In this document: positions 1-64,000 of the stretch, in pieces | Layout of the letters: the number at the start of each line of letters is the position of its first letter | Numbering within the stretch: position 1 is the stretch's first letter | From: Tetramitus jugosus | Lineage: Eukaryota > Protista > Heterolobosea | DNA: 64,000 nucleotides | Assembly (NCBI GenBank): GCA_937625935.1 | Contig: OW569371.1 | Coordinates: 415,055 to 479,054 of the forward strand | Direction of reading: 5' to 3' | Translations under genes and position numbers: made by a program | Notes under the pieces: generated by a model | Database searches by the model: none | Told to the model about the DNA's origin: nothing | The model's input: the letters and a program-made list of their open reading frames with translations, nothing else

Positions 1-1045
1 TGTCTCGGTTACCCCAACCAGCAATGAACGGATTTCCTACGGATTCACAAGGGAACAGAGCCTTGATTGTTGAGAGCGTACTAATCTTAAACTCTGATGG
101 CATTTTCCATCTCATGATTGAATGACCTGACACTGGAGGCGTAATCACTGGACCCAGAGGCAAGGAAGACTCCCCTTGTCTCAACTTGTGAATGTAATCA
201 ATGGTTGAAGTTTCTTGATTGATGGATCGAACAGTCAGATACAATATCTTGTAACCCTTGCGTGTCATACCCTGAAACAAGTTGGCCACTCCGGGATGAG
301 CATACTGTCGACCTAGCCAACGTGTCGCGATTTGACCCTTGATGTCGCTCTTTGTAATGGTTCCATCAATATCACTCACAACAATCTTGTCCGCGTGTGA
401 CCAGAGAAACAAGCGACCACGTACGACTTCCCTTGTAACAGAGTTTACAAATTCGACCGTGTTCACCTCCTTGCTCCAATCAATTCTCTGAAGTAGCTCT
501 TGTGGAGGAGTTGTAAATTCTGAACCAAGCTTCTTCTGCATCGTATCAATATTTCTCTTCCAACGCTGCTTCACTCGTTGTTTGGTATGATTCGATACGT
601 TTCTGTAGTAACGAGAGTAGCGATTGCCACTGTTCAGTGCCGCTTGATCCTCATTTCCCATCATTGCAGAACATCCCAGTGAAATCTCTGACAACAAGGG
701 TTTTGTTCGATGAGCTGCTGTTTTTACGGCTCGACCAAATCGATCGTGTAGTGCTCCGTGAGTTCTAGGTGAAGGAGCCGGAGAAATTGAGCCATCTGAA
801 GAAAAGTCATTCGGAGTGACGACTTCAAGTACCTTCTTTTCAAACAATGCAAAGTGTTCATTGGCATGAAGTACCAATCGAGTTTCATCTTCCTCTCTAA
901 AATGAACGAGTTGACCGTTAATGTACACTTGGATGTAGTGCTTGTCTTCCTTGGAATCGGGCACATTCTCAAAGTACACAAAAAATGGAGAGCATCTGGG
1001 TTCACCATTCGGTTGCTTTACTACTATGATATCAATACAGGGCAT
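1..1045 (-). CDS. Lipin/Pah1-type phosphatidate phosphatase (NLIP + LNS2); 3' end runs off the window
   Basis: Not in the ORF track because there is no stop inside the window. Manual translation from ATG 1045 is open to base 1. It reads MPCIDIIVVKQPNGEPRCSPFFVYF (lipin N-domain), then IVVSDIDGTITKSD (HAD DxDxT motif), GYKILYLT and NPFIAGWGNRD. Confidence 0.9.
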   Translation of the reverse strand, partial: MPCIDIIVVKQPNGEPRCSPFFVYFENVPDSKEDKHYIQVYINGQLVHFREEDETRLVLHANEHFALFEKKVLEVVTPNDFSSDGSISPAPSPRTHGALHDRFGRAVKTAAHRTKPLLSEISLGCSAMMGNEDQAALNSGNRYSRYYRNVSNHTKQRVKQRWKRNIDTMQKKLGSEFTTPPQELLQRIDWSKEVNTVEFVNSVTREVVRGRLFLWSHADKIVVSDIDGTITKSDIKGQIATRWLGRQYAHPGVANLFQGMTRKGYKILYLTVRSINQETSTIDYIHKLRQGESSLPLGPVITPPVSGHSIMRWKMPSEFKISTLSTIKALFPCESVGNPFIAGWGNRD

Positions 1046-1501
1046 TTTCAATGTGTTGTTGATTTTTTGATTGTTGATTTTTGTTTCATACCAAAATACA
1101 ACGACTTTTCGGCTGTTAAACCCTGCCAAACAAAATTGAGACATGAAGTTGACTGGATTAAAAAAAGAAAGAAAAATATTTTGGATGTGCGACGGACTTA
1201 CGTAAATCACACGATCTTTTCGTCAGCTTTGGAAACTCGTAAACTCGAAGGAGCTTTTGGTTTCTTCTGACTCCGACCTCTTCTCATTAGGTCAAGGAGC
1301 TCTTCCCATTGACAATACGTTGAAGTTTCGAAACTCAGTTGTTTTATGTTTATTCCAAATTTTCACTTGACCTGTTCGTTAACAGAAGTTTACTGTTAAT
1401 TCATGTGTCCAACAAAAATCTTGTCTTCACTCACTCATTGGTCTGAATAACATAACACACAACTTCAATTTCAAAAAAATCAACAACACTTGACGGCAAA
1501 G

Positions 1502-2284
1502 ATGTACTACATCGATGTGTCGTTCAATGACCAAAAGTTTTGTCTTCAAGATGATGGCAATTCTTCTCTTGTTTCCATTCAAAGAAACATCGCCTCGAAG
1601 TTTTTCATGCTTGACATTTTAGGTTCATGGAAAACTTACAAGGATGAACCAGTTGATGCGGGACAACTCCTGATACGTACTTTGAAGGATTTAGGATTAA
1701 CTTCACTAAAGTTTGAAGACTCAAAAAACAAGTTCACCATGTTTTTGGATCTTTATGACGATTTTGTCAAGCCTTTCTCGGCTGTAAAATTTGATGATTC
1801 AGAGGAGGATACTAGTCCTGAAGCTTTGAGAATCAAGTATGCGCAGGACATAGAAGGTAATCAATCAACATTCTGTAACAATATGAATGTGGCTGCAAGC
1901 AATTTCAGCAGTTACGTAGATAAGGGTAAACAAAGATATGGGCCGAGAAAAGCATTGTCTGACTTTGACAGATATTCACCAATAACGAAGAAATACTTGT
2001 TGAACAATGATGCACAGAGAAGAGATCCAAACTTGAAGGATAGATATCTGAACAGTAATAGAGTTGCTGAATTATTTGAAAGAAGGTTGATTCAACTACA
2101 GCACTTGTTTCAAGAGATTACGGGATATGGAAAAAGCATTGGAAAACTTTCTTGGGTTGATGTGTTTGTGAAAGTGTCAGATAGAATGAATGATATAGAG
2201 AACCATTTGTATCATGATATCCATAGTGGATACGTGAGAATTGTTACCAGCAAGAGTGATGGAAAGCTTGCGAGTTGCCATTAG
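1502..2284 (+). CDS. Hypothetical protein, possibly the 5' part of a decayed longer gene
   Basis: 260-codon ORF from ATG 1502 after an A/C-rich leader. ORFs 2315..2533 and 2540.. continue in the same frame after in-frame stops. No family recognised. Confidence 0.55.
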   Translation: MYYIDVSFNDQKFCLQDDGNSSLVSIQRNIASKFFMLDILGSWKTYKDEPVDAGQLLIRTLKDLGLTSLKFEDSKNKFTMFLDLYDDFVKPFSAVKFDDSEEDTSPEALRIKYAQDIEGNQSTFCNNMNVAASNFSSYVDKGKQRYGPRKALSDFDRYSPITKKYLLNNDAQRRDPNLKDRYLNSNRVAELFERRLIQLQHLFQEITGYGKSIGKLSWVDVFVKVSDRMNDIENHLYHDIHSGYVRIVTSKSDGKLASCH

Positions 2285-2688
2285 TTGCAAGTTTTGCGTG
2301 AGAACCAATGAGACATGCAAATTACTTCTACTATTGGTGGTGTTATCAAGTTGGACAATACATACTATTGGCCTTCATGCGTCCATAGAGTACTTGAATT
2401 TGAGAAGGTTGACAAATACCTCGAACTAAGTTTGTTAAATTTGATGTTGGCATTTCATGCGAAGTCGTTGCATAAGTTGCATAAGAAGAGATCTCTTTAT
2501 AGACTCAACATCCAAAGAAGTAGATGTGAGTGAAGCGAATTGTTCGGTGGTCGAACCATATTATTCACTTTGTTGAAACAAATCCAGAGAAGCCCTGACT
2601 TTTCAAAAACATTGTCACAGATTTATTCGTTTTTGAAGTTAGTTCCAATACAGATACTTTATTGTGACTTACTTTTGAATCACACGAA

Positions 2689-5600
2689 CTACTCTTCACT
2701 TTGGTTGCCGATAAACGAGAAGGCACTTTCTGGCTCTTCTTCTGTTTCTTCAACCTCCTCTGATTCCGAACTCTTCTTCATAAAGTCAAAAGAGGAGGAT
2801 TCATCTGGCTCATTGTTATCTTGTACTTCTTCTGTCAAAGTATTTTCTTCTTCTCCTTCGTTATTGTCGTCATTCTTGATAAATGAGAAGGAAGAGGCTT
2901 CCTCTGGTTCTGAATGCTCATCTTCCTCCGATTGCTGTACATTCTCATGACTCTCTTCTTGTGACTCTGCTTCATCAACCTCACTTTCATTCTGGATAAA
3001 GGAGAAACTTGATGGCTCATTTTCCAATACAGCGCCACTGTGTTGGGTTTCTTCTTCATTGCCATTATTCTCTTGTTCTTCTGCAGGCTCCTTTGTCAGT
3101 TCTTCACTATTGTTTGGGATAGAGGAGTAGTATTGCTCTCCTTCCTGCTCAGTTGGTGACGACTCTTCTCTCTCTTCTTCTAATTGTACATCTATTAAAC
3201 TCTGAAGTTTGATTTGAACTTCGAGCAACTCCTTCTTTAGGGTCTGCGACTGTGTATCTAATATGTCACATTGATCATAATCAGCATTTTCAAGTGCTTC
3301 CTCCAAAGCAGCCTCCAATTTGCTAATTTGGACTGATAGTTCTTCCTGAAGTTGAATGAGATTCATCTTTGTGATCACAGGATCTTCCTCGTTAGTTTCC
3401 TGCTGTTCTTGTGGTTCTTCTTCTTTCTCTTCTTCTTTTTGTGGGACACTTGTGTATTGTTGGTATTCGTCGTGATCATCTTCATTATCATCCTCTCTCA
3501 ATTGGGTATCTGTTTCCTCTTGTGATAACTCCTCCTCAGCAACTTGTTCCTCTGTTTCTTCTTCCCCATCACTGTTATCCTCTGAGGCAAGTACTTTGTC
3601 AGTGAAACCCAGTCGAACCTTTGTACTGTTAATCAAGTCTTCATACTGATCGTCGTCCCATTGCAGAATGTCTCTAGATTCTTGAATTTCAGCTTCACAA
3701 ACTTGAGCAGCAGATGTTAAAATGTCTACGGCATCTCTAACAATAGCATCAGAGCTACTCATGACATCCTGAGAGAGTTCGGATATTACCTTAGACAACT
3801 CTAACCACTCTGGTACTAGAACATGCGATAAATATTCTTGAGCTCTGTCGTGTTGCATGTTTGTATACTTTTCGCGTAGAGAATCTAGCAGTGTTATGTT
3901 CTTCCTCAATGAGACATCCAGTAGAGACATCTTCTTCTCCAAATCTGCACTTTCAGGATCAATTTTCGCCAACTGTTCCTCCATCGTCTTGATACTCGAT
4001 TGGAATTGAGCTGCATCTTTAAACTTTCTGTTCAATACTGCAGTTGCCTTCTTGCTATTCAAATCAGGCAATTGTTCGTTCTCAATCTTGAACTTTCTAT
4101 CTCTCAACTCTTGCAGCTGGGCTTCACAAAGGTTCAACTCAGTTTGTAGATTTGATGTTTGCTTCTCGTGCTTTTGAAGCTCGAGGTGCATTTGCTGATT
4201 GTCAATCTCGGATTGCCCATGGCTCAAGTACTCAACTCGAACCTTTTGCAAACGAGCAATTAGCGACCTCCATGAAGTCACAGTCTCAATATCCCCAGTC
4301 AAGTTCTCAGCCAAATGTATCACTCTTTCCTTATCCTCCTGTTGCATGTTCCATTTTTGAACCTCAACCTCCCATTTGGCGGCAGCTTGAGCGTGCTTCT
4401 TCTTCTCGCTTTCCAGAAGACTTTTTCTGTTCTCTGTTTCTTGCTGCTCTTTTTCTAATAGTACAAGTTCTTCGCTGAACTTCTTCTCGTGCTGATCCAC
4501 GATACTCTTTGCAAGCTCAATGTTTTCGCTAACTGATTTGAATTGTCTCTTCTTTTCACGCAGCACTCGCTCCAACTCCTGTATCTCATTCTTCAACTCG
4601 ATTGCTTGTTGCTCAAAATTGCTAATCTTTGTACGTTCTGATTGTGTAGCATTATCAATCTGAGTTCTCAATCTATCCTTTCGCTTATTCATATTTTCGC
4701 TGTCCAAATCCAAAGATTGCTCTTGTCTCTGAATTCTCTCTCGTTCGTTGTTGATTCTTTCATCAGTTAAAGACTTTTTCACGTTCCAATCAGATAGCAA
4801 CAAACTAAAAGAGGAGTTGGTCTTCCGTATAAAATCGGTAATCAATCGGTTGGTGTTGTCAGTATTCGTATTGAGACCGGTCGAATAGGAGGAAGCGCTT
4901 GATCGATCCAAATTTGACAATTGCTCAAAACACTTGTTAAACTTTTCAGTAGCGCTCGATAGTTCTGTCCTCAATCGTGTCATTTCACTTCGCATGCTGC
5001 CCAATTGCTTCTCATATTCATCAGCCAACTCAAATTGCTCCTTTACGGTTGCTTCGTTCAATTTCTGCTCCAAATCTTGGGAAGATTGCTCCAAAGCAGA
5101 CAATGATTTTCTCAAATTTCTCTGGGATTGCAACAGAGACTGCTGCGACTGTAAGTTTTGTTTGGCAGGTTTCACAAACTGTGTTTGAAGTGAATCAGTG
5201 ACACTCTTTCTCAACACATCATAATTGTTTCGTATCCTGTTTCTCGCATCTTCCTCCTCCTTTTGCTTCAATCGTTTTTGTTCTTGCCTCTTCGCTTCTG
5301 CTTCCTCTTCCTTCTTCTTCTTTTGCAACCGCAATCGCTCCTCTTCTTCCTCCTGTTCTCTCTTCATCTTTTCTGCTTCATTTTCTCTCTGTTGAGCAGC
5401 AGGAGAGTGAATCACAAGTCCAGATAGTGAAATTCGATCATTTTCCTCTTCTTCATCATCCGATACTAATGATGACGATGACTCGTCGTTTCCATCTTCA
5501 CTCGTGGCTTGGTCATCAACATGTCTCTTGTTCATCGTCATACTACCCGTTGTCGCATCACTGCTTGCAACACCACTTGTCATACTCTTGTTACTGCTAC

Positions 5601-6417
5601 TGCTACTGTTGTTGTTCCACGCAGAAAGATGACTCTTAGTGCTACTAGCAGTTGCAGTAATGCCACGTGAAGTATGAGAAGTGGACGAAGAAGAAGAAGA
5701 AGAAGCTGTATTGACATCTTCTGAATCCAAATCCGATATTGAACTCATGTGACTCAACTTTGCACCAGTCATATGAGGAGAGTGACTCTGTTTTGATACT
5801 TGAGTTGGTGTTGTTGTGTCATTGCTATGATGAACACCAATTCCAATGACATTTCTAGCACCACCCTTTCTTCTCTTCTTTTGTGTCGATGATGATGACA
5901 ACGTCGACGAAGAAGAAGCAGAAGAATTGATCATTGATAAGCTTTCCTCACGAGAGCTGTTCATGACATTTGTCGGGACAGTAGGAGTTTTCGGAGAAAT
6001 AATATTGGCGCCATATTGTTTTTGGAAAGAATCGAGCATGGAAGGTCCGCTATCGTCACCTCCGTCATCATCATTTTCAGCGACAACCGTATTTTTCTTC
6101 AAAACACTCCTTGTTGCTGTAGCAGCTGCTGTTGTTGACTTTTTAGCTTTGAGAGGTTTAATTTCCATGGAAGAAAACATGTCATTACTGTTATCACCAA
6201 CCCCACCACCGCTCATCATGTTTTTATCACCATCTATTCCACTATCGCCCCATTGTGAACCTTCTGAAGAAGAAGCGGATTTGATGACTTGTGGTTGAGT
6301 GGTTGTTGGTGTGTTACTGTTGTTATTGTTGTTGTTGGTGGATGGAGAAGCAGAAGGCGATTCATATTTTTCTGGTGTGGTTGCAGCGGATGCCTTTTTG
6401 CCAAAGAGTGACCACAT
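2689..6417 (-). CDS. Large coiled-coil protein with low-complexity N-terminus, UVR-like helical hairpins and an acidic tail
   Basis: ORF 2689..6531; likely start MWSLFGKK at ATG 6417. Long heptad regions. UVR-like motifs LNEATVKEQFELADEY and LEEALENADYDQCDIL. Repeated SSFSFI/SSFDFM/SAFSFI motifs at the C-terminus. Confidence 0.8.
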   Translation of the reverse strand: MWSLFGKKASAATTPEKYESPSASPSTNNNNNNSNTPTTTQPQVIKSASSSEGSQWGDSGIDGDKNMMSGGGVGDNSNDMFSSMEIKPLKAKKSTTAAATATRSVLKKNTVVAENDDDGGDDSGPSMLDSFQKQYGANIISPKTPTVPTNVMNSSREESLSMINSSASSSSTLSSSSTQKKRRKGGARNVIGIGVHHSNDTTTPTQVSKQSHSPHMTGAKLSHMSSISDLDSEDVNTASSSSSSSTSHTSRGITATASSTKSHLSAWNNNSSSSSNKSMTSGVASSDATTGSMTMNKRHVDDQATSEDGNDESSSSLVSDDEEEENDRISLSGLVIHSPAAQQRENEAEKMKREQEEEEERLRLQKKKKEEEAEAKRQEQKRLKQKEEEDARNRIRNNYDVLRKSVTDSLQTQFVKPAKQNLQSQQSLLQSQRNLRKSLSALEQSSQDLEQKLNEATVKEQFELADEYEKQLGSMRSEMTRLRTELSSATEKFNKCFEQLSNLDRSSASSYSTGLNTNTDNTNRLITDFIRKTNSSFSLLLSDWNVKKSLTDERINNERERIQRQEQSLDLDSENMNKRKDRLRTQIDNATQSERTKISNFEQQAIELKNEIQELERVLREKKRQFKSVSENIELAKSIVDQHEKKFSEELVLLEKEQQETENRKSLLESEKKKHAQAAAKWEVEVQKWNMQQEDKERVIHLAENLTGDIETVTSWRSLIARLQKVRVEYLSHGQSEIDNQQMHLELQKHEKQTSNLQTELNLCEAQLQELRDRKFKIENEQLPDLNSKKATAVLNRKFKDAAQFQSSIKTMEEQLAKIDPESADLEKKMSLLDVSLRKNITLLDSLREKYTNMQHDRAQEYLSHVLVPEWLELSKVISELSQDVMSSSDAIVRDAVDILTSAAQVCEAEIQESRDILQWDDDQYEDLINSTKVRLGFTDKVLASEDNSDGEEETEEQVAEEELSQEETDTQLREDDNEDDHDEYQQYTSVPQKEEEKEEEPQEQQETNEEDPVITKMNLIQLQEELSVQISKLEAALEEALENADYDQCDILDTQSQTLKKELLEVQIKLQSLIDVQLEEEREESSPTEQEGEQYYSSIPNNSEELTKEPAEEQENNGNEEETQHSGAVLENEPSSFSFIQNESEVDEAESQEESHENVQQSEEDEHSEPEEASSFSFIKNDDNNEGEEENTLTEEVQDNNEPDESSSFDFMKKSSESEEVEETEEEPESAFSFIGNQSEE

Positions 6418-6706
6418 GATTTTCACCCGTTTGTTGTTGCTTGTTTGTTTGTTTGTTTGTTGTGTGAGCAGAAAACGTTTTGGATGTTGTTCAATGTTTT
6501 GGAAGGTGGAGAAATATTGGGATGTTCGCACTCTCGACAGAGCAACGAGAATCTGATTTTATGCAGCCAAAAAGAAGAACCACACAACTATCGTGGGCAG
6601 CTAGCTCAACAACAAACAAGAATGAAGCGAACATAATGTAGTTAGTTCACAACAAAAGACAAGACAAAAAAAATATCCCATGGTTCGCTGTTTTTTAATA
6701 TATAGT

Positions 6707-7289
6707 TTAAATCTTTGGGTTCACTGCAGGTGGGAATTCAATTCCAATCTTTTCAGAAGCACAAGCCTCAAACATCATTCTCTGTTGATAACACTTTTTC
6801 CACATAAAGTTCTTTCCTCTCAAGCAAGTCACATATTGTGTGAACAAGGCGCTGCATCCATTCTTTTCATCAAGATACTCGTTCGCTCTATACGTTGTAT
6901 TGTTTGTTCATGTCATTTCATCCATGCCGCAATTTTCGTATCAAACATTGTTCATCATCATTGAGCGTCGCCATCGTAGTCGTCATCACAAAAAATGTTG
7001 GCGCCACATCAAAACGCACGAAAAAAAAATCTTGTTAGCTTTCGCAGTTTTTTTCGACATGTGCACCACACACATATATAGAAAGAATGTTCAACATGAC
7101 CATAAAAACATACAGTTTAAAGGCACACTTTCTGCTCTCAATAGCTTCCTTCAAGCATTTTTCAGGATCTTGGTTCTTTGCTTTGCATGACAAGTAATTT
7201 GCGTTTTCATTTTTACAGTAGGTGACCAATCCGCTGGCTAATCCTGCCACAACAGCACTGCTATCGATTGTGAATTTTTCTGGGTTCAT
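6707..7289 (-). CDS. NDUFA8: NADH:ubiquinone oxidoreductase subunit A8 (twin CX9C); exons 7289-7114 and 6887-6707
   Basis: Spliced by hand across a GTATGT...TATAG intron (7113-6888). Product: MNPEKFTIDSSAVV...YCKNENANYLSCKAKNQDPEKCLKEAIESRKCAFKL|ANEYLDEKNGCSALFTQYVTCLRGKNFMWKKCYQQRMMFEACASEKIGI. Four CX9C pairs and the DPxxCLxE signature. Confidence 0.88.
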
Positions 7290-7594
7290 TTTTGCTTGGG
7301 TGTCTGATGAAGATTTTGGGTTCTTGTTGTTGGGCGCAATGGAGAAAATTTTTTTATTGACTTTACAAAAGTGATAAGGGTGAAGTTTCAATCGGTGGTC
7401 TAATTCTCCTATATCACTGGTTCTTCTTGTAGCTCTCTTGGCCTGCTTGACTCACAAGCCATAAGATCCTTGACAGCAACCTCCTTCAGCGGGAGATATC
7501 CTCCAAAGATCCATCATGACTGATCTTTTAGGATTCAAACTGTGTATTGGAGAACTATGATCATCACGGAGACAAAACGCAAAAAAACCAAAGC

Positions 7595-8138
7595 ATGAAT
7601 CGCTCAGTTGTGCGCAGCCAAACAGGCACACCTGTTGTGCATAGCTCCTCAGCTCCAGAGATGCTCCCGAGTATGGAACCAACTCGGCCCAGGCCCGCCA
7701 CCAAATTACTGTTTGTAGAGGATCCCTCTCCCACGAGCAATAATCTTGTTCAATCAAATGCAGCTCAACAGACAGTTTCTGATACTGTTGCTTTAACAGA
7801 ACAACCGACAAAGACACTTCAATTTGTTCATCCTTCGCGATTCATCTGTGAGAAGTGTGGTTGTACAGGTAAAGTACTTTTCTCTCTCTCTGTGAAGTCA
7901 TCTTTTTTTTTTTGAGTGAAACAAAAGGAATTGTAAAGTGTAAGTTTCTAACGACAACAATATTTTCTCAGAGTATCACACGGGAGAAATACGAAGTTCA
8001 TCTGGCTTCCTTACAAAAATATTCAATGTAGATAGCAACAGATACTATACTTTAACATGTTCTGGATGTGGGTTTACTCAAATGTTTCGGACTCAACAGT
8101 CCATGTTGGCCAACTTGATTGACATTGTCATTCGATAA
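7595..8138 (+). CDS. Zn-ribbon protein of the DUF2082 (zinc_ribbon_13) type with a low-complexity N-terminal extension; intron 7869-7971
   Basis: GTAAAG...TTCTAAC...TCTCAG intron joins FICEKCGCT to EYHTGEIRSSSGFLTKIFNVDSNRYYTLTCSGCGFTQMFRTQQSMLANLIDIVIR*. This matches the CxxC-Y-EIR-G-L-KIFxV-CxxCGxT pattern of DUF2082. Confidence 0.75.
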
Positions 8139-8202
8139 AATCATTTACTACAACAGTACTACATTATAGTTTTGCACCACATTTATTGGTTTCATATCAC
8201 AT

Positions 8203-8844
8203 TTATTTTACATTCTTTGTTGGCAACGTAGCATAGCGCCCATCTAGATTCCGATAGACGGCATGCTTCTGAACCTTGAACCAATGATCCATGAATTCCA
8301 AGGAAGACATGGAAAATAGGAGACCTGATCGTAACAAATAATACAAATGAAGACTATCACTGCAACCTTGATTTCCACAAAATTGGGCTGCAAATTCTCT
8401 CTCTTGTCGTACAGTCTTTTGTCTCTGAACTTCAGCCGAATGAGTGGGTTCAATCCGCTCTGGCCAAAGAGAAGGCATGAATCGTTCTTGTGCTTCATAA
8501 AATCTTCTCTCCTGTTCATCTCTCAAATCACACATGCTGTCGCACAATTCATCTTCAGTTTTCCGTACAAAAAAACACGAAGTTTGAGTCAACCAACCAA
8601 ACGGATACAACTCCTTCTCAAAAACTTTGTTCATCACGTCTCTTGCCGTAATAATCTCATATTTTAGAATCTTATCCTTGTGTCCATGATATCCAAAGGG
8701 AACAATAGTGCAGTTGTCCAACAGAATCGATTGATAAGAGTGCAAGAAATCTCTAATTTGCTTGGATCTATGATCAGATGTTCTCCTTCTCGATTCAGGT
8801 TTCTTCTCTTCTGTGACTTCTTCCTCGTTGGCTTTCTCTGGCAT
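8203..8844 (-). CDS. Hypothetical protein (213 aa)
   Basis: ATG-initiated ORF filling the gap between two genes; stop codon overlaps AATAAA. No family recognised. Confidence 0.65.
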   Translation of the reverse strand: MPEKANEEEVTEEKKPESRRRTSDHRSKQIRDFLHSYQSILLDNCTIVPFGYHGHKDKILKYEIITARDVMNKVFEKELYPFGWLTQTSCFFVRKTEDELCDSMCDLRDEQERRFYEAQERFMPSLWPERIEPTHSAEVQRQKTVRQEREFAAQFCGNQGCSDSLHLYYLLRSGLLFSMSSLEFMDHWFKVQKHAVYRNLDGRYATLPTKNVK

Positions 8845-8940
8845 TTTTTTGATCTCTTTTTGCCAGTGTTTGTTGCTTTTTTCTTGTTTGGACTGATGAT
8901 GATCTGAGAGTGATGATCTATCAAAACTATGGTTTTTATT

Positions 8941-11900
8941 TTAGTTGGACTCTGTTCGATCCTTTGACATTTTTGTGGTAAATCTTCGAATGGCCGATAT
9001 CAACCCATCGAGGGTGATTGGTTTGGTCAGGACATCGTTCATTCCGATATTGAGACAATTCTCTCTCTCGTTTGTCCAAGCGTTTGCAGTGAGAGCTACG
9101 ATTGGTGTTCTTCTCTTATCTTCGTCTGCCAGAGATCGGATTGCAGTTGTGGCTTGCTTTCCGTCCATGATTGGCATTTGAAGATCCATGAATATGCAAT
9201 CATAAACACCCTTCTTCTTTTTGACGCACTGAATTGCCATCTCTCCATTGACTGCTTCATCAATCTCAACATGTCCTAACTTTTGAAGCAATCTCGTAAC
9301 AATCTTCCTGTTAAGTGCACTATCTTCGACAATGAGGATCTGAAGCGGTTCCATGTCCTTATGATTTTCTTTGATAGTGCCTTCGCGTAATGCACTGCCA
9401 TTCTCTATGTGGAGTAGGAGATGTGGATTCAACTTGATGTCCCACATGAGATTGGACATGCTGTTTTTTCGTTCACTTAGAGCTGCCATGAGTCTGGAGA
9501 ACTTCATTGGTTTTCTCATGCTGGCATTCATCTTGGATTTTGGAAGGTCCGATGTATTGGAGTCGGGTTCATGACTGGCAGTGAATAGTGTAATGAGTTT
9601 AAGAGAATTGTTGTCTTCGGAGGCTATTCTGTAAATGACATTCTCGGGCAACAGACTTTCAAAACTACTTTCAATCATGATGCACAATCGAAGCATGGAT
9701 TCCTCAACAGGAGATGGTTCCTCTTCATGGCGGTTCAAGTGTCGATCAATGGATTCCTTTAGTTGTTGCTCACTGTAAACAACCTCGCAATTGGGCACAT
9801 GTAAAACTTTCAAATACTCTAGAACTGTGTTTGTGAGAATCTCACTCGTTAGCATCACAATCACATTTCCAAATTTGCTGTAGTGGACATTCTCTGCGAT
9901 GCTATGACATATGGTTGACTTTTTTGTATGTTCAGCGGTCAGTGTTTTCTCTTCTATGGGTCCAGCAATCAGAGTTGGTGGATTTAACGATTTAGGGAAC
10001 TCTACTGTGAAACTGAAAACTGATCCCCCATATTTGTTTGCTGGGCTCTTCGCTGAAATACTACCTTTCATCAGCCTGACTAATCGCTCCGTGATGGCAA
10101 GTCCCAGACCCCATCCTTTGGTGGTTGCGTTGCTTGAAGAGTTGAGTTGAGAGAACGGTTTGAAGATTTGAGTGAGTTCTTCTTCTGGAATACCGATACC
10201 TGTGTCTTCACAACCCAGCATTATGGTTGCATGAGAATCAGTTTCCGACACTAATTTGGCATAGAGATAGACATAACCATGATGGGTAAACTTGATACTA
10301 TTTGTGCATAGATTTGATAAAATTTGTCCTAATCTTGTCTTATCTCCAATCAACTCGACAGGTATATTGGGATCGATATATGTAATGACTTCAAGATTCT
10401 TCTCCAATGCATTCGTGTAGTACATATCAGCTGTGGTTTCAACCGTATCCAAGATACTGAATGGTTCAAGTGATAAAGTTAATTTTCCTGCTTCAATCTT
10501 TGACATATCGAGAACATCCTGTATAATAGCAAGCAACAACTTTGCCGATTCATTTGCATCTTCAATGTACTCGGATTGGAGAGAAGATAGATTGGACGTT
10601 GAGCTCAAGAGTTGAAGAGCTCCCAGGACAGAGTTGAGAGGATTTCTAAGCTCATGAGACAACACTCTCAAAAAATCACTCTTTGATTTGTTGGCTACTC
10701 TTGCCTTTTCTGCAACCATTATACTTTCCTGTACTCGTCTCTTCTCGGTCACATCGGCACATATCAGTGTAACAGCAATGACTTCTCCATCTTTCAAAAT
10801 AGGATTAAATTGAGCTGTGAAAAATAGATTCGTTTTCTTATCCTTATCACTCCGATCAGGGGTTGACCATTCCCAATGTTGAGGTTTCTTGTCTTTTAAC
10901 ATCAAGCTGAATTGTCTCTCGGCTTCCTCCTTTAATTTTTGGCTCGTTTCAAAGAATTGAGTTACATTCCTTCCGGCAAATAAGCAAGGACTCTGGTCAA
11001 GGAACCTCAACTGTCGAGAATTGGTGAAAAGGATGACTCCCTTTTCGTCCGTCTTGACGATTAAATCCTGAATATTGTTGACTAGAGATCGGTAGTGCTC
11101 TTCACTTGTTCTAAGAGCATTCTCTGCCTTTACCAATCCCGTCACATCGTTCGCAATACCAACCGCTCCGATGACTTCACCCTTTTCACTCTTCCATGGA
11201 CTAATAGTGCAGTGCAGGGTTGATGATGATGTTTCCATCGGATAGGACACTGTTTCCCCCTTGAGAGCAAGCTTATGATTTTGAATGGCGGTTGGTAGCA
11301 ACGAAGAATCTACCACCAAGCTGGGATCTACACTTACAAATACTTCCTCGATTGTTTTTCCAATGAGAGTATCAGGATTGGAGATTCCGAACAGAGTGAG
11401 ACCACGACCACGGGCAAAGCTAAAGCGCAGGTTTTTGTCAACACTCCACAGTATACTAGGTATATTGTTCATCAACATCTCCAACAACATTTGTTGCCTT
11501 TTGGTTTCTCTCTGTGCTCTGTACGAGTCCATCTTGACCAGAAAACTGTGATAAATCTTCCAAAGAAAGAAGCCATAGATTGGTGTAAGTTCAATCAAAC
11601 CCAGGGCAGCCTGTGTAGTGTTGATATTGTGGAACATGCCAAAGTATTGCGAGATATCCGTTACCGAAGTTCCTACCCAATGTTCAACAACATGAGCAAT
11701 GGATCCATTGTCGTTGTTTAACAACAATTGAACGAATTTCAACACCATGTTCCGAAAACCGAGAACCAAGAAGAGAATATATCCCAGAAGACCCATGAAA
11801 ATGTACATGATGTGCCAATAGTTACGACTACTTGACACGAGTGCTAAGAATGGAGTGATCACCAAGTAGGAAAATGGAATCTTGCCTTCACACAAAATGA

Positions 11901-13059
11901 ACCGAAGGGTAAAGTTGGAGAGACTTGCCAGGATGAACATGGTGTCTGAATAGAGAAATAGCCAATTCATACACTTTGTTACAAAATCATTGCTCTTGAT
12001 TAGTTCAGAGTTGAGCAACAGCCAATCATTCAAATCCTTCTTGGATGACAATAAACGACTCTTCCTTGTCGAGCCATTTTTTGCTTCAGTTGATTGAAGC
12101 TTCCCATGATCTTCCTCGTCCGAAGAAAGCGATTCCATCGCTACATGAAGAGGTCCTTTCTTGTTGGATTGTTGTTCAGACAAGAGCATCATCAGAGATG
12201 AAGAATAGTCACTCTCTGGTGTGGAAGAGGATGGACTTGGTCCATAAGGCGATCGAAACGAGAATTGTTCGTCTAAAGCTGAAGGTGCTACAGTTGGAGT
12301 CGTAACTCCACGGCTTGATTCTTCACTTGATACCGTTGGTTGGTTGGGCGATTTGGAGACTTCTTCTTGTCGCCTTGTTTCATGGTTTGTTTGTCCTCTT
12401 TGTTTGTCCTTTGAGCTTGGCTTATTCTCTTGTTTTGAGATTGATCGTGGTGTTGAGTTAATCATGCGATCTAAAACGAACTTTGATGACACATACTTGA
12501 GCAGTGTCGCGATGGTCATGATGGCCAAGTGGATGAGAAACCGATAATCCTTGAGATAAATAATTGGAGAGGGTTCTTCTAACCGAGAGCTATTCGGTAG
12601 AAATCGTGATGGCTGTGCATAAGGCGATGGATTCACACTTGTCCCTTCGGGTTGCGGAGAAGGAATTGGTAGCATTGGGTTTTTTGTCGTTACTAAATGA
12701 AGCATGAACAACCAGAATTCAGTGTACAGTACACAGATGATGTAACTAATGAGCACTGATAAATTCTGGTTCAGTGTCAAAATTCTAGTGTGGTTATACA
12801 CGGAGCGCAAACTCAAGTTCCAATTCGAGGGCGAGCTCTTGGATTGTGTTCGGCTGTCATCTTGACGAGAAGGCATTGGAGATGTGCGATCAGTTGAATT
12901 GTTTTTATCTTGTGTCGAGATGCGATCGTGACCCTCACAGGGAGACATGGGAGAATTCCATGGAGATGATTGAATAATCTCTGTTCTATCAGGTTGTTTG
13001 GTCGCATCTGACGTAAATTTAATACTCTGATGAGAATTTGTGATTGTGGAAGTGGACAT
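8941..13059 (-). CDS. Membrane hybrid histidine kinase (multi-TM, 2 PAS, HisKA, HATPase, degenerate REC, REC)
   Basis: H-box LSHELRNPLN, N-box QILSNLCTNSIKFT, G1 EDTGIGI, G2 GWGLGLAI. Receiver ILIVED...FMDLQMPIMDG...LTANA...KP. PAS segments NNIPSILWSVDKNLRF and NNIQDLIVKTDEKG. Confidence 0.95.
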   Translation of the reverse strand: MSTSTITNSHQSIKFTSDATKQPDRTEIIQSSPWNSPMSPCEGHDRISTQDKNNSTDRTSPMPSRQDDSRTQSKSSPSNWNLSLRSVYNHTRILTLNQNLSVLISYIICVLYTEFWLFMLHLVTTKNPMLPIPSPQPEGTSVNPSPYAQPSRFLPNSSRLEEPSPIIYLKDYRFLIHLAIMTIATLLKYVSSKFVLDRMINSTPRSISKQENKPSSKDKQRGQTNHETRRQEEVSKSPNQPTVSSEESSRGVTTPTVAPSALDEQFSFRSPYGPSPSSSTPESDYSSSLMMLLSEQQSNKKGPLHVAMESLSSDEEDHGKLQSTEAKNGSTRKSRLLSSKKDLNDWLLLNSELIKSNDFVTKCMNWLFLYSDTMFILASLSNFTLRFILCEGKIPFSYLVITPFLALVSSSRNYWHIMYIFMGLLGYILFLVLGFRNMVLKFVQLLLNNDNGSIAHVVEHWVGTSVTDISQYFGMFHNINTTQAALGLIELTPIYGFFLWKIYHSFLVKMDSYRAQRETKRQQMLLEMLMNNIPSILWSVDKNLRFSFARGRGLTLFGISNPDTLIGKTIEEVFVSVDPSLVVDSSLLPTAIQNHKLALKGETVSYPMETSSSTLHCTISPWKSEKGEVIGAVGIANDVTGLVKAENALRTSEEHYRSLVNNIQDLIVKTDEKGVILFTNSRQLRFLDQSPCLFAGRNVTQFFETSQKLKEEAERQFSLMLKDKKPQHWEWSTPDRSDKDKKTNLFFTAQFNPILKDGEVIAVTLICADVTEKRRVQESIMVAEKARVANKSKSDFLRVLSHELRNPLNSVLGALQLLSSTSNLSSLQSEYIEDANESAKLLLAIIQDVLDMSKIEAGKLTLSLEPFSILDTVETTADMYYTNALEKNLEVITYIDPNIPVELIGDKTRLGQILSNLCTNSIKFTHHGYVYLYAKLVSETDSHATIMLGCEDTGIGIPEEELTQIFKPFSQLNSSSNATTKGWGLGLAITERLVRLMKGSISAKSPANKYGGSVFSFTVEFPKSLNPPTLIAGPIEEKTLTAEHTKKSTICHSIAENVHYSKFGNVIVMLTSEILTNTVLEYLKVLHVPNCEVVYSEQQLKESIDRHLNRHEEEPSPVEESMLRLCIMIESSFESLLPENVIYRIASEDNNSLKLITLFTASHEPDSNTSDLPKSKMNASMRKPMKFSRLMAALSERKNSMSNLMWDIKLNPHLLLHIENGSALREGTIKENHKDMEPLQILIVEDSALNRKIVTRLLQKLGHVEIDEAVNGEMAIQCVKKKKGVYDCIFMDLQMPIMDGKQATTAIRSLADEDKRRTPIVALTANAWTNERENCLNIGMNDVLTKPITLDGLISAIRRFTTKMSKDRTESN

Positions 13060-13438
13060 GATAAGAACGTGAAGTTGGTTGTCCGAAAACCAGTGAAATG
13101 CGAATACAATTTGGAGCTAATGTTGTGTTACTAAAGAATGGGAATTCCCTTTGTTTGATTGTGGGTTATACAATGGTGAGCGTCTCTCTGATGAGCTCGT
13201 AAGAATAATGGGGTTTTTAGTTGATCTTTGATTTCTTTGTTTTATGGAAGAGTTCGGTTGAATTGGCCTCCTTTGGGACGGCATACAATGGACAATCTTC
13301 TTTTTTGGTTGAGTAGCCGAATACAATACGGAAATTCGGCGCGTTCTAAAAATATACAGTTCCTCCATATGTCCCGCCAATCTTCCAATTTGATTTTTTC
13401 TGTTCGATCGTGCGATTTTTCCAGAGGAAGGACAACAC

Positions 13439-14998
13439 ATGCGCACTCTCGGTTATACCCTTATTGCTTCTCTGCTGCTCACGCTTGTTTTGCTGAGCTA
13501 TTGTCTCTGCGTGGATGCAAGAGTCAACAATGCTGGGCTACAAGTCATCCCTCAATTTCAAGTCAACCTGAACAAGCAAACTCCTTTTGAGCACTACTGG
13601 GAGAGATGTGTCGGATCAGGTCATGCTGCTCTTGGAAATCGTCAGGACTGGAGAGAACATTTGAAGAGAGCCAACAAGGAACTAGGTTTCAAGATGGTTC
13701 GTTTCCATGCCTTGCTCGATCAGGACATGTCTGTCGTGTTGCAAGACAGATACGGCAAACAGTTTTATTCGTTTTATAATGTGGATTACTTGTTTGATTT
13801 CTTGTTGAGTCTGGGTATGAAACCGATTGTTGAGTTGAGTTTTATGCCAGATTTGTTGGCTTCTGGTCCACAGACCTTGTTTCATTACAAGGCAAATGCA
13901 ACGCCACCAAAGTCCCAACAAGCATGGTATGACTTGATTTCTCGTCTCGTGCAACACATGGTCGGAAGATACGGTATTGATGAAGTGGCTTCTTGGTACT
14001 TTGAAGTATGGAACGAACCAAACAATGGTGGTTTCTGGTATGGTACACAGAAGCAGTACTTTGAATTGTACAACACCACTGCGAGTGCTGTCAAGTCAGT
14101 GAGTCCAAAGTTGAGAGTTGGTGGTCCTGCAACGATGCAATCGATGTGGGTCGATGATTTTATCAACTATTGCAAGTACAATCATGTTCCATTTGATTTC
14201 GTGTCCACTCACGAGTATCCAACAGACTTCCAGCCATATACGAGAGACAATTTGAGAATTGCAATGACAAAGACCAGAGCCCTAGTGAACAGCATGGTAT
14301 CAAAGGGATTCCCACTCTTGTACACCGAGTATAACTCTGGATTGGATGATATTGGTGGTGGTACACAATTTTATCAGGATTCTTCTTATGCAGCTGCATT
14401 TGTTGTGAAGAGTGTTGCAGATATGGACGGAGTTGTTGATGTTTTGAGTTATTGGACATTCTCTGATATTTTTGAAGAACAGGGTATGAGATCTCAACCA
14501 TTCAGTGGTCAATTCGGTATGATGACTGTGAATGGTATTGCAAAGCCAGTGTGGAGAGCATTTGAGTTGTTACACAAGTCTGGAGATCGTAGAACACAAG
14601 TTCTCTATTCCACAAACTCCTCCACTGTTGATGTCTTGTCAGTAGTGCACACGCAAAACAAGGAGCTCATGTTGTTTGTGACCAATTATGACGTACTAGC
14701 CAACAGACCTCAGGCATACGATATTTTGATTACAGTCAACCTTGATGGAACTTACAAACTTGTCCCTAATAGCGCACTTGTAGCAAGAGTTGATGAAAAT
14801 TCATCCAACTCTTTCACACGTTGGCAACAGATGGGTGAACCAGAGTATCCTACGGATGAGGAGATGCAGATGATGCATGAAGCTTCCAAGTTGAAACCTG
14901 AAGCCATTCAATTCACAATGAATGGTCAAAACCAAGCAATTTTCAAGCTCCATGTCTCAGAATATTCACTCTCTGTGATTACTGTTGCTTTACAATAA
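13439..14998 (+). CDS. Secreted glycoside hydrolase family 39 (beta-xylosidase/alpha-L-iduronidase-like)
   Basis: Signal peptide; HYWERCVGSGHA, VRFHALL, KPIVELSFMP, FEVWNEP (acid/base), LYTEYN (nucleophile), YWTFSDIFEE. Confidence 0.93.
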   Translation: MRTLGYTLIASLLLTLVLLSYCLCVDARVNNAGLQVIPQFQVNLNKQTPFEHYWERCVGSGHAALGNRQDWREHLKRANKELGFKMVRFHALLDQDMSVVLQDRYGKQFYSFYNVDYLFDFLLSLGMKPIVELSFMPDLLASGPQTLFHYKANATPPKSQQAWYDLISRLVQHMVGRYGIDEVASWYFEVWNEPNNGGFWYGTQKQYFELYNTTASAVKSVSPKLRVGGPATMQSMWVDDFINYCKYNHVPFDFVSTHEYPTDFQPYTRDNLRIAMTKTRALVNSMVSKGFPLLYTEYNSGLDDIGGGTQFYQDSSYAAAFVVKSVADMDGVVDVLSYWTFSDIFEEQGMRSQPFSGQFGMMTVNGIAKPVWRAFELLHKSGDRRTQVLYSTNSSTVDVLSVVHTQNKELMLFVTNYDVLANRPQAYDILITVNLDGTYKLVPNSALVARVDENSSNSFTRWQQMGEPEYPTDEEMQMMHEASKLKPEAIQFTMNGQNQAIFKLHVSEYSLSVITVALQ

Positions 14999-15163
14999 AG
15001 TTGTAATCTTGATCTCACCAGAAAAAATCGGGATAAGTGTTGGGGTTCGAAATCATCTTTCCCAAAAAAATGTATCGGATGTCACCTTCAAAATCTGATA
15101 CAACAACTGAAAACTTCCAAGGTATTCAACACAAAAACAATCAAAACACCAAAACACCAAAAC

Positions 15164-16714
15164 ATGAAACTCACAATTGCATTGCTGAGTGTTCTACTGC
15201 TGTCTCTTTGCTTTTTGAATGCAATTCATTCTCAATCTCTCGATTGGATCAATCAAATTCCAAAGGGTGGTGCCATGTTCGTAAGACCAACTTTCATTCG
15301 CTCTGATGCAGCGAATAATGTTTATGTTGCCAAGCTAGAAACGACAACTTCTCCAGGTGGAACTTCTGCCTCTGCTCAGATCCTAAAGTTCAACTCTGCT
15401 GGTGCTCTACAATGGAACATTACTCTACCTGGTGCAAGCAATCCACTTGGGTGGTTCGATACCGCTAGTGACGGTTCTGTTTTTGTCACAGGTAGTGGTT
15501 TGCCTTTTTCCGCAGGTGTGTTTGCTGGATTTGTTCAGAAGTATAATACCAATGGTGTGTTCCAATGGCAAAAATTGTACCCAAATGCGAATGTTGGAAG
15601 AGCCATTCCTTTGTCGGGAGGTAGAGTGAGAGTTGAGGTCGCTGAAACATCACTGGTTCCTAATCCTGCCCGTTTTGCTGAAACATTTGATGCCAATGGA
15701 GTTTCCTTGTCCGTTGAGCCATTGTTGAACGTCATTGTATCTACATCTCCCTTCGATCCTGTTGCAGCCAGCAAATCGAACTCTGTTGGTGACTACTGCG
15801 GTGTCTTGCCCTCTCCTTTTCAATTTGTTCGCTTCAATTCAACCGGAGGTATCGTTTGGAGTCAACCTGTCATTGGTGTATTCTTCCCTTTCCTCGTATC
15901 TCAAATATTGATTGACGAGAGTGGAAATTGTGTTTTCACTGGTTTGGGTAACAATGTGACTGTTGGTCCTGTGAGTGTTCCCCCAGTAGAGTTGCGATCC
16001 GATTTTCTGACGTTCATCAATTCTGCTGGTGTGCCCCAGTTCATCAGAATTTATGATTTCCAGAGCCTTGATGGTTTGGACTGTGGTGCATTGCCAACTT
16101 CATTCCTTCGATGCTGGATGTCTGGAAGAGATTTAGATGGAAGACCAGCACTCGCTCGATTAGATCCAAACTTTAACATTGTGGATCTTTTTGTCGGAGA
16201 GGGCATTAATACTACTCTGACCTTTAAGATTGCCTTTACTCCTTCAAGAAAACTTGCAGGTGCTTTCAGTACAGGTATCGCCTCTGGTTCATGGTTCGGA
16301 GCTCCTATTGTCGTCCCTCCAGATCCAAGCAACTTCTTTACTGGAGCACTATTTGTTTTCCAATTGAACCTGGCCACGACAAACTGCGACAGAACGTTAT
16401 CATGTGCTGCTGGAAACAACTGTTGCCTGTTGAGTAATGGCGACACTGCTTGCTACAACCCATCTGTGTACAGCTGTTTCACACAATTGGGCAAACTATG
16501 TCCATTCAATACCTTACCTTGCGGTAACGCTTGCTACTCCCTATCAGCGTTCTCCTGTTCGAATGGATCGTTGTGCCCTGTGGGAACCTTGCAATGTGGC
16601 CCTGCCTGTTACAATCCGTTTGTTCACTCTTGCTTTGCGAATAATGTTCTCTGTCCAGTGGGAACCGTTCCATGCGGAAATGCTTGTGTACCAAGTGGCT
16701 CCACATGCCCTTAA
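15164..16714 (+). CDS. Secreted protein: beta-propeller-like N-domain plus C-terminal CBM52-like Cys-rich repeats
   Basis: Signal peptide; propeller-like repeats (KFNSAGALQW, KYNTNGVFQW, RFNSTGGIVW); three to four CGxACYxPxxxSCxxxxLCP repeats like the beta-1,3-glucan-binding CBM52. Confidence 0.75.
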   Translation: MKLTIALLSVLLLSLCFLNAIHSQSLDWINQIPKGGAMFVRPTFIRSDAANNVYVAKLETTTSPGGTSASAQILKFNSAGALQWNITLPGASNPLGWFDTASDGSVFVTGSGLPFSAGVFAGFVQKYNTNGVFQWQKLYPNANVGRAIPLSGGRVRVEVAETSLVPNPARFAETFDANGVSLSVEPLLNVIVSTSPFDPVAASKSNSVGDYCGVLPSPFQFVRFNSTGGIVWSQPVIGVFFPFLVSQILIDESGNCVFTGLGNNVTVGPVSVPPVELRSDFLTFINSAGVPQFIRIYDFQSLDGLDCGALPTSFLRCWMSGRDLDGRPALARLDPNFNIVDLFVGEGINTTLTFKIAFTPSRKLAGAFSTGIASGSWFGAPIVVPPDPSNFFTGALFVFQLNLATTNCDRTLSCAAGNNCCLLSNGDTACYNPSVYSCFTQLGKLCPFNTLPCGNACYSLSAFSCSNGSLCPVGTLQCGPACYNPFVHSCFANNVLCPVGTVPCGNACVPSGSTCP

Positions 16715-16828
16715 ACTGAATCCCGTAAACCGGAGTTACTCTATCTCTTTCCCCGAGATATCGGAGATATTCAAATGATGAAAAAAGGAAAAGAGAACTC
16801 GTGTGTAATAAAAAGGAAGAACGAAGAG

Positions 16829-18370
16829 ATGAGATCCTCCACTCACTTTTTTGCGCTGTTTGTTTTTTTGTGCTTGATTCACTTTGCTTATTCACTGATT
16901 CAAGTGAATCCGAGCACACAAATGTTTGTGGACGAACATAATCGTACACGAATCTTCCATGGTGTCAATGCAGTTGAAAAAGTTTTTCCCTTCTATCCTG
17001 TTCTCGATCGATTTGACTCCAACCGTTCCCTGTGTCAACAAGACTTTACAAATCTCAAAACTTGGGGTTTCAATGTTGTGCGTCTCTATCTGGCATGGCC
17101 TGGGTTCGAACCACAGAGAGGGCAATACAATTTCACTTACTTGGATCAGTTGAACAAGATTGTGGATATGGCAGCTCAGAATGACATGTATATCATCTTG
17201 GATATGCATCAAGATGTATTTAGCAGAAAGTTTTGTGGTGAAGGATTCCCTGATTGGGCCACTCTGGGTGATGACATTGAAAGCTTTCCTTTCCCTGTGC
17301 CCATCTCTGTTCAAAAAGATAAGGATGGTATTCCAATTGTGGAATCGTGCTTGAAGCATTCATTCTTCATGTACTATTTCTCAAAGGGTGCATCTTCTTC
17401 GTTTCAAAAGTTTTATGAGAACCAAGATGGTATTCTGGACGCGTTCGCTTCCATGTGGCAACAAGTAGCCAAGTATTTTGCAAAGAGCAAGAATGTGTTG
17501 GCTTATGAGATTTTGAATGAACCCTGGCCAGGTGATTATTTGAAGCATCCTGAACTTCTATTGCCTCTCGGAACATCTGACAAAAAGTACTTGATGCCAC
17601 TGTATTCAAAGGTGAATGACTATATTAGAAAGGTGGACGATGATCATATTATCATGTTTGAACCGATCGTGAGTGACTTTAGTATTGTTGGTTTGGAGCA
17701 TGGACCCTCTGGATCTAAAGATTACCTGAACAGAGAAGCCTTTTCCTATCACATTTATTGTGTCGATGCTGATTCTCATGGAGATCCAAAGAGTAGAGCA
17801 ATTTGCAAGCTCTTTGATGATGGAATGTTCCGATGGAGACACTCGACAATTCAAAAGTTGGGATCCGGTGCTTTTCTGACTGAATTTGGAGCTGTTTCAA
17901 ATGCTACAGCAGGCTCTCACGAACTTCGTTGGATGACAGAACAGGCAGACAAGGAACTGAGAAGCTGGGCGTACTGGCAATTTAAGTTCTATGATGATGT
18001 AACCACTCAATCTAGTCCACCAACAATCGAGAGTTTTTATGGCGTTGATGGTTCACTTCAATTCGACAAGGTGAAAACCCTGTCCAGAACATATGCTCAT
18101 GCTGTGTGTGGTATTCCAACTTCGATGAATTTCGATGCTTCAACATCCCTGTTCTCACTCGTGTATTCCTCTGTCAATTGCCAAAACCAACCAACAATTG
18201 TCTATCTGAATGAACAATGGTACTATCCCAGAGGTTTCTCAGTCTCAGTCCACACAAAATCTGGAGCTTCAGTGAGATTCGACAAAGTGGAACAAAACTA
18301 TCTTCACTTCACCCACTCACCTCAAGTCAGAGAAGGTGATTGGATCGAAATTGTAATCACCGCTCAATAA
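16829..18370 (+). CDS. Secreted GH5 endoglycoceramidase-like hydrolase
   Basis: ORF 16775..18370; likely start MRSSTHFF (16829) with signal peptide. Motifs RIFHGVNAV, GFNVVRL, LDMHQD, YEILNEP (acid/base), FLTEFG (nucleophile), WAYWQFK, LSRTYA. Confidence 0.92.
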   Translation: MRSSTHFFALFVFLCLIHFAYSLIQVNPSTQMFVDEHNRTRIFHGVNAVEKVFPFYPVLDRFDSNRSLCQQDFTNLKTWGFNVVRLYLAWPGFEPQRGQYNFTYLDQLNKIVDMAAQNDMYIILDMHQDVFSRKFCGEGFPDWATLGDDIESFPFPVPISVQKDKDGIPIVESCLKHSFFMYYFSKGASSSFQKFYENQDGILDAFASMWQQVAKYFAKSKNVLAYEILNEPWPGDYLKHPELLLPLGTSDKKYLMPLYSKVNDYIRKVDDDHIIMFEPIVSDFSIVGLEHGPSGSKDYLNREAFSYHIYCVDADSHGDPKSRAICKLFDDGMFRWRHSTIQKLGSGAFLTEFGAVSNATAGSHELRWMTEQADKELRSWAYWQFKFYDDVTTQSSPPTIESFYGVDGSLQFDKVKTLSRTYAHAVCGIPTSMNFDASTSLFSLVYSSVNCQNQPTIVYLNEQWYYPRGFSVSVHTKSGASVRFDKVEQNYLHFTHSPQVREGDWIEIVITAQ

Positions 18371-18641
18371 ACATTCTAGGACGGGGTTGTTTAATTCCAC
18401 CAGCCATCCAGATGCTGACTACTCCTATTTGGGACACGGATAATCCGGCTCCCAACGAGCTGACATGAATTTTGACAGGGGACTCTGATGCACGAACTAG
18501 AAAAAGGGGAAGCTGGGTGGCCCGTTTTTTTTCGACGATGCCGAAGAGAGATTCTGGGTCCAGTCACACAACGACACAACAAGTTTTCATTTGTAGATAG
18601 ATTACCAATTTTATTGGTCATCAAAGATAGGAGAGAAGGAT

Positions 18642-21600
18642 ATGAAAGAACAAAAGCAAATGTTGAATCATTTGCCATCGTCAAACCAAAAACATTTCTT
18701 CCTGCTTGTCATTCTTGTGCTCACTGTGGTGTTATGTGGCTTCCAAACTCCAAGTCAATCGGGACGACTCGTCTCTGGCGTCCTTCCCTCGTTGGGTGTC
18801 TCATGGATCGAAGCATTGAGTTTTGCGGATGCTATAACGATCTCTGCCATGACAACTGTTCCTTCCACAAATGACATTGTAATTGTTGGAATGTTGGACA
18901 CTGGTCTTGCTGCCAATTCTTCGCTCATGCTCAAGATCAATAATCCGCAAGCTTTACCATCCAATCGAAGTTTGATAGGATATGTTTCGTTGATGGACAC
19001 GAAGGGATTCATTTCGTGGACTTATGTAGTGTACTCTACCCCATCGACTGTATCTGTTTCCAGTAATTTCATTTATGTGACGAGCTCACCGAATGGTGTA
19101 AATAGTTTTATGCATAAAATTACATTGACCGGGAACATCATATATTTCCCTTCCATCTCTGATCGACAGTACTATGCTAGTGCCATTGATCCAGTTACTC
19201 AGATCATGTATCTAGCTGGAATGAAGATGAGCGGAAGTAAAACGGCAATCCTTGTCGAATACTATCAGGATGGTTCCAAAGTAGATGAAATGTTGTCTAC
19301 CGATCAGATAGGAACTAACACCGCAAAGTATATCAGTGTATACAATGGAAGTGCTATTATTGGAGGTACAACCAGTGCCGGTGTAGACTTTGTCTCGCAG
19401 GCTATCAGTGGTCCTACTTCTTTTGCAATAGTGTTTGATACTATCACGAAGCTTCCTCCCTCTACTGCCTACTATGCTGGCGATCTGGGAGCAAAGGCAC
19501 CCTTGGTTGTCACAACACATGATGATCGACGATTCGCTGCTTTAGCTGATGGAACTCTGCTTTATTCAAGTATTATTCCCCCTGTCAGTTTTATTGCTGC
19601 TCAAGGTGGGTCCACAGTGGAGATTCACGGATTCGAAAGCCATGACCCAACATCTGATGTTTTTGTAATTACAGGACAGATTACTGGCTCAGCAATTTTG
19701 TTCAGCGGACTCCTCACAATCTCGTCAAGGCAATCTGATGTTGCCAATGGATTTGTGTGTGTATTCACATACCCTAGTAGTATATCTGTTGCTTGTTCTG
19801 TTTTTGGCGGATTGAGCGGAGCTGATTATGGAAAAGCGGTTACTGTGGATTCTAGTGGGCACATTATAGTGGCAAGTCCCACAAATTCGGTGAATAAGAA
19901 GTGGGGTCACATTAATCTCCCGGATGCGCATGAAAATCTGATTGCGAAACTTGGCGAATATTCCCTTGATCCAACAGTCATTCTTTCACTTGATATTATT
20001 GTTGATACACAACTTTATGCTGGTATCACTTACCTCATTACCAAACCAATCACTGCAACAGCAGATATTACTGTCTCTCCTGGAGCTGTGATTGTGTTTA
20101 GTGGCAACTCAAGTCTGGCACTTGTGGGCTCTCAGATTGCAATGTTGGGCACTACTGCTTCGAACATTCAAATTCAATCTTTAGTTGATAACGCCCAAAC
20201 TCTCATTATTTCTGACTCACAATCAACTGTGGTCATGGATCATGTTGTTGTCTCTGGACAGGGAGTGTCTCTATTGGGTGCATCCGGAGGATCAATTACC
20301 ATCACCAACTCTCGGGTTGATGATGCTGCTAGCAAATGTATTCAAATGAATGCTCCAGAGAATGTTCAGCTCGTAGGAAACACTATTACATCAAATAGTT
20401 CTTCAGTAGACCCAATTGTATCCATCACGAGATTCACTGGCCCCACAGTACTTTCAGTCACTGGAAACGCATTTTATGCAAACAATAATCACATATCTCT
20501 GTTGGACATCGATGCCACAACTAGCACCAACAGATCAATTACCATTTACAATAATTCATTGAATGGAGGAGCGAAAGGAATCACAATAAGCGCACAATAT
20601 CAGAGTTTAACTCTCTCATATAACGACTTCATTGGTATTGGGGCTCCATTAGACATGACACTAGTTAACAGTGCCGGATCAATAGCTTCAACTGCAACCA
20701 TAGAGTCGAATGAATTTATCAAGTGTCGTTCACCAACTACGGTAACTAAAATGAGTGATGGCAAGTTTTTGTTCCGAAACAACAGTTTCAGGAACAATTC
20801 TGGCGATTGTATTCTTTCGTTTACGAATTCCTATTTTTGTTCAGGCCCTATAACGTTCGATCGAAATACATTCTCTTACAATGAAATATCAAAGCAAGTA
20901 GTCTCCCTCCAAGTTCCAGACTACTGTTCGCTGGTTGATTTTTCAAACAATCTCATCACCACGAATACGCTTCTATCAACCTTTCAGAATCTTGTGAGCA
21001 TCAAAGGAACTGTAAAGGTGAATTATAATCGATTCCAGTCCTCGACCAAGAGAAGTATTGTCAATCTTGGGCAACAGATTTTGAATGTTCAATACAATTA
21101 TTGGGAGAGTCTTGATCCATATCAAGTGAGAAGAGCTTCTGGAAATCCATCATCCACCTTGAGGAATGTGTCGACTTTGTATACTCCATATATTAATGAA
21201 AATGGGGTCGTTTATGAACATGATCTCTTCAGCAGTGCTGAAAAGGCTAATTTTGTCGATTGCCTGAGTGTGAGAAACATTTGGCCTGAAGCACCCTCTG
21301 GTGTTTACAGAATCAATCCATATTGTGAGTCTATGTTAGTTCGCTGTCGAATGACCCCGTCAACGACCTCGATTGTAATGCAAAGGAGACAATATGGTGA
21401 TGTTAGTTTTAATGTGGACTACTCTACTTACGAAAATGGATTTGGAAACTTGGTTGGTGATTTCTTTTTGGGATTGAAAAAAATTTATCTTTTGACGAGA
21501 GCTGCAGACGTCCACAATGTGATTTACTGGACTCCTGCTTTTACTGCTATGACCCCCCAGGGACTTATATCAATTGGATCAGCAGAGACTTACTATGCTC

Positions 21601-24600
21601 TGACCGCTTCCCTAGACGCTATTAGCTACACTAATATCCCTTTTGGTACTGTAGATCGCTACTCAGATGTTCAAACATCCGCATGTGCCTCTCAACAATT
21701 ATCTGGATGGTGGTTTGGAAATTGTACGAGTCCTTCTTCTTGGAATTTGAATGCTCCTTTGTCTGAGAGTTATAGTGGCATTTATTTTCAATCGACGACA
21801 GATATTCGTATCAATGAATGGATATTATTTTCAGCGGATCAATATAGAAATTACATGGTTTGCTTGCCTGGTGTCACATGCTTTAGTAAGAATCAAAGTA
21901 ACCCCTCCGTTTGTTCTGGGAATGGGTTTTGTACAGGAATGGACACTTGTGCTTGTAAGAACGGATGGATAGGACTAGAGTGCGACAAGAATATTACAAT
22001 TGATGCTTCAATCGTTGGGCCAAACCAATATTGTGACAACGCTATTATCACTACCGTAGTTACCGGTGCAGACGACAAACTCACATTTAAATGGTCAGTG
22101 GATTATAACAATGACATGTTAGAAGGTGTGGATGCTTATCTGGCCACACAAACAGGTGCTACACTTATATTGCCAGGAAAGTTCATCGGGACAGGTTTTA
22201 ATTTTTTGAAGGTGGAAGTGTTTTACCAGTCGAAGAAAGCAGGGGAATCGCTACAAGTAGTTAGTATGCCATATCCCGTACTTAACTCATCTCATATCTA
22301 TATTGAAGATTCCAACATTGTTGCTCGAAAGTACGAAACCTACTCTTTGACTCTTCGACTCATAAATTTGCCCAGTTGTATTGATTATGCAGTCAAAAAA
22401 TGGCAATTCGATGGAAAATTTTACTCAACGCTGCAAAATTCTCTCATGGTCGATTTTGTTCCTACGGAATCGAAAACAATTAACATTTCATTATCGCTTC
22501 TGAGTCAACTCATGACGACGAGTATTAATACGACAGTTCTCCCTGCTCTACCTGTAGCAAGAATATCTGGTGGAAATAGAATGCTTTATTCCTTCCACGA
22601 TAATATTATCGATGCATCTCAGAGTTATGATCGAGATGTCAGTTCTAACGCCACAGCTCGATACATTTGGAGTTGTGTTGGCTGTCATAACTTTGTCATA
22701 TCAAATAGTTCAAAGGTAATACTGAACGAAGATGTGGGTGTGTATCTCGTTCGTGTTACTTTTATTTCCAATGTGCTCTATCCTGCTCGTAATGCAAGTA
22801 CCCAGGTCACCCTTACTTTGGTTGATGATGCTTCAGATATGCCTCTCCCACAAATATCAACGCCACTGCCCGATGTACTCGACATCAGAAAGAAATTGCG
22901 TATTGAATCAACAGTCATGAAGAATAGACCAAATGATTTGTTAGAATATGAATGGACTGTGCTAAGGAAAGAAGTGAACGAAAAAACTGTGATCTACGGT
23001 AGCGCTTATAATGTTGTTCCCCTTGCGTTGGCAGAGAATTTCCTTCAACCCAATAGTACTTATGCGTTTTCATTGCGAGTCAAGTATCGAAACTTTACAA
23101 ACTTTGGAGAAGTATCTGTCACTGGAAAAACAGCTTCAGCACCAATTATTCAAGCAAAATCATGCTCGCCATGTAATGGAACAGCCCTTACTACCCAATT
23201 TCAATTCATGATGCGCGCCACCGATTTGGTTGAATATTATCCTTTGCAATATTCATTCTCCTACTATGACATGACGAACAACAGATATATTCCTTTGCAA
23301 ACATCTTATATCCCCAATGTCCAAACACTATTACCATACATGAACTCTGGTTTCATTGCTGTACAAGGAGTGGTGACAAACTTCTTTGGAGTTGAATCAA
23401 AAACACAATTCAACATCAGCATATCAGAAAGCAAAAATACTTCAGAGACACTGAATGGGCTGATTTCAGGGCTGAATGACGAATCAAGTTACAACATACT
23501 CACTGTGGTCACTGGCTCACTAAAAGCAGTTGTAAGGAAGAATGATTCAAATCCAATCGTAGATACTGTTCTCTCTTTTATGTCCAATAAGTTAGACAGG
23601 GAAACTCGTAATACGTCTCTCATTGAGAGCACTATGGCCATTAATGCTTTGGCAATTGAAACTATCACTGAATTGTCAGTTGATACCTCTACATTGAACG
23701 TCACAAACAGTTGTCATTCACTTGTGAACAAAATCATTGACATGTGCTCTGAAGGAAATCTTGAATTGAGAGATTCAACAACAAATTCATTGGCTAGATC
23801 TGTTTCTAATTTAATGTTGAGATATCAATCCTATGAATCCGATTCTGTTAATCAAATGGTACCTTCAATCTCCAAGATATCTTCGATGATTGCCCAGTTT
23901 AAGTTGATTTCTGAAAATCAAACCAATATCATTACAGATACCTATCAATTATCTGTTAAGAAAGAAAATGGAGACACTATTGGCGGCGCGTCAGTTTACA
24001 CAGGCGATGTGCAAGTTTCAATTCCAAGAAATATCTCTTTACTATCTCCTGAGCAAGACTATGTAGTCCAATCCATTAGTTTCAATCAAACCTACAATCC
24101 ATATCTGATGACAAGCCAAAACTTTAGTACTCCCGTTGTAGATTTTGAAATTAGACAGGGAGATAGCAAGGTCAAGTTATCAGACATGGAATATCCCTTG
24201 GCAATTGTGTTGAACAAAGAAGTCGAGAAAGAGAATTCATCCTTTAGATTTGAGTGCAGATACATGGATGAGACCACGAACTCCTCCTGGTATACAGACG
24301 GTTGTTGGTTGCACAACGAAGGAGAGAGTAGTGTCACTTGTTATTGTACCCACACAACAAGTTTTAGTGCTATGATCATTTATGATCCTAAAGCTCCTAA
24401 TAAGGCTTCAGATGGTCTCTACATCACCAGCATCATTATTAACTCATTCTTTGCACTGATTAGTATTTTCTTGTTGGTGATGGTGTTTGTTTGGAGAAGA
24501 AAGCAACCAATCAAATCTCGCTTCCTTGCTCCTTATATTGGATTGGGAGCCATTATTGTGGAGTGCGTCTTGAATGGAATCATCAGAAATTCACTGCTTA

Positions 24601-25868
24601 TTGCTGCCAACAATGCTCGAGATTACAAGGGAATCAACAGTATTGCCTATCTGATTCTCACAATTGTTAACCCAATTGTACTGCTATCTCTCTTTATTTA
24701 CTTCTGGCAGATGTTGCGTTACTTCTTCTTGAAGAATTTGTATGCTATCATGAATATTGAGAAACGCAATTTGAAGAAGATTCGTTTCTTGAAAATGCTC
24801 TCATCCAAACTTGTATATATAGGACTTGGATCATTGGTACTCGCAGCTTCCTGCTCCTACTTTGTGATCGTATCGATATTGGAGGCGACAAATGTCATCA
24901 AACCAAATGCAGCATCTGCTTTCAATGCCCTCTCCTTCTCCATCATGTCACTATTTCTAGGAGCCTTGATTGTAGCTACATTTATCTGGGATTGCACCAT
25001 TATTCTGAGTCGAAAGCTATTGAAACGAGAAATGAAGAAGACAGATGAGGGTAATGCTGATCTCGAATATCTGAACAGAATTTTCTCAACATTGGTGAAC
25101 CATTTCCGATCTGACGATCCATTAATGTTCCGAATTGAATCCATGTTTATGGTTTCTGCCATGATTGTTATGACCATCTCGTATATTGTTGGTATTTCTG
25201 ATCGATATAACTCCAAAGCATCCCCTAACTCTGCAGCAAAGATTATCGAATTTTTGTTCGATATCCTGTATCTCTCGTTGCGAATCATGGCTTTTGGAGG
25301 CTTGTCAACTCTTGTCCGCTTTATTCAACGTTTCAAACTGCACAGAGAACATGAAGACTATGAAACACTGAAACAATATATGAGTGATTTGAAGAGTGGA
25401 ACAAGCTCTGTAGAATCACAATTACAGAACATGTTGAGAGATGAATATGGCTACTTGGCAATATCGACCTATGCCAAGAAGGAATTTGCTCTGGAGAACA
25501 TTATCCTATGGAAACGATTGGAAGAAGTGAGAGCAGACAATATCACAGCCTCTGTTGAAAGTCGAAGACAATATTTACAAGAATTGCATGATGACTGCCT
25601 TGCACGTGGAAGTCCTTTTGAGTGCAACTTGCCCAACAAAATCAAGAAGCATTATCGTGTCGTCATGGAGCAAACAGACGTGTCAGCTGCCGAAGCTGAA
25701 GAACTTTTCTTGAACGTGTCAAACGAATTACTAGTCAACATTTGTGACACTTTCACAAGATTCTCAGTTTCACCAGAGTATGCTCACTATAAGAAAGTCA
25801 CCTCAATGGCCAAGGAGCTCCGAACTGTTGGTCATCTTCAAGTAACCACAGAATCCAAAGCACAGTAA
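18642..25868 (+). CDS. 2408-aa adhesion-type 7TM-RGS receptor (propeller-like, beta-helix, fibrinogen-C, EGF, PKD/REJ, GAIN/GPS, 7TM, RGS)
   Basis: Fibrinogen motifs SGVYRINP, QRRQYGDVSF, YENGFGNLVGDFFLGL, GWWFGNC. EGF CSGNGFCTGMDTCACKNGWIGLEC. REJ ARISGG...DASQSYD. GPS CRYMD...WYTDGC...CYCTHTTSF. About seven hydrophobic helices. RGS YAKKEFALENIILW...DTFTRF. Confidence 0.9.
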   Translation: MKEQKQMLNHLPSSNQKHFFLLVILVLTVVLCGFQTPSQSGRLVSGVLPSLGVSWIEALSFADAITISAMTTVPSTNDIVIVGMLDTGLAANSSLMLKINNPQALPSNRSLIGYVSLMDTKGFISWTYVVYSTPSTVSVSSNFIYVTSSPNGVNSFMHKITLTGNIIYFPSISDRQYYASAIDPVTQIMYLAGMKMSGSKTAILVEYYQDGSKVDEMLSTDQIGTNTAKYISVYNGSAIIGGTTSAGVDFVSQAISGPTSFAIVFDTITKLPPSTAYYAGDLGAKAPLVVTTHDDRRFAALADGTLLYSSIIPPVSFIAAQGGSTVEIHGFESHDPTSDVFVITGQITGSAILFSGLLTISSRQSDVANGFVCVFTYPSSISVACSVFGGLSGADYGKAVTVDSSGHIIVASPTNSVNKKWGHINLPDAHENLIAKLGEYSLDPTVILSLDIIVDTQLYAGITYLITKPITATADITVSPGAVIVFSGNSSLALVGSQIAMLGTTASNIQIQSLVDNAQTLIISDSQSTVVMDHVVVSGQGVSLLGASGGSITITNSRVDDAASKCIQMNAPENVQLVGNTITSNSSSVDPIVSITRFTGPTVLSVTGNAFYANNNHISLLDIDATTSTNRSITIYNNSLNGGAKGITISAQYQSLTLSYNDFIGIGAPLDMTLVNSAGSIASTATIESNEFIKCRSPTTVTKMSDGKFLFRNNSFRNNSGDCILSFTNSYFCSGPITFDRNTFSYNEISKQVVSLQVPDYCSLVDFSNNLITTNTLLSTFQNLVSIKGTVKVNYNRFQSSTKRSIVNLGQQILNVQYNYWESLDPYQVRRASGNPSSTLRNVSTLYTPYINENGVVYEHDLFSSAEKANFVDCLSVRNIWPEAPSGVYRINPYCESMLVRCRMTPSTTSIVMQRRQYGDVSFNVDYSTYENGFGNLVGDFFLGLKKIYLLTRAADVHNVIYWTPAFTAMTPQGLISIGSAETYYALTASLDAISYTNIPFGTVDRYSDVQTSACASQQLSGWWFGNCTSPSSWNLNAPLSESYSGIYFQSTTDIRINEWILFSADQYRNYMVCLPGVTCFSKNQSNPSVCSGNGFCTGMDTCACKNGWIGLECDKNITIDASIVGPNQYCDNAIITTVVTGADDKLTFKWSVDYNNDMLEGVDAYLATQTGATLILPGKFIGTGFNFLKVEVFYQSKKAGESLQVVSMPYPVLNSSHIYIEDSNIVARKYETYSLTLRLINLPSCIDYAVKKWQFDGKFYSTLQNSLMVDFVPTESKTINISLSLLSQLMTTSINTTVLPALPVARISGGNRMLYSFHDNIIDASQSYDRDVSSNATARYIWSCVGCHNFVISNSSKVILNEDVGVYLVRVTFISNVLYPARNASTQVTLTLVDDASDMPLPQISTPLPDVLDIRKKLRIESTVMKNRPNDLLEYEWTVLRKEVNEKTVIYGSAYNVVPLALAENFLQPNSTYAFSLRVKYRNFTNFGEVSVTGKTASAPIIQAKSCSPCNGTALTTQFQFMMRATDLVEYYPLQYSFSYYDMTNNRYIPLQTSYIPNVQTLLPYMNSGFIAVQGVVTNFFGVESKTQFNISISESKNTSETLNGLISGLNDESSYNILTVVTGSLKAVVRKNDSNPIVDTVLSFMSNKLDRETRNTSLIESTMAINALAIETITELSVDTSTLNVTNSCHSLVNKIIDMCSEGNLELRDSTTNSLARSVSNLMLRYQSYESDSVNQMVPSISKISSMIAQFKLISENQTNIITDTYQLSVKKENGDTIGGASVYTGDVQVSIPRNISLLSPEQDYVVQSISFNQTYNPYLMTSQNFSTPVVDFEIRQGDSKVKLSDMEYPLAIVLNKEVEKENSSFRFECRYMDETTNSSWYTDGCWLHNEGESSVTCYCTHTTSFSAMIIYDPKAPNKASDGLYITSIIINSFFALISIFLLVMVFVWRRKQPIKSRFLAPYIGLGAIIVECVLNGIIRNSLLIAANNARDYKGINSIAYLILTIVNPIVLLSLFIYFWQMLRYFFLKNLYAIMNIEKRNLKKIRFLKMLSSKLVYIGLGSLVLAASCSYFVIVSILEATNVIKPNAASAFNALSFSIMSLFLGALIVATFIWDCTIILSRKLLKREMKKTDEGNADLEYLNRIFSTLVNHFRSDDPLMFRIESMFMVSAMIVMTISYIVGISDRYNSKASPNSAAKIIEFLFDILYLSLRIMAFGGLSTLVRFIQRFKLHREHEDYETLKQYMSDLKSGTSSVESQLQNMLRDEYGYLAISTYAKKEFALENIILWKRLEEVRADNITASVESRRQYLQELHDDCLARGSPFECNLPNKIKKHYRVVMEQTDVSAAEAEELFLNVSNELLVNICDTFTRFSVSPEYAHYKKVTSMAKELRTVGHLQVTTESKAQ

Positions 25869-25887
25869 AATGAGGAATTACATCTTT

Positions 25888-27114
25888 TTATTGCCAAAAC
25901 ATTCGTTTGGCAGCAAACACAAAACAACCAACACTTAAACCACTCAGACCAAAACATGCAGCTCCACTGAGCAATCGATCGGACCACAATTCATGGATCA
26001 ATGTCCACTCGGTCACATAATTTGAAAGCTCTCCAATTCGATCCAACTCATACCGATTCAATTCACTGTTGAACCTGACTCTTCCATAAACAAACACCCG
26101 AGTATTTGTCGGTATCACTTGACGCAAAATGTTATAAAATACTTGTTTTTCAACAATGAATCCTTCATGTTCAGCCACTGTGCTACTCTCATTCACCAAT
26201 GCTTCTTCTTCCTCCTCTTCATCGCTCTCTCTTTTGTAATGATCATCATCGATGGCATCGCCATCTTCGACATCATCACTGCAGCCAAGTCCATGAATCT
26301 CTGTCAACGTATGGCAGTGCAATCCGCCACTTCTCAATTGATCCTCACCATTCTTCAAATGCCTTGTTACGATGGATTGTTCAGTGAATAGAGGATCACT
26401 CTGCAGTGTATCATCACTCAACACATGCATTCTCAACCGAGTATTGTACAGCAAGTTGATTGGATCATTGATATGGATACAACATGACTGCTGTTGAGGT
26501 ACTTGTTGTGATGGAAGAGCCTCATGATTGGATATTGTTGACTGGTGTTTGTCACACAATATCAAGTCACCATGAATCACATATTCGTACTGCTCGTCTT
26601 GCGACTCTCTCTTGGTCACAGTCTGTAGCTGAGCTTGTGCTTGAGCAAGAAGCAGTTGCTCCGTAGCCAAGGAATTGGCGGGAGTTGTTTCCGTCGGAGC
26701 GGGAGAAATTTTGGTAAACTTTACCTGTTCGCCGTGGAGATGGAAAAGAGCCGCTTTTTCCACATTTTCTTCATCGCCATGATCGACGTCATCATCGTAC
26801 TGACCCGTGTCGTCATTGCTGCTGGTGCTGCTCAGAAGGGAAGGAGGCAATTTTTTGATGACTAACATGGGTTCATCACGTGTGTTGATGAACGCTCTGA
26901 GCTTACACATTTGCTCAGTAATGTCCCTTGTTTGCATATCATGAATCAATTGATCAACTGATTGATAGCGAGTTGCACTCTGAAACTCATTTAATTTGGT
27001 GCGATCATCACTATTGTTGTGATAGATGGCATAAGCTAACACTGATGAACCAATGGCACCTGTTACGAGAGCCACATTGATCAGTTTTTGGCGCCATGTA
27101 CGAAGACTACTCAT
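25888..27114 (-). CDS. Two-TM membrane protein, GIDE/MUL1-like ectodomain without a RING
   Basis: N- and C-terminal TM helices. RQVIPTNTRVFVYGRV resembles the GIDE E-R-x-L-P-x-G-T-x-L-T-V-x-G strand. Family call is tentative. Confidence 0.55.
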   Translation of the reverse strand: MSSLRTWRQKLINVALVTGAIGSSVLAYAIYHNNSDDRTKLNEFQSATRYQSVDQLIHDMQTRDITEQMCKLRAFINTRDEPMLVIKKLPPSLLSSTSSNDDTGQYDDDVDHGDEENVEKAALFHLHGEQVKFTKISPAPTETTPANSLATEQLLLAQAQAQLQTVTKRESQDEQYEYVIHGDLILCDKHQSTISNHEALPSQQVPQQQSCCIHINDPINLLYNTRLRMHVLSDDTLQSDPLFTEQSIVTRHLKNGEDQLRSGGLHCHTLTEIHGLGCSDDVEDGDAIDDDHYKRESDEEEEEEALVNESSTVAEHEGFIVEKQVFYNILRQVIPTNTRVFVYGRVRFNSELNRYELDRIGELSNYVTEWTLIHELWSDRLLSGAACFGLSGLSVGCFVFAAKRMFWQ

Positions 27115-27866
27115 GTAAAGCTGGCGTTGTTTCTTGCTTCGTTTTACTCCGCAGGTAATACCGCCGTACTATTCGCGGACACGTTGGCAACATTCAGATT
27201 CGCCTACAACTCGTCCCTTTTTGGAGTCCCAAGCGCATGACCCGCATTTCCCGTTTCTCCAAGGGGAACCGTTTGCCGCTCCTCGAGACATTGCAGCACG
27301 ACCTCTTAGATTTCACTTCTGAATTTCAAAGGCCTCCCTCCCTCGAAATGACGTCATGCTTATGTGTCTGTGTGAAGAGAGCGGTGTGAATTCTTGAACG
27401 TTCAACGAGATCTGGCTATGCGTATGCTCTGAAAGTGGAAACTCGATCGATTCTTCGCCTCCAGAACCTTTTCTTCGTCATCATGATGTGACGCAACGTG
27501 GCCCCGATAAGCTTTGCTGTCCATTTCACAGATCCGGCTGGAATTGAGTGCTATCTGGTATCTTGTCCGCACGTTGCTGCCGCCTCTCACGCTGTGTGTG
27601 CCCTTTATGAGCCTATGGATTCACAAGGTGCCAACAAAACGAACAACAACAACCTTTCTGAAAACCAAAGCATAACAACCTCTCTCTCCCAACACAATAC
27701 ATACTTGTGATAGATAGAACACATTGTCCACTGCCAAACACACTGACGTGCTCTACTCAATAACACCTCTAAGCTTTCAAGTATATCAGAAGAACAAACT
27801 TGCTTAACAACTAACCAACAACTACCTAATCTAATTCAACAACATACAACAAATAACATTATCATC

Positions 27867-30800
27867 ATGACTATTACTGAAGCTAAAAACTCCATTAACA
27901 ATATCCCAATCGCAATTGTTGGTATTGCATGTCGATTGCCAGGAGAGGCACAAGACGTTGAAAAGTTTTGGAATCTCTTAATGCACGAGAATGAGACCTG
28001 CTCTGCCATTCCAGCAGACAGATTCAACATTGAGAGATACTGCGCCAATGGCCAAGACAAATTGCATCCAATCAGTAAGACTGCTTATGGTCACTTCCTC
28101 AAGGATCCAATCGATCAATTCGATGCCGAGTTCTTTGGTATTTCAAGAAAGGAGGCTGCCTCCATGGATCCACAACACAGACTCCTCATGGAGTCCACTT
28201 ATCATGCCTTTGAAGATGCTGGTTTGCCTCTCGAAGTTGTTGCGTATGTTTTTTTTTTGAAAAACCACTTTTTTTTAACTGTTGTTCTGAATAAGCTCAA
28301 TTTGTTTACTAACAAACCAATTTCATTTGTCATTTTCAACTTGTGATAGTGGAACGAACACTGCTGTTTATGTAGGTCAAATGCAAAGTCATTACAATTC
28401 TTTGAGGACGAAGGAGCCTCTAGACACAAACAACCAATACAGTTACATGAACACCTCCAGTGCATACAGTGCTGCTCGTTTATCGTACTACTTCAATTTG
28501 ATTGGTCCATCCTTCCAATTGGATACCATGTGCTCTTCTTCTATTGTTGCCCTCCATTTGGCAGCTCAGAGCTTAAAGGTTGGAGAGTGTGATATGGCTA
28601 TTGCTGCTGGTGCCAATTTGAATTTTGATTTCCAAGATTTCGTTCGTATGTCCATTATTGGAGCTGCTGCCAAGGACGGAAGATCCAAGGCTTTCAGCGC
28701 CAATGCTGATGGTTATGCAAAGGGTGAAGGTATTGGTGTCGTTGTCTTGAAGAGACTTGATCAAGCCATTAAAGACAATGATAGAATCCATGCTGTCATT
28801 CGGGGATCTGGTGTGAACCACGACGGAAAGCGAAAGAATGGTATCACCATTACGAGTTCGATTGGTCAAAAGGACCTATTCGAGAGAGTTTACAAGGACT
28901 CCAGCATTGACCCTGCTGCTGTGACATACTTGGAGAGTCACACAACCGGTACTCTTGTTGGTGATCCTATTGAAGCCTCTGCTCTTTCCTCTTTCTTTGG
29001 AAAGGCTAGAAGAGAGGCTGGTATTGAAGGACCTGTTAGAATCGGTTCCGTCAAGGCAAACATTGGTCATACTGAAGCCATGTCTGGTATTGCTTCATTG
29101 GCCAAGGTGCTTATGATGCTGAAGCACAAACAAATTCCTCCAACACTCTTGTTTGACAAGTTGAACCCAAAGATCAACTTTGAGGAGTTGAACTTGAAGG
29201 TTGTAACTTCCCCAGAAGCTCTTCCATCCAAGTCATTGATTGGATTGAGCAGCTTCGGTATGGGTGGTACAAACGGTCACATTATTGTCGAGAGTTATGA
29301 GCGCTCTAGCGCCAGAGCAGCACCTCAAGCTGGATACTTGTTGCTCTTGTCAGCCAGAAGATCTGAAAAGGTTCTTATTGAAATTGCAAAGAACTTGAAG
29401 GAATTCGTTAATACTAGTATTGACAATGGAGCTGATCCAACTGATTTGTTCACTGATATCTGCCATACATATGCTGTGAAGCGGACACATCACGAAGTTA
29501 GAGCAGCAATTGCTTTCACTGATCTCGAAGATTTTAATGCCAAGATTGATGCTTTCGTCAACGCTGACAGAAAGGTTGGTGTACAATCTGCCACTGTTCC
29601 AGAGACTGAAGGTAACCAAAAACAAAAGATGGTCTTTGTGTTCTCTGGTCAAGGTCCACAATGGTTTGCTATGGGTCGCCACCTTCTTGCGTCTGAACCC
29701 GTCTTCCGTGCTTCTATGCATCGTATTGACAAAGAGTTGTCAAAGTACGTCGATTGGTCATTGGTTGATGAGTTGACTCAAAAGGATGATACTACCTCTA
29801 GAATCAACCAAACAGATTTTGCTCAACCTGGAATTTTTGCCATCCAAGTTTCTTTGTACGAACTATTGAAGTCATTGTCAATTGTTCCAGACATTGTTGT
29901 AGGTCACTCTGTTGGTGAAGTTGCTTCCGCATATGTTGCTGGTGCTTTGACTTTCGAGGATGCAATCCTTGTCATCTATGAGAGATCCAGACTTCAACAC
30001 AAGTGTTCATTTATCAACAAGGGTAAGATGCTTGCTGTTAACATTAGCGAAAGCGCCGCCAAGAAACTTATTGTTGGATTGGAAGATAAGGTTTCAGTTG
30101 CTGCTGTCAACAGTGCTACCTCTGTCACATTGAGTGGTGACGAAGAAGCATTGAAGCAAGTTGTAGAAATCATCAATAGCGATTCCGCTCTTTCCAAGGC
30201 CTCCAAGGTTTACTTGAGAACCAGTGCTGCATTCCACAGCGTTCACATGGACCCTATCAAGGATGAATTGCTTGAAGGATTGGCAAATATCAAGCCGCAA
30301 AAAACAACTATTCCTTTGTTCTCAACCGTTACAGGACAAAAGATCTCTGGTCTTGAGGTTGATGGAGAATACTGGTGGAACAATGTGAGAGGTGCTGTGT
30401 TGTTTGATGAGGCTATCAAGAATATTATGGATAGATACAATGCTTCATCTCCTTTGAAATATTGGATCGAATTGGCTCCTCATCCAGTGTTGAGCTCTTT
30501 CATTAAGGGTATTGTTGGTCAATACCAATCTGATGCTCAAGTGGTCCCTACACTGATCAGAAAGGAAAATGAGAATGTCTTGTTGAAGAACACTTTGGGT
30601 TCACTTTACATCTATGGTTACAAGTCCATTGATTTGAAGAGAATTTACTCTGCCGGTAAGCTCATCTCTGTTCCATCTTATCCATTCCAAAAGACCAAGT
30701 ATTGGATGGAAACATCAGAATCTTTGGAAGAAAGAACTGCAGCACCAACAAAGCAACACCCACTGCTCGGTAGCAGAGTGGTTCCTTCTCAAGGACCTCA

Positions 30801-33800
30801 ACCAATTTGGAGAAACCACATCTCCTTGTCGAATCCTAAACAAGAATACTTGAAGGATCACGTTGTACAAAAGTCGATCATTTATCCATTTGCTGGATTT
30901 ATTGAGAATATTGTGGCGGCCATCTGCGAATACCATGAAGTCAATCCTCTTGTCGGTAATTTGGCAACTGTGATTGCACTAAAGGATTTCCATGTTGGAA
31001 CAGCCATGCCATTGAAGCCTGATGATACTAGAATTGTTGAAACAATTCTATCACCTAACTCCAAGACTTTCCAAATTGTCAGCAAATTGAAGCCAGCTGA
31101 TACTGAACTTTTGACCACAATGGATAAGAAGGGAGACTTCTCAAGCAAGTGGGTCACTCATGCTCATGGTTCTTATGAAATCATCAAGAAGGAGTTCTTC
31201 ACTGAGGAGAATGTCGCTATCACACCTGAAATGTCTAAGGATGCTATGTATGATGCATTGTACAACAGAGGCTTGATGTATGGTCCTGCTTTCCAAGGTA
31301 TTTCCACAACAGAAGCTTCCAATGGAGAGATTTGGGGAACAATTGATGCTCCTGCAGAGATTGCCTCTGATGTAGCCAAGTATATTATTCACCCATCTCT
31401 TGTTGATTCATGTTTCCAAGCTGTACTAACTGGTATCATTGGCAAGGAGACAATGATTCCTGTTCACATGAAGCAAATGAACATCTTCCTCAGACCAGGA
31501 GTAATTGGTTCCATTGATCAACAAATTATTACCACTGCTCAATTCCACGAACGTGTCATGGGTAATACTGCAGCTAATCGTCAATTGTTAGACTTGAAGA
31601 TCTTCAACAAAGAAGAAAGAGGTCTTGTTTCTGCTATTACCATCGAAGAATTCGCGGTTCAGGAATTGGCCAGCGAAGATGATGACAAGGATGCAGGACT
31701 GATCCTTGTTAGAAGCTGGGAAGAGCTCAATAGAATTCCTTATGCTAATGTTCCTGAAACTGTGGATCTGTTGAAGACTGTTGACCAAGCTGAATCTGAG
31801 GACTTGAAGTCTAGCCCAGTTGTATTTGAATTGTTGTCAAAGATCATTGCTCACTTCTGCCTCAATGCTCTTGTGTCTATTAACGGATCAACTGATTTGT
31901 CATTGGATGCCATTCTTGCCAAGGTACCATCAAGCTCACATGCAATCATTCAAAAGTTCTTTGAGATTATCGAGGTCAATAGCCTTGAGTTCTCCAATGT
32001 ACAGAGCTTGCATAACATTCAATTTGAGGCATCTCAAATTGTTAAGCAATATCCATTCTTCCAACCATTTGTTGAGTTGGTTATCACTGTCGGTGTGGAG
32101 ATGCCTGAGATTCTTCTTGGTCACTCCTTGAAGAGTTCTGTTGAGAGCATCACTGGTAGAATCTCTGCCATTATCGCTCAAGCTGCTGTTCCATGTGTTG
32201 AATCTATTTTGACTTCTACCACATCCCCTCTCAGAATTCTTGAGGTCAATGCTGGAGAAGGACATTTGGCTAATCTTGTTGCTCATAACTTGACCAGCAA
32301 TGTTGAGTACATTTTGACGGATCCATCTGAGGATAAGGTCTTGGCAGCTGAGGATGCTTTGTCCAAGTTGACCACCAGAATTACCTACACAGCTTTCAAT
32401 CCTGCAGAGAAGCCACCTGCTCAAATCAAATCTGAGTCCTTCGATGTGATTATCTCGTCTGGATCTCAAAATGTTCAAAACTTGAAGAGTCTTCTTTCTC
32501 CAAAGGGTGTTTTGCTGGTTGTAGAACAAAGTGCTTGCCAAGCAATGGATGTCATTAACCAATTGATCTCAACTTCCACTCCATCAGAGATTTCAGTTCA
32601 AGAGTCCAAGCCCCTATCAGGCATTGCTACCTTGTCCGTCATCAGAAACTCTGGAAACCACGAGAGACAGAAGTGGTTGGTGTTTGCTGACAAGAATGGC
32701 TTTGCAAACTCTCTTGTTGAGCAGTTGTGTGAAAAGTACAACCAAGTAAGTGAAGATTTCATTGTGGTGACACCTGGATCTTCTTATGCAAAGAACTCCA
32801 ACAATGTCACTATCGATATTACCAATGTTGAACACTATCACCAATTGCTTGCTGATGTGCCTGCAGTGAATAGAGTAATCTTCTCATGGGCCATGGATAT
32901 TCCAACCTTGTCAGAGGATCCAGAGTTGATGTTTGTCAGCCAAGAAAATGTTTGCTACAGCATTACTTGCTCTATTCAAGCATTCGAAAAGGTTCACATC
33001 GTTCCTGAATTCTTTGTCGTCACAAGTGGCGCACAGGCTTTAGATTCATCCAATGTATTGAACATTAATCAGTCTGTTGTTGTCGGTTTCATGCACAGCG
33101 CTGCTGGCGATTTCTTCAACACTCAATCCAAATTGATTGATGTCGATCCTGCTTTGAGTACTGCAATTAATGCAGAGCAAACTGCTGAAGAAATTATGTT
33201 GAACAACAGAAACTCCTTCAATGAGATTCACTTGAGTGGAAACAAGAGAATGGCCTTGTACTACAACAAGAAGGCACCAAATAGTGTTGACTACCGTAAC
33301 TTTAGAACTATTGTACCAGCAAATGATGAGACTAATTTCAGAGTTGCTGTTCCTAAGACAAGATTGTTGAGAGATGTTTTCTTTGAAGTCATCCCTAGAG
33401 TGGCACCAAAGAGTGATGAAGTTGAAGTGAAGATTAAGGCTTCAGCCATTAACTTCAAGGATATCTTGAAGATTAGAGGGCTTCATCCAATCACTGTCAA
33501 ATGTAATGAAGATGCTAAGAAGAAGGAACTTGACTACTGCAACTTGATTGGTTTAGAAGCTGCTGGTGTTGTCACAAAGGTTGGCGATAATGTCACTAAT
33601 GTCAAGCCAGGTGATAGAGTTGTTTACTATAGTGTTAATGATGCTTTGTTCAAATCTTATAGCATTCAACCTGCCAAGTTGGTCGTTAAGATTCCAGACA
33701 ATATGACATTCGAACAAGCTTCGGCTGTTCCTATCGTTTTTATGACTGCATTCTACTGCTTGTTTGAAAAGGCAAAGTTGAAGAAGGGACAATCTGTTCT

Positions 33801-36486
33801 CATTCATTGCGCTTCTGGTGGTGTTGGTCTTGCTGCCATTCAACTCTGTCAAAACGCTGGAGCCACTGTATTCGCTACAGCTGGTACTGACAAGAAGAGA
33901 CAGTTCTTGAAGGAAGTTGTTGGTGTTGAACACGTTTTTAGCAGCAGAAATGCTAGATTCTACGAAGAGATCAAGAAGATTACCAATGGACGTGGTGTTG
34001 ATATGATTATCAATTCTATCAGCGGAGAGATGTTGGTCAAGTCCGTTGACTTGTTGGCCACATCTGGTAGCTTCTTTGAACTCGGAAAGCGTGACATCTT
34101 TGATAATCGTCATATCAACTTGTACAAGCTAAGAAACAACTGTGCATTCCATGTTATCGATTTAGAGTTGGCTTTGTTGCATGGTGATTCGAGCGAAGGT
34201 GTCATCATGTTGCAAGAAGCCATGAGACAATACGCTGAGAATCTGATTAAACCTATCCAACTGCAAAGCTTCGATATTGCTGATATGAAGGAAGCCTTCG
34301 AGTTGCATCAAAAGGCAACCAGCATTGGTAAGTTGGTTTTGAACTTCGATTCTCAAAAGCCAATTCAAATCGTGTCGCATGAAGACAGCCATCCTACCAA
34401 CATCAGAAATGGTACTTATTTAATTACGGGAGGAACTGGTGGTGTTGGTTTGACCTTCGCCAAGTGGTTGATCCAACATAAGAATATTAAGAGAATTGTT
34501 TTGACATCCAGAAGACAGCCTGCAAAGGATGTTCAACAACAAATTGATGCTCTGAATGTTGGTGGAGTCAGTGTGGATGTTCTCACCGCTGATGTTGCCA
34601 ACCTTGCTCAAATTAAGAGTGTCATTGACAATATTGAAGCCAATAGTGCTCCTTTGAGAGGTGTAATCCATGGTGCTGCTGTTATTGAGGATGCTCTTGC
34701 ATCTAACATGAGCTTCGAATTGCTAGCTAAAGTTTTGAGACCAAAGATCAGAGGTGCTGTTTACTTGCATCACCTAACTCAACACTTGCCATTAGACTTC
34801 TTCTACATGACTGCATCTATGAGTAATGTTATGGCTCTCAACGGTCAAACCCATTACAACGCAGCAAACAATTTCTTGGATTGTTTGGCTGTTTTGAGAA
34901 GAAGACAAGGACTCAGTGCCATGTCTGCCAGTTTGACCGCCATCTCTGGTGCTGGTTTCGTCACAAGAAACAAGACTGTTGAGAGATTGTTGGGTGCTGT
35001 CGGTGTTGTTCCTGTTCACGTTGAAGAAATTGTCGAGTTGATGGAAGTGTTGAACAACAACGAATTTGTCACTCCTATCATTTCTCATAAGAACTTTGTT
35101 GCTGACTTCAAGGGAACTTATGTTCCAAGTCCACTTGAGAGATTGTTCTCCTCCGATGAATCAAACAAGGGAGAGAGTACCGAAGAAGAAAACAGCGCTG
35201 CAAACTCTGCTGATAACGTCTTGAATGAAATCCACAACTTTGTTTCCCAAGTGCTTGGTACAACTGTTGAGAACATTGCAGTTGATAAGTCATTGAATCA
35301 ACTTGGATTCGATTCATTGATGTCTGTTGAAATCAGAAATTGGATGGCCAGCAAGTACAAGAAGAACTTGCCATTGGTTGAATTGTCCATTGAGACTGTT
35401 ACCACTTTGGCTCAAAAGATTCTCAATGCTTCGAACAAGAAGCAATCTGGAGATGCCAGCTCTGGTTCAACCGATGCTTCTAACAACAGCGAAAATAGTC
35501 ACAGCACTCATGTTGATAACCAAAGCATGAACAGAATTAATCCACTGCATACTACTGAGAAGCCAACAATGAGACTAATTTGCTTCCCATACATGGGTGG
35601 CTCTTCCAATGACTTCAAAGACTGGCCAAAGCAATTGCCAAGTGATATTGAAGTTTATGGTGTAGATTACTTGTTGAATATCACTGATAAGCAAAGCCTC
35701 TATGATTGGAGTACTTTGATGGAACTATTGCTCGAAGAATTGAAACCTTTGAGCTCTGTTCCATTTGCATTCTATGGTCACAGTTTGGGAGCTTCAGTTT
35801 CATTCGAATTCACTCGTTATTTGAATGCTCATAACCAACCACTCCCATGCCACTTGTTCATTGGTGCTCAGGTTTCTCCAGGAATTGTAACTGTTTCTTC
35901 AGAACTCTACCAACACATGTTGAAGAGTGATGATGAGGTTATCGCTCAAAAGGTAATTGAGTATGACTTGTTGCCTGGCTATTTGATGAAGATTGAATCC
36001 TCAGAAATGGAAGAGAAATTAGAATCAGTCAAGAAACTCATTGCAATGCCAAAGTTGATTGCTGAATTCAAGCTCCACGCACACTATGCACACAATGATG
36101 ATGAATTCGGTGATAATCAAGTCAATGTTCCATTAACCGTCTACAATGGAACCAATGATAAGTTGACATCTAATGCCGATATGAACTTGTGGGCAATGCA
36201 AACCAACAACAAGTTTGAATGTCACCAAATTGAAGGTAGTCACTTGTTCATCAATGAGACTGCTGGCCTTCAAACAGTGTTGAACTTAATCACTCGTTGC
36301 TTGAACACACACAAACAAACTGAACAACGAACTGAAGTCGTTGCAAGTTCTCCAAGACAATTGAGACATGTTGGCAGTGGTGAGGAATTGAAACTGATTG
36401 CTGAACTGACAAAGGAACTCGAAAGAGAAAGAAATGCCAGAAAGCAACTCGAAGAAAGATTGAGAAACGCTGAAGCCAACCATTAA
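27867..36486 (+). CDS. Highly reducing type I polyketide synthase KS-AT-DH-(pseudo)MT-ER-KR-ACP-TE, 2837 aa; intron 28244-28349
   Basis: GTATGT...TACTAAC...GATAG intron joins ORFs 27867.. and 28327.. in frame (VVA|GTNTAVYVG). KS DTMCSSS / HTTGT / NIGHTE; AT GHSVG and AFHS; DH HVVQKSIIYP; MT-like ILEVNAGEG; ER IHCASGGVG; KR ITGGTGGVG and YNAAN; ACP GFDSL; TE GHSLG...GSHLF. Confidence 0.96.
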
Positions 36487-36553
36487 GTGAAACAAAAATA
36501 AATAACTATTTAATTAATTCCAGCAGTATGGCATTGTTGTTCTGAATACTTAC

Positions 36554-38194
36554 TTAACAAGCTGCAAACTCTGGTAAAATGTTAGGTATGTTGACTGATG
36601 GAGGCACGAAAGATTTTTCTTCGCCTCTCAGACTTGGAAATACTCTGCTCCATTCTCTGTTCACAATTTCAGTAAACCTGTCATAGTGTCCATGTTTTAT
36701 GAGTATCTTTCTAGTCAATCCCTGAACTCCACCAGCAGCAGCCAAAATGGTTGTAATCTTTGAATCCCAGGTGATAACGGGTGAAATATATCTGCCTTGC
36801 ATGTCGACGGATTCAGTTGATCCAAAAGGACCCTGCATTTTAGATCCCTTCAACATGGAGGCGTACCAAGCAAGGCCAAAACCTCTAGATTCCTCCTCAA
36901 TTAACAATGGGTAGGCTCCATAAGGTGTGACAAGTTGATTTGTGCGAACAAGTTGGAATGCAATCTCCTGAATGCCAGTGGCTGAGATGTAGTTCGGTTC
37001 ATAATTGCCCGGAAGAGACACGTTCGTAACAGATGCAAACAATCCTCCGTATCCCTGATCTCTAGAGAAGTGCACTCTAGCCTTTTCGCCATTCATAAAC
37101 ACTCGTCTATTGATAGGAATATCATTGTATGGTAGAATCATGTACTTCCACTTCTCATGAGAACTGAACCACCATCCCTTCTCAACATCAATTGGACCTT
37201 CCCTGCTGTTGTAGGTAGCCTTTTGTAACTTTGCTCTCTTCAACATCCATATCTTATCCTTCTCGTTCGATGAATAATTCATGCCTCTCCAATCTGCATA
37301 CATGTCCATGAAGAATGCCATCAATTCACCTTCATATGGATCATCCAAGTAGCACGCTTCACCTCCATCAGACTTGTAATTGTCTTTGGTTGGAGCACTC
37401 GTAATATTGACCACTCTTGTTACGCAACGAATCTTTCCTTCACCCTCATAGAACACCATGAGAGAAGTGTCGGCCAACAATTTGAAATAATTCCAATACC
37501 GATCAGCCAACTGCACCTGCCCAACATCTTGCAAAGAAATGGCCACTGCTGCCAACGTCCAAATCAACTCTCCATTGTCCAGGGATGGAACTCGATCTTG
37601 CCAATCCCACAAGAGACCCATTCCCTGATCATTCACAGAATACCAAGGCAAATAACCACCAAAACCAGGATACTTTTTGTTCCAATTCTCATATGAAGTA
37701 ATCTTTCGCTCCAACGTGTCAATTACATAGTCCTGAACAGAGAGAAATGACGATGATCCCGATGATCCCAATGATGACGATGCAGTGTCAGTTGTCATGG
37801 CAGACTTGAAAAACGTTGTAGCCACAGTGTTATTATCAGTCAATGCAAGAGCAAGCAAACCCACGTGAATACACTCCTTGGAAGCTGCACTAAAACCGTG
37901 AGCAGGATCATGAGGCAATCCAGTATCATAATCAATACCATGTCCATCCAGAGTCAACCCAGTCGCATGATTCAATGCCACTCCATCCAAACGGAGAAAC
38001 TTACCTTCCCAGTAAGCCATTTCCAACAAGAATTGATTCCTTAGCTTCTCATCAGAGATTAACTGCTGAGAAGTGTACTTGCTGGCATAACGACACTCAC
38101 GTGGTGTCTGTTGTTGAGCATGACTTGTACTACTACAACAACAGGTGATAAAAACAACAACAATAAGAAAAAGTGGCACAATAAGATGACGCAT
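36554..38194 (-). CDS. Secreted endo-beta-1,2-glucanase, GH162 family
   Basis: Signal peptide; YWEGKF, FSAASKE, YPGFGGYLPW, VPSLDNGE, LDDPYEGEL, WFSSHEKWK, GPFGSTES, TWDSK, as recalled for fungal GH162 enzymes. Confidence 0.82.
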   Translation of the reverse strand: MRHLIVPLFLIVVVFITCCCSSTSHAQQQTPRECRYASKYTSQQLISDEKLRNQFLLEMAYWEGKFLRLDGVALNHATGLTLDGHGIDYDTGLPHDPAHGFSAASKECIHVGLLALALTDNNTVATTFFKSAMTTDTASSSLGSSGSSSFLSVQDYVIDTLERKITSYENWNKKYPGFGGYLPWYSVNDQGMGLLWDWQDRVPSLDNGELIWTLAAVAISLQDVGQVQLADRYWNYFKLLADTSLMVFYEGEGKIRCVTRVVNITSAPTKDNYKSDGGEACYLDDPYEGELMAFFMDMYADWRGMNYSSNEKDKIWMLKRAKLQKATYNSREGPIDVEKGWWFSSHEKWKYMILPYNDIPINRRVFMNGEKARVHFSRDQGYGGLFASVTNVSLPGNYEPNYISATGIQEIAFQLVRTNQLVTPYGAYPLLIEEESRGFGLAWYASMLKGSKMQGPFGSTESVDMQGRYISPVITWDSKITTILAAAGGVQGLTRKILIKHGHYDRFTEIVNREWSRVFPSLRGEEKSFVPPSVNIPNILPEFAAC

Positions 38195-38607
38195 GCCTTT
38201 GTGTTGTCAATAATGGTGGTTTTGTTTTTTCTTTTTTGCTTTTTGTGAGATTTTCTATTTCGTGATCCATGGGGAAAGCACCAGAGGGAGGGACCAAAAA
38301 AGCTTTTGGTTCTGATTGCTCAGCGCAGCAGCAATTGTTGCGTGTTTTTCTCAACGTGTGTTCGTCATCTACTGCAGTGCCTTTTGGGTGATGGGTGGGT
38401 TGCTTCATCTACGAGCTCATGATAAGGTTCAATTGGTTGTTGCTTCATCTTTTAGCTCAAAAGTTAAAAGATGGAGCCAAAACACTCAAAGACGGAAAGG
38501 ATGAAGTTCAAAAAGACAAGTGGAGGAAGTGTGTAAGTGATTCAGATTTATTAGTTCTCCCAATGATACTTAGATACCTAGTGCGAGAAAATCAAACGTG
38601 AACAAGC

Positions 38608-39711
38608 TTAGTTTCTTTGTTCGACCAAGTCAGAGACCTTGACCTTACCGATATAGTTGTTCAAGACAGATCCCAAGTACAAGTATCCTTCGTGAACATC
38701 AGCTTCAGCGGTTCTTGCGTACAAGGTACCGTTGGAGGATCTAATTTCTTCGAGAACTCTACCCTTGGAGTCAATCTTCTTCAACAAGCCAGCAGTGTCA
38801 ATCAATCCCAATGTGTTCAATGGAGGAATGTAAGCAATAGCAAGAGCTTGCAACTTGGCATAGTCTTGAATGGCACTCATTTCTTCAGAAGTGTAGGAGA
38901 AGAGACCAACATAGAAGTTTCCGTTACCGTCTGGCTTAATGTTGTCATTGTAACCACCAATGTCGTCAACCAAGACTTCATTTTGACCAGCGTTACGTCC
39001 CTTCAAAATGTACTTTCTAATCTTTCTGGCAGAACATTCGTTGATGGCCAAGAATTCTTCATTCTTGCTGACAGCAATACCGTTGGCAAATCTCAAGTCA
39101 GAAATCTCAACAGACAAAGCACCAGTCGTCAAGTTCAACTTGAACAATCTTCCATCAGGGTTGTTTGCAACAACAATGGAAACAAAGGACATTCTAGTGT
39201 AGATTTGGCTAGAATCAGTAAAGTACAAAGTCTTTTCGTCATTGGTCAAATAGATACCGTTGAGCATCTTGAATCCGACACCATTGTATTGGTTGACAAT
39301 GACTTGAACGTTGGATGGGTTGGATCGAGGGATCTTGAGAATGCCTCTGTAAGCATCAGCGACCCACAAGTTTTCAGCAGAGTCAAATTGGAGACCCAAT
39401 GGTCTGCCGCATGTTGGCTCATTGAGAACAGATGTGCCACAGACAGCTCTTTGTTCAGCAGTCAATGTTGGAACAGAGTAGGCATAGACGGTGATTTCAC
39501 CAGTCACTGCGTCAATTCTTCTGATGGAACCATCAGAAACACTAGTATACAGGTTGCCTGCTTGATCCCAGACAAGGGATTCTGGACCGTTGAGAACACC
39601 GAGTCCAATCTTTTCGAGGTGATCGAAAACCTTGACCTTTGTCTTGGTGGCCATACAGAAGGCGAGGCACATGAGGAGAGCGCTCAACACAATAGCAGAT
39701 GCAGATCTCAT
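38608..39711 (-). CDS. Strictosidine synthase-like / APMAP-like six-bladed beta-propeller
   Basis: Signal peptide; GPESLVWD, EPTCGRPLGLQF, VADAYRG, LYFTDSS, DGRLFK, LRFANGI, GYNDNI, LYLGS. Confidence 0.92.
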   Translation of the reverse strand: MRSASAIVLSALLMCLAFCMATKTKVKVFDHLEKIGLGVLNGPESLVWDQAGNLYTSVSDGSIRRIDAVTGEITVYAYSVPTLTAEQRAVCGTSVLNEPTCGRPLGLQFDSAENLWVADAYRGILKIPRSNPSNVQVIVNQYNGVGFKMLNGIYLTNDEKTLYFTDSSQIYTRMSFVSIVVANNPDGRLFKLNLTTGALSVEISDLRFANGIAVSKNEEFLAINECSARKIRKYILKGRNAGQNEVLVDDIGGYNDNIKPDGNGNFYVGLFSYTSEEMSAIQDYAKLQALAIAYIPPLNTLGLIDTAGLLKKIDSKGRVLEEIRSSNGTLYARTAEADVHEGYLYLGSVLNNYIGKVKVSDLVEQRN

Positions 39712-40274
39712 TGTTTTAGATAGTTAGTTATATATATTTACGAGTTGGTTTGTTTTGTTGTTTGGTAAAGAAGGAATTCTAGTTCACACACAAGATTCGA
39801 CTTTTTAAGGGTGATTTCGCGCAGAGACAGATGTCATCGGAGGTTATTCGGAGATTAAACGGCGGAATTCGCTTGTGCGTTGCGTCACCAATCATTAGCG
39901 ACAACCTTAATTTTCTGTTTCTTCGCCTGATTCACATGTTCGGTATGCTTGGAAGAAATGTTCCGCTACTTGTATGGGAAGTTTGAAGAAGGGAATAACG
40001 TTCCATTGGCGATCTCAGTGATTGACGAGAAAGCAAAGTAGGATTTGATGATGTCAATTGGGTAGAGAGGTGATGAGCTTCGAACGAAGTTGTACGAAAT
40101 TGTGTTATTCATTTCACATTCCTAGATCCTTCGCGATTCTCAGTGATTGATAAGTGAGCAAAGAAGGGCCTGAACAGCGTCATTTGGGATTGAGAGATGA
40201 TTGGCATCGAGCGATGTGCGTGATTTCAGGATGCCGGTGTTGTGAAAAGGTATGTGGGAAGTTTTAATCGCCTA

Positions 40275-42368
40275 TTACACAGTTGACCCTGTGACAGGGT
40301 TCTCCGAGTTTACAGTGGTTGACGGACGCTTCCAAAATTTGACTTTCCGTGACACTGAGCGCACGGTGAACTTGAAAGAGAGCAGTGCTCTTTTGATCGA
40401 AATAATCACTGGTTTCAATAGTACTGATAATCTTTGATGAACTCCATCGACCAAGTATCGTCTGTCTGTAGGATCTTTAGAGGAATCATATCGCTCGAGC
40501 GATCCAGTCTCATGATTGTCCAGGTAGTACAATTGCCTCTTGCTGAATAACCTAGGGAGAAAGAACTTTCGCAATGGAACTAGAACCAGGATAAGTACAG
40601 GGAAAATAATGGCAGCTGGAGTCCAGGTTATGGCATAAATCACTCCCCAACATAGTCCCTGAATTACAGTAAAAATGAAGATATGGAACAGAGGCACCTC
40701 TGATACGAATGAGTAAGGCAAGTTGCTATAGGTTGCTGGATCTCTGAACCACAATTTCACACGATCCGCAAATTGAATACCATTAAAACCAGTTACTCCC
40801 ATGAACAAGAATAATCCTGTGGTAGCAGCATGAGGAATAACTCGCAATACCTTCTGTCCAAATACAGCGAATACACCAATGATCAAAGATTGCATAAATC
40901 CAGTGATTCTGTTCTCTCTGACTTTTACAATCATTTCTCTCTTCTTTCCGTGTTCATCTTCCACCTTCTTCACAGTCGCAAGACTAATGACATGCAACGG
41001 AGCTTGAGGCAGTAAACCAGTCACGAATGGAATTCCAAGAAGACTGGCAATAGACATCATGAGTCCAATCACAAAAATATCCCAATGAAATGCTGGTCCC
41101 TTCTTCAATTTGAATTCTGCTCTCTGAGATAGAATCGAACTGACATTGTGATCAAAGAAGAACAATGCAGTCAAAACAAAAGCTGGTAGAATAGCAGCAA
41201 AGTAAGCCCACGCAGGCATTGCTTCTGATCCTCGATAGTGAACAATCCATCCTCGATCCATTGTCGGCTTAAAACCATCTGGTACTTCCAAGAGAGGGAT
41301 TCCTACCTTTCGTAATCTCGGTATGTACACGATGGCTGTGAAAATTCCAACACTAATTGCAACTGCCAAATCAGCCAAGATCTTTCGCAGAGGCTTTGGC
41401 AAATACTCCCATGATCTGGCATAATGAAGACTATAGGCCACATAAAACATTCCAATCGCAACAATAAAACAAAATAGTGCTGCTTCTGTCGAGTAATGAT
41501 TAAAGTATTGCACGAGAGCCATAATGGCATCTTGAATGAAGATGACTCCAATCAAAACTGCAAATACTTCGTCTGAAAACCGGGTCACGTATTTGACCAA
41601 GTTGGATAAGTTAAACACGGCTAACAGCATGTGCATAATTGAACTCCAGAATCCAATCACACAATACCATTGCAGGAAAGGTAGCTTGAATTTTGCTGCC
41701 AAATCATACACTGTCGTAATGAAAATAACAACAGGACCAGTTACACCCACAATCACCAATGGTTGGCCTGCTAGAATCGCGAAAATCATTCCAAACAACG
41801 CAGTTGAAAGCAACACTTCAGTGACACCAAAAACACCCTTTGTAATCTCTTCCAAGTGAACACCAAAAGTCAAAGCTGGAGCTATTGAGCAAAAGAACAT
41901 AAAAATGACTGAAACAATACTCTTTGGATGTATTCCTTGATACAAATCGGAGAAATACAATGGTATTCTCCTCTTCAAATCGCGATAAATACCAATGAGA
42001 GGAATCCAATCTTTTCTGGAACTGGTATCCTTGTGATGCAACACCATTGCGTCGACCAATTTTTCTTGGTGATCCTCCGTCGCTTCGAATGGTACTTGAA
42101 CTTCAGGTTCAATCCCAACATCATTCTCATCATCATCACCTCCAAACACGGAATCAAAATCAAAATCAAATAAGCTTTCACCATTCAGATTCACAATATG
42201 ATGATCAATGTCGTTCAATTCGTGATTTGTCGCCACCACAGCAGTTTTCATCGTTAGTTTCTCAGTGCTCGCAATGGGAGAAACACTGTGGACGTTGTAG
42301 CTCACGTCTTCCTCATCATTCACAGGTGACTGTGGGAGAGAAGGAGTTGTTGGAGGTGTTGAGGTCAT
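40275..42368 (-). CDS. SLC4/BOR1-family anion (borate/bicarbonate) transporter
   Basis: ORF 40275..42542; likely start MTSTPP (42368). DLKRRIPLYFSD, APALTFG, GQPLVIVGVTGP, VTRFSDEVF, FFDHNVS, KKGPAFHWD, GLLPQAPLH, VRENR. Confidence 0.93.
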   Translation of the reverse strand: MTSTPPTTPSLPQSPVNDEEDVSYNVHSVSPIASTEKLTMKTAVVATNHELNDIDHHIVNLNGESLFDFDFDSVFGGDDDENDVGIEPEVQVPFEATEDHQEKLVDAMVLHHKDTSSRKDWIPLIGIYRDLKRRIPLYFSDLYQGIHPKSIVSVIFMFFCSIAPALTFGVHLEEITKGVFGVTEVLLSTALFGMIFAILAGQPLVIVGVTGPVVIFITTVYDLAAKFKLPFLQWYCVIGFWSSIMHMLLAVFNLSNLVKYVTRFSDEVFAVLIGVIFIQDAIMALVQYFNHYSTEAALFCFIVAIGMFYVAYSLHYARSWEYLPKPLRKILADLAVAISVGIFTAIVYIPRLRKVGIPLLEVPDGFKPTMDRGWIVHYRGSEAMPAWAYFAAILPAFVLTALFFFDHNVSSILSQRAEFKLKKGPAFHWDIFVIGLMMSIASLLGIPFVTGLLPQAPLHVISLATVKKVEDEHGKKREMIVKVRENRITGFMQSLIIGVFAVFGQKVLRVIPHAATTGLFLFMGVTGFNGIQFADRVKLWFRDPATYSNLPYSFVSEVPLFHIFIFTVIQGLCWGVIYAITWTPAAIIFPVLILVLVPLRKFFLPRLFSKRQLYYLDNHETGSLERYDSSKDPTDRRYLVDGVHQRLSVLLKPVIISIKRALLSFKFTVRSVSRKVKFWKRPSTTVNSENPVTGSTV

Positions 42369-42574
42369 GCTTCTTTGTTTTCGGTATTTTTTCACACGAG
42401 AGAATTCTCTCCCACAGAATTCTTGAACACACTTGCCCATTGGGTAATACACCGCTTTCCCGAGCCGCGGAATCGATCGGGCATTGCACTTGCGAGTGAA
42501 ATGCCTCTTTGAGAAAAAACTGCGACACCTACCTCCACACATTGTTTTTATTGAGATCAGGACATCTCAGTTGC

Positions 42575-53333: not shown

Positions 53334-54296
53334 TTAACTTGGGTCGAAAAAGCGATACTCCTCGAGGCCATTGTCAAAAAAGCAGAATTGCTCTAAAAAG
53401 GTTTCAATTTGACTGGTCGATGGTTTGTTAGGATCATCTTCATCAATCTGAAGTAGACTTAAAAGTCGCTTCTCGGTTTCCTTGTTTGCTGCAAATGCCG
53501 AGGTATCATTGCAAGCCAAAAAATAAAACATATAATCAAATGAAATTTGGAATGCAAATATAGGCTCTCCGTTTCCACCAAAAGGACAGATGATATTATG
53601 ATAATTCATTCTCACAGAATGTTCCCGAAACTGGTGATCCAAAAAAGTAGCTGAAACGGAAAAGATGTCGTGACGCTCGCCCCTGGAATCATGAGTGCTG
53701 TCCTTTTGAATCAAATTGTAAATGATACTATCATGCATGAATGCAATGTACTTGTTAACAACATCACTTTTTGTTAAATTAATATCGTACAACTCTACCA
53801 GAAGTTTCATTTGATTACAAGCTAGTTCAATCTCACCTGTACTATGTTTGTCAGACTTGATAAATTTTCGCGTAGCATTCAGGAGTCGAATGGCATAACT
53901 ATTGTCCCTCTCAAAGCGATCAATCACAAGTTTTTTCCAATACTCTTTCTGATGAATATCCGGTTTGGTCACCTCTGTCTTGCTCCTCTTGCTTTTTGAT
54001 TGCTTTGTGGAACAGTTTGTTCTCTTTCCAGATGCCTTGGTCTTCTTCTTTTCTACTTCTTCGTCATCCTCATTCTCATTTTGTCTTATGATCCGTTTGT
54101 CTGCAGTTTCAAGTCTTGTAAGGAACTCATTCATGGATGGCCAGTTGAGTCTTGCCACAGTTTTCCACGTCAAGAGTGTTTCTGTTGTCGAGTGCCAGTC
54201 CTTGTTCAAACGAGTAGCTCTGGAGTAAATGTCACCAATAGGTAAGAATTGCAAGATGATTTGATGAATGTCTCGTGGCAGTTGTGGGATGGTCAT
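53334..54296 (-). CDS. F-box protein
   Basis: Likely start MTIPQLPRDIHQIILQFLPIGDI...RLNKDW (54296), within ORF 53334..54425. Confidence 0.8.
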   Translation of the reverse strand: MTIPQLPRDIHQIILQFLPIGDIYSRATRLNKDWHSTTETLLTWKTVARLNWPSMNEFLTRLETADKRIIRQNENEDDEEVEKKKTKASGKRTNCSTKQSKSKRSKTEVTKPDIHQKEYWKKLVIDRFERDNSYAIRLLNATRKFIKSDKHSTGEIELACNQMKLLVELYDINLTKSDVVNKYIAFMHDSIIYNLIQKDSTHDSRGERHDIFSVSATFLDHQFREHSVRMNYHNIICPFGGNGEPIFAFQISFDYMFYFLACNDTSAFAANKETEKRLLSLLQIDEDDPNKPSTSQIETFLEQFCFFDNGLEEYRFFDPS

Positions 54297-56080
54297 GGCA
54301 CAGTTTTTGTTGAATGAAGAAGTTTCCTGAGGTTCCAGATTTTTCAGGATTTGTTTTTTCAGACCAATGCGCCACACAATTTTCCATCTTTGGAAATTGC
54401 GCGTGACAAAGAAGGAGGTCAACAAGTTGAGGAAAAGGTAGGTCAGAGTTGTGAGAGTGGATTGTTCGCTTGTGTGAAGGGAAAGTAGAATGCAGTGTGT
54501 GAACTCAAGAATGTTTTATTTCTTTGAATTGTTCATTCTCGACAAGGTACACATCGCACCCAAAACATTAGTAGTCATCGCATGATCGTAGACATGACAT
54601 CTTGCCTAAATAGAACAACAGAGGCAGCACCAGCATGATCAAGTCACATAGTCAAGCACCTTATTGTATACGTATGACCGGTATGGGAGCGTCCAGATAT
54701 TATTTCTTACGCCCCCCTAGGGAGGGGGTCTGATAAATTTATTCAAATATTTATTCATAGGGGGTCTCTTGATCCCAATCCTAGTAGGAGAATTAATGTA
54801 ACGTTCGAATTTACAGGAAAATGAATTATTCAAATTTATTCAAAACAGGCAGGGAGAGGGGTCAGAGGTGAATATAATATCTATCCTCAGTTAAATTTTT
54901 CATCCGTACTGCATAACATTGCAGTTTTGTTCATTAAATCCGCATATGCCAACTAACTACAACTGATAGAAGTATCAAGATGACGGGACAATAATACAAC
55001 TAGTGTCGATAAGAATTTCCATTAATACCATGAAAGAACTGGAAAAGATATCACAGACCTTCAAAAACTGATCCCATTATTATAAATCCTGTTGATCCTT
55101 CTTTAGACTTAAATTAATTCGACAAATGAGTAAACGATCTCTGAGCTAAATCAATAAGTGTGACTCAATTGACCATAATTTTCTTCTTTTGAACCACTGA
55201 TCGGAAAAATATTTACATAAACATTAAAAAATATTTCCAAGAACAACAATGATGCTGTCATTGAGTACCACTCGGGCAAAGGAAAACCGGTTAAATAATG
55301 TGTTGGAAAATGAATCTAACTGGATCACAACGTGACATTATTATCAGCGATGAGTGACAAAATATCGAAGAATAAGATTCTCTTCATTTGCTATCATAGA
55401 ACAAAAGAGATCTTTCCACACGAAATTCGAAATTAGTGGAATTGTGACTGAATCCAGCACCCAGCTCAAATATTTGGCTTCAACCTGACGAAGAGTTTGA
55501 ATCTCAAACTATGACCGTTGATCATATGTATCCCTTATGTACCACTTCAAATTGTTGGATAAACTGTTTTGGGCATAATCGAGGAAGTTTCCTCTGATAT
55601 ATATTAGTTCCTCTCTGGGGTGAATTATGAGTTAATGTTCGTTGATGAGGTTTAGAATTGATTGAAATCTACTTTTTTCTTTTTCTTTGTTCACATTTAG
55701 GTCCCCATGCAGACTTTAATTGTGGATACATTGAGGTTTTCCTATTTTCGCGCGCAACACAAATTCAAAGTAAAGTAAAATTTGTGCCGAGCGAAGAAGA
55801 AAAGAACATTTATTTCACGTAGTGTAGACAGAGAATAGTATTCATTTATTAGAATAAAGATACTGTAGTTCAGAGGAAGCCTACACTTACTATTCGGCCA
55901 GCGAAACTAAGGACAATTCAATCGTCATTGGTGCTGCCTCAAAATCATCTTGCGAATTAAAAGACAACACCTTCGAACCCTCTTGATAAATCAGAGAGAA
56001 TGTCGAAATAGCAACATTGTTTTCTTCAATGAATTGCTTTCAGTTCAAAGTACGATCTTACCTTTCTACGAAAATGCATT

Positions 56081-56977
56081 TCACAGGTAGGAAGTGAAAA
56101 TAAACACGACCTTTTCTTTTTGACCAACACCTCCTTTGGTTTCGATGATAGCATCCTGGACCGACCTTAGAACTTCTTGATACAATTTGACAGTTTCTGC
56201 CATCTCACTTTGATTCCATGCATAATTAATCCAGTTCCTTATTTGCTCTGCACTGATGTTTGCATTATGTAGTACATTATTGGCATACCTAACATTGTTG
56301 TTGAGATGTACCGTGTTCTCTTGAAGAGTTTCACTTGCTTCAGAAAGAGTTGATGGTGAACATTCGGTGCTTATTGTCAAGATATGATCGTCCTCCGTAT
56401 ACCTAATCCAAACCGCACTCAGCTCGTCATCGTCTTCAAGAATTTCCACAGAATCAACATTACAAGGATAAGTGATTCCATGAATCTTGATGCCATCCTC
56501 CGTACCAAGTTTGATCAGTCTAGCTCTGGCCACGCCTTTGTGATTCTTGGTAAGAATAACCGTATCACCCTCTGTTGACCCATTGTTTTCCTCCACCAAC
56601 TTCTTCCTGAAATCCGAAGCCTTTGATCTGAGGGCTCGAGCATAGTCTTCGGATGTTCTAGTGGAGGGGAAGTTAGGATTCTTATCCTTCATGTACTTAC
56701 CGATGTTGTATGTGTGGTGCAACAGTACAAACTCAATCATTGCAATGAGCTCATTAGGTTTGTATGATTGCCCTCTTGTTTTTGCATTTCTTTCGTTGAG
56801 TTGCAGGACTGTCAGCCACACGCTTTTGACCTTTCTGACTACTATCCATCTAACAGTACTGTGGTAGTATGATTCTGTTTTGTTGAATTGTGATGTAGGA
56901 TTGTTGTAAACTACATTCAATAAAATGCTGTACAATAATTGTAAAATACATTCAACAAATATTTGGCTGAAAAACAC
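56081..56977 (-). CDS. Subtelomeric orphan ORF (gene or pseudogene), true start unresolved
   Basis: 298 open codons with protein-like composition. A further coding-like segment (QFIEENNVAISTFSLIYQEGSKVLSFNSQDDFEAA...*) lies downstream to 55890 in another frame. Confidence 0.5.
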   Translation of the reverse strand: MFFSQIFVECILQLLYSILLNVVYNNPTSQFNKTESYYHSTVRWIVVRKVKSVWLTVLQLNERNAKTRGQSYKPNELIAMIEFVLLHHTYNIGKYMKDKNPNFPSTRTSEDYARALRSKASDFRKKLVEENNGSTEGDTVILTKNHKGVARARLIKLGTEDGIKIHGITYPCNVDSVEILEDDDELSAVWIRYTEDDHILTISTECSPSTLSEASETLQENTVHLNNNVRYANNVLHNANISAEQIRNWINYAWNQSEMAETVKLYQEVLRSVQDAIIETKGGVGQKEKVVFIFTSYL

Positions 56978-57163
56978 AATGATAGCAATTCAACAGCTAT
57001 CAGTGCTCTTGTTACACCTTCCTCCTCCTCCTCCTGTTCCACTCACTGTATTGTCCTCTCCCATGACCATCGATATGGTCATTCAAATCCAGTTGGTCCA
57101 ACTTCAAAAGCAGTACAAGTCGCTCATACTGCAGCTTGAGGACATGGAGGGATGTGACCCCAT

Positions 57164-57293
57164 GGGGGGTTTGGTTTTGGGTTTGGTTTTGGTTTTGGAC
57201 TTTATATTCGTTTCTGAACCGACAAAATATTGCCTTTTATGGAAGGGGAGTGTCTAAATATGGTTTTGGGAGGTTTTTGAGTTTGGGTTTGGT
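57164..57293 (+). repeat. Internal degenerate telomere-like tract
   Basis: GGGGGGTTTGGTTTTGGGTTTGGTTTTGGTTTTGG (57164-57198) and TTTGGGTTTGGT (57282-57293), same strand polarity as the terminal TTTGGG array. Confidence 0.75.
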
Positions 57294-57469
57294 GTTTATG
57301 TCATAAGTCCAGACCCAACCCAAAGGACTTTTCAGTACAACTTTTACTCATCTCAACGAGCTCTAACAGGATTTAACAGGATTAAAACTGTATCGTCTCG
57401 AAGAGACGATCGCTCCCTGTTGTAATTAACAGATTTTAACTGCAACAGGATTAAAACTGCAGCACCGAA

Positions 57470-57506
57470 CTATCATTGCACTGGCAGCGCTAGCTGACAG
57501 TGCTGA
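57470..57506. repeat. Conserved 37-bp palindromic site, copy A (downstream of YR-2)
   Basis: CTATCATTGCACTGGCAGCGCTAGCTGACAGTGCTGA; arms GCACTGGCAGC / GCTGACAGTGC (10/11 complementary) around a 4-nt centre; 36/37 identical to 60433-60469. Confidence 0.9.
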
Positions 57507-57550
57507 CAGAAAAAATATGAGTGATTATTTATTCTACTGCTCTTCAATAT

Positions 57551-59719
57551 TTATTCGTCCTCTTCTCCAGAGAGCTCAATAACAAGAGAATTTTCACTAT
57601 CACTCTCTGACTCATACTGTATATGAGCGAACTTTACCTTGAGCTTTTCCTTTTCCTTGGTAAATTTATCTTCAACTTTCTGTATTTGGAGTTCTCTTTT
57701 TCTCTTGAGATTGTTCAACATCAGCTTAAAATTACCATAGGACAAATTTGTGTCATCAACTGAAGTCTTGTTTTTCCCCTTGGACTGTTTATGAGAGGAT
57801 AACAATGTTTCCAAATTCTTTTCATAGTATTTTTCAACAAGGTTTGTAGCAGAATAAGCTTCCTCTATATTTCTGATTCTCTCATAGAGTGCTTTCTTCA
57901 TCTTACTATCAATCTCCTGTTTCTTTTCCTTGACCAAAGCTCGATACTGAAGATCTTTTTTGAACTTATCCTCAACTTGATACCTATTATCTCTGATCAT
58001 TGTTGTCCAGAACTTTGAGAAAGCAATACCAGTATTTTTTGAAGCTGCACCTACTGAACGATCATGAACTTCCTTCGTCATTGCTTTGTCTAATTTTGGA
58101 TTAGATGATCTGAATTGCTCTTTCATCTGCTTTGGTGGATTCAACCTTCTAACCAGAGGAAACCATTTCTGAACATTTGTAGTGGTATCACCCTTAATTA
58201 TCAGATTCATCTCTTTCTCATCGGTAATATGACAATTTGCAACTGATGGTTCAGAGAGCTCATCACCACACAAATATCCCTTGTTAGTAGCCAAAGAGAC
58301 AACAACAGCCATAGCATGTTCACCTTCATCTCCTTCTTGAAAGTGATTAATAGCAGTAAAGTGATTTGTTACCCATCGATCATAAGGTTTCAAGAATTCA
58401 ATACTTTTCCAGCCAACAAATTTGATCAATGTTTGAAGTGTTCTCTCATCATGCATTCCCTTGTTTCTGATAGTATCAACCAACAAGGTACTAACAACTA
58501 GACCACTTCTACAAGATCTTGTTGATATAGTCTTCTTCAAAACTCTTCTGGAATGGTTCTTCATTGCATTGCTCATTGCCTTATTGTTCATGGATTCAAA
58601 TTCTTGGCCAATATTGCAAAATACAGGTCTATCACCCCTGTGTTCTTTGAGGTTAAAATTACCTGAAATAATGCATTGAGCAGCAGAACCAGCTTGAAAC
58701 AGACCTCTACAATCTGCCAGATAAATCAACAGAGCAACATTTGGACATTTCTTCAGATTAAGAAATCCTGGCAATGTTTGATCCCAAAATTGATCAGACA
58801 ATCTCTTTTCTTTGATGACTTTCATAGTGAGTGTGATACAAACCTTATCATTCACCATGATTTTTTCCCAAGTCAAGTGTCTGAGTTTCATCGCATTAAG
58901 TGATACTCCTCTCAAACCTCTTGCTCTTGAAACAGCTAACAATGCATTAAGCCTTGATCCTTCTTCAGTAAGCAAATTACAATTGTTGCGTAATTTGATC
59001 CAATCAGGATTCAACAATGGTTCTACTTTGAAAGTGTTATGACCAAACTTTCTCAACAGAGACCTAAGCATTGCTTGAATATCTTCTTGTTCCTGCTTTC
59101 TGAAGTCTGGACTCTTCTTTGTAAGATGAAGATAGCTCAACAGACCATAACAGAAAGTACTGGAAATAGTAGTAAATGAATACTCCTTGCTTACTCTACT
59201 CCAATACAGGAACATAAGGAAAGTCATCTTCTGAAGTGGATAAGGAAATGGCTGAATAGACTCAAAGTCTGAAAACTTTTCACTCATAGTTGAGAGGAAA
59301 GTGAAATAGTCTCTCAGCATATTGAAACAGCTTCACACTATTCTTTGCGTATGAAGCTTGATCCTTTGCCACTTCAACTGAGAATGATGCCTGTGCCAAA
59401 TTTGTTGCATCCTCAATATCTGGAAATGGGATATCAGCTAACAAATCCTCTTGCTCCCTCTCATTTACCATGCTACGAATAGGTGTGAACATCAAATCTG
59501 ATACTCTTCGAGTAGAGTTCTGAGAGACGTTCACAAAGTTAAGATCCTCATCTGAGAGGAGTCTTTGAACTTCGGATTGAAACTCAGACCTTTGAAACTC
59601 TTGACTTAAATCAAAAGCTTCTTCAGTCTCTTCAAAATCGAAGTGATCGGGCAGATCCTTTTTTGAAGTTGTTCCATTGCATAGGCTTTGAATGAATTCT
59701 GTGGATTTGTACTTGACAT
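57551..59719 (-). pseudogene. Tyrosine recombinase YR-2 (DIRS/Crypton-like); 5' region broken by two frameshifts, catalytic ORF 57551..59320 intact
   Basis: RARGLR (R), KVIKEK (K), STRSCRSG (HxxR position), FVGWKS (W), LKPYDR (Y). Upstream frames, including 59280..59534, align with the N-terminus of YR-1 (NSTRRVSDLMF vs NSSRSIRDLEF; YAKNSVKLFQYAER vs YAPATVNLFIFAER). The frameshifts may be real or assembly errors. Confidence 0.8.
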
Positions 59720-60167
59720 CTACAACACAGATTATGAGTGCTCATTCTGGTAAGAGCAAGCAAGAACTTGTTTGATTCTATTGCTCAAGTTCGATTACGT
59801 TTTGACTTCTATGCGAGAGACTATCAAGTAGATACCAGTATACTAATGGCTAGTTGACTAGCAGCCGGGACCATTACAACAACGACAAAGTCTTTCGATA
59901 ATGGCCACTGAGTGTGAACCGGTGGCATACGAGGTACGCACTTACATCATGATAAAGGTCTCAAATAAACGAAGCAGCAACGTTACGAACGAGAGAAAAT
60001 GACCAACAAGTCCTTGCAGCCTCACCGAGGCACATAAGATCAGGAGAGTTAGTACTATGAGCAACACATTACAAATGAAAATAAAATAAAAACCTTGCCT
60101 TTTGGTAGTATCAGAAATAGTAGTTGTTGATTTGTTTGTTTGTTTGTTGTTAGTTGAAGTTGTCAAA

Positions 60168-60195
60168 TTTGTCGGTTGGCGCTCTGCTTTTATAG
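60168..60195 (-). promoter_or_regulatory. Putative promoter motif upstream of YR-2 (TATAAAA...CCAACCGACAAA)
   Basis: Minus strand CTATAAAAGCAGAGCGCCAACCGACAAA followed by an AAC-rich leader; same arrangement as 62687-62716. Confidence 0.55.
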
Positions 60196-60341
60196 ACACA
60201 GGTAGATTCCGAATCAGTTATTTTGGGTAGTTCAAATAAAATTTCCGGAGATTCTGTTCCGGTTGAATCTTTTTTATTTGAAGTTCTCGGTGGGGGTTTT
60301 ATTCTTTGCCTGTACATTTCTGGAAGGTGCATCTATATACT

Positions 60342-60366
60342 GGGGGGGTTGGGGTTGGGTTTGGGG
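60342..60366 (+). repeat. Internal degenerate telomere-like G-tract
   Basis: GGGGGGGTTGGGGTTGGGTTTGGGG; four G-runs (G4-competent), telomere polarity, 66 bp from palindromic site B. Confidence 0.75.
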
Positions 60367-60432
60367 ATACATCCTGGATTCCCCAACCTAAGGAGAGCTA
60401 TTTCCTTATATATCATGTTTTTTTTTTGCTAG

Positions 60433-60469
60433 CTATCATTGCACTGGCAGCGTTAGCTGACAGTGCTGA
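60433..60469. repeat. Conserved 37-bp palindromic site, copy B (downstream of YR-1)
   Basis: CTATCATTGCACTGGCAGCGTTAGCTGACAGTGCTGA; the only difference from copy A is in the 4-nt centre (GTTA vs GCTA). Confidence 0.9.
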
Positions 60470-60493
60470 ACATCTATATGAAAATTTGAGCTT

Positions 60494-62623
60494 TTATTCA
60501 CTATCGCTGGAGAGAACAATCTCCTCAATATCATACTCCTCTTCACTCTCAGGTTCTACCACTCCCTTATATTGCTCATCCAATTCTCTCTTGAGTCTCT
60601 GGTATTTTACCTTGATTGCTTCAATTTCGTCCTTCTCCTTCTTTGCAAGGACACCTACCTTTCTCTTGTATGTTCCCTCATTCAAAACTAGAGTTGTACT
60701 CAACTTTCCTCTCTTCTTAAATTTCTCTGCCAATTTCTGTGCAACAAATAGTTGAGCTTTCTCATCGGCATAGAACTTTCTTATGAGAGAAGTAGCACCA
60801 TAAACCCTTTCAATTGAGACCTTTCTATCTCTCTTCTTCTCATTAATGTACTGTTGGTCCTTGGCCAACAATATTTTGCACTCAGCAGTTTCCGCCTCTT
60901 TCAAGCAGTTTCTCTTCCAATAGGCAAGCCAAGCAATATCCTTACCACTATCATCATTGATAATTTCATTATCCAAATCAGAATCAAGACTTCTATGATA
61001 ATCCTTGAAGTAATTTGGAGGTTGAAGTCTTCTAGCCTTTGGAGCCCACTTCTTTGGCTTTTCACTATTGCACTCATGATAGATGATAGACTGAATGAGG
61101 TCAACATCAGTAATATGAGCATTATCATCAATAGAAGCTATTGGAACATCCTCATCTAAGAATCCCATATCCTTAGCCAATTGACTCAAAGTCCTAAATG
61201 ATTCAATTCTCTCAGATGGTTCTTGCAATGAATTGATGGATGAGAAATGTTGAGTAATCCATCTATCATAAGGTTTGAGACTCTCCTTATTCTTCCAGTG
61301 AACAAAGGTTGCAAGTGTATCAGCTACCTTGTCATCAAACACTCCATTGTTCTCAATTCTGTTTCCCAACAGACAAGTAACAACCAGACCAGATCTCATT
61401 GATCTTGTAGAGTACCTCTTGTCAATAGTTGCAGAGAGACTCTTAATAGCATTACTCATACTCTTGTTAGTCCAAGTAGTAAACTTTCCATGGGGAGTGA
61501 ACAATGGTTCATCTTGTAGACCAGGATTCAAAGTGAAGTCACCCTTAATCAAACATTCAGCAGCACTACCTTGCTCAAAAACTCCTCTGATATCAGCCAG
61601 GTAAATGAGTAATGAGATGTTTGGACACATCTTCAAGTTGACCCAACCAAGCAAGTTCTGTCTCCACACATTAGCAAGTAAAACCTTGTCCTTGACAATC
61701 TCCATATCGAGACAAAGACGAATCTTGTTGTCAGCAACAATCTTGGTCCAAGTCAAATGTTTCAACTTGACATGTTCAAAAGAATCAGCTCTGAGACCTC
61801 TTGCTCTGCCTTGTGCTAAAACAGCATCCAATCTTGCACCAGAATCAGTTGTTTGATCACATAAGAGTCTTAACTTGACCAAGTCAGGATTCATCAGAGG
61901 TTCAACCTTGAACTTGTCATTTCCAAACTTTCTGAGTAATGCTCTCAAGGTGTTCTTGATATCAATGGTAAATTCAGCTCTCAAATTTCTATCTCTCTTG
62001 GTCTTGTAGAGAAAAGCCAAAAATCCATAACAGAAAGTACTCTGAATGGTAGAGAACTGATAGTTCTTATCAACCTTGAGCCAATAGAGATACATCATCA
62101 AAGTGAGCTTCTTCATTGGATATGGAGTAGGTTGATACTGGAGGAAGTCTGGAAACTTGGAATCCATCTCTTGCAAGAAAGAAAAGTATCTTCTTTCAGC
62201 AAAGATGAACAAATTAACAGTAGCAGGAGCATACTGTGTATTGGAGACATTAGCAGTAACAGTAACTGCAGCCTCATTCAATCTTCCCATTTCACCAAGA
62301 GAATCAAAAGTAACCTGAGGGAACAAATCATCATCAGCTCCACCTCTAAAAGAGTCATTGATGTCAGTGAACTCTAGGTCTCTGATGGATCTTGAACTAT
62401 TGACAGAGTTATTCAACAGAGTCATCTCAGATTCAGCAATTGTTCTTTCGACTCTAGCCTCCAAGTCATCACCTTCATTGAGTTCAGCCAAGTGACCAAG
62501 GTCAAATTCCTCATGATCATCCATTTTTTCAAGATCCTTGAACAGTTGGTCAACAGTTTTCTCAAAGGTAGCATCAGCAGGGCAAGCAGCAGCAGGAATA
62601 GTAACAGCAGTAATAGCAGACAT
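60494..62623 (-). CDS. Tyrosine recombinase YR-1 (DIRS/Crypton-like), intact, 709 aa
   Basis: Core-binding-like region (YAPATVNLF...RYFSFL...PYP...LMMYLYWL...STIQ). Catalytic domain RARGLRAD (R), IVKDK (K), YSTRSMRSG, FVHWKN, LKPYDR (Y). Basic helical C-terminus and acidic tail. No RT/RNase H nearby. Confidence 0.85.
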   Translation of the reverse strand: MSAITAVTIPAAACPADATFEKTVDQLFKDLEKMDDHEEFDLGHLAELNEGDDLEARVERTIAESEMTLLNNSVNSSRSIRDLEFTDINDSFRGGADDDLFPQVTFDSLGEMGRLNEAAVTVTANVSNTQYAPATVNLFIFAERRYFSFLQEMDSKFPDFLQYQPTPYPMKKLTLMMYLYWLKVDKNYQFSTIQSTFCYGFLAFLYKTKRDRNLRAEFTIDIKNTLRALLRKFGNDKFKVEPLMNPDLVKLRLLCDQTTDSGARLDAVLAQGRARGLRADSFEHVKLKHLTWTKIVADNKIRLCLDMEIVKDKVLLANVWRQNLLGWVNLKMCPNISLLIYLADIRGVFEQGSAAECLIKGDFTLNPGLQDEPLFTPHGKFTTWTNKSMSNAIKSLSATIDKRYSTRSMRSGLVVTCLLGNRIENNGVFDDKVADTLATFVHWKNKESLKPYDRWITQHFSSINSLQEPSERIESFRTLSQLAKDMGFLDEDVPIASIDDNAHITDVDLIQSIIYHECNSEKPKKWAPKARRLQPPNYFKDYHRSLDSDLDNEIINDDSGKDIAWLAYWKRNCLKEAETAECKILLAKDQQYINEKKRDRKVSIERVYGATSLIRKFYADEKAQLFVAQKLAEKFKKRGKLSTTLVLNEGTYKRKVGVLAKKEKDEIEAIKVKYQRLKRELDEQYKGVVEPESEEEYDIEEIVLSSDSE

Positions 62624-62686
62624 AGTAACAATATTATTAGTAGTAATAGTAATAGTATAGTGTGTGTTTGTTTTTTGTTGGTGTTT

Positions 62687-62716
62687 TTTGTCGGTTGGTC
62701 GCGAATCATTTTATAG
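62687..62716 (-). promoter_or_regulatory. Putative promoter motif upstream of YR-1 (TATAAAA...CCAACCGACAAA)
   Basis: Minus strand CTATAAAATGATTCGCGACCAACCGACAAA, about 65-95 bp upstream of ATG 62623. Confidence 0.6.
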
Positions 62717-62726
62717 GGCAAAAAAA

Positions 62727-62800
62727 AATCTCGGAAGAATCTCGGAAAGAATCCCGCACGCGATCCCGCAAAAAAAATCCACCGCACGCGGATCCCGCAC
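62727..62800. repeat. Short clustered repeats (AATCTCGGAA x2, ATCCCGCA x3) between YR-1 and the telomere
   Basis: Read directly from the sequence. Confidence 0.6.
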
Positions 62801-63218
62801 GACGAATCATTGAAATATCCCGTGAGGAATCCTAACTGACCTTCAACATTTTTACAGTGAACTGGACGTCGCGACTTGGTAGTATGTTGAAGTTGTGCTT
62901 TTAGAGATATTCAGCGCAGGCAAAAATAGTTAGGATGTATTATAAGATGATTCTCAATAGAACACAATGTTATCTACGTACTCTATTGTAAAGAATGAGA
63001 AAGCAACATAGAATGACGGAGGGTGCAACTCCCGAAAATATTTCGAAGGGCAAAAGAGTATAAAAGTGAATCTCTGATGCACTGATCGAAATAAACCAAC
63101 AAACTCATTAAACATAGATAAAGAAGGTTAATTTTTGAAATCTGGGTGAAAAATAGACAGAGAAATGTGTTGGTAAACTTTTTGAGTTTTTAGGTAGAAA
63201 AAAAAAAATTGAAGTCGA

Positions 63219-64000
63219 TTTGGGTTTGGGTTTGGGTTTGGGTTTGGGTTTGGGTTTGGGTTTGGGTTTGGGTTTGGGTTTGGGTTTGGGTTTGGGTTTG
63301 GGTTTGGGTTTGGGTTTGGGTTTGGGTTTGGGTTTGGGTTTGGGTTTGGGTTTGGGTTTGGGTTTGGGTTTGGGTTTGGGTTTGGGTTTGGGTTTGGGTT
63401 TGGGTTTGGGTTTGGGTTTGGGTTTGGGTTTGGGTTTGGGTTTGGGTTTGGGTTTGGGTTTGGGTTTGGGTTTGGGTTTGGGTTTGGGTTTGGGTTTGGG
63501 TTTGGGTTTGGGTTTGGGTTTGGGTTTGGGTTTGGGTTTGGGTTTGGGTTTGGGTTTGGGTTTGGGTTTGGGTTTGGGTTTGGGTTTGGGTTTGGGTTTG
63601 GGTTTGGGTTTGGGTTTGGGTTTGGGTTTGGGTTTGGGTTTGGGTTTGGGTTTGGGTTTGGGTTTGGGTTTGGGTTTGGGTTTGGGTTTGGGTTTGGGTT
63701 TGGGTTTGGGTTTGGGTTTGGGTTTGGGTTTGGGTTTGGGTTTGGGTTTGGGTTTGGGTTTGGGTTTGGGTTTGGGTTTGGGTTTGGGTTTGGGTTTGGG
63801 TTTGGGTTTGGGTTTGGGTTTGGGTTTGGGTTTGGGTTTGGGTTTGGGTTTGGGTTTGGGTTTGGGTTTGGGTTTGGGTTTGGGTTTGGGTTTGGGTTTG
63901 GGTTTGGGTTTGGGTTTGGGTTTGGGTTTGGGTTTGGGTTTGGGTTTGGGTTTGGGTTTGGGTTTGGGTTTGGGTTTGGGTTGGGTTTGGGTTTGGGTTG
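63219..64000 (+). repeat. Telomere (TTTGGG)n, about 130 units
   Basis: Near-perfect TTTGGG array to the window end, G-rich strand running 5'->3' outward; one TTGGG variant near 63981. Confidence 0.97.

Follow-up and report, generated by a model that had tools for sequence, protein, structure and literature searches.

The end of this Tetramitus jugosus contig carries two genes that we read as members of an old, low-copy heterolobosean family of Crypton-like, recombinase-only elements with a Cre/lox-type palindromic site and a subtelomeric bias, a reading to which we give a probability of about one half. Such a recombinase-only mobile-element family is apparently undescribed, and it may favour chromosome ends. 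The window, the whole 64-kb stretch of DNA analysed, ends in a telomere on the plus strand (63219..64000), matching (TTTGGG)130.3 over 63219-63999 at 99%. For Naegleria gruberi, TTTGGG is given as the candidate repeat at telomeres (PMC3622300). Just inside the telomere lie two co-oriented minus-strand tyrosine-recombinase (YR) genes, YR-1 and YR-2, both pointing away from the chromosome end. In the last bin before the telomere, depth rises from ~50 to 215 in the matching genome run X1 and from ~5000 to 59015 in X3; an X1 contig terminates at 63096, and a loose end lies at 63051. These last ~150 bp (63051..63218, limits approximate) look multi-copy and are probably common to other loci, so YR-2 does not directly contact the telomere. 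A Pfam scan of five open reading frames near the end gave no match to an RT, RNase H, capsid, polB or DDE family, in agreement with the preliminary description of this DNA, and the YR genes have no capsid, packaging ATPase or polB neighbour in the window.

Predicted recombinase fold and catalytic residues

YR-2 (60494..62623, minus strand) is an intact gene encoding 709 aa (P0002), as defined by its open reading frame, homolog alignment and a core model. The protein consists of an acidic N-terminal region, a predicted Cre-like core at residues ~120-470 and a helical basic C-terminal extension. The model of the entire protein scored a low pLDDT (54), and a model of the core (pLDDT 91) was used instead. 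Its best Foldseek match is Cre (E 1.5e-8, TM 0.61). VIA aligned 294 residues with Cre at Z 21.2 and rmsd 4.2. A profile built from 57 homologs matches Cre as well (E 4e-4), its alignment including the first catalytic Arg; the Trp/Tyr motif is aligned in a second, non-significant stretch. Pfam and single-sequence PDB searches missed the YR domain. Taken together, the window proteins are predicted to be stand-alone tyrosine recombinases, as had been proposed, with a Cre-like core-binding and catalytic fold. In the comparison suggested earlier between Cre and protelomerases, Cre is far ahead. Protelomerases (TelA, TelK, ResT) are alike in superfamily fold, palindromic site and chromosome-end context, but the structural match is much weaker (Z 5.6-7.3), and the chromosome here ends in an ordinary telomerase-type repeat.

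The YR-2 catalytic set reads R-K-R-R-W-Y: R278, K313, R407, R410, W443 and Y452. Equivalents of R278, K313, R410, W443 and Y452 are kept in the two window proteins and in most homologs (R in 53/55 homolog rows with the residue present, K in 49/49, second R in 34/36, W or H in 33/35, Y in 29/31). R407 is an Arg in the His slot of H-x-x-R, a replacement found in 34 of 37 rows with the residue, both window proteins included, and the family differs in this from the Crypton tetrad R-H-R-Y; the replacement counts against the preferred reading.

Contigs from one oligo-dT RNA run span YR-2 (60523-62647); YR-1, the palindrome site and intergenic DNA are without cover in this run, where absence proves nothing. 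Among the YR-2 differences listed, 11/14 are synonymous (20% expected), and, as judged from these codon changes, YR-2 is shown to be under purifying selection.

Relationship between YR-1 and YR-2

Two frameshifts, near 59660 and 59307, disrupt YR-1 (57551..59719, minus strand) in this haplotype; at both, homology to P0009 changes frame. Its ATG at 59719 leads to a stop after 37 codons, and the open 3' part (P0001, 589 aa) contains all catalytic residues. Assembly error is ruled out as the cause because an X1 contig across 58337-60375 has zero differences from the window. Relative to the window, other YR-1 copies in X1, X3 and X4 carry a 2-nt indel at 59307. Upstream, one X1 contig with a single-haplotype depth of 21 extends over 60159-60343, and YR-1 appears to be present in one haplotype only. 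Each gene is preceded by a promoter-like motif on the minus strand, TATAAAA-8 nt-CCAACCGACAAA at 60168..60194 for YR-1 and TATAAAA-10 nt-CCAACCGACAAA at 62687..62715 for YR-2; the search returned these two matches and none in 100 shuffles.

The two proteins are 40% identical. Across aligned codons, 880/1671 are identical, and four-fold sites agree at 26/52 against 43% expected, placing silent positions near saturation. Outside both genes, only the palindromic site, the promoter/leader and a 24-nt tract can be aligned. On this sequence divergence YR-1 and YR-2 are shown to be two old sister subfamilies, and their protein identity and silent-site divergence rule out a recent tandem duplication as their origin. 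The head-to-tail ~3 kb units of the preliminary description hold as two co-oriented YR genes but not, at 40% protein identity, as a DNA tandem repeat. Its order within the unit is confirmed for the palindrome, the outward YR gene and the TATA motif; what did not stand is an intact YR-1 and a spacing and content between telomere-like tract and palindrome common to both units.

Distribution of the family

Homologs were found in Willaertia and Naegleria on contigs of 29-784 kb, and much of the family is represented in the protein library by fragments. Both window genes are present in runs of separate studies and independent strains, and subfamily members in other samples are 61-64% identical; the run comparisons given here leave aside X6-X8 and X10-X16. 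The proposed telomere link gains one independent homolog, L001 (30% identical), which starts 1.1 kb from a contig start matching (CCTAAA)n at 20/21 and whose YR has the same orientation relative to this telomere-like end as in the window. Another gene lies between that repeat and the YR, and L001 has a divergent Myb-domain gene as its neighbour. An orphan 302-codon frame lies in the window at 56081-56989; comparison gave no relationship to Myb-like proteins or to the L001 Myb gene.

We consider it very unlikely that these YRs are leftover integrases of a larger element, such as a Polinton-like virus, giant virus, DIRS/VIPER-type retroelement or Starship-like cargo element. YRs do serve as integrases of larger viral and mobile elements (PMC10871703, PMC13236599, PMC3212892), and both the Myb-domain neighbour of L001 and the orphan frame would suit this origin. 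However, in a close-word search of viral contigs none of alignment A2, P0021 and P0017 had a relative, and the palindrome had no match there either. In PHROG, 4/5 proteins had no match and the fifth reached E 0.089, and a weak search for longer fused forms of 1309-3735 aa found none. The neighbouring frames lack RT, capsid, polB and DDE families, and each gene forms a cassette of its own, complete with promoter and poly(A) signal. The larger viral or retroelement context that had been named as a refutation was found neither in the window nor in the searched viral contigs. DIRS, Ngaro and VIPER, together with Euplotes Tec elements, are also eukaryotic mobile elements encoding a YR (PMC3212892), but no RT/RNase H, gag or DDE partner lies near the amoeba genes. 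Prokaryote genomes yielded no relative of the family.

A 37-bp palindrome beside the recombinase genes

Repeat search and folding identified an imperfect 37-bp palindrome as site A (57470..57506) and site B (60433..60469), 2963 bp apart and 36/37 identical, with the one different base in the central spacer or loop. These are the window's only matches at up to 3 mismatches, with none in 100 shuffles, and the folding z values are -3.9 and -4.1. Site A, which can be read as two 11-bp arms separated by a 6-bp spacer, is a candidate YR binding and crossover site; this layout fits the 11-13 bp arms and 6-8 bp spacer of YR sites (PMC3212892). Site A lies 21 nt past an AATAAA on the coding strand; site B lies 23 nt past an AATAAA that overlaps the YR-2 stop codon. 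In X1, at least five sequence contexts hold the palindrome: site A, site B, a 2362-nt contig with a YR-2-like paralog, a 444-nt contig and two tandem copies spaced by 26 nt. Three of these contexts adjoin a YR gene. The palindrome is also present in X4 and X5; further copies in all three runs have unrelated flanks. The conserved flanking site predicted earlier is thereby substantiated, the palindrome being kept across loci and strains, and it is conserved between the two units even though their silent positions are close to saturation.

Similarity between copies ends at, or within 50 nt of, the left edge of the palindrome, as in a repeat cut at 57461. A second YR-2 haplotype diverges from the window left of 60382; because ~50 nt of left flank are retained, it does not qualify as a clean empty allele of the lox type. 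Of the joints listed (15 of 39, plus 1 more), none marked an empty site, a circle junction or a target duplication.

We think it possible, but less likely, that YR-1 and YR-2 are instead domesticated host genes, fixed paralogs with a cellular job such as subtelomere rearrangement or DNA binding, like the Crypton-derived Ndc10 and DUF3504 proteins, and that the palindrome is a 3'-end processing, terminator or autoregulatory hairpin. Low copy number and the presence of both genes in independent strains, as for host genes, speak against a mobile element. The 61-64% identical subfamily members in other samples, the excess of synonymous differences and the RNA contigs over YR-2 also agree with domestication, as does a chromodomain on one N. 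gruberi homolog. One palindrome copy has a 1-nt deletion in the spacer, which would suit a hairpin better than a duplex site of fixed spacing. Over 54000-63220 Rfam returned no match even with E allowed up to 1; the hairpin therefore belongs to none of its RNA families. On the other hand, the catalytic residues are kept here, whereas the domesticated Crypton YRs covered in PMC3212892 have lost such residues, YR-1 is broken and single-haplotype, many library members are fragmentary, junctions cluster at the palindrome's left edge, and purifying selection is equally expected in a live element.

Alternatively, the palindrome could be a single-stranded attC-like hairpin 3' of cassettes, with the YR shuffling arrays at chromosome ends as in integrons, which is the least probable reading. 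The hairpin has a two-base bulge on one strand and varies in the loop, the site lies consistently 3' of the gene, and the tandem pair would also fit. But the core model is nearer to Cre than to integron integrase (Z 16.4), the YR genes have their own promoters, and no non-YR cassette was identified.

In the preferred Crypton-like reading, two YR protomers would bind the two 11-bp arms and exchange strands in the spacer via a Holliday junction, with Cre/loxP and Flp/FRT as models. Exchange could move or duplicate site-plus-gene cassettes, or swap the chromosome end distal to the site. A gene beside its own site would make each cassette autonomous, and subtelomeres would be tolerated landing places in which cassettes accumulate and decay, as YR-1 may have done. 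In phage P1 and the yeast 2-micron plasmid, the recombinase gene adjoins its own site. To our knowledge, eukaryotic YRs with a long lox-like site of their own are known mainly from yeast plasmids. Those systems share with the amoeba genes a YR gene beside an arms-plus-spacer palindrome, and Cre is the best structural match; yet identity is 12-13%, and the amoeba proteins have long N- and C-terminal extensions, are chromosomal and subtelomeric, and comprise several paralogs whose site use is putative.

A related possibility, which we likewise hold to be less than probable, is that these are vertically inherited minimal Cre/lox-like cassettes (YR gene plus 37-bp site) that build or swap subtelomeres at heterolobosean chromosome ends and are possibly host-co-opted. 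If true, the cassettes would be a DNA-recombinase counterpart of telomeric retroelements and a possible route of subtelomere turnover independent of reverse transcriptase. The family in Naegleria, Willaertia and relatives, with its candidate site, offers a testable enzyme-substrate pair and possibly a new site-specific recombinase for genome engineering.

Telomere-like tracts and multi-copy repeats

Degenerate TTTGGG-like tracts lie at 57164-57198, 57268-57299 and 60341-60372, the only stretches with at least 18/24 matches in 1-63200. Tract 1 (57164..57198, plus strand) is a G run followed by GGGTTTGGTTTT x2.7, and a second degenerate stretch, G-rich/C-rich inverted, follows at 57262-57325. 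The region containing tract 1 forms tandem repeats elsewhere, as joints 57326>57185 in X1 and 57296>57169 in X3 show. Next to it, a hairpin-rich multi-copy repeat (57330..57461, left limit approximate; fold z -4.8) is represented at 57420 by 17 contigs in X1 and 36 in X3. Its other copies diverge past 57461, 9 nt left of site A, where 7 loose ends fall in X1 and 4 in X4. Tract 2 (G run plus TTGGGG/TTTGGG, 60341-60365) heads a ~80-bp multi-copy two-hairpin repeat with a T run at its end (60341..60427, plus strand). An X1 contig across 60346-60394 has a depth of 215.8 versus 21 per haplotype, and the left flanks of this repeat are non-telomeric in X1, X4 and X5 (4 rows).

The preliminary description had Crypton-like units excising as circles and integrating into (TTTGGG)n, with the degenerate tracts as borders; we now regard this as unlikely. 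Position and orientation in the window agree with it, as do the L001 contig end and the two tracts, alike at 21/24 bases. Fragments P0012 (GLGLG..PNPNP) and P0088 (GFGFG) contain peptides that telomere repeats would encode; a scan matched 4/95 proteins and none of 16101 control residues, at the peptide level with codons unseen. However, tract 2 heads a separate repeat whose flanks are non-telomeric. None of the seven left flanks of the palindrome listed at other loci (17-30 nt each) is a telomere array, one having a degenerate C-rich stretch, which leaves integration into telomere repeats unsupported. The gaps between tract and palindrome measure ~270 bp (unit 1) and ~70 bp (unit 2) and are filled by different, unrelated multi-copy repeats, a multi-copy cap lies between YR-2 and the telomere, and in L001 another gene intervenes.

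Precedents exist, and the novelty claimed at the outset was overstated. YR-driven insertion into host telomere repeats is on record in nimaviruses (PMC10871703), and PMC8869645 cites YR-only CryptonV elements that target microsatellites. Nimaviruses (Majanivirus, Pemonivirus) have very large viral genomes (300-360 kb in pemoniviruses) and clean (TAACC)n flanks (PMC10871703), in contrast to the 3-kb, single-gene amoeba cassettes with no viral genes and no clean repeat flanks.

Resemblance to Cryptons

Like Cryptons, the amoeba units have a single YR frame as the sole mobility gene and no RT or DDE, and they apparently lack long terminal repeats. The Atlas neighbours are Crypton-derived domains (NDC10_II, DUF3435 and DUF3504/integrase clusters), a Crypton/Starship neighbourhood. 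The C-terminal GCR1_C domain of CryptonF is absent by Pfam from the window proteins and the homologs scanned. The host table in PMC3212892 includes no heterolobosean Crypton. Eukaryotic YR-only elements are poorly charted and their ends are hard to define. Crypton ends are 4-6 bp terminal direct repeats, whereas here the 37-bp palindrome brackets YR-1 as a direct repeat and the element ends are undefined. There is no significant terminal inverted repeat, the best candidate being reached by 38/200 shuffles; a 25-bp inverted repeat at 57099-57123/62871-62895 is not significant in this role. Copies occur at a few loci with differing flanks, one of them in a single haplotype.

Predicted fold and family of the recombinases

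We read the two tyrosine recombinase (YR) genes beside the telomere as mobile or selfish cassettes with a subtelomeric bias, at a probability of roughly 0.5. Pfam returned a single weak match on the YR proteins, to an integrase SAM-like domain (E 0.019). A core model built from 57 sequences (pLDDT 91) has Cre as its best match in a structure search (E 1.5e-8, TM 0.61; Z 21.2, rmsd 4.2, 294 aligned), followed by XerH, XerA and integron integrase (Z 16-17), Ndc10 (Z 9.5) and protelomerases (Z 5.6-7.3). The YR sequence profile matches Cre as well (E 4e-4), and the proteins' neighbours in the ESM Atlas are NDC10_II, DUF3435 and integrase/DUF3504 clusters. The modelled core thus favours the YR fold that the preliminary description had claimed, and in its comparison of folds places Cre well ahead of protelomerases. 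Catalytic positions are R-K-R-R-W-Y, the usual His being replaced by Arg in 34/37 rows. Cryptons have an R-H-R-Y tetrad, from which these proteins depart at the His position, and CryptonF proteins a GCR1_C domain, for which Pfam gave no match in the window proteins or the homologs scanned. Because of these differences, and with its ends undefined, we place the family outside the named Crypton groups.

With a cutoff of E 0.001, a representative search gave 84 family proteins, of which many are fragments. Among 12 homologs looked up by name were five Willaertia magna genes, two Naegleria lovaniensis clusters (one with two adjacent locus tags) and one N. gruberi protein carrying a chromodomain; every named homolog is heterolobosean. 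P0072/P0095, near-identical distant homologs with adjacent N. lovaniensis locus tags, are apparently neighbours and could form a second tandem pair. We found no relatives in viral contigs (three queries) or prokaryote genomes. It is also improbable that the YR genes are relics of a larger element; a weak search for fused forms of 1309-3735 aa found none. Literature listings, subscription journals, Repbase and supplements apart, showed no account of the family or its palindrome in Heterolobosea. Excerpts of published work do describe YR-associated insertion of nimaviruses into telomere repeats (PMC10871703), microsatellites as CryptonV targets (cited in PMC8869645) and phaeovirus YR cassettes (PMC13236599).

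Two diverged genes

YR-2 (62623-60494, minus strand) is intact and encodes 709 aa. YR-1, on the same strand, has its ATG at 59719 and a stop after 37 codons, with frame shifts near 59660 and 59307 by homology to the related protein P0009. These breaks are real in this haplotype, because a contig of sequencing run X1 matches 58337-60375 with zero differences. A 2-nt indel at 59307 separates other YR-1 copies (runs X1, X3 and X4) from the window. The genes had been described as lying in two head-to-tail units. Their proteins, however, are 40% identical and belong to sister subfamilies (99/98 in a tree of the 36/57 aligned rows with at least 230 core columns), each with nearer relatives in other samples. 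Together with four-fold sites, identical at 26/52 against 43% expected, this rules out a recent tandem duplication. YR-1 probably has a 5'-UTR intron (59720-60093, minus strand; a GT lies near 60093 and an AG immediately precedes the ATG), unlike YR-2, for which none is predicted.

Contigs from X9, a single oligo-dT run carrying another organism label, span 60523-62647, almost exactly the YR-2 ORF. Among the X9 differences listed for YR-2, 11/14 are synonymous, where chance predicts 20% (P 5e-6). That YR-1 and YR-2 are domesticated genes is a possible though doubtful reading.

A palindrome downstream of each gene

The 37-bp sites A (57470-57506) and B (60433-60469), 3' of YR-1 and YR-2, are 36/37 identical and have no other copies in the window. 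One possible reading of the palindrome is a pair of 11-bp arms flanking 6 bp, an arrangement stated for YR sites in an excerpt of PMC3212892, and the single A-B difference falls in the spacer. Since both sites lie 21-23 nt past AATAAA on the coding strand, the palindrome is probably outside the mRNA. At least five contexts of the palindrome occur in X1: sites A and B themselves, one contig of 2362 nt whose YR-2-like gene has diverged, another of 444 nt, and two copies separated by 26 nt, with 1 nt deleted from a spacer. The longest X1 contigs match the window exactly; X1 may be the source sample and is not independent. The palindrome also occurs in metagenomes X4 and X5, from two other studies. 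Flanks diverge right at its edges. Sites A and B fold with z near -4, and an integron-like hairpin system is the reading to which we give least credence.

Taken together, these elements are what a cassette would contain: a promoter, a recombinase gene, a poly(A) signal and a site for recombination. By analogy, it would work like a Crypton or Cre/lox cassette, with binding, cleavage, circles and targeting as in Cre/Flp and the Crypton model (PMC3212892; PMC9977147, both in excerpt). Among the joints listed (15 of 39), none is a circle or empty-site joint.

A patchwork subtelomere

The telomere, (TTTGGG)130, begins at 63219 and closes the window; PMC3622300 gives TTTGGG as the candidate telomere repeat of the heterolobosean Naegleria gruberi. 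Together with the all-heterolobosean set of named homologs, this points to a heterolobosean host. The telomere-like tracts reported earlier do exist, as degenerate TTTGGG stretches at 57164-57198, 57268-57299 and 60341-60372 with no further counterpart in 1-63200, but the one at 60341 heads an ~80-bp multi-copy repeat. The copy number of this repeat is about ten or higher (depth 215.8 vs 21, a rough guide), and its left flanks are non-telomeric in four of the rows listed. Site A adjoins a different multi-copy repeat, cut at 57461. By contig depth, a rough guide, 60159-60343 upstream of YR-1 is single-haplotype, YR-2 has two-haplotype depth at its ends (45.7, 37.2), and the final ~150 bp before the telomere are apparently multi-copy. 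A second haplotype departs from the window left of 60382. These repeats, haplotype breaks and the multi-copy end place the cassettes within a subtelomeric patchwork, not in the telomere repeats themselves. Strict integration into telomere repeats is accordingly unlikely, and no telomere array lies left of the palindrome in the seven flanks listed (0/7), one of which has a degenerate C-rich stretch. In both tracts (57276-57326 and 60346-60390) a G-rich stretch, short spacer and C-rich stretch form an inverted arrangement resembling the junction of fused telomeres or of a circularised one; the folds reach only weak significance (z -2.1, -1.5).

The proposed subtelomeric bias of a mobile cassette finds a parallel in the single locus obtained, out of 129 candidates, from a metagenome scan. 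On this contig, L001, a telomere-like end is followed by a divergent Myb gene and then a YR homolog, 30% identical and pointing away from the end like the window YRs. The first 21 nt of L001 match (CCTAAA)n at 20/21, a match absent from a 20 kb control on either strand. This evidence comes from a single short contig, and contigs break at repeats. The Myb/Rap1-like gene (76-1005, minus strand; Myb E 1.5e-6, Rap1-type Myb E 4e-5) encodes, judging by sequence, a candidate telomere-binding targeting partner. Fragments P0012 and P0088, read at the protein level, contain peptides that telomere repeats would encode.

Neighbouring features

The segment 57099-57227 may be a relic of a third, inverted cassette. 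Its first part, 57099-57123, resembles in reverse the YR-2 upstream sequence 62871-62895, an alignment not significant alone, and is followed on the plus strand by a TATA-like stretch plus AACCGACAAA. An X1 contig connects 57115 with opposite-strand sequence that resembles YR-2. Adjoining the array, an orphan frame (56081-56989, minus strand; 302 codons, or 219 aa when counted from its first ATG) has no Pfam or Atlas match, and haplotypes differ nearby by structural variants. At 54685-54882 lies a high-copy MITE-like element with many unrelated flanks; other copies terminate with the left-end sequence, GGGAGCGTCC, as its inverted complement, and the window copy lacks its right end. An F-box-like gene (53334-54296, minus strand; E 0.003) is polymorphic and is probably present in several copies, as is common for subtelomeric genes. 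Further in is a modular type I polyketide-synthase-like gene (27867-36486, plus strand), with domains judged by eye in the order KS, AT, DH, ER, KR, ACP, TE.

Follow-up and report, generated by a model that had tools for sequence, protein, structure and literature searches.

The conserved 37-bp element that follows each of two recombinase genes at a chromosome end of Tetramitus jugosus fits best as the signal that marks the centromere-side end of a Crypton-like element, one that would be read by the element's own recombinase and would build stacks at chromosome ends, a reading that we put forward tentatively. The site likely acts as a folded single-stranded DNA hairpin that would be cut and rejoined by that recombinase, as our analysis of its geometry and copies suggests, and we infer that the element belongs to a recombinase-only (Crypton-like) class of DNA elements of Heterolobosea. 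All positions are those of the window, i.e., the whole stretch of 64,000 nucleotides of contig OW569371.1 that was analysed.

Site A (57470..57506, + strand) and site B (60433..60469, + strand) form a direct repeat with a spacing of 2963 bp and 36/37 identical positions, as the first-pass annotation had reported. Its distances past the two stop codons were also correct, 44 bp for the open reading frame 57551-59320(-) and 24 bp for 60494-62623(-), and so was the observation that the sole difference (57490 C vs 60453 T) lies inside the 4-nt centre and that a G/A mismatch in the arms is present in both copies. The element had been called a 37-bp palindrome, but only its 26-bp core is palindromic (57478-57503 in site A, 60441-60466 in site B), with 11-bp arms, one mismatch and a 4-nt centre (11-4-11); a mini-hairpin octamer occupies 57487-57494 and 60450-60457, respectively. 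On the + strand the stem is extended by three further pairs across a 2-nt bulge, and the left-most bases of the 37-bp site are conserved yet unpaired. When up to three mismatches are allowed, the 11-4-11 pattern has two matches in the window, as compared to 0.01 in shuffles. Other copies align to site B from about 60430 to 60472, and the length of the site is thus 37-43 nt. Site A is found unbroken, with no differences, within a 927-bp contig of the public run X1.

The surroundings of the two sites are far less alike. As had been claimed, the flanks cannot be aligned (11/50 positions match on the left and 7/24 on the right) and the adjacent genes have diverged: the proteins of YR-1 and YR-2 are 40% identical (232/573), the genes 59% at the DNA level, fourfold-degenerate sites match at 29/65, and the best 37-nt ungapped window between the two coding regions reaches 29/37. 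A recent duplication as the source of the 36/37 identity is rejected by the diverged flanks and coding regions. Strong selection on a cis site, as first proposed, is supported in a form that ties the site to recombinase genes, since it recurs beside at least four different ones. The possibility that it is common after unrelated host genes had been raised as well, and the site follows 0/20 of the other open reading frames of the window. A general host 3' signal is rejected; the best hairpin after these 20 frames has -9.2 kcal/mol, and none shows the site pattern.

Evidence on further copies is drawn from public contigs, and X1 is possibly the source of the window itself. In this run, seven contigs carry eight pieces of the site with different left flanks, and those of the listed pieces all differ from one another. 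Six right-hand contexts are available, of which four enter four different recombinase genes, namely YR-1, YR-2, a 2362-bp contig that aligns to 61261-61420 and 61701-61816, and a 932-bp contig that joins 60472 to 61208; the other two end 64 and 123 bp past the site. One arrangement among the X1 contigs has two sites in tandem, separated by 26 bp. In a groundwater metagenome (X5), 15 contigs lie on the site stretch, and at least three of the contexts are those of X1; run X17 has no contig on site B. The site pattern gave no matches in viral contigs and none in prokaryote genomes. Rough depth sums, in single-copy equivalents that are not copy numbers, come to about 12 for the site, 46 for repeat R (see below) and 12-14 for the segment 62926-63218.

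At this chromosome end, two recombinase units are stacked head to tail. The (TTTGGG)n telomere (63219..64000, + strand) runs to the end of the window with 130 copies, and a multi-copy segment (62926..63218) lies between it and the 5' region of YR-1. To the left of the inner unit is the multi-copy repeat R (57046..57461, its left limit given to bin resolution only), which contains a telomere-like tract at 57163-57198. Other copies of R leave the window sequence at 57461 (seven contigs in X1, four in X4), which places the junction of the YR-2 unit with R at 8 bp to the left of site A. Between the two units lies a telomere-like G-rich tract (60341..60366, + strand), part of which can pair with 60380-60388, and the segment left of site B (60361..60432) also occurs in other contexts in X1 and X4, one of them without the telomere-like tract. 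The left boundary is inconstant: it lies 8 bp from site A, whereas some 70 bp to the left of site B are shared with other copies. The element may be linked or targeted to telomeres, as judged from this one chromosome end.

Each unit is about 3 kb long and has one gene. Between 54425 and the telomere there is no other open reading frame of at least 100 aa with a Pfam match, and thus neither a reverse transcriptase nor a DDE transposase; the RT-RNase H gene of DIRS, TATE and VIPER elements is absent, and neither unit holds cargo genes or a gene for an HUH/Rep protein or helicase. YR-1 (60494..62623, - strand), which is transcribed away from the telomere, is an intact gene for a 709-aa protein of the tyrosine-recombinase fold with R278, K313, R407, R410, W443 and Y452. 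It is apparently expressed, as contigs of an oligo-dT RNA run cover it. Of the 23 listed RNA-run differences in YR-1, 16 are synonymous (pN/pS 0.11). In the RNA run X9, assembled contigs stop at 60523 in adapter sequence, where the stop cannot mark an RNA end, and none lies on 60400-60500; YR-2 is not covered in X9, to which we give no weight. YR-2 (57551..59719, - strand) is a paralogue from another subfamily. It is not intact: two frameshifts lie in its 5' part, one near 59660 and the other near 59307. The frame that is still open (57551-59320, 589 aa) retains the catalytic residues. At 59307, other contigs of X1, X3 and X4 differ by 2 nt. An assembly error as the cause of the frameshifts is rejected by an exact match to a 2039-bp contig of X1, with the proviso that this run may be the window's own source.

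The identification as a tyrosine recombinase holds with respect to fold (a core-binding plus a catalytic domain) and catalytic set, and the covalent chemistry is predicted. A model of the YR-1 domain (pLDDT 79; the full-length model is poor, with pLDDT 57) found Cre as its best Foldseek match (E 6.8e-7), with XerA at 1.7e-5, and a structure comparison with 3nkh gave Z 12.1 and rmsd 3.2 over 184 aligned residues. The 200-aa helical C-terminal extension has no confident structural match. In a weak alignment of the family profile to Cre (E 0.014), R278, W443 and Y452 align with the LLR, GGW and NY motifs. Across the family, the counts are 27/27 for R278, 27/27 for K313, 21/22 for R410, 21/22 for W or H at 443 and 19/21 for Y452, and the histidine of HxxR is replaced by arginine (R407) in 20/23 members, with histidine in one. 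Judged by its residues, the set R-K-R-R-W-Y is a variant of the tyrosine recombinase set.

The protein family comprises 89 clusters, and all its named members are from Heterolobosea, with homologues from Willaertia and Naegleria among them. Its nearest Atlas cluster is NDC10_II (0.97), followed by DUF3435 (0.97), in a tie with oomycete clusters at 0.96-0.97. Two members match NDC10_II weakly in Pfam, below the cut-off (E 2.6e-5 and 0.005). GCR1_C, the mark of CryptonF, had no Pfam match in 8 plus 19 further members, nor did DUF3435 in the YR proteins or the members searched. The family has no loci in viral contigs or prokaryote genomes, no tblastn match in phages and no PHROG, and a viral or virophage origin is thus unsupported. 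A metagenome scan yielded two loci, both cut before the 3' end. A literature search, with most subscription papers and Repbase outside its scope, found no prior description of the family; heterolobosean entries may be present in the additional files of PMC3212892.

Folding of the site differs between strands, the + strand as DNA being the better one (-12.3 vs -9.5 kcal/mol). The readable centres are GCGCTAGC (site A), GCGTTAGC (site B) and GCGTAGC (an X1 copy without base 60453), and all three fit the formula GCG(N)NAGC on the + strand, i.e., that of the extra-stable DNA mini-hairpins GCGNNAGC or GCGNAGC (PMC13037366). These three are readable out of eight X1 site pieces, two of them come from the window itself, and the match was spotted after the fact. 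Three other X1 pieces differ from site B by 1, 3 and 4 bases at unlisted positions. The source just cited gives melting points of 69.5 C for GCGTTAGC, 70 C for the triloop with N=T and 39 C for the model octamer as RNA, such that two of our three sequences have measured melting points near 70 C; GCGCTAGC is absent from the melting table of its section 2.3. The natural mini-hairpins on record there serve primases and a phage RNA polymerase rather than recombinases, the cases cited being priming sites in phages and plasmids together with the promoter of N4, with no recombination site and no eukaryotic chromosomal element among them. Among 562 hairpins of the window (stem of at least 5, loop of 3-4), the full motif occurs in sites A and B only. 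With respect to folding energy alone the site is not unique, as a coding window at 49318 equals its value. The copy with GCGTAGC is part of the tandem site pair and may be dead. The arms are kept base for base and not merely in their pairing, with no compensatory change among copies with listed differences, which would suit a duplex-binding protein equally well.

As a folded end signal, the site could work as follows. The folded strand would be the + strand, whose 5'-3' direction points to the telomere and which would thus serve as template for the lagging strand at this chromosome end. The recombinase would exchange one strand, at or just left of the hairpin foot, with a loosely specified target, and replication would resolve the single-strand junction, as for integron attC, such that all that is distal to the site (gene, promoter and chromosome tip) would end up on the target. 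A first event would have joined the YR-2 unit to repeat R and a second one the YR-1 unit outside the YR-2 unit, and the telomere-like tracts left of each site would be remnants of earlier chromosome ends. The more far-reaching claim, of a recombinase-driven, telomere-capping eukaryotic element that recombines a folded single-stranded site and grafts its gene and a telomere onto other chromosome ends, we regard as doubtful.

The first-pass annotation had raised a different use of the two sites, a crossover of A with B that excises a 2963-bp circle. In such a loxP- or FRT-like system, which we think unlikely here, the recombinase would bind both arms in double-stranded DNA and exchange both strands, and the circles would reintegrate at other copies of the site. 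This would agree with the Cre-like fold, the direct orientation of A and B, the base-for-base conservation of the arms and the circular intermediates proposed for Cryptons in PMC3212892; Cre is also the closest solved fold and has the same W...Y spacing of nine residues. However, typical duplex sites as described in PMC3212892 have 11-13-bp arms and a 6-8-bp spacer, and our site misses this geometry with 11-4-11 or, with one arm mismatch, 9-8-9. The centre of a crossover site should match between partners and be constant in length, but it is in this would-be spacer that the readable copies differ, one of them by a 1-nt deletion, and homology at spacer positions 2-7 was needed in an earlier study summarised in PMC1479339. 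One in vitro screen found that Cre tolerated many spacer mismatches (PMC1479339), and the A/B difference is thus compatible with a loxP-like site. Unrelated left flanks, however, would make sense only if every target already held a site. No A/B hybrid joint occurs among the 15 contig joints listed out of 33; as contigs drop rare variants, a circle or deletion allele may exist nonetheless. YR-1 further departs from Cre in its 709 aa with the helical C-terminal extension. Since all three readable centres fit the mini-hairpin formula and one of them is 1 nt shorter, a folded, attC-like site is favoured over a duplex crossover.

It is improbable that the hairpin instead signals priming or a replication stop on single-stranded DNA of the element, in which case host primase or replication proteins would read it and the recombinase would not cut it. 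Such a role has parallels in the natural mini-hairpins at complementary-strand origins of phages G4, St-1 and alpha3 (with the alpha3 loop GTTA) and at plasmid ssiA (PMC13037366), and Helitron 3' ends are built as a hairpin followed by a short tail (10.1101/2025.11.06.686955, PMC6431247). However, the recombinase is the sole enzyme coded by the units, which lack HUH/Rep and helicase, and no CTRR end common to the site copies was seen.

We give a similarly low probability to an RNA-level 3'-end signal, i.e., a mimivirus-like hairpin through which the recombinase transcript would be cleaved, terminated or stabilised. The site is placed at a constant 21-23 bp after AATAAA (57528..57533, - strand, 21 bp before site A on the mRNA strand, with a second AATAAA overlapping the stop codon; 60493..60498, - strand, overlapping the YR-1 stop codon, 23 bp before site B), and RNA folding of the mRNA strand gives -16.3 kcal/mol (z -3.2 and -3.9). 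However, mimivirus hairpins as described in PMC4402537 lack sequence conservation and take the place of the usual signal, whereas ours is conserved and accompanied by AATAAA, which makes the mimivirus-type signal of the first-pass annotation a poor fit. The loops of the mRNA strand (UAGC, UAAC and UAC) share no motif, the G...A pattern being on the other strand; the tandem site pair 26 bp apart would be left unexplained, and there is no Rfam match at gathering level. AATAAA is also near 13/20 of the other ORF ends in the window.

K or R occupies the position of the HxxR histidine in topoisomerase IB and protelomerases, and replication of a hairpin end leaves the same DNA on both of its sides in inverted orientation. 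A telomere-resolvase target, at which the enzyme would make the covalently closed hairpin end of a linear element with a TTTGGG telomere at its other end, is very improbable: the recombinase fold, the site beside a telomere and the basic residue in place of the histidine (R407 in 20/23) agree with it, but all flanks seen are unrelated on the two sides, and the site is thus no axis of a long inverted duplication. No protelomerase (TelK, TelA, ResT) is among the fold matches listed, a result that speaks neither way. Of the hairpin substrates initially suggested, the attC-like one fits best.

Compared to known mobile elements, the putative end signal and its gene resemble Cryptons in being eukaryotic with a tyrosine recombinase as the only enzyme and no reverse transcriptase (PMC3212892), and in having as nearest Atlas cluster NDC10_II, a Crypton-derived domain. 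However, Cryptons are described there with 4-6-bp terminal direct repeats or none, and "palindrom" has 0 occurrences in the main text of PMC3212892 (Kojima and Jurka 2011); our element differs by the lack of GCR1_C, RxxR for HxxR, a hairpin site after the gene and telomere stacking. Integron attC, as presented in PMC2727003, is likewise an imperfect inverted repeat just 3' of a gene with a tyrosine recombinase as partner; its unpaired bases fold the two strands differently, its tip is variable, and features such as a mismatch or bulge set the strand choice, a role that the predicted mismatch, 2-nt bulge and variable loop may have here. However, attC is 57-142 nt long, with R and L boxes, and poorly conserved, and our highly conserved site has 37-43 nt; it also follows the recombinase gene itself rather than passenger cassettes, in a eukaryotic host.

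Head-to-tail chromosome-end stacks with telomere-like tracts between units are described for TATE of Leishmania (PMC6681497), Terminons (PMC6431247) and Paramecium Helitrons (10.1101/2025.11.06.686955), the latter two with 3' ends that point inward as in our units. However, these code for an RT retroelement, RT plus hammerhead and HUH-helicase, respectively, whereas ours codes for a recombinase only. Starships (PMC10104507) share recombinase-driven mobility and the DUF3435 Atlas neighbour, but our units have no DUF3435 Pfam match and no cargo. The bacterial SE elements (PMC9345347) are also recombinase-driven, and their recombinases can copy out one specific strand, but they need four genes.

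What is known of eukaryotic transposons that code for a recombinase only comes mostly from sequence; their ends span a few base pairs and they lack a defined cognate site. In our case an enzyme that is intact and apparently expressed is paired with a sharply delimited site, common to subfamilies of only about 40% identity, such that a single protein and a few oligonucleotides would suffice for a direct test of the mechanism. A Cre-like enzyme with a compact natural site is also attractive as a tool. Should the site work in its folded form, eukaryotes would have a counterpart of the single-strand recombination of integrons, and a recombinase route would join the known ways in which mobile elements occupy chromosome ends.

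The direct repeat described in the first-pass annotation is real: site A (57470-57506) and site B (60433-60469) are identical at 36 of 37 positions, lie 2963 bp apart and follow, by 44 and 24 bp respectively, the stop codons of two minus-strand ORFs, the frameshifted YR-2 (57551-59719) and the intact YR-1 (60494-62623). The adjacent genes have diverged, as had been claimed; their proteins are 40% identical, 29 of 65 fourfold-degenerate sites match, and the best coding 37-mer reaches 29/37. The DNA flanking the sites has diverged as well (11 matches in 50 positions on the left, 7 in 24 on the right). Palindromic symmetry spans 26 bp, in which two 11-bp arms with a single mispair enclose a 4-nt centre; it does not extend over the whole 37 bp. 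On the plus strand, three further pairs form across a 2-nt bulge, and the predicted DNA folding energy is -12.3 kcal/mol for this strand versus -9.5 kcal/mol for the minus strand. The inverted-repeat pattern occurs twice in the window, against 0.01 occurrences expected.

Public sequencing runs matching the stretch numbered 17, from 11 studies. In run X1, seven contigs with eight site pieces align to 60400-60500, and the left flanks of the pieces are all different among those listed. On the right, four of six contexts continue into recombinase genes, each a different one. Two are YR-1 and YR-2; the third is a paralogue that follows the site in a 2362-bp contig, with 31 differences from YR-1 over 160 bp and 14 over 116 bp; the fourth lies in a 932-bp contig, identified between two alignments by its depth, where YR-1-like sequence resumes at 61208. 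The other two contigs stop 64 and 123 bp past the site. One X1 contig carries tandem sites 26 bp apart, and the groundwater metagenome X5 contains the same kinds of site context. Thus, the site travels with the recombinase gene family, on its 3′ side wherever this is readable, while the sequence to its left changes.

The junction at site A is sharp: the high-copy repeat R (57046-57461) stops 8 bp before the site, and at 57461 seven X1 contigs and four contigs of another run, X4, continue differently. Left of site B the boundary is less clear, because about 70 bp are common to other contexts. The 8-bp stretch that separates repeat R from site A (57462-57469) starts with GCACCG, a near-match of the GCACTG arm 16 bp ahead of that arm; one other X1 left flank looks alignable here by eye, and judging by sequence this stretch could be a candidate third binding repeat.

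Three centres are readable, GCGCTAGC, GCGTTAGC and GCGTAGC, of which two are the window's own; the third comes from the tandem-site contig, which omits base 60453 and otherwise shows no difference. All three match GCGNNAGC or GCGNAGC, on the plus strand only, a match noted post hoc, and three further site pieces carry 1, 3 and 4 differences at unlocated positions. The formula is that of an extra-stable DNA mini-hairpin (PMC13037366). Melting temperatures given there are 69.5 C for GCGTTAGC, 70 C for the T triloop and 39 C for the model octamer in RNA form; GNA alone works among 64 triloops, and the melting table does not include the octamer of site A. The window contains 562 short-loop hairpins; a G...A loop on either strand is present in 84 of them, and the whole motif is confined to sites A and B.

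Since the centre varies in both sequence and length, a single-strand stability motif is kept, and the stem has a conserved mismatch and a bulge, a folded substrate fits better than a loxP-like duplex crossover. Our best guess, held with a little less than even confidence, is that the site may work as a folded single strand for the recombinase. Precedents are attC, in which exchange involves one folded strand and replication then resolves the junction (PMC2727003), and bacterial SE elements, which likewise copy out one strand (PMC9345347). Duplex sites of the loxP type have 11-13-bp arms and a 6-8-bp spacer (PMC3212892), and the 37-bp site fails the size rules of both attC and loxP. According to PMC1479339, one study required spacer homology at positions 2-7, but a later in vitro screen found wide mismatch tolerance. 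It is also possible that the site is a priming or stop signal read by the host, since known natural mini-hairpins perform that role. An RNA signal on the recombinase transcript would agree with the constant 21-23-bp distance from AATAAA to the hairpin and with a stable RNA fold; however, 13 of 20 other ORF ends in the window have an AATAAA nearby but no such hairpin, the loop motif belongs to the strand opposite the mRNA, and sequence conservation is lacking in mimivirus hairpins (PMC4402537). A telomere resolvase would require inverted flanks, and the sites have none.

With respect to the proteins, Pfam gives no match at E 0.01 for either YR-1 (709 aa) or YR-2. A structure model of YR-1 residues 110-490, built from 12 sequences (pLDDT 79), has Cre as its first predicted match (E 6.8e-7), followed by XerA, XerH and an integron integrase. 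A profile search of 1.84 billion representatives returned 89 clusters at E up to 0.001; among 26 relatives looked up (20 of the 89 clusters and 6 earlier matches), those named are from Willaertia magna (7), Naegleria lovaniensis (2), N. gruberi (2) and N. fowleri (1), the others being unnamed or metagenomic. Since the named relatives of YR-1 and YR-2 all belong to Willaertia or Naegleria, the host is taken to be a heterolobosean. In an alignment of 27 sequences (YR-1, the family protein P0008 and 25 of the 89, picked by length), R278 and K313 occur in every sequence, R410 in 21/22, W/H at position 443 in 21/22 and Y452 in 19/21. The His of the HxxR motif is replaced by Arg in 20/23, and one member with canonical HSLR fixes the position of the motif. 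A profile of the alignment matches R278, W443 and Y452 to the equivalent motifs of Cre with weak significance (E 0.014).

YR-1 and YR-2 fall into different well-supported subfamilies (10 rows, two short loci excluded). YR-2 starts with ATG at 59719, and two frame shifts precede a 589-aa open frame; at 59307, other contigs show a 2-nt difference. An oligo-dT RNA run, whose library may contain DNA, yielded contigs over YR-1 (60523 to about 62657) and over a paralogue, with 9 of 30 bins covered, all on YR-1 and its edges; 16 of the 23 YR-1 differences listed are synonymous (pN/pS 0.11). One N. gruberi member (P0024) has a C-terminal chromodomain (E 4.7e-10), and the adjacent locus tags of two N. 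lovaniensis members (P0082/P0105) suggest another tandem pair. On contig L002, degenerate CCTAAA-like repeats occupy the start (1-40), and a distant recombinase homologue, with the orientation seen in the window, is found about 1.2 kb away; between them a Myb gene (139-1011, minus strand; Myb E 1.2e-6; Myb_Rap1 E 3.6e-5, below cut-off) is read divergently.

The window forms the right-hand end of a eukaryotic chromosome and closes with (TTTGGG)n, from 63219 to its last base. In order toward this telomere lie repeat R, which contains a telomere-like tract (57163-57198), then site A and YR-2, and, beyond a second tract (60341-60366), site B and YR-1. Both tracts take part in predicted hairpins (57157-57170, -4.9 kcal/mol; 60347-60388, -7.1 kcal/mol) and may therefore be other than simple telomere remnants. 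Short repeated motifs upstream of YR-1 (62720-62810), TCTCGGAA and TCCCGCAC, may be promoter elements; the region upstream of YR-2 gives no alignment with this stretch.

Genes to the left of the terminal units are of ordinary protist types: lipin, a hybrid histidine kinase, glycosyl hydrolases, a polyketide synthase, and ankyrin and F-box proteins. The polyketide synthase, iterative type I, occupies two ORFs (27867-36486, plus strand), probably split by an intron near 28250-28340. A 368-codon open frame without a Pfam match (38608-39723) runs antisense to the full length of a strictosidine-synthase-like gene. At 54685-54882 lies a very high-copy repeat of about 200 bp with varied left flanks (X1 depth up to 4971, versus about 21 for single-copy pieces); its first 10 bases recur in reverse complement at the end of other copies, so that it resembles a MITE truncated at this locus. 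An ORF at 56081-56989 (minus strand) has two homologues, one with precomputed PF26133; other contigs have indels across 55000-56500, one has the MITE joined at 56516, and the region is probably another element relic.

We favor a reading in which the plus strand of the site would serve as the lagging-strand template for forks heading to the telomere. When exposed, it would fold into the hairpin, the recombinase would exchange one strand with a target near the hairpin foot, and all DNA distal to the site would be carried along; two such rounds would give the observed order from repeat R through YR-2 and YR-1 to the telomere. Stacking at chromosome ends with the 3′ side inward resembles that of Terminons and Paramecium Helitrons, whose enzymes differ. 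The units resemble Cryptons in coding for a recombinase alone; GCR1_C is absent, and the affinity to described lineages is ambiguous, the Atlas neighbors NDC10_II (Crypton-derived), DUF3435 (Starship) and oomycete clusters being near-tied. Unlike DIRS and TATE elements, the unit has no RT, and unlike Starships, it has neither a DUF3435 match nor cargo. DIRS-like elements are known in N. gruberi, with a different anatomy (PMC3266345).

That such telomere grafting is the family's means of spread seems rather unlikely to us, because one chromosome end alone is visible. We found no description of this family or its site in the literature searched, and what can be stated firmly is that Heterolobosea harbor an undescribed recombinase family with a conserved downstream site.
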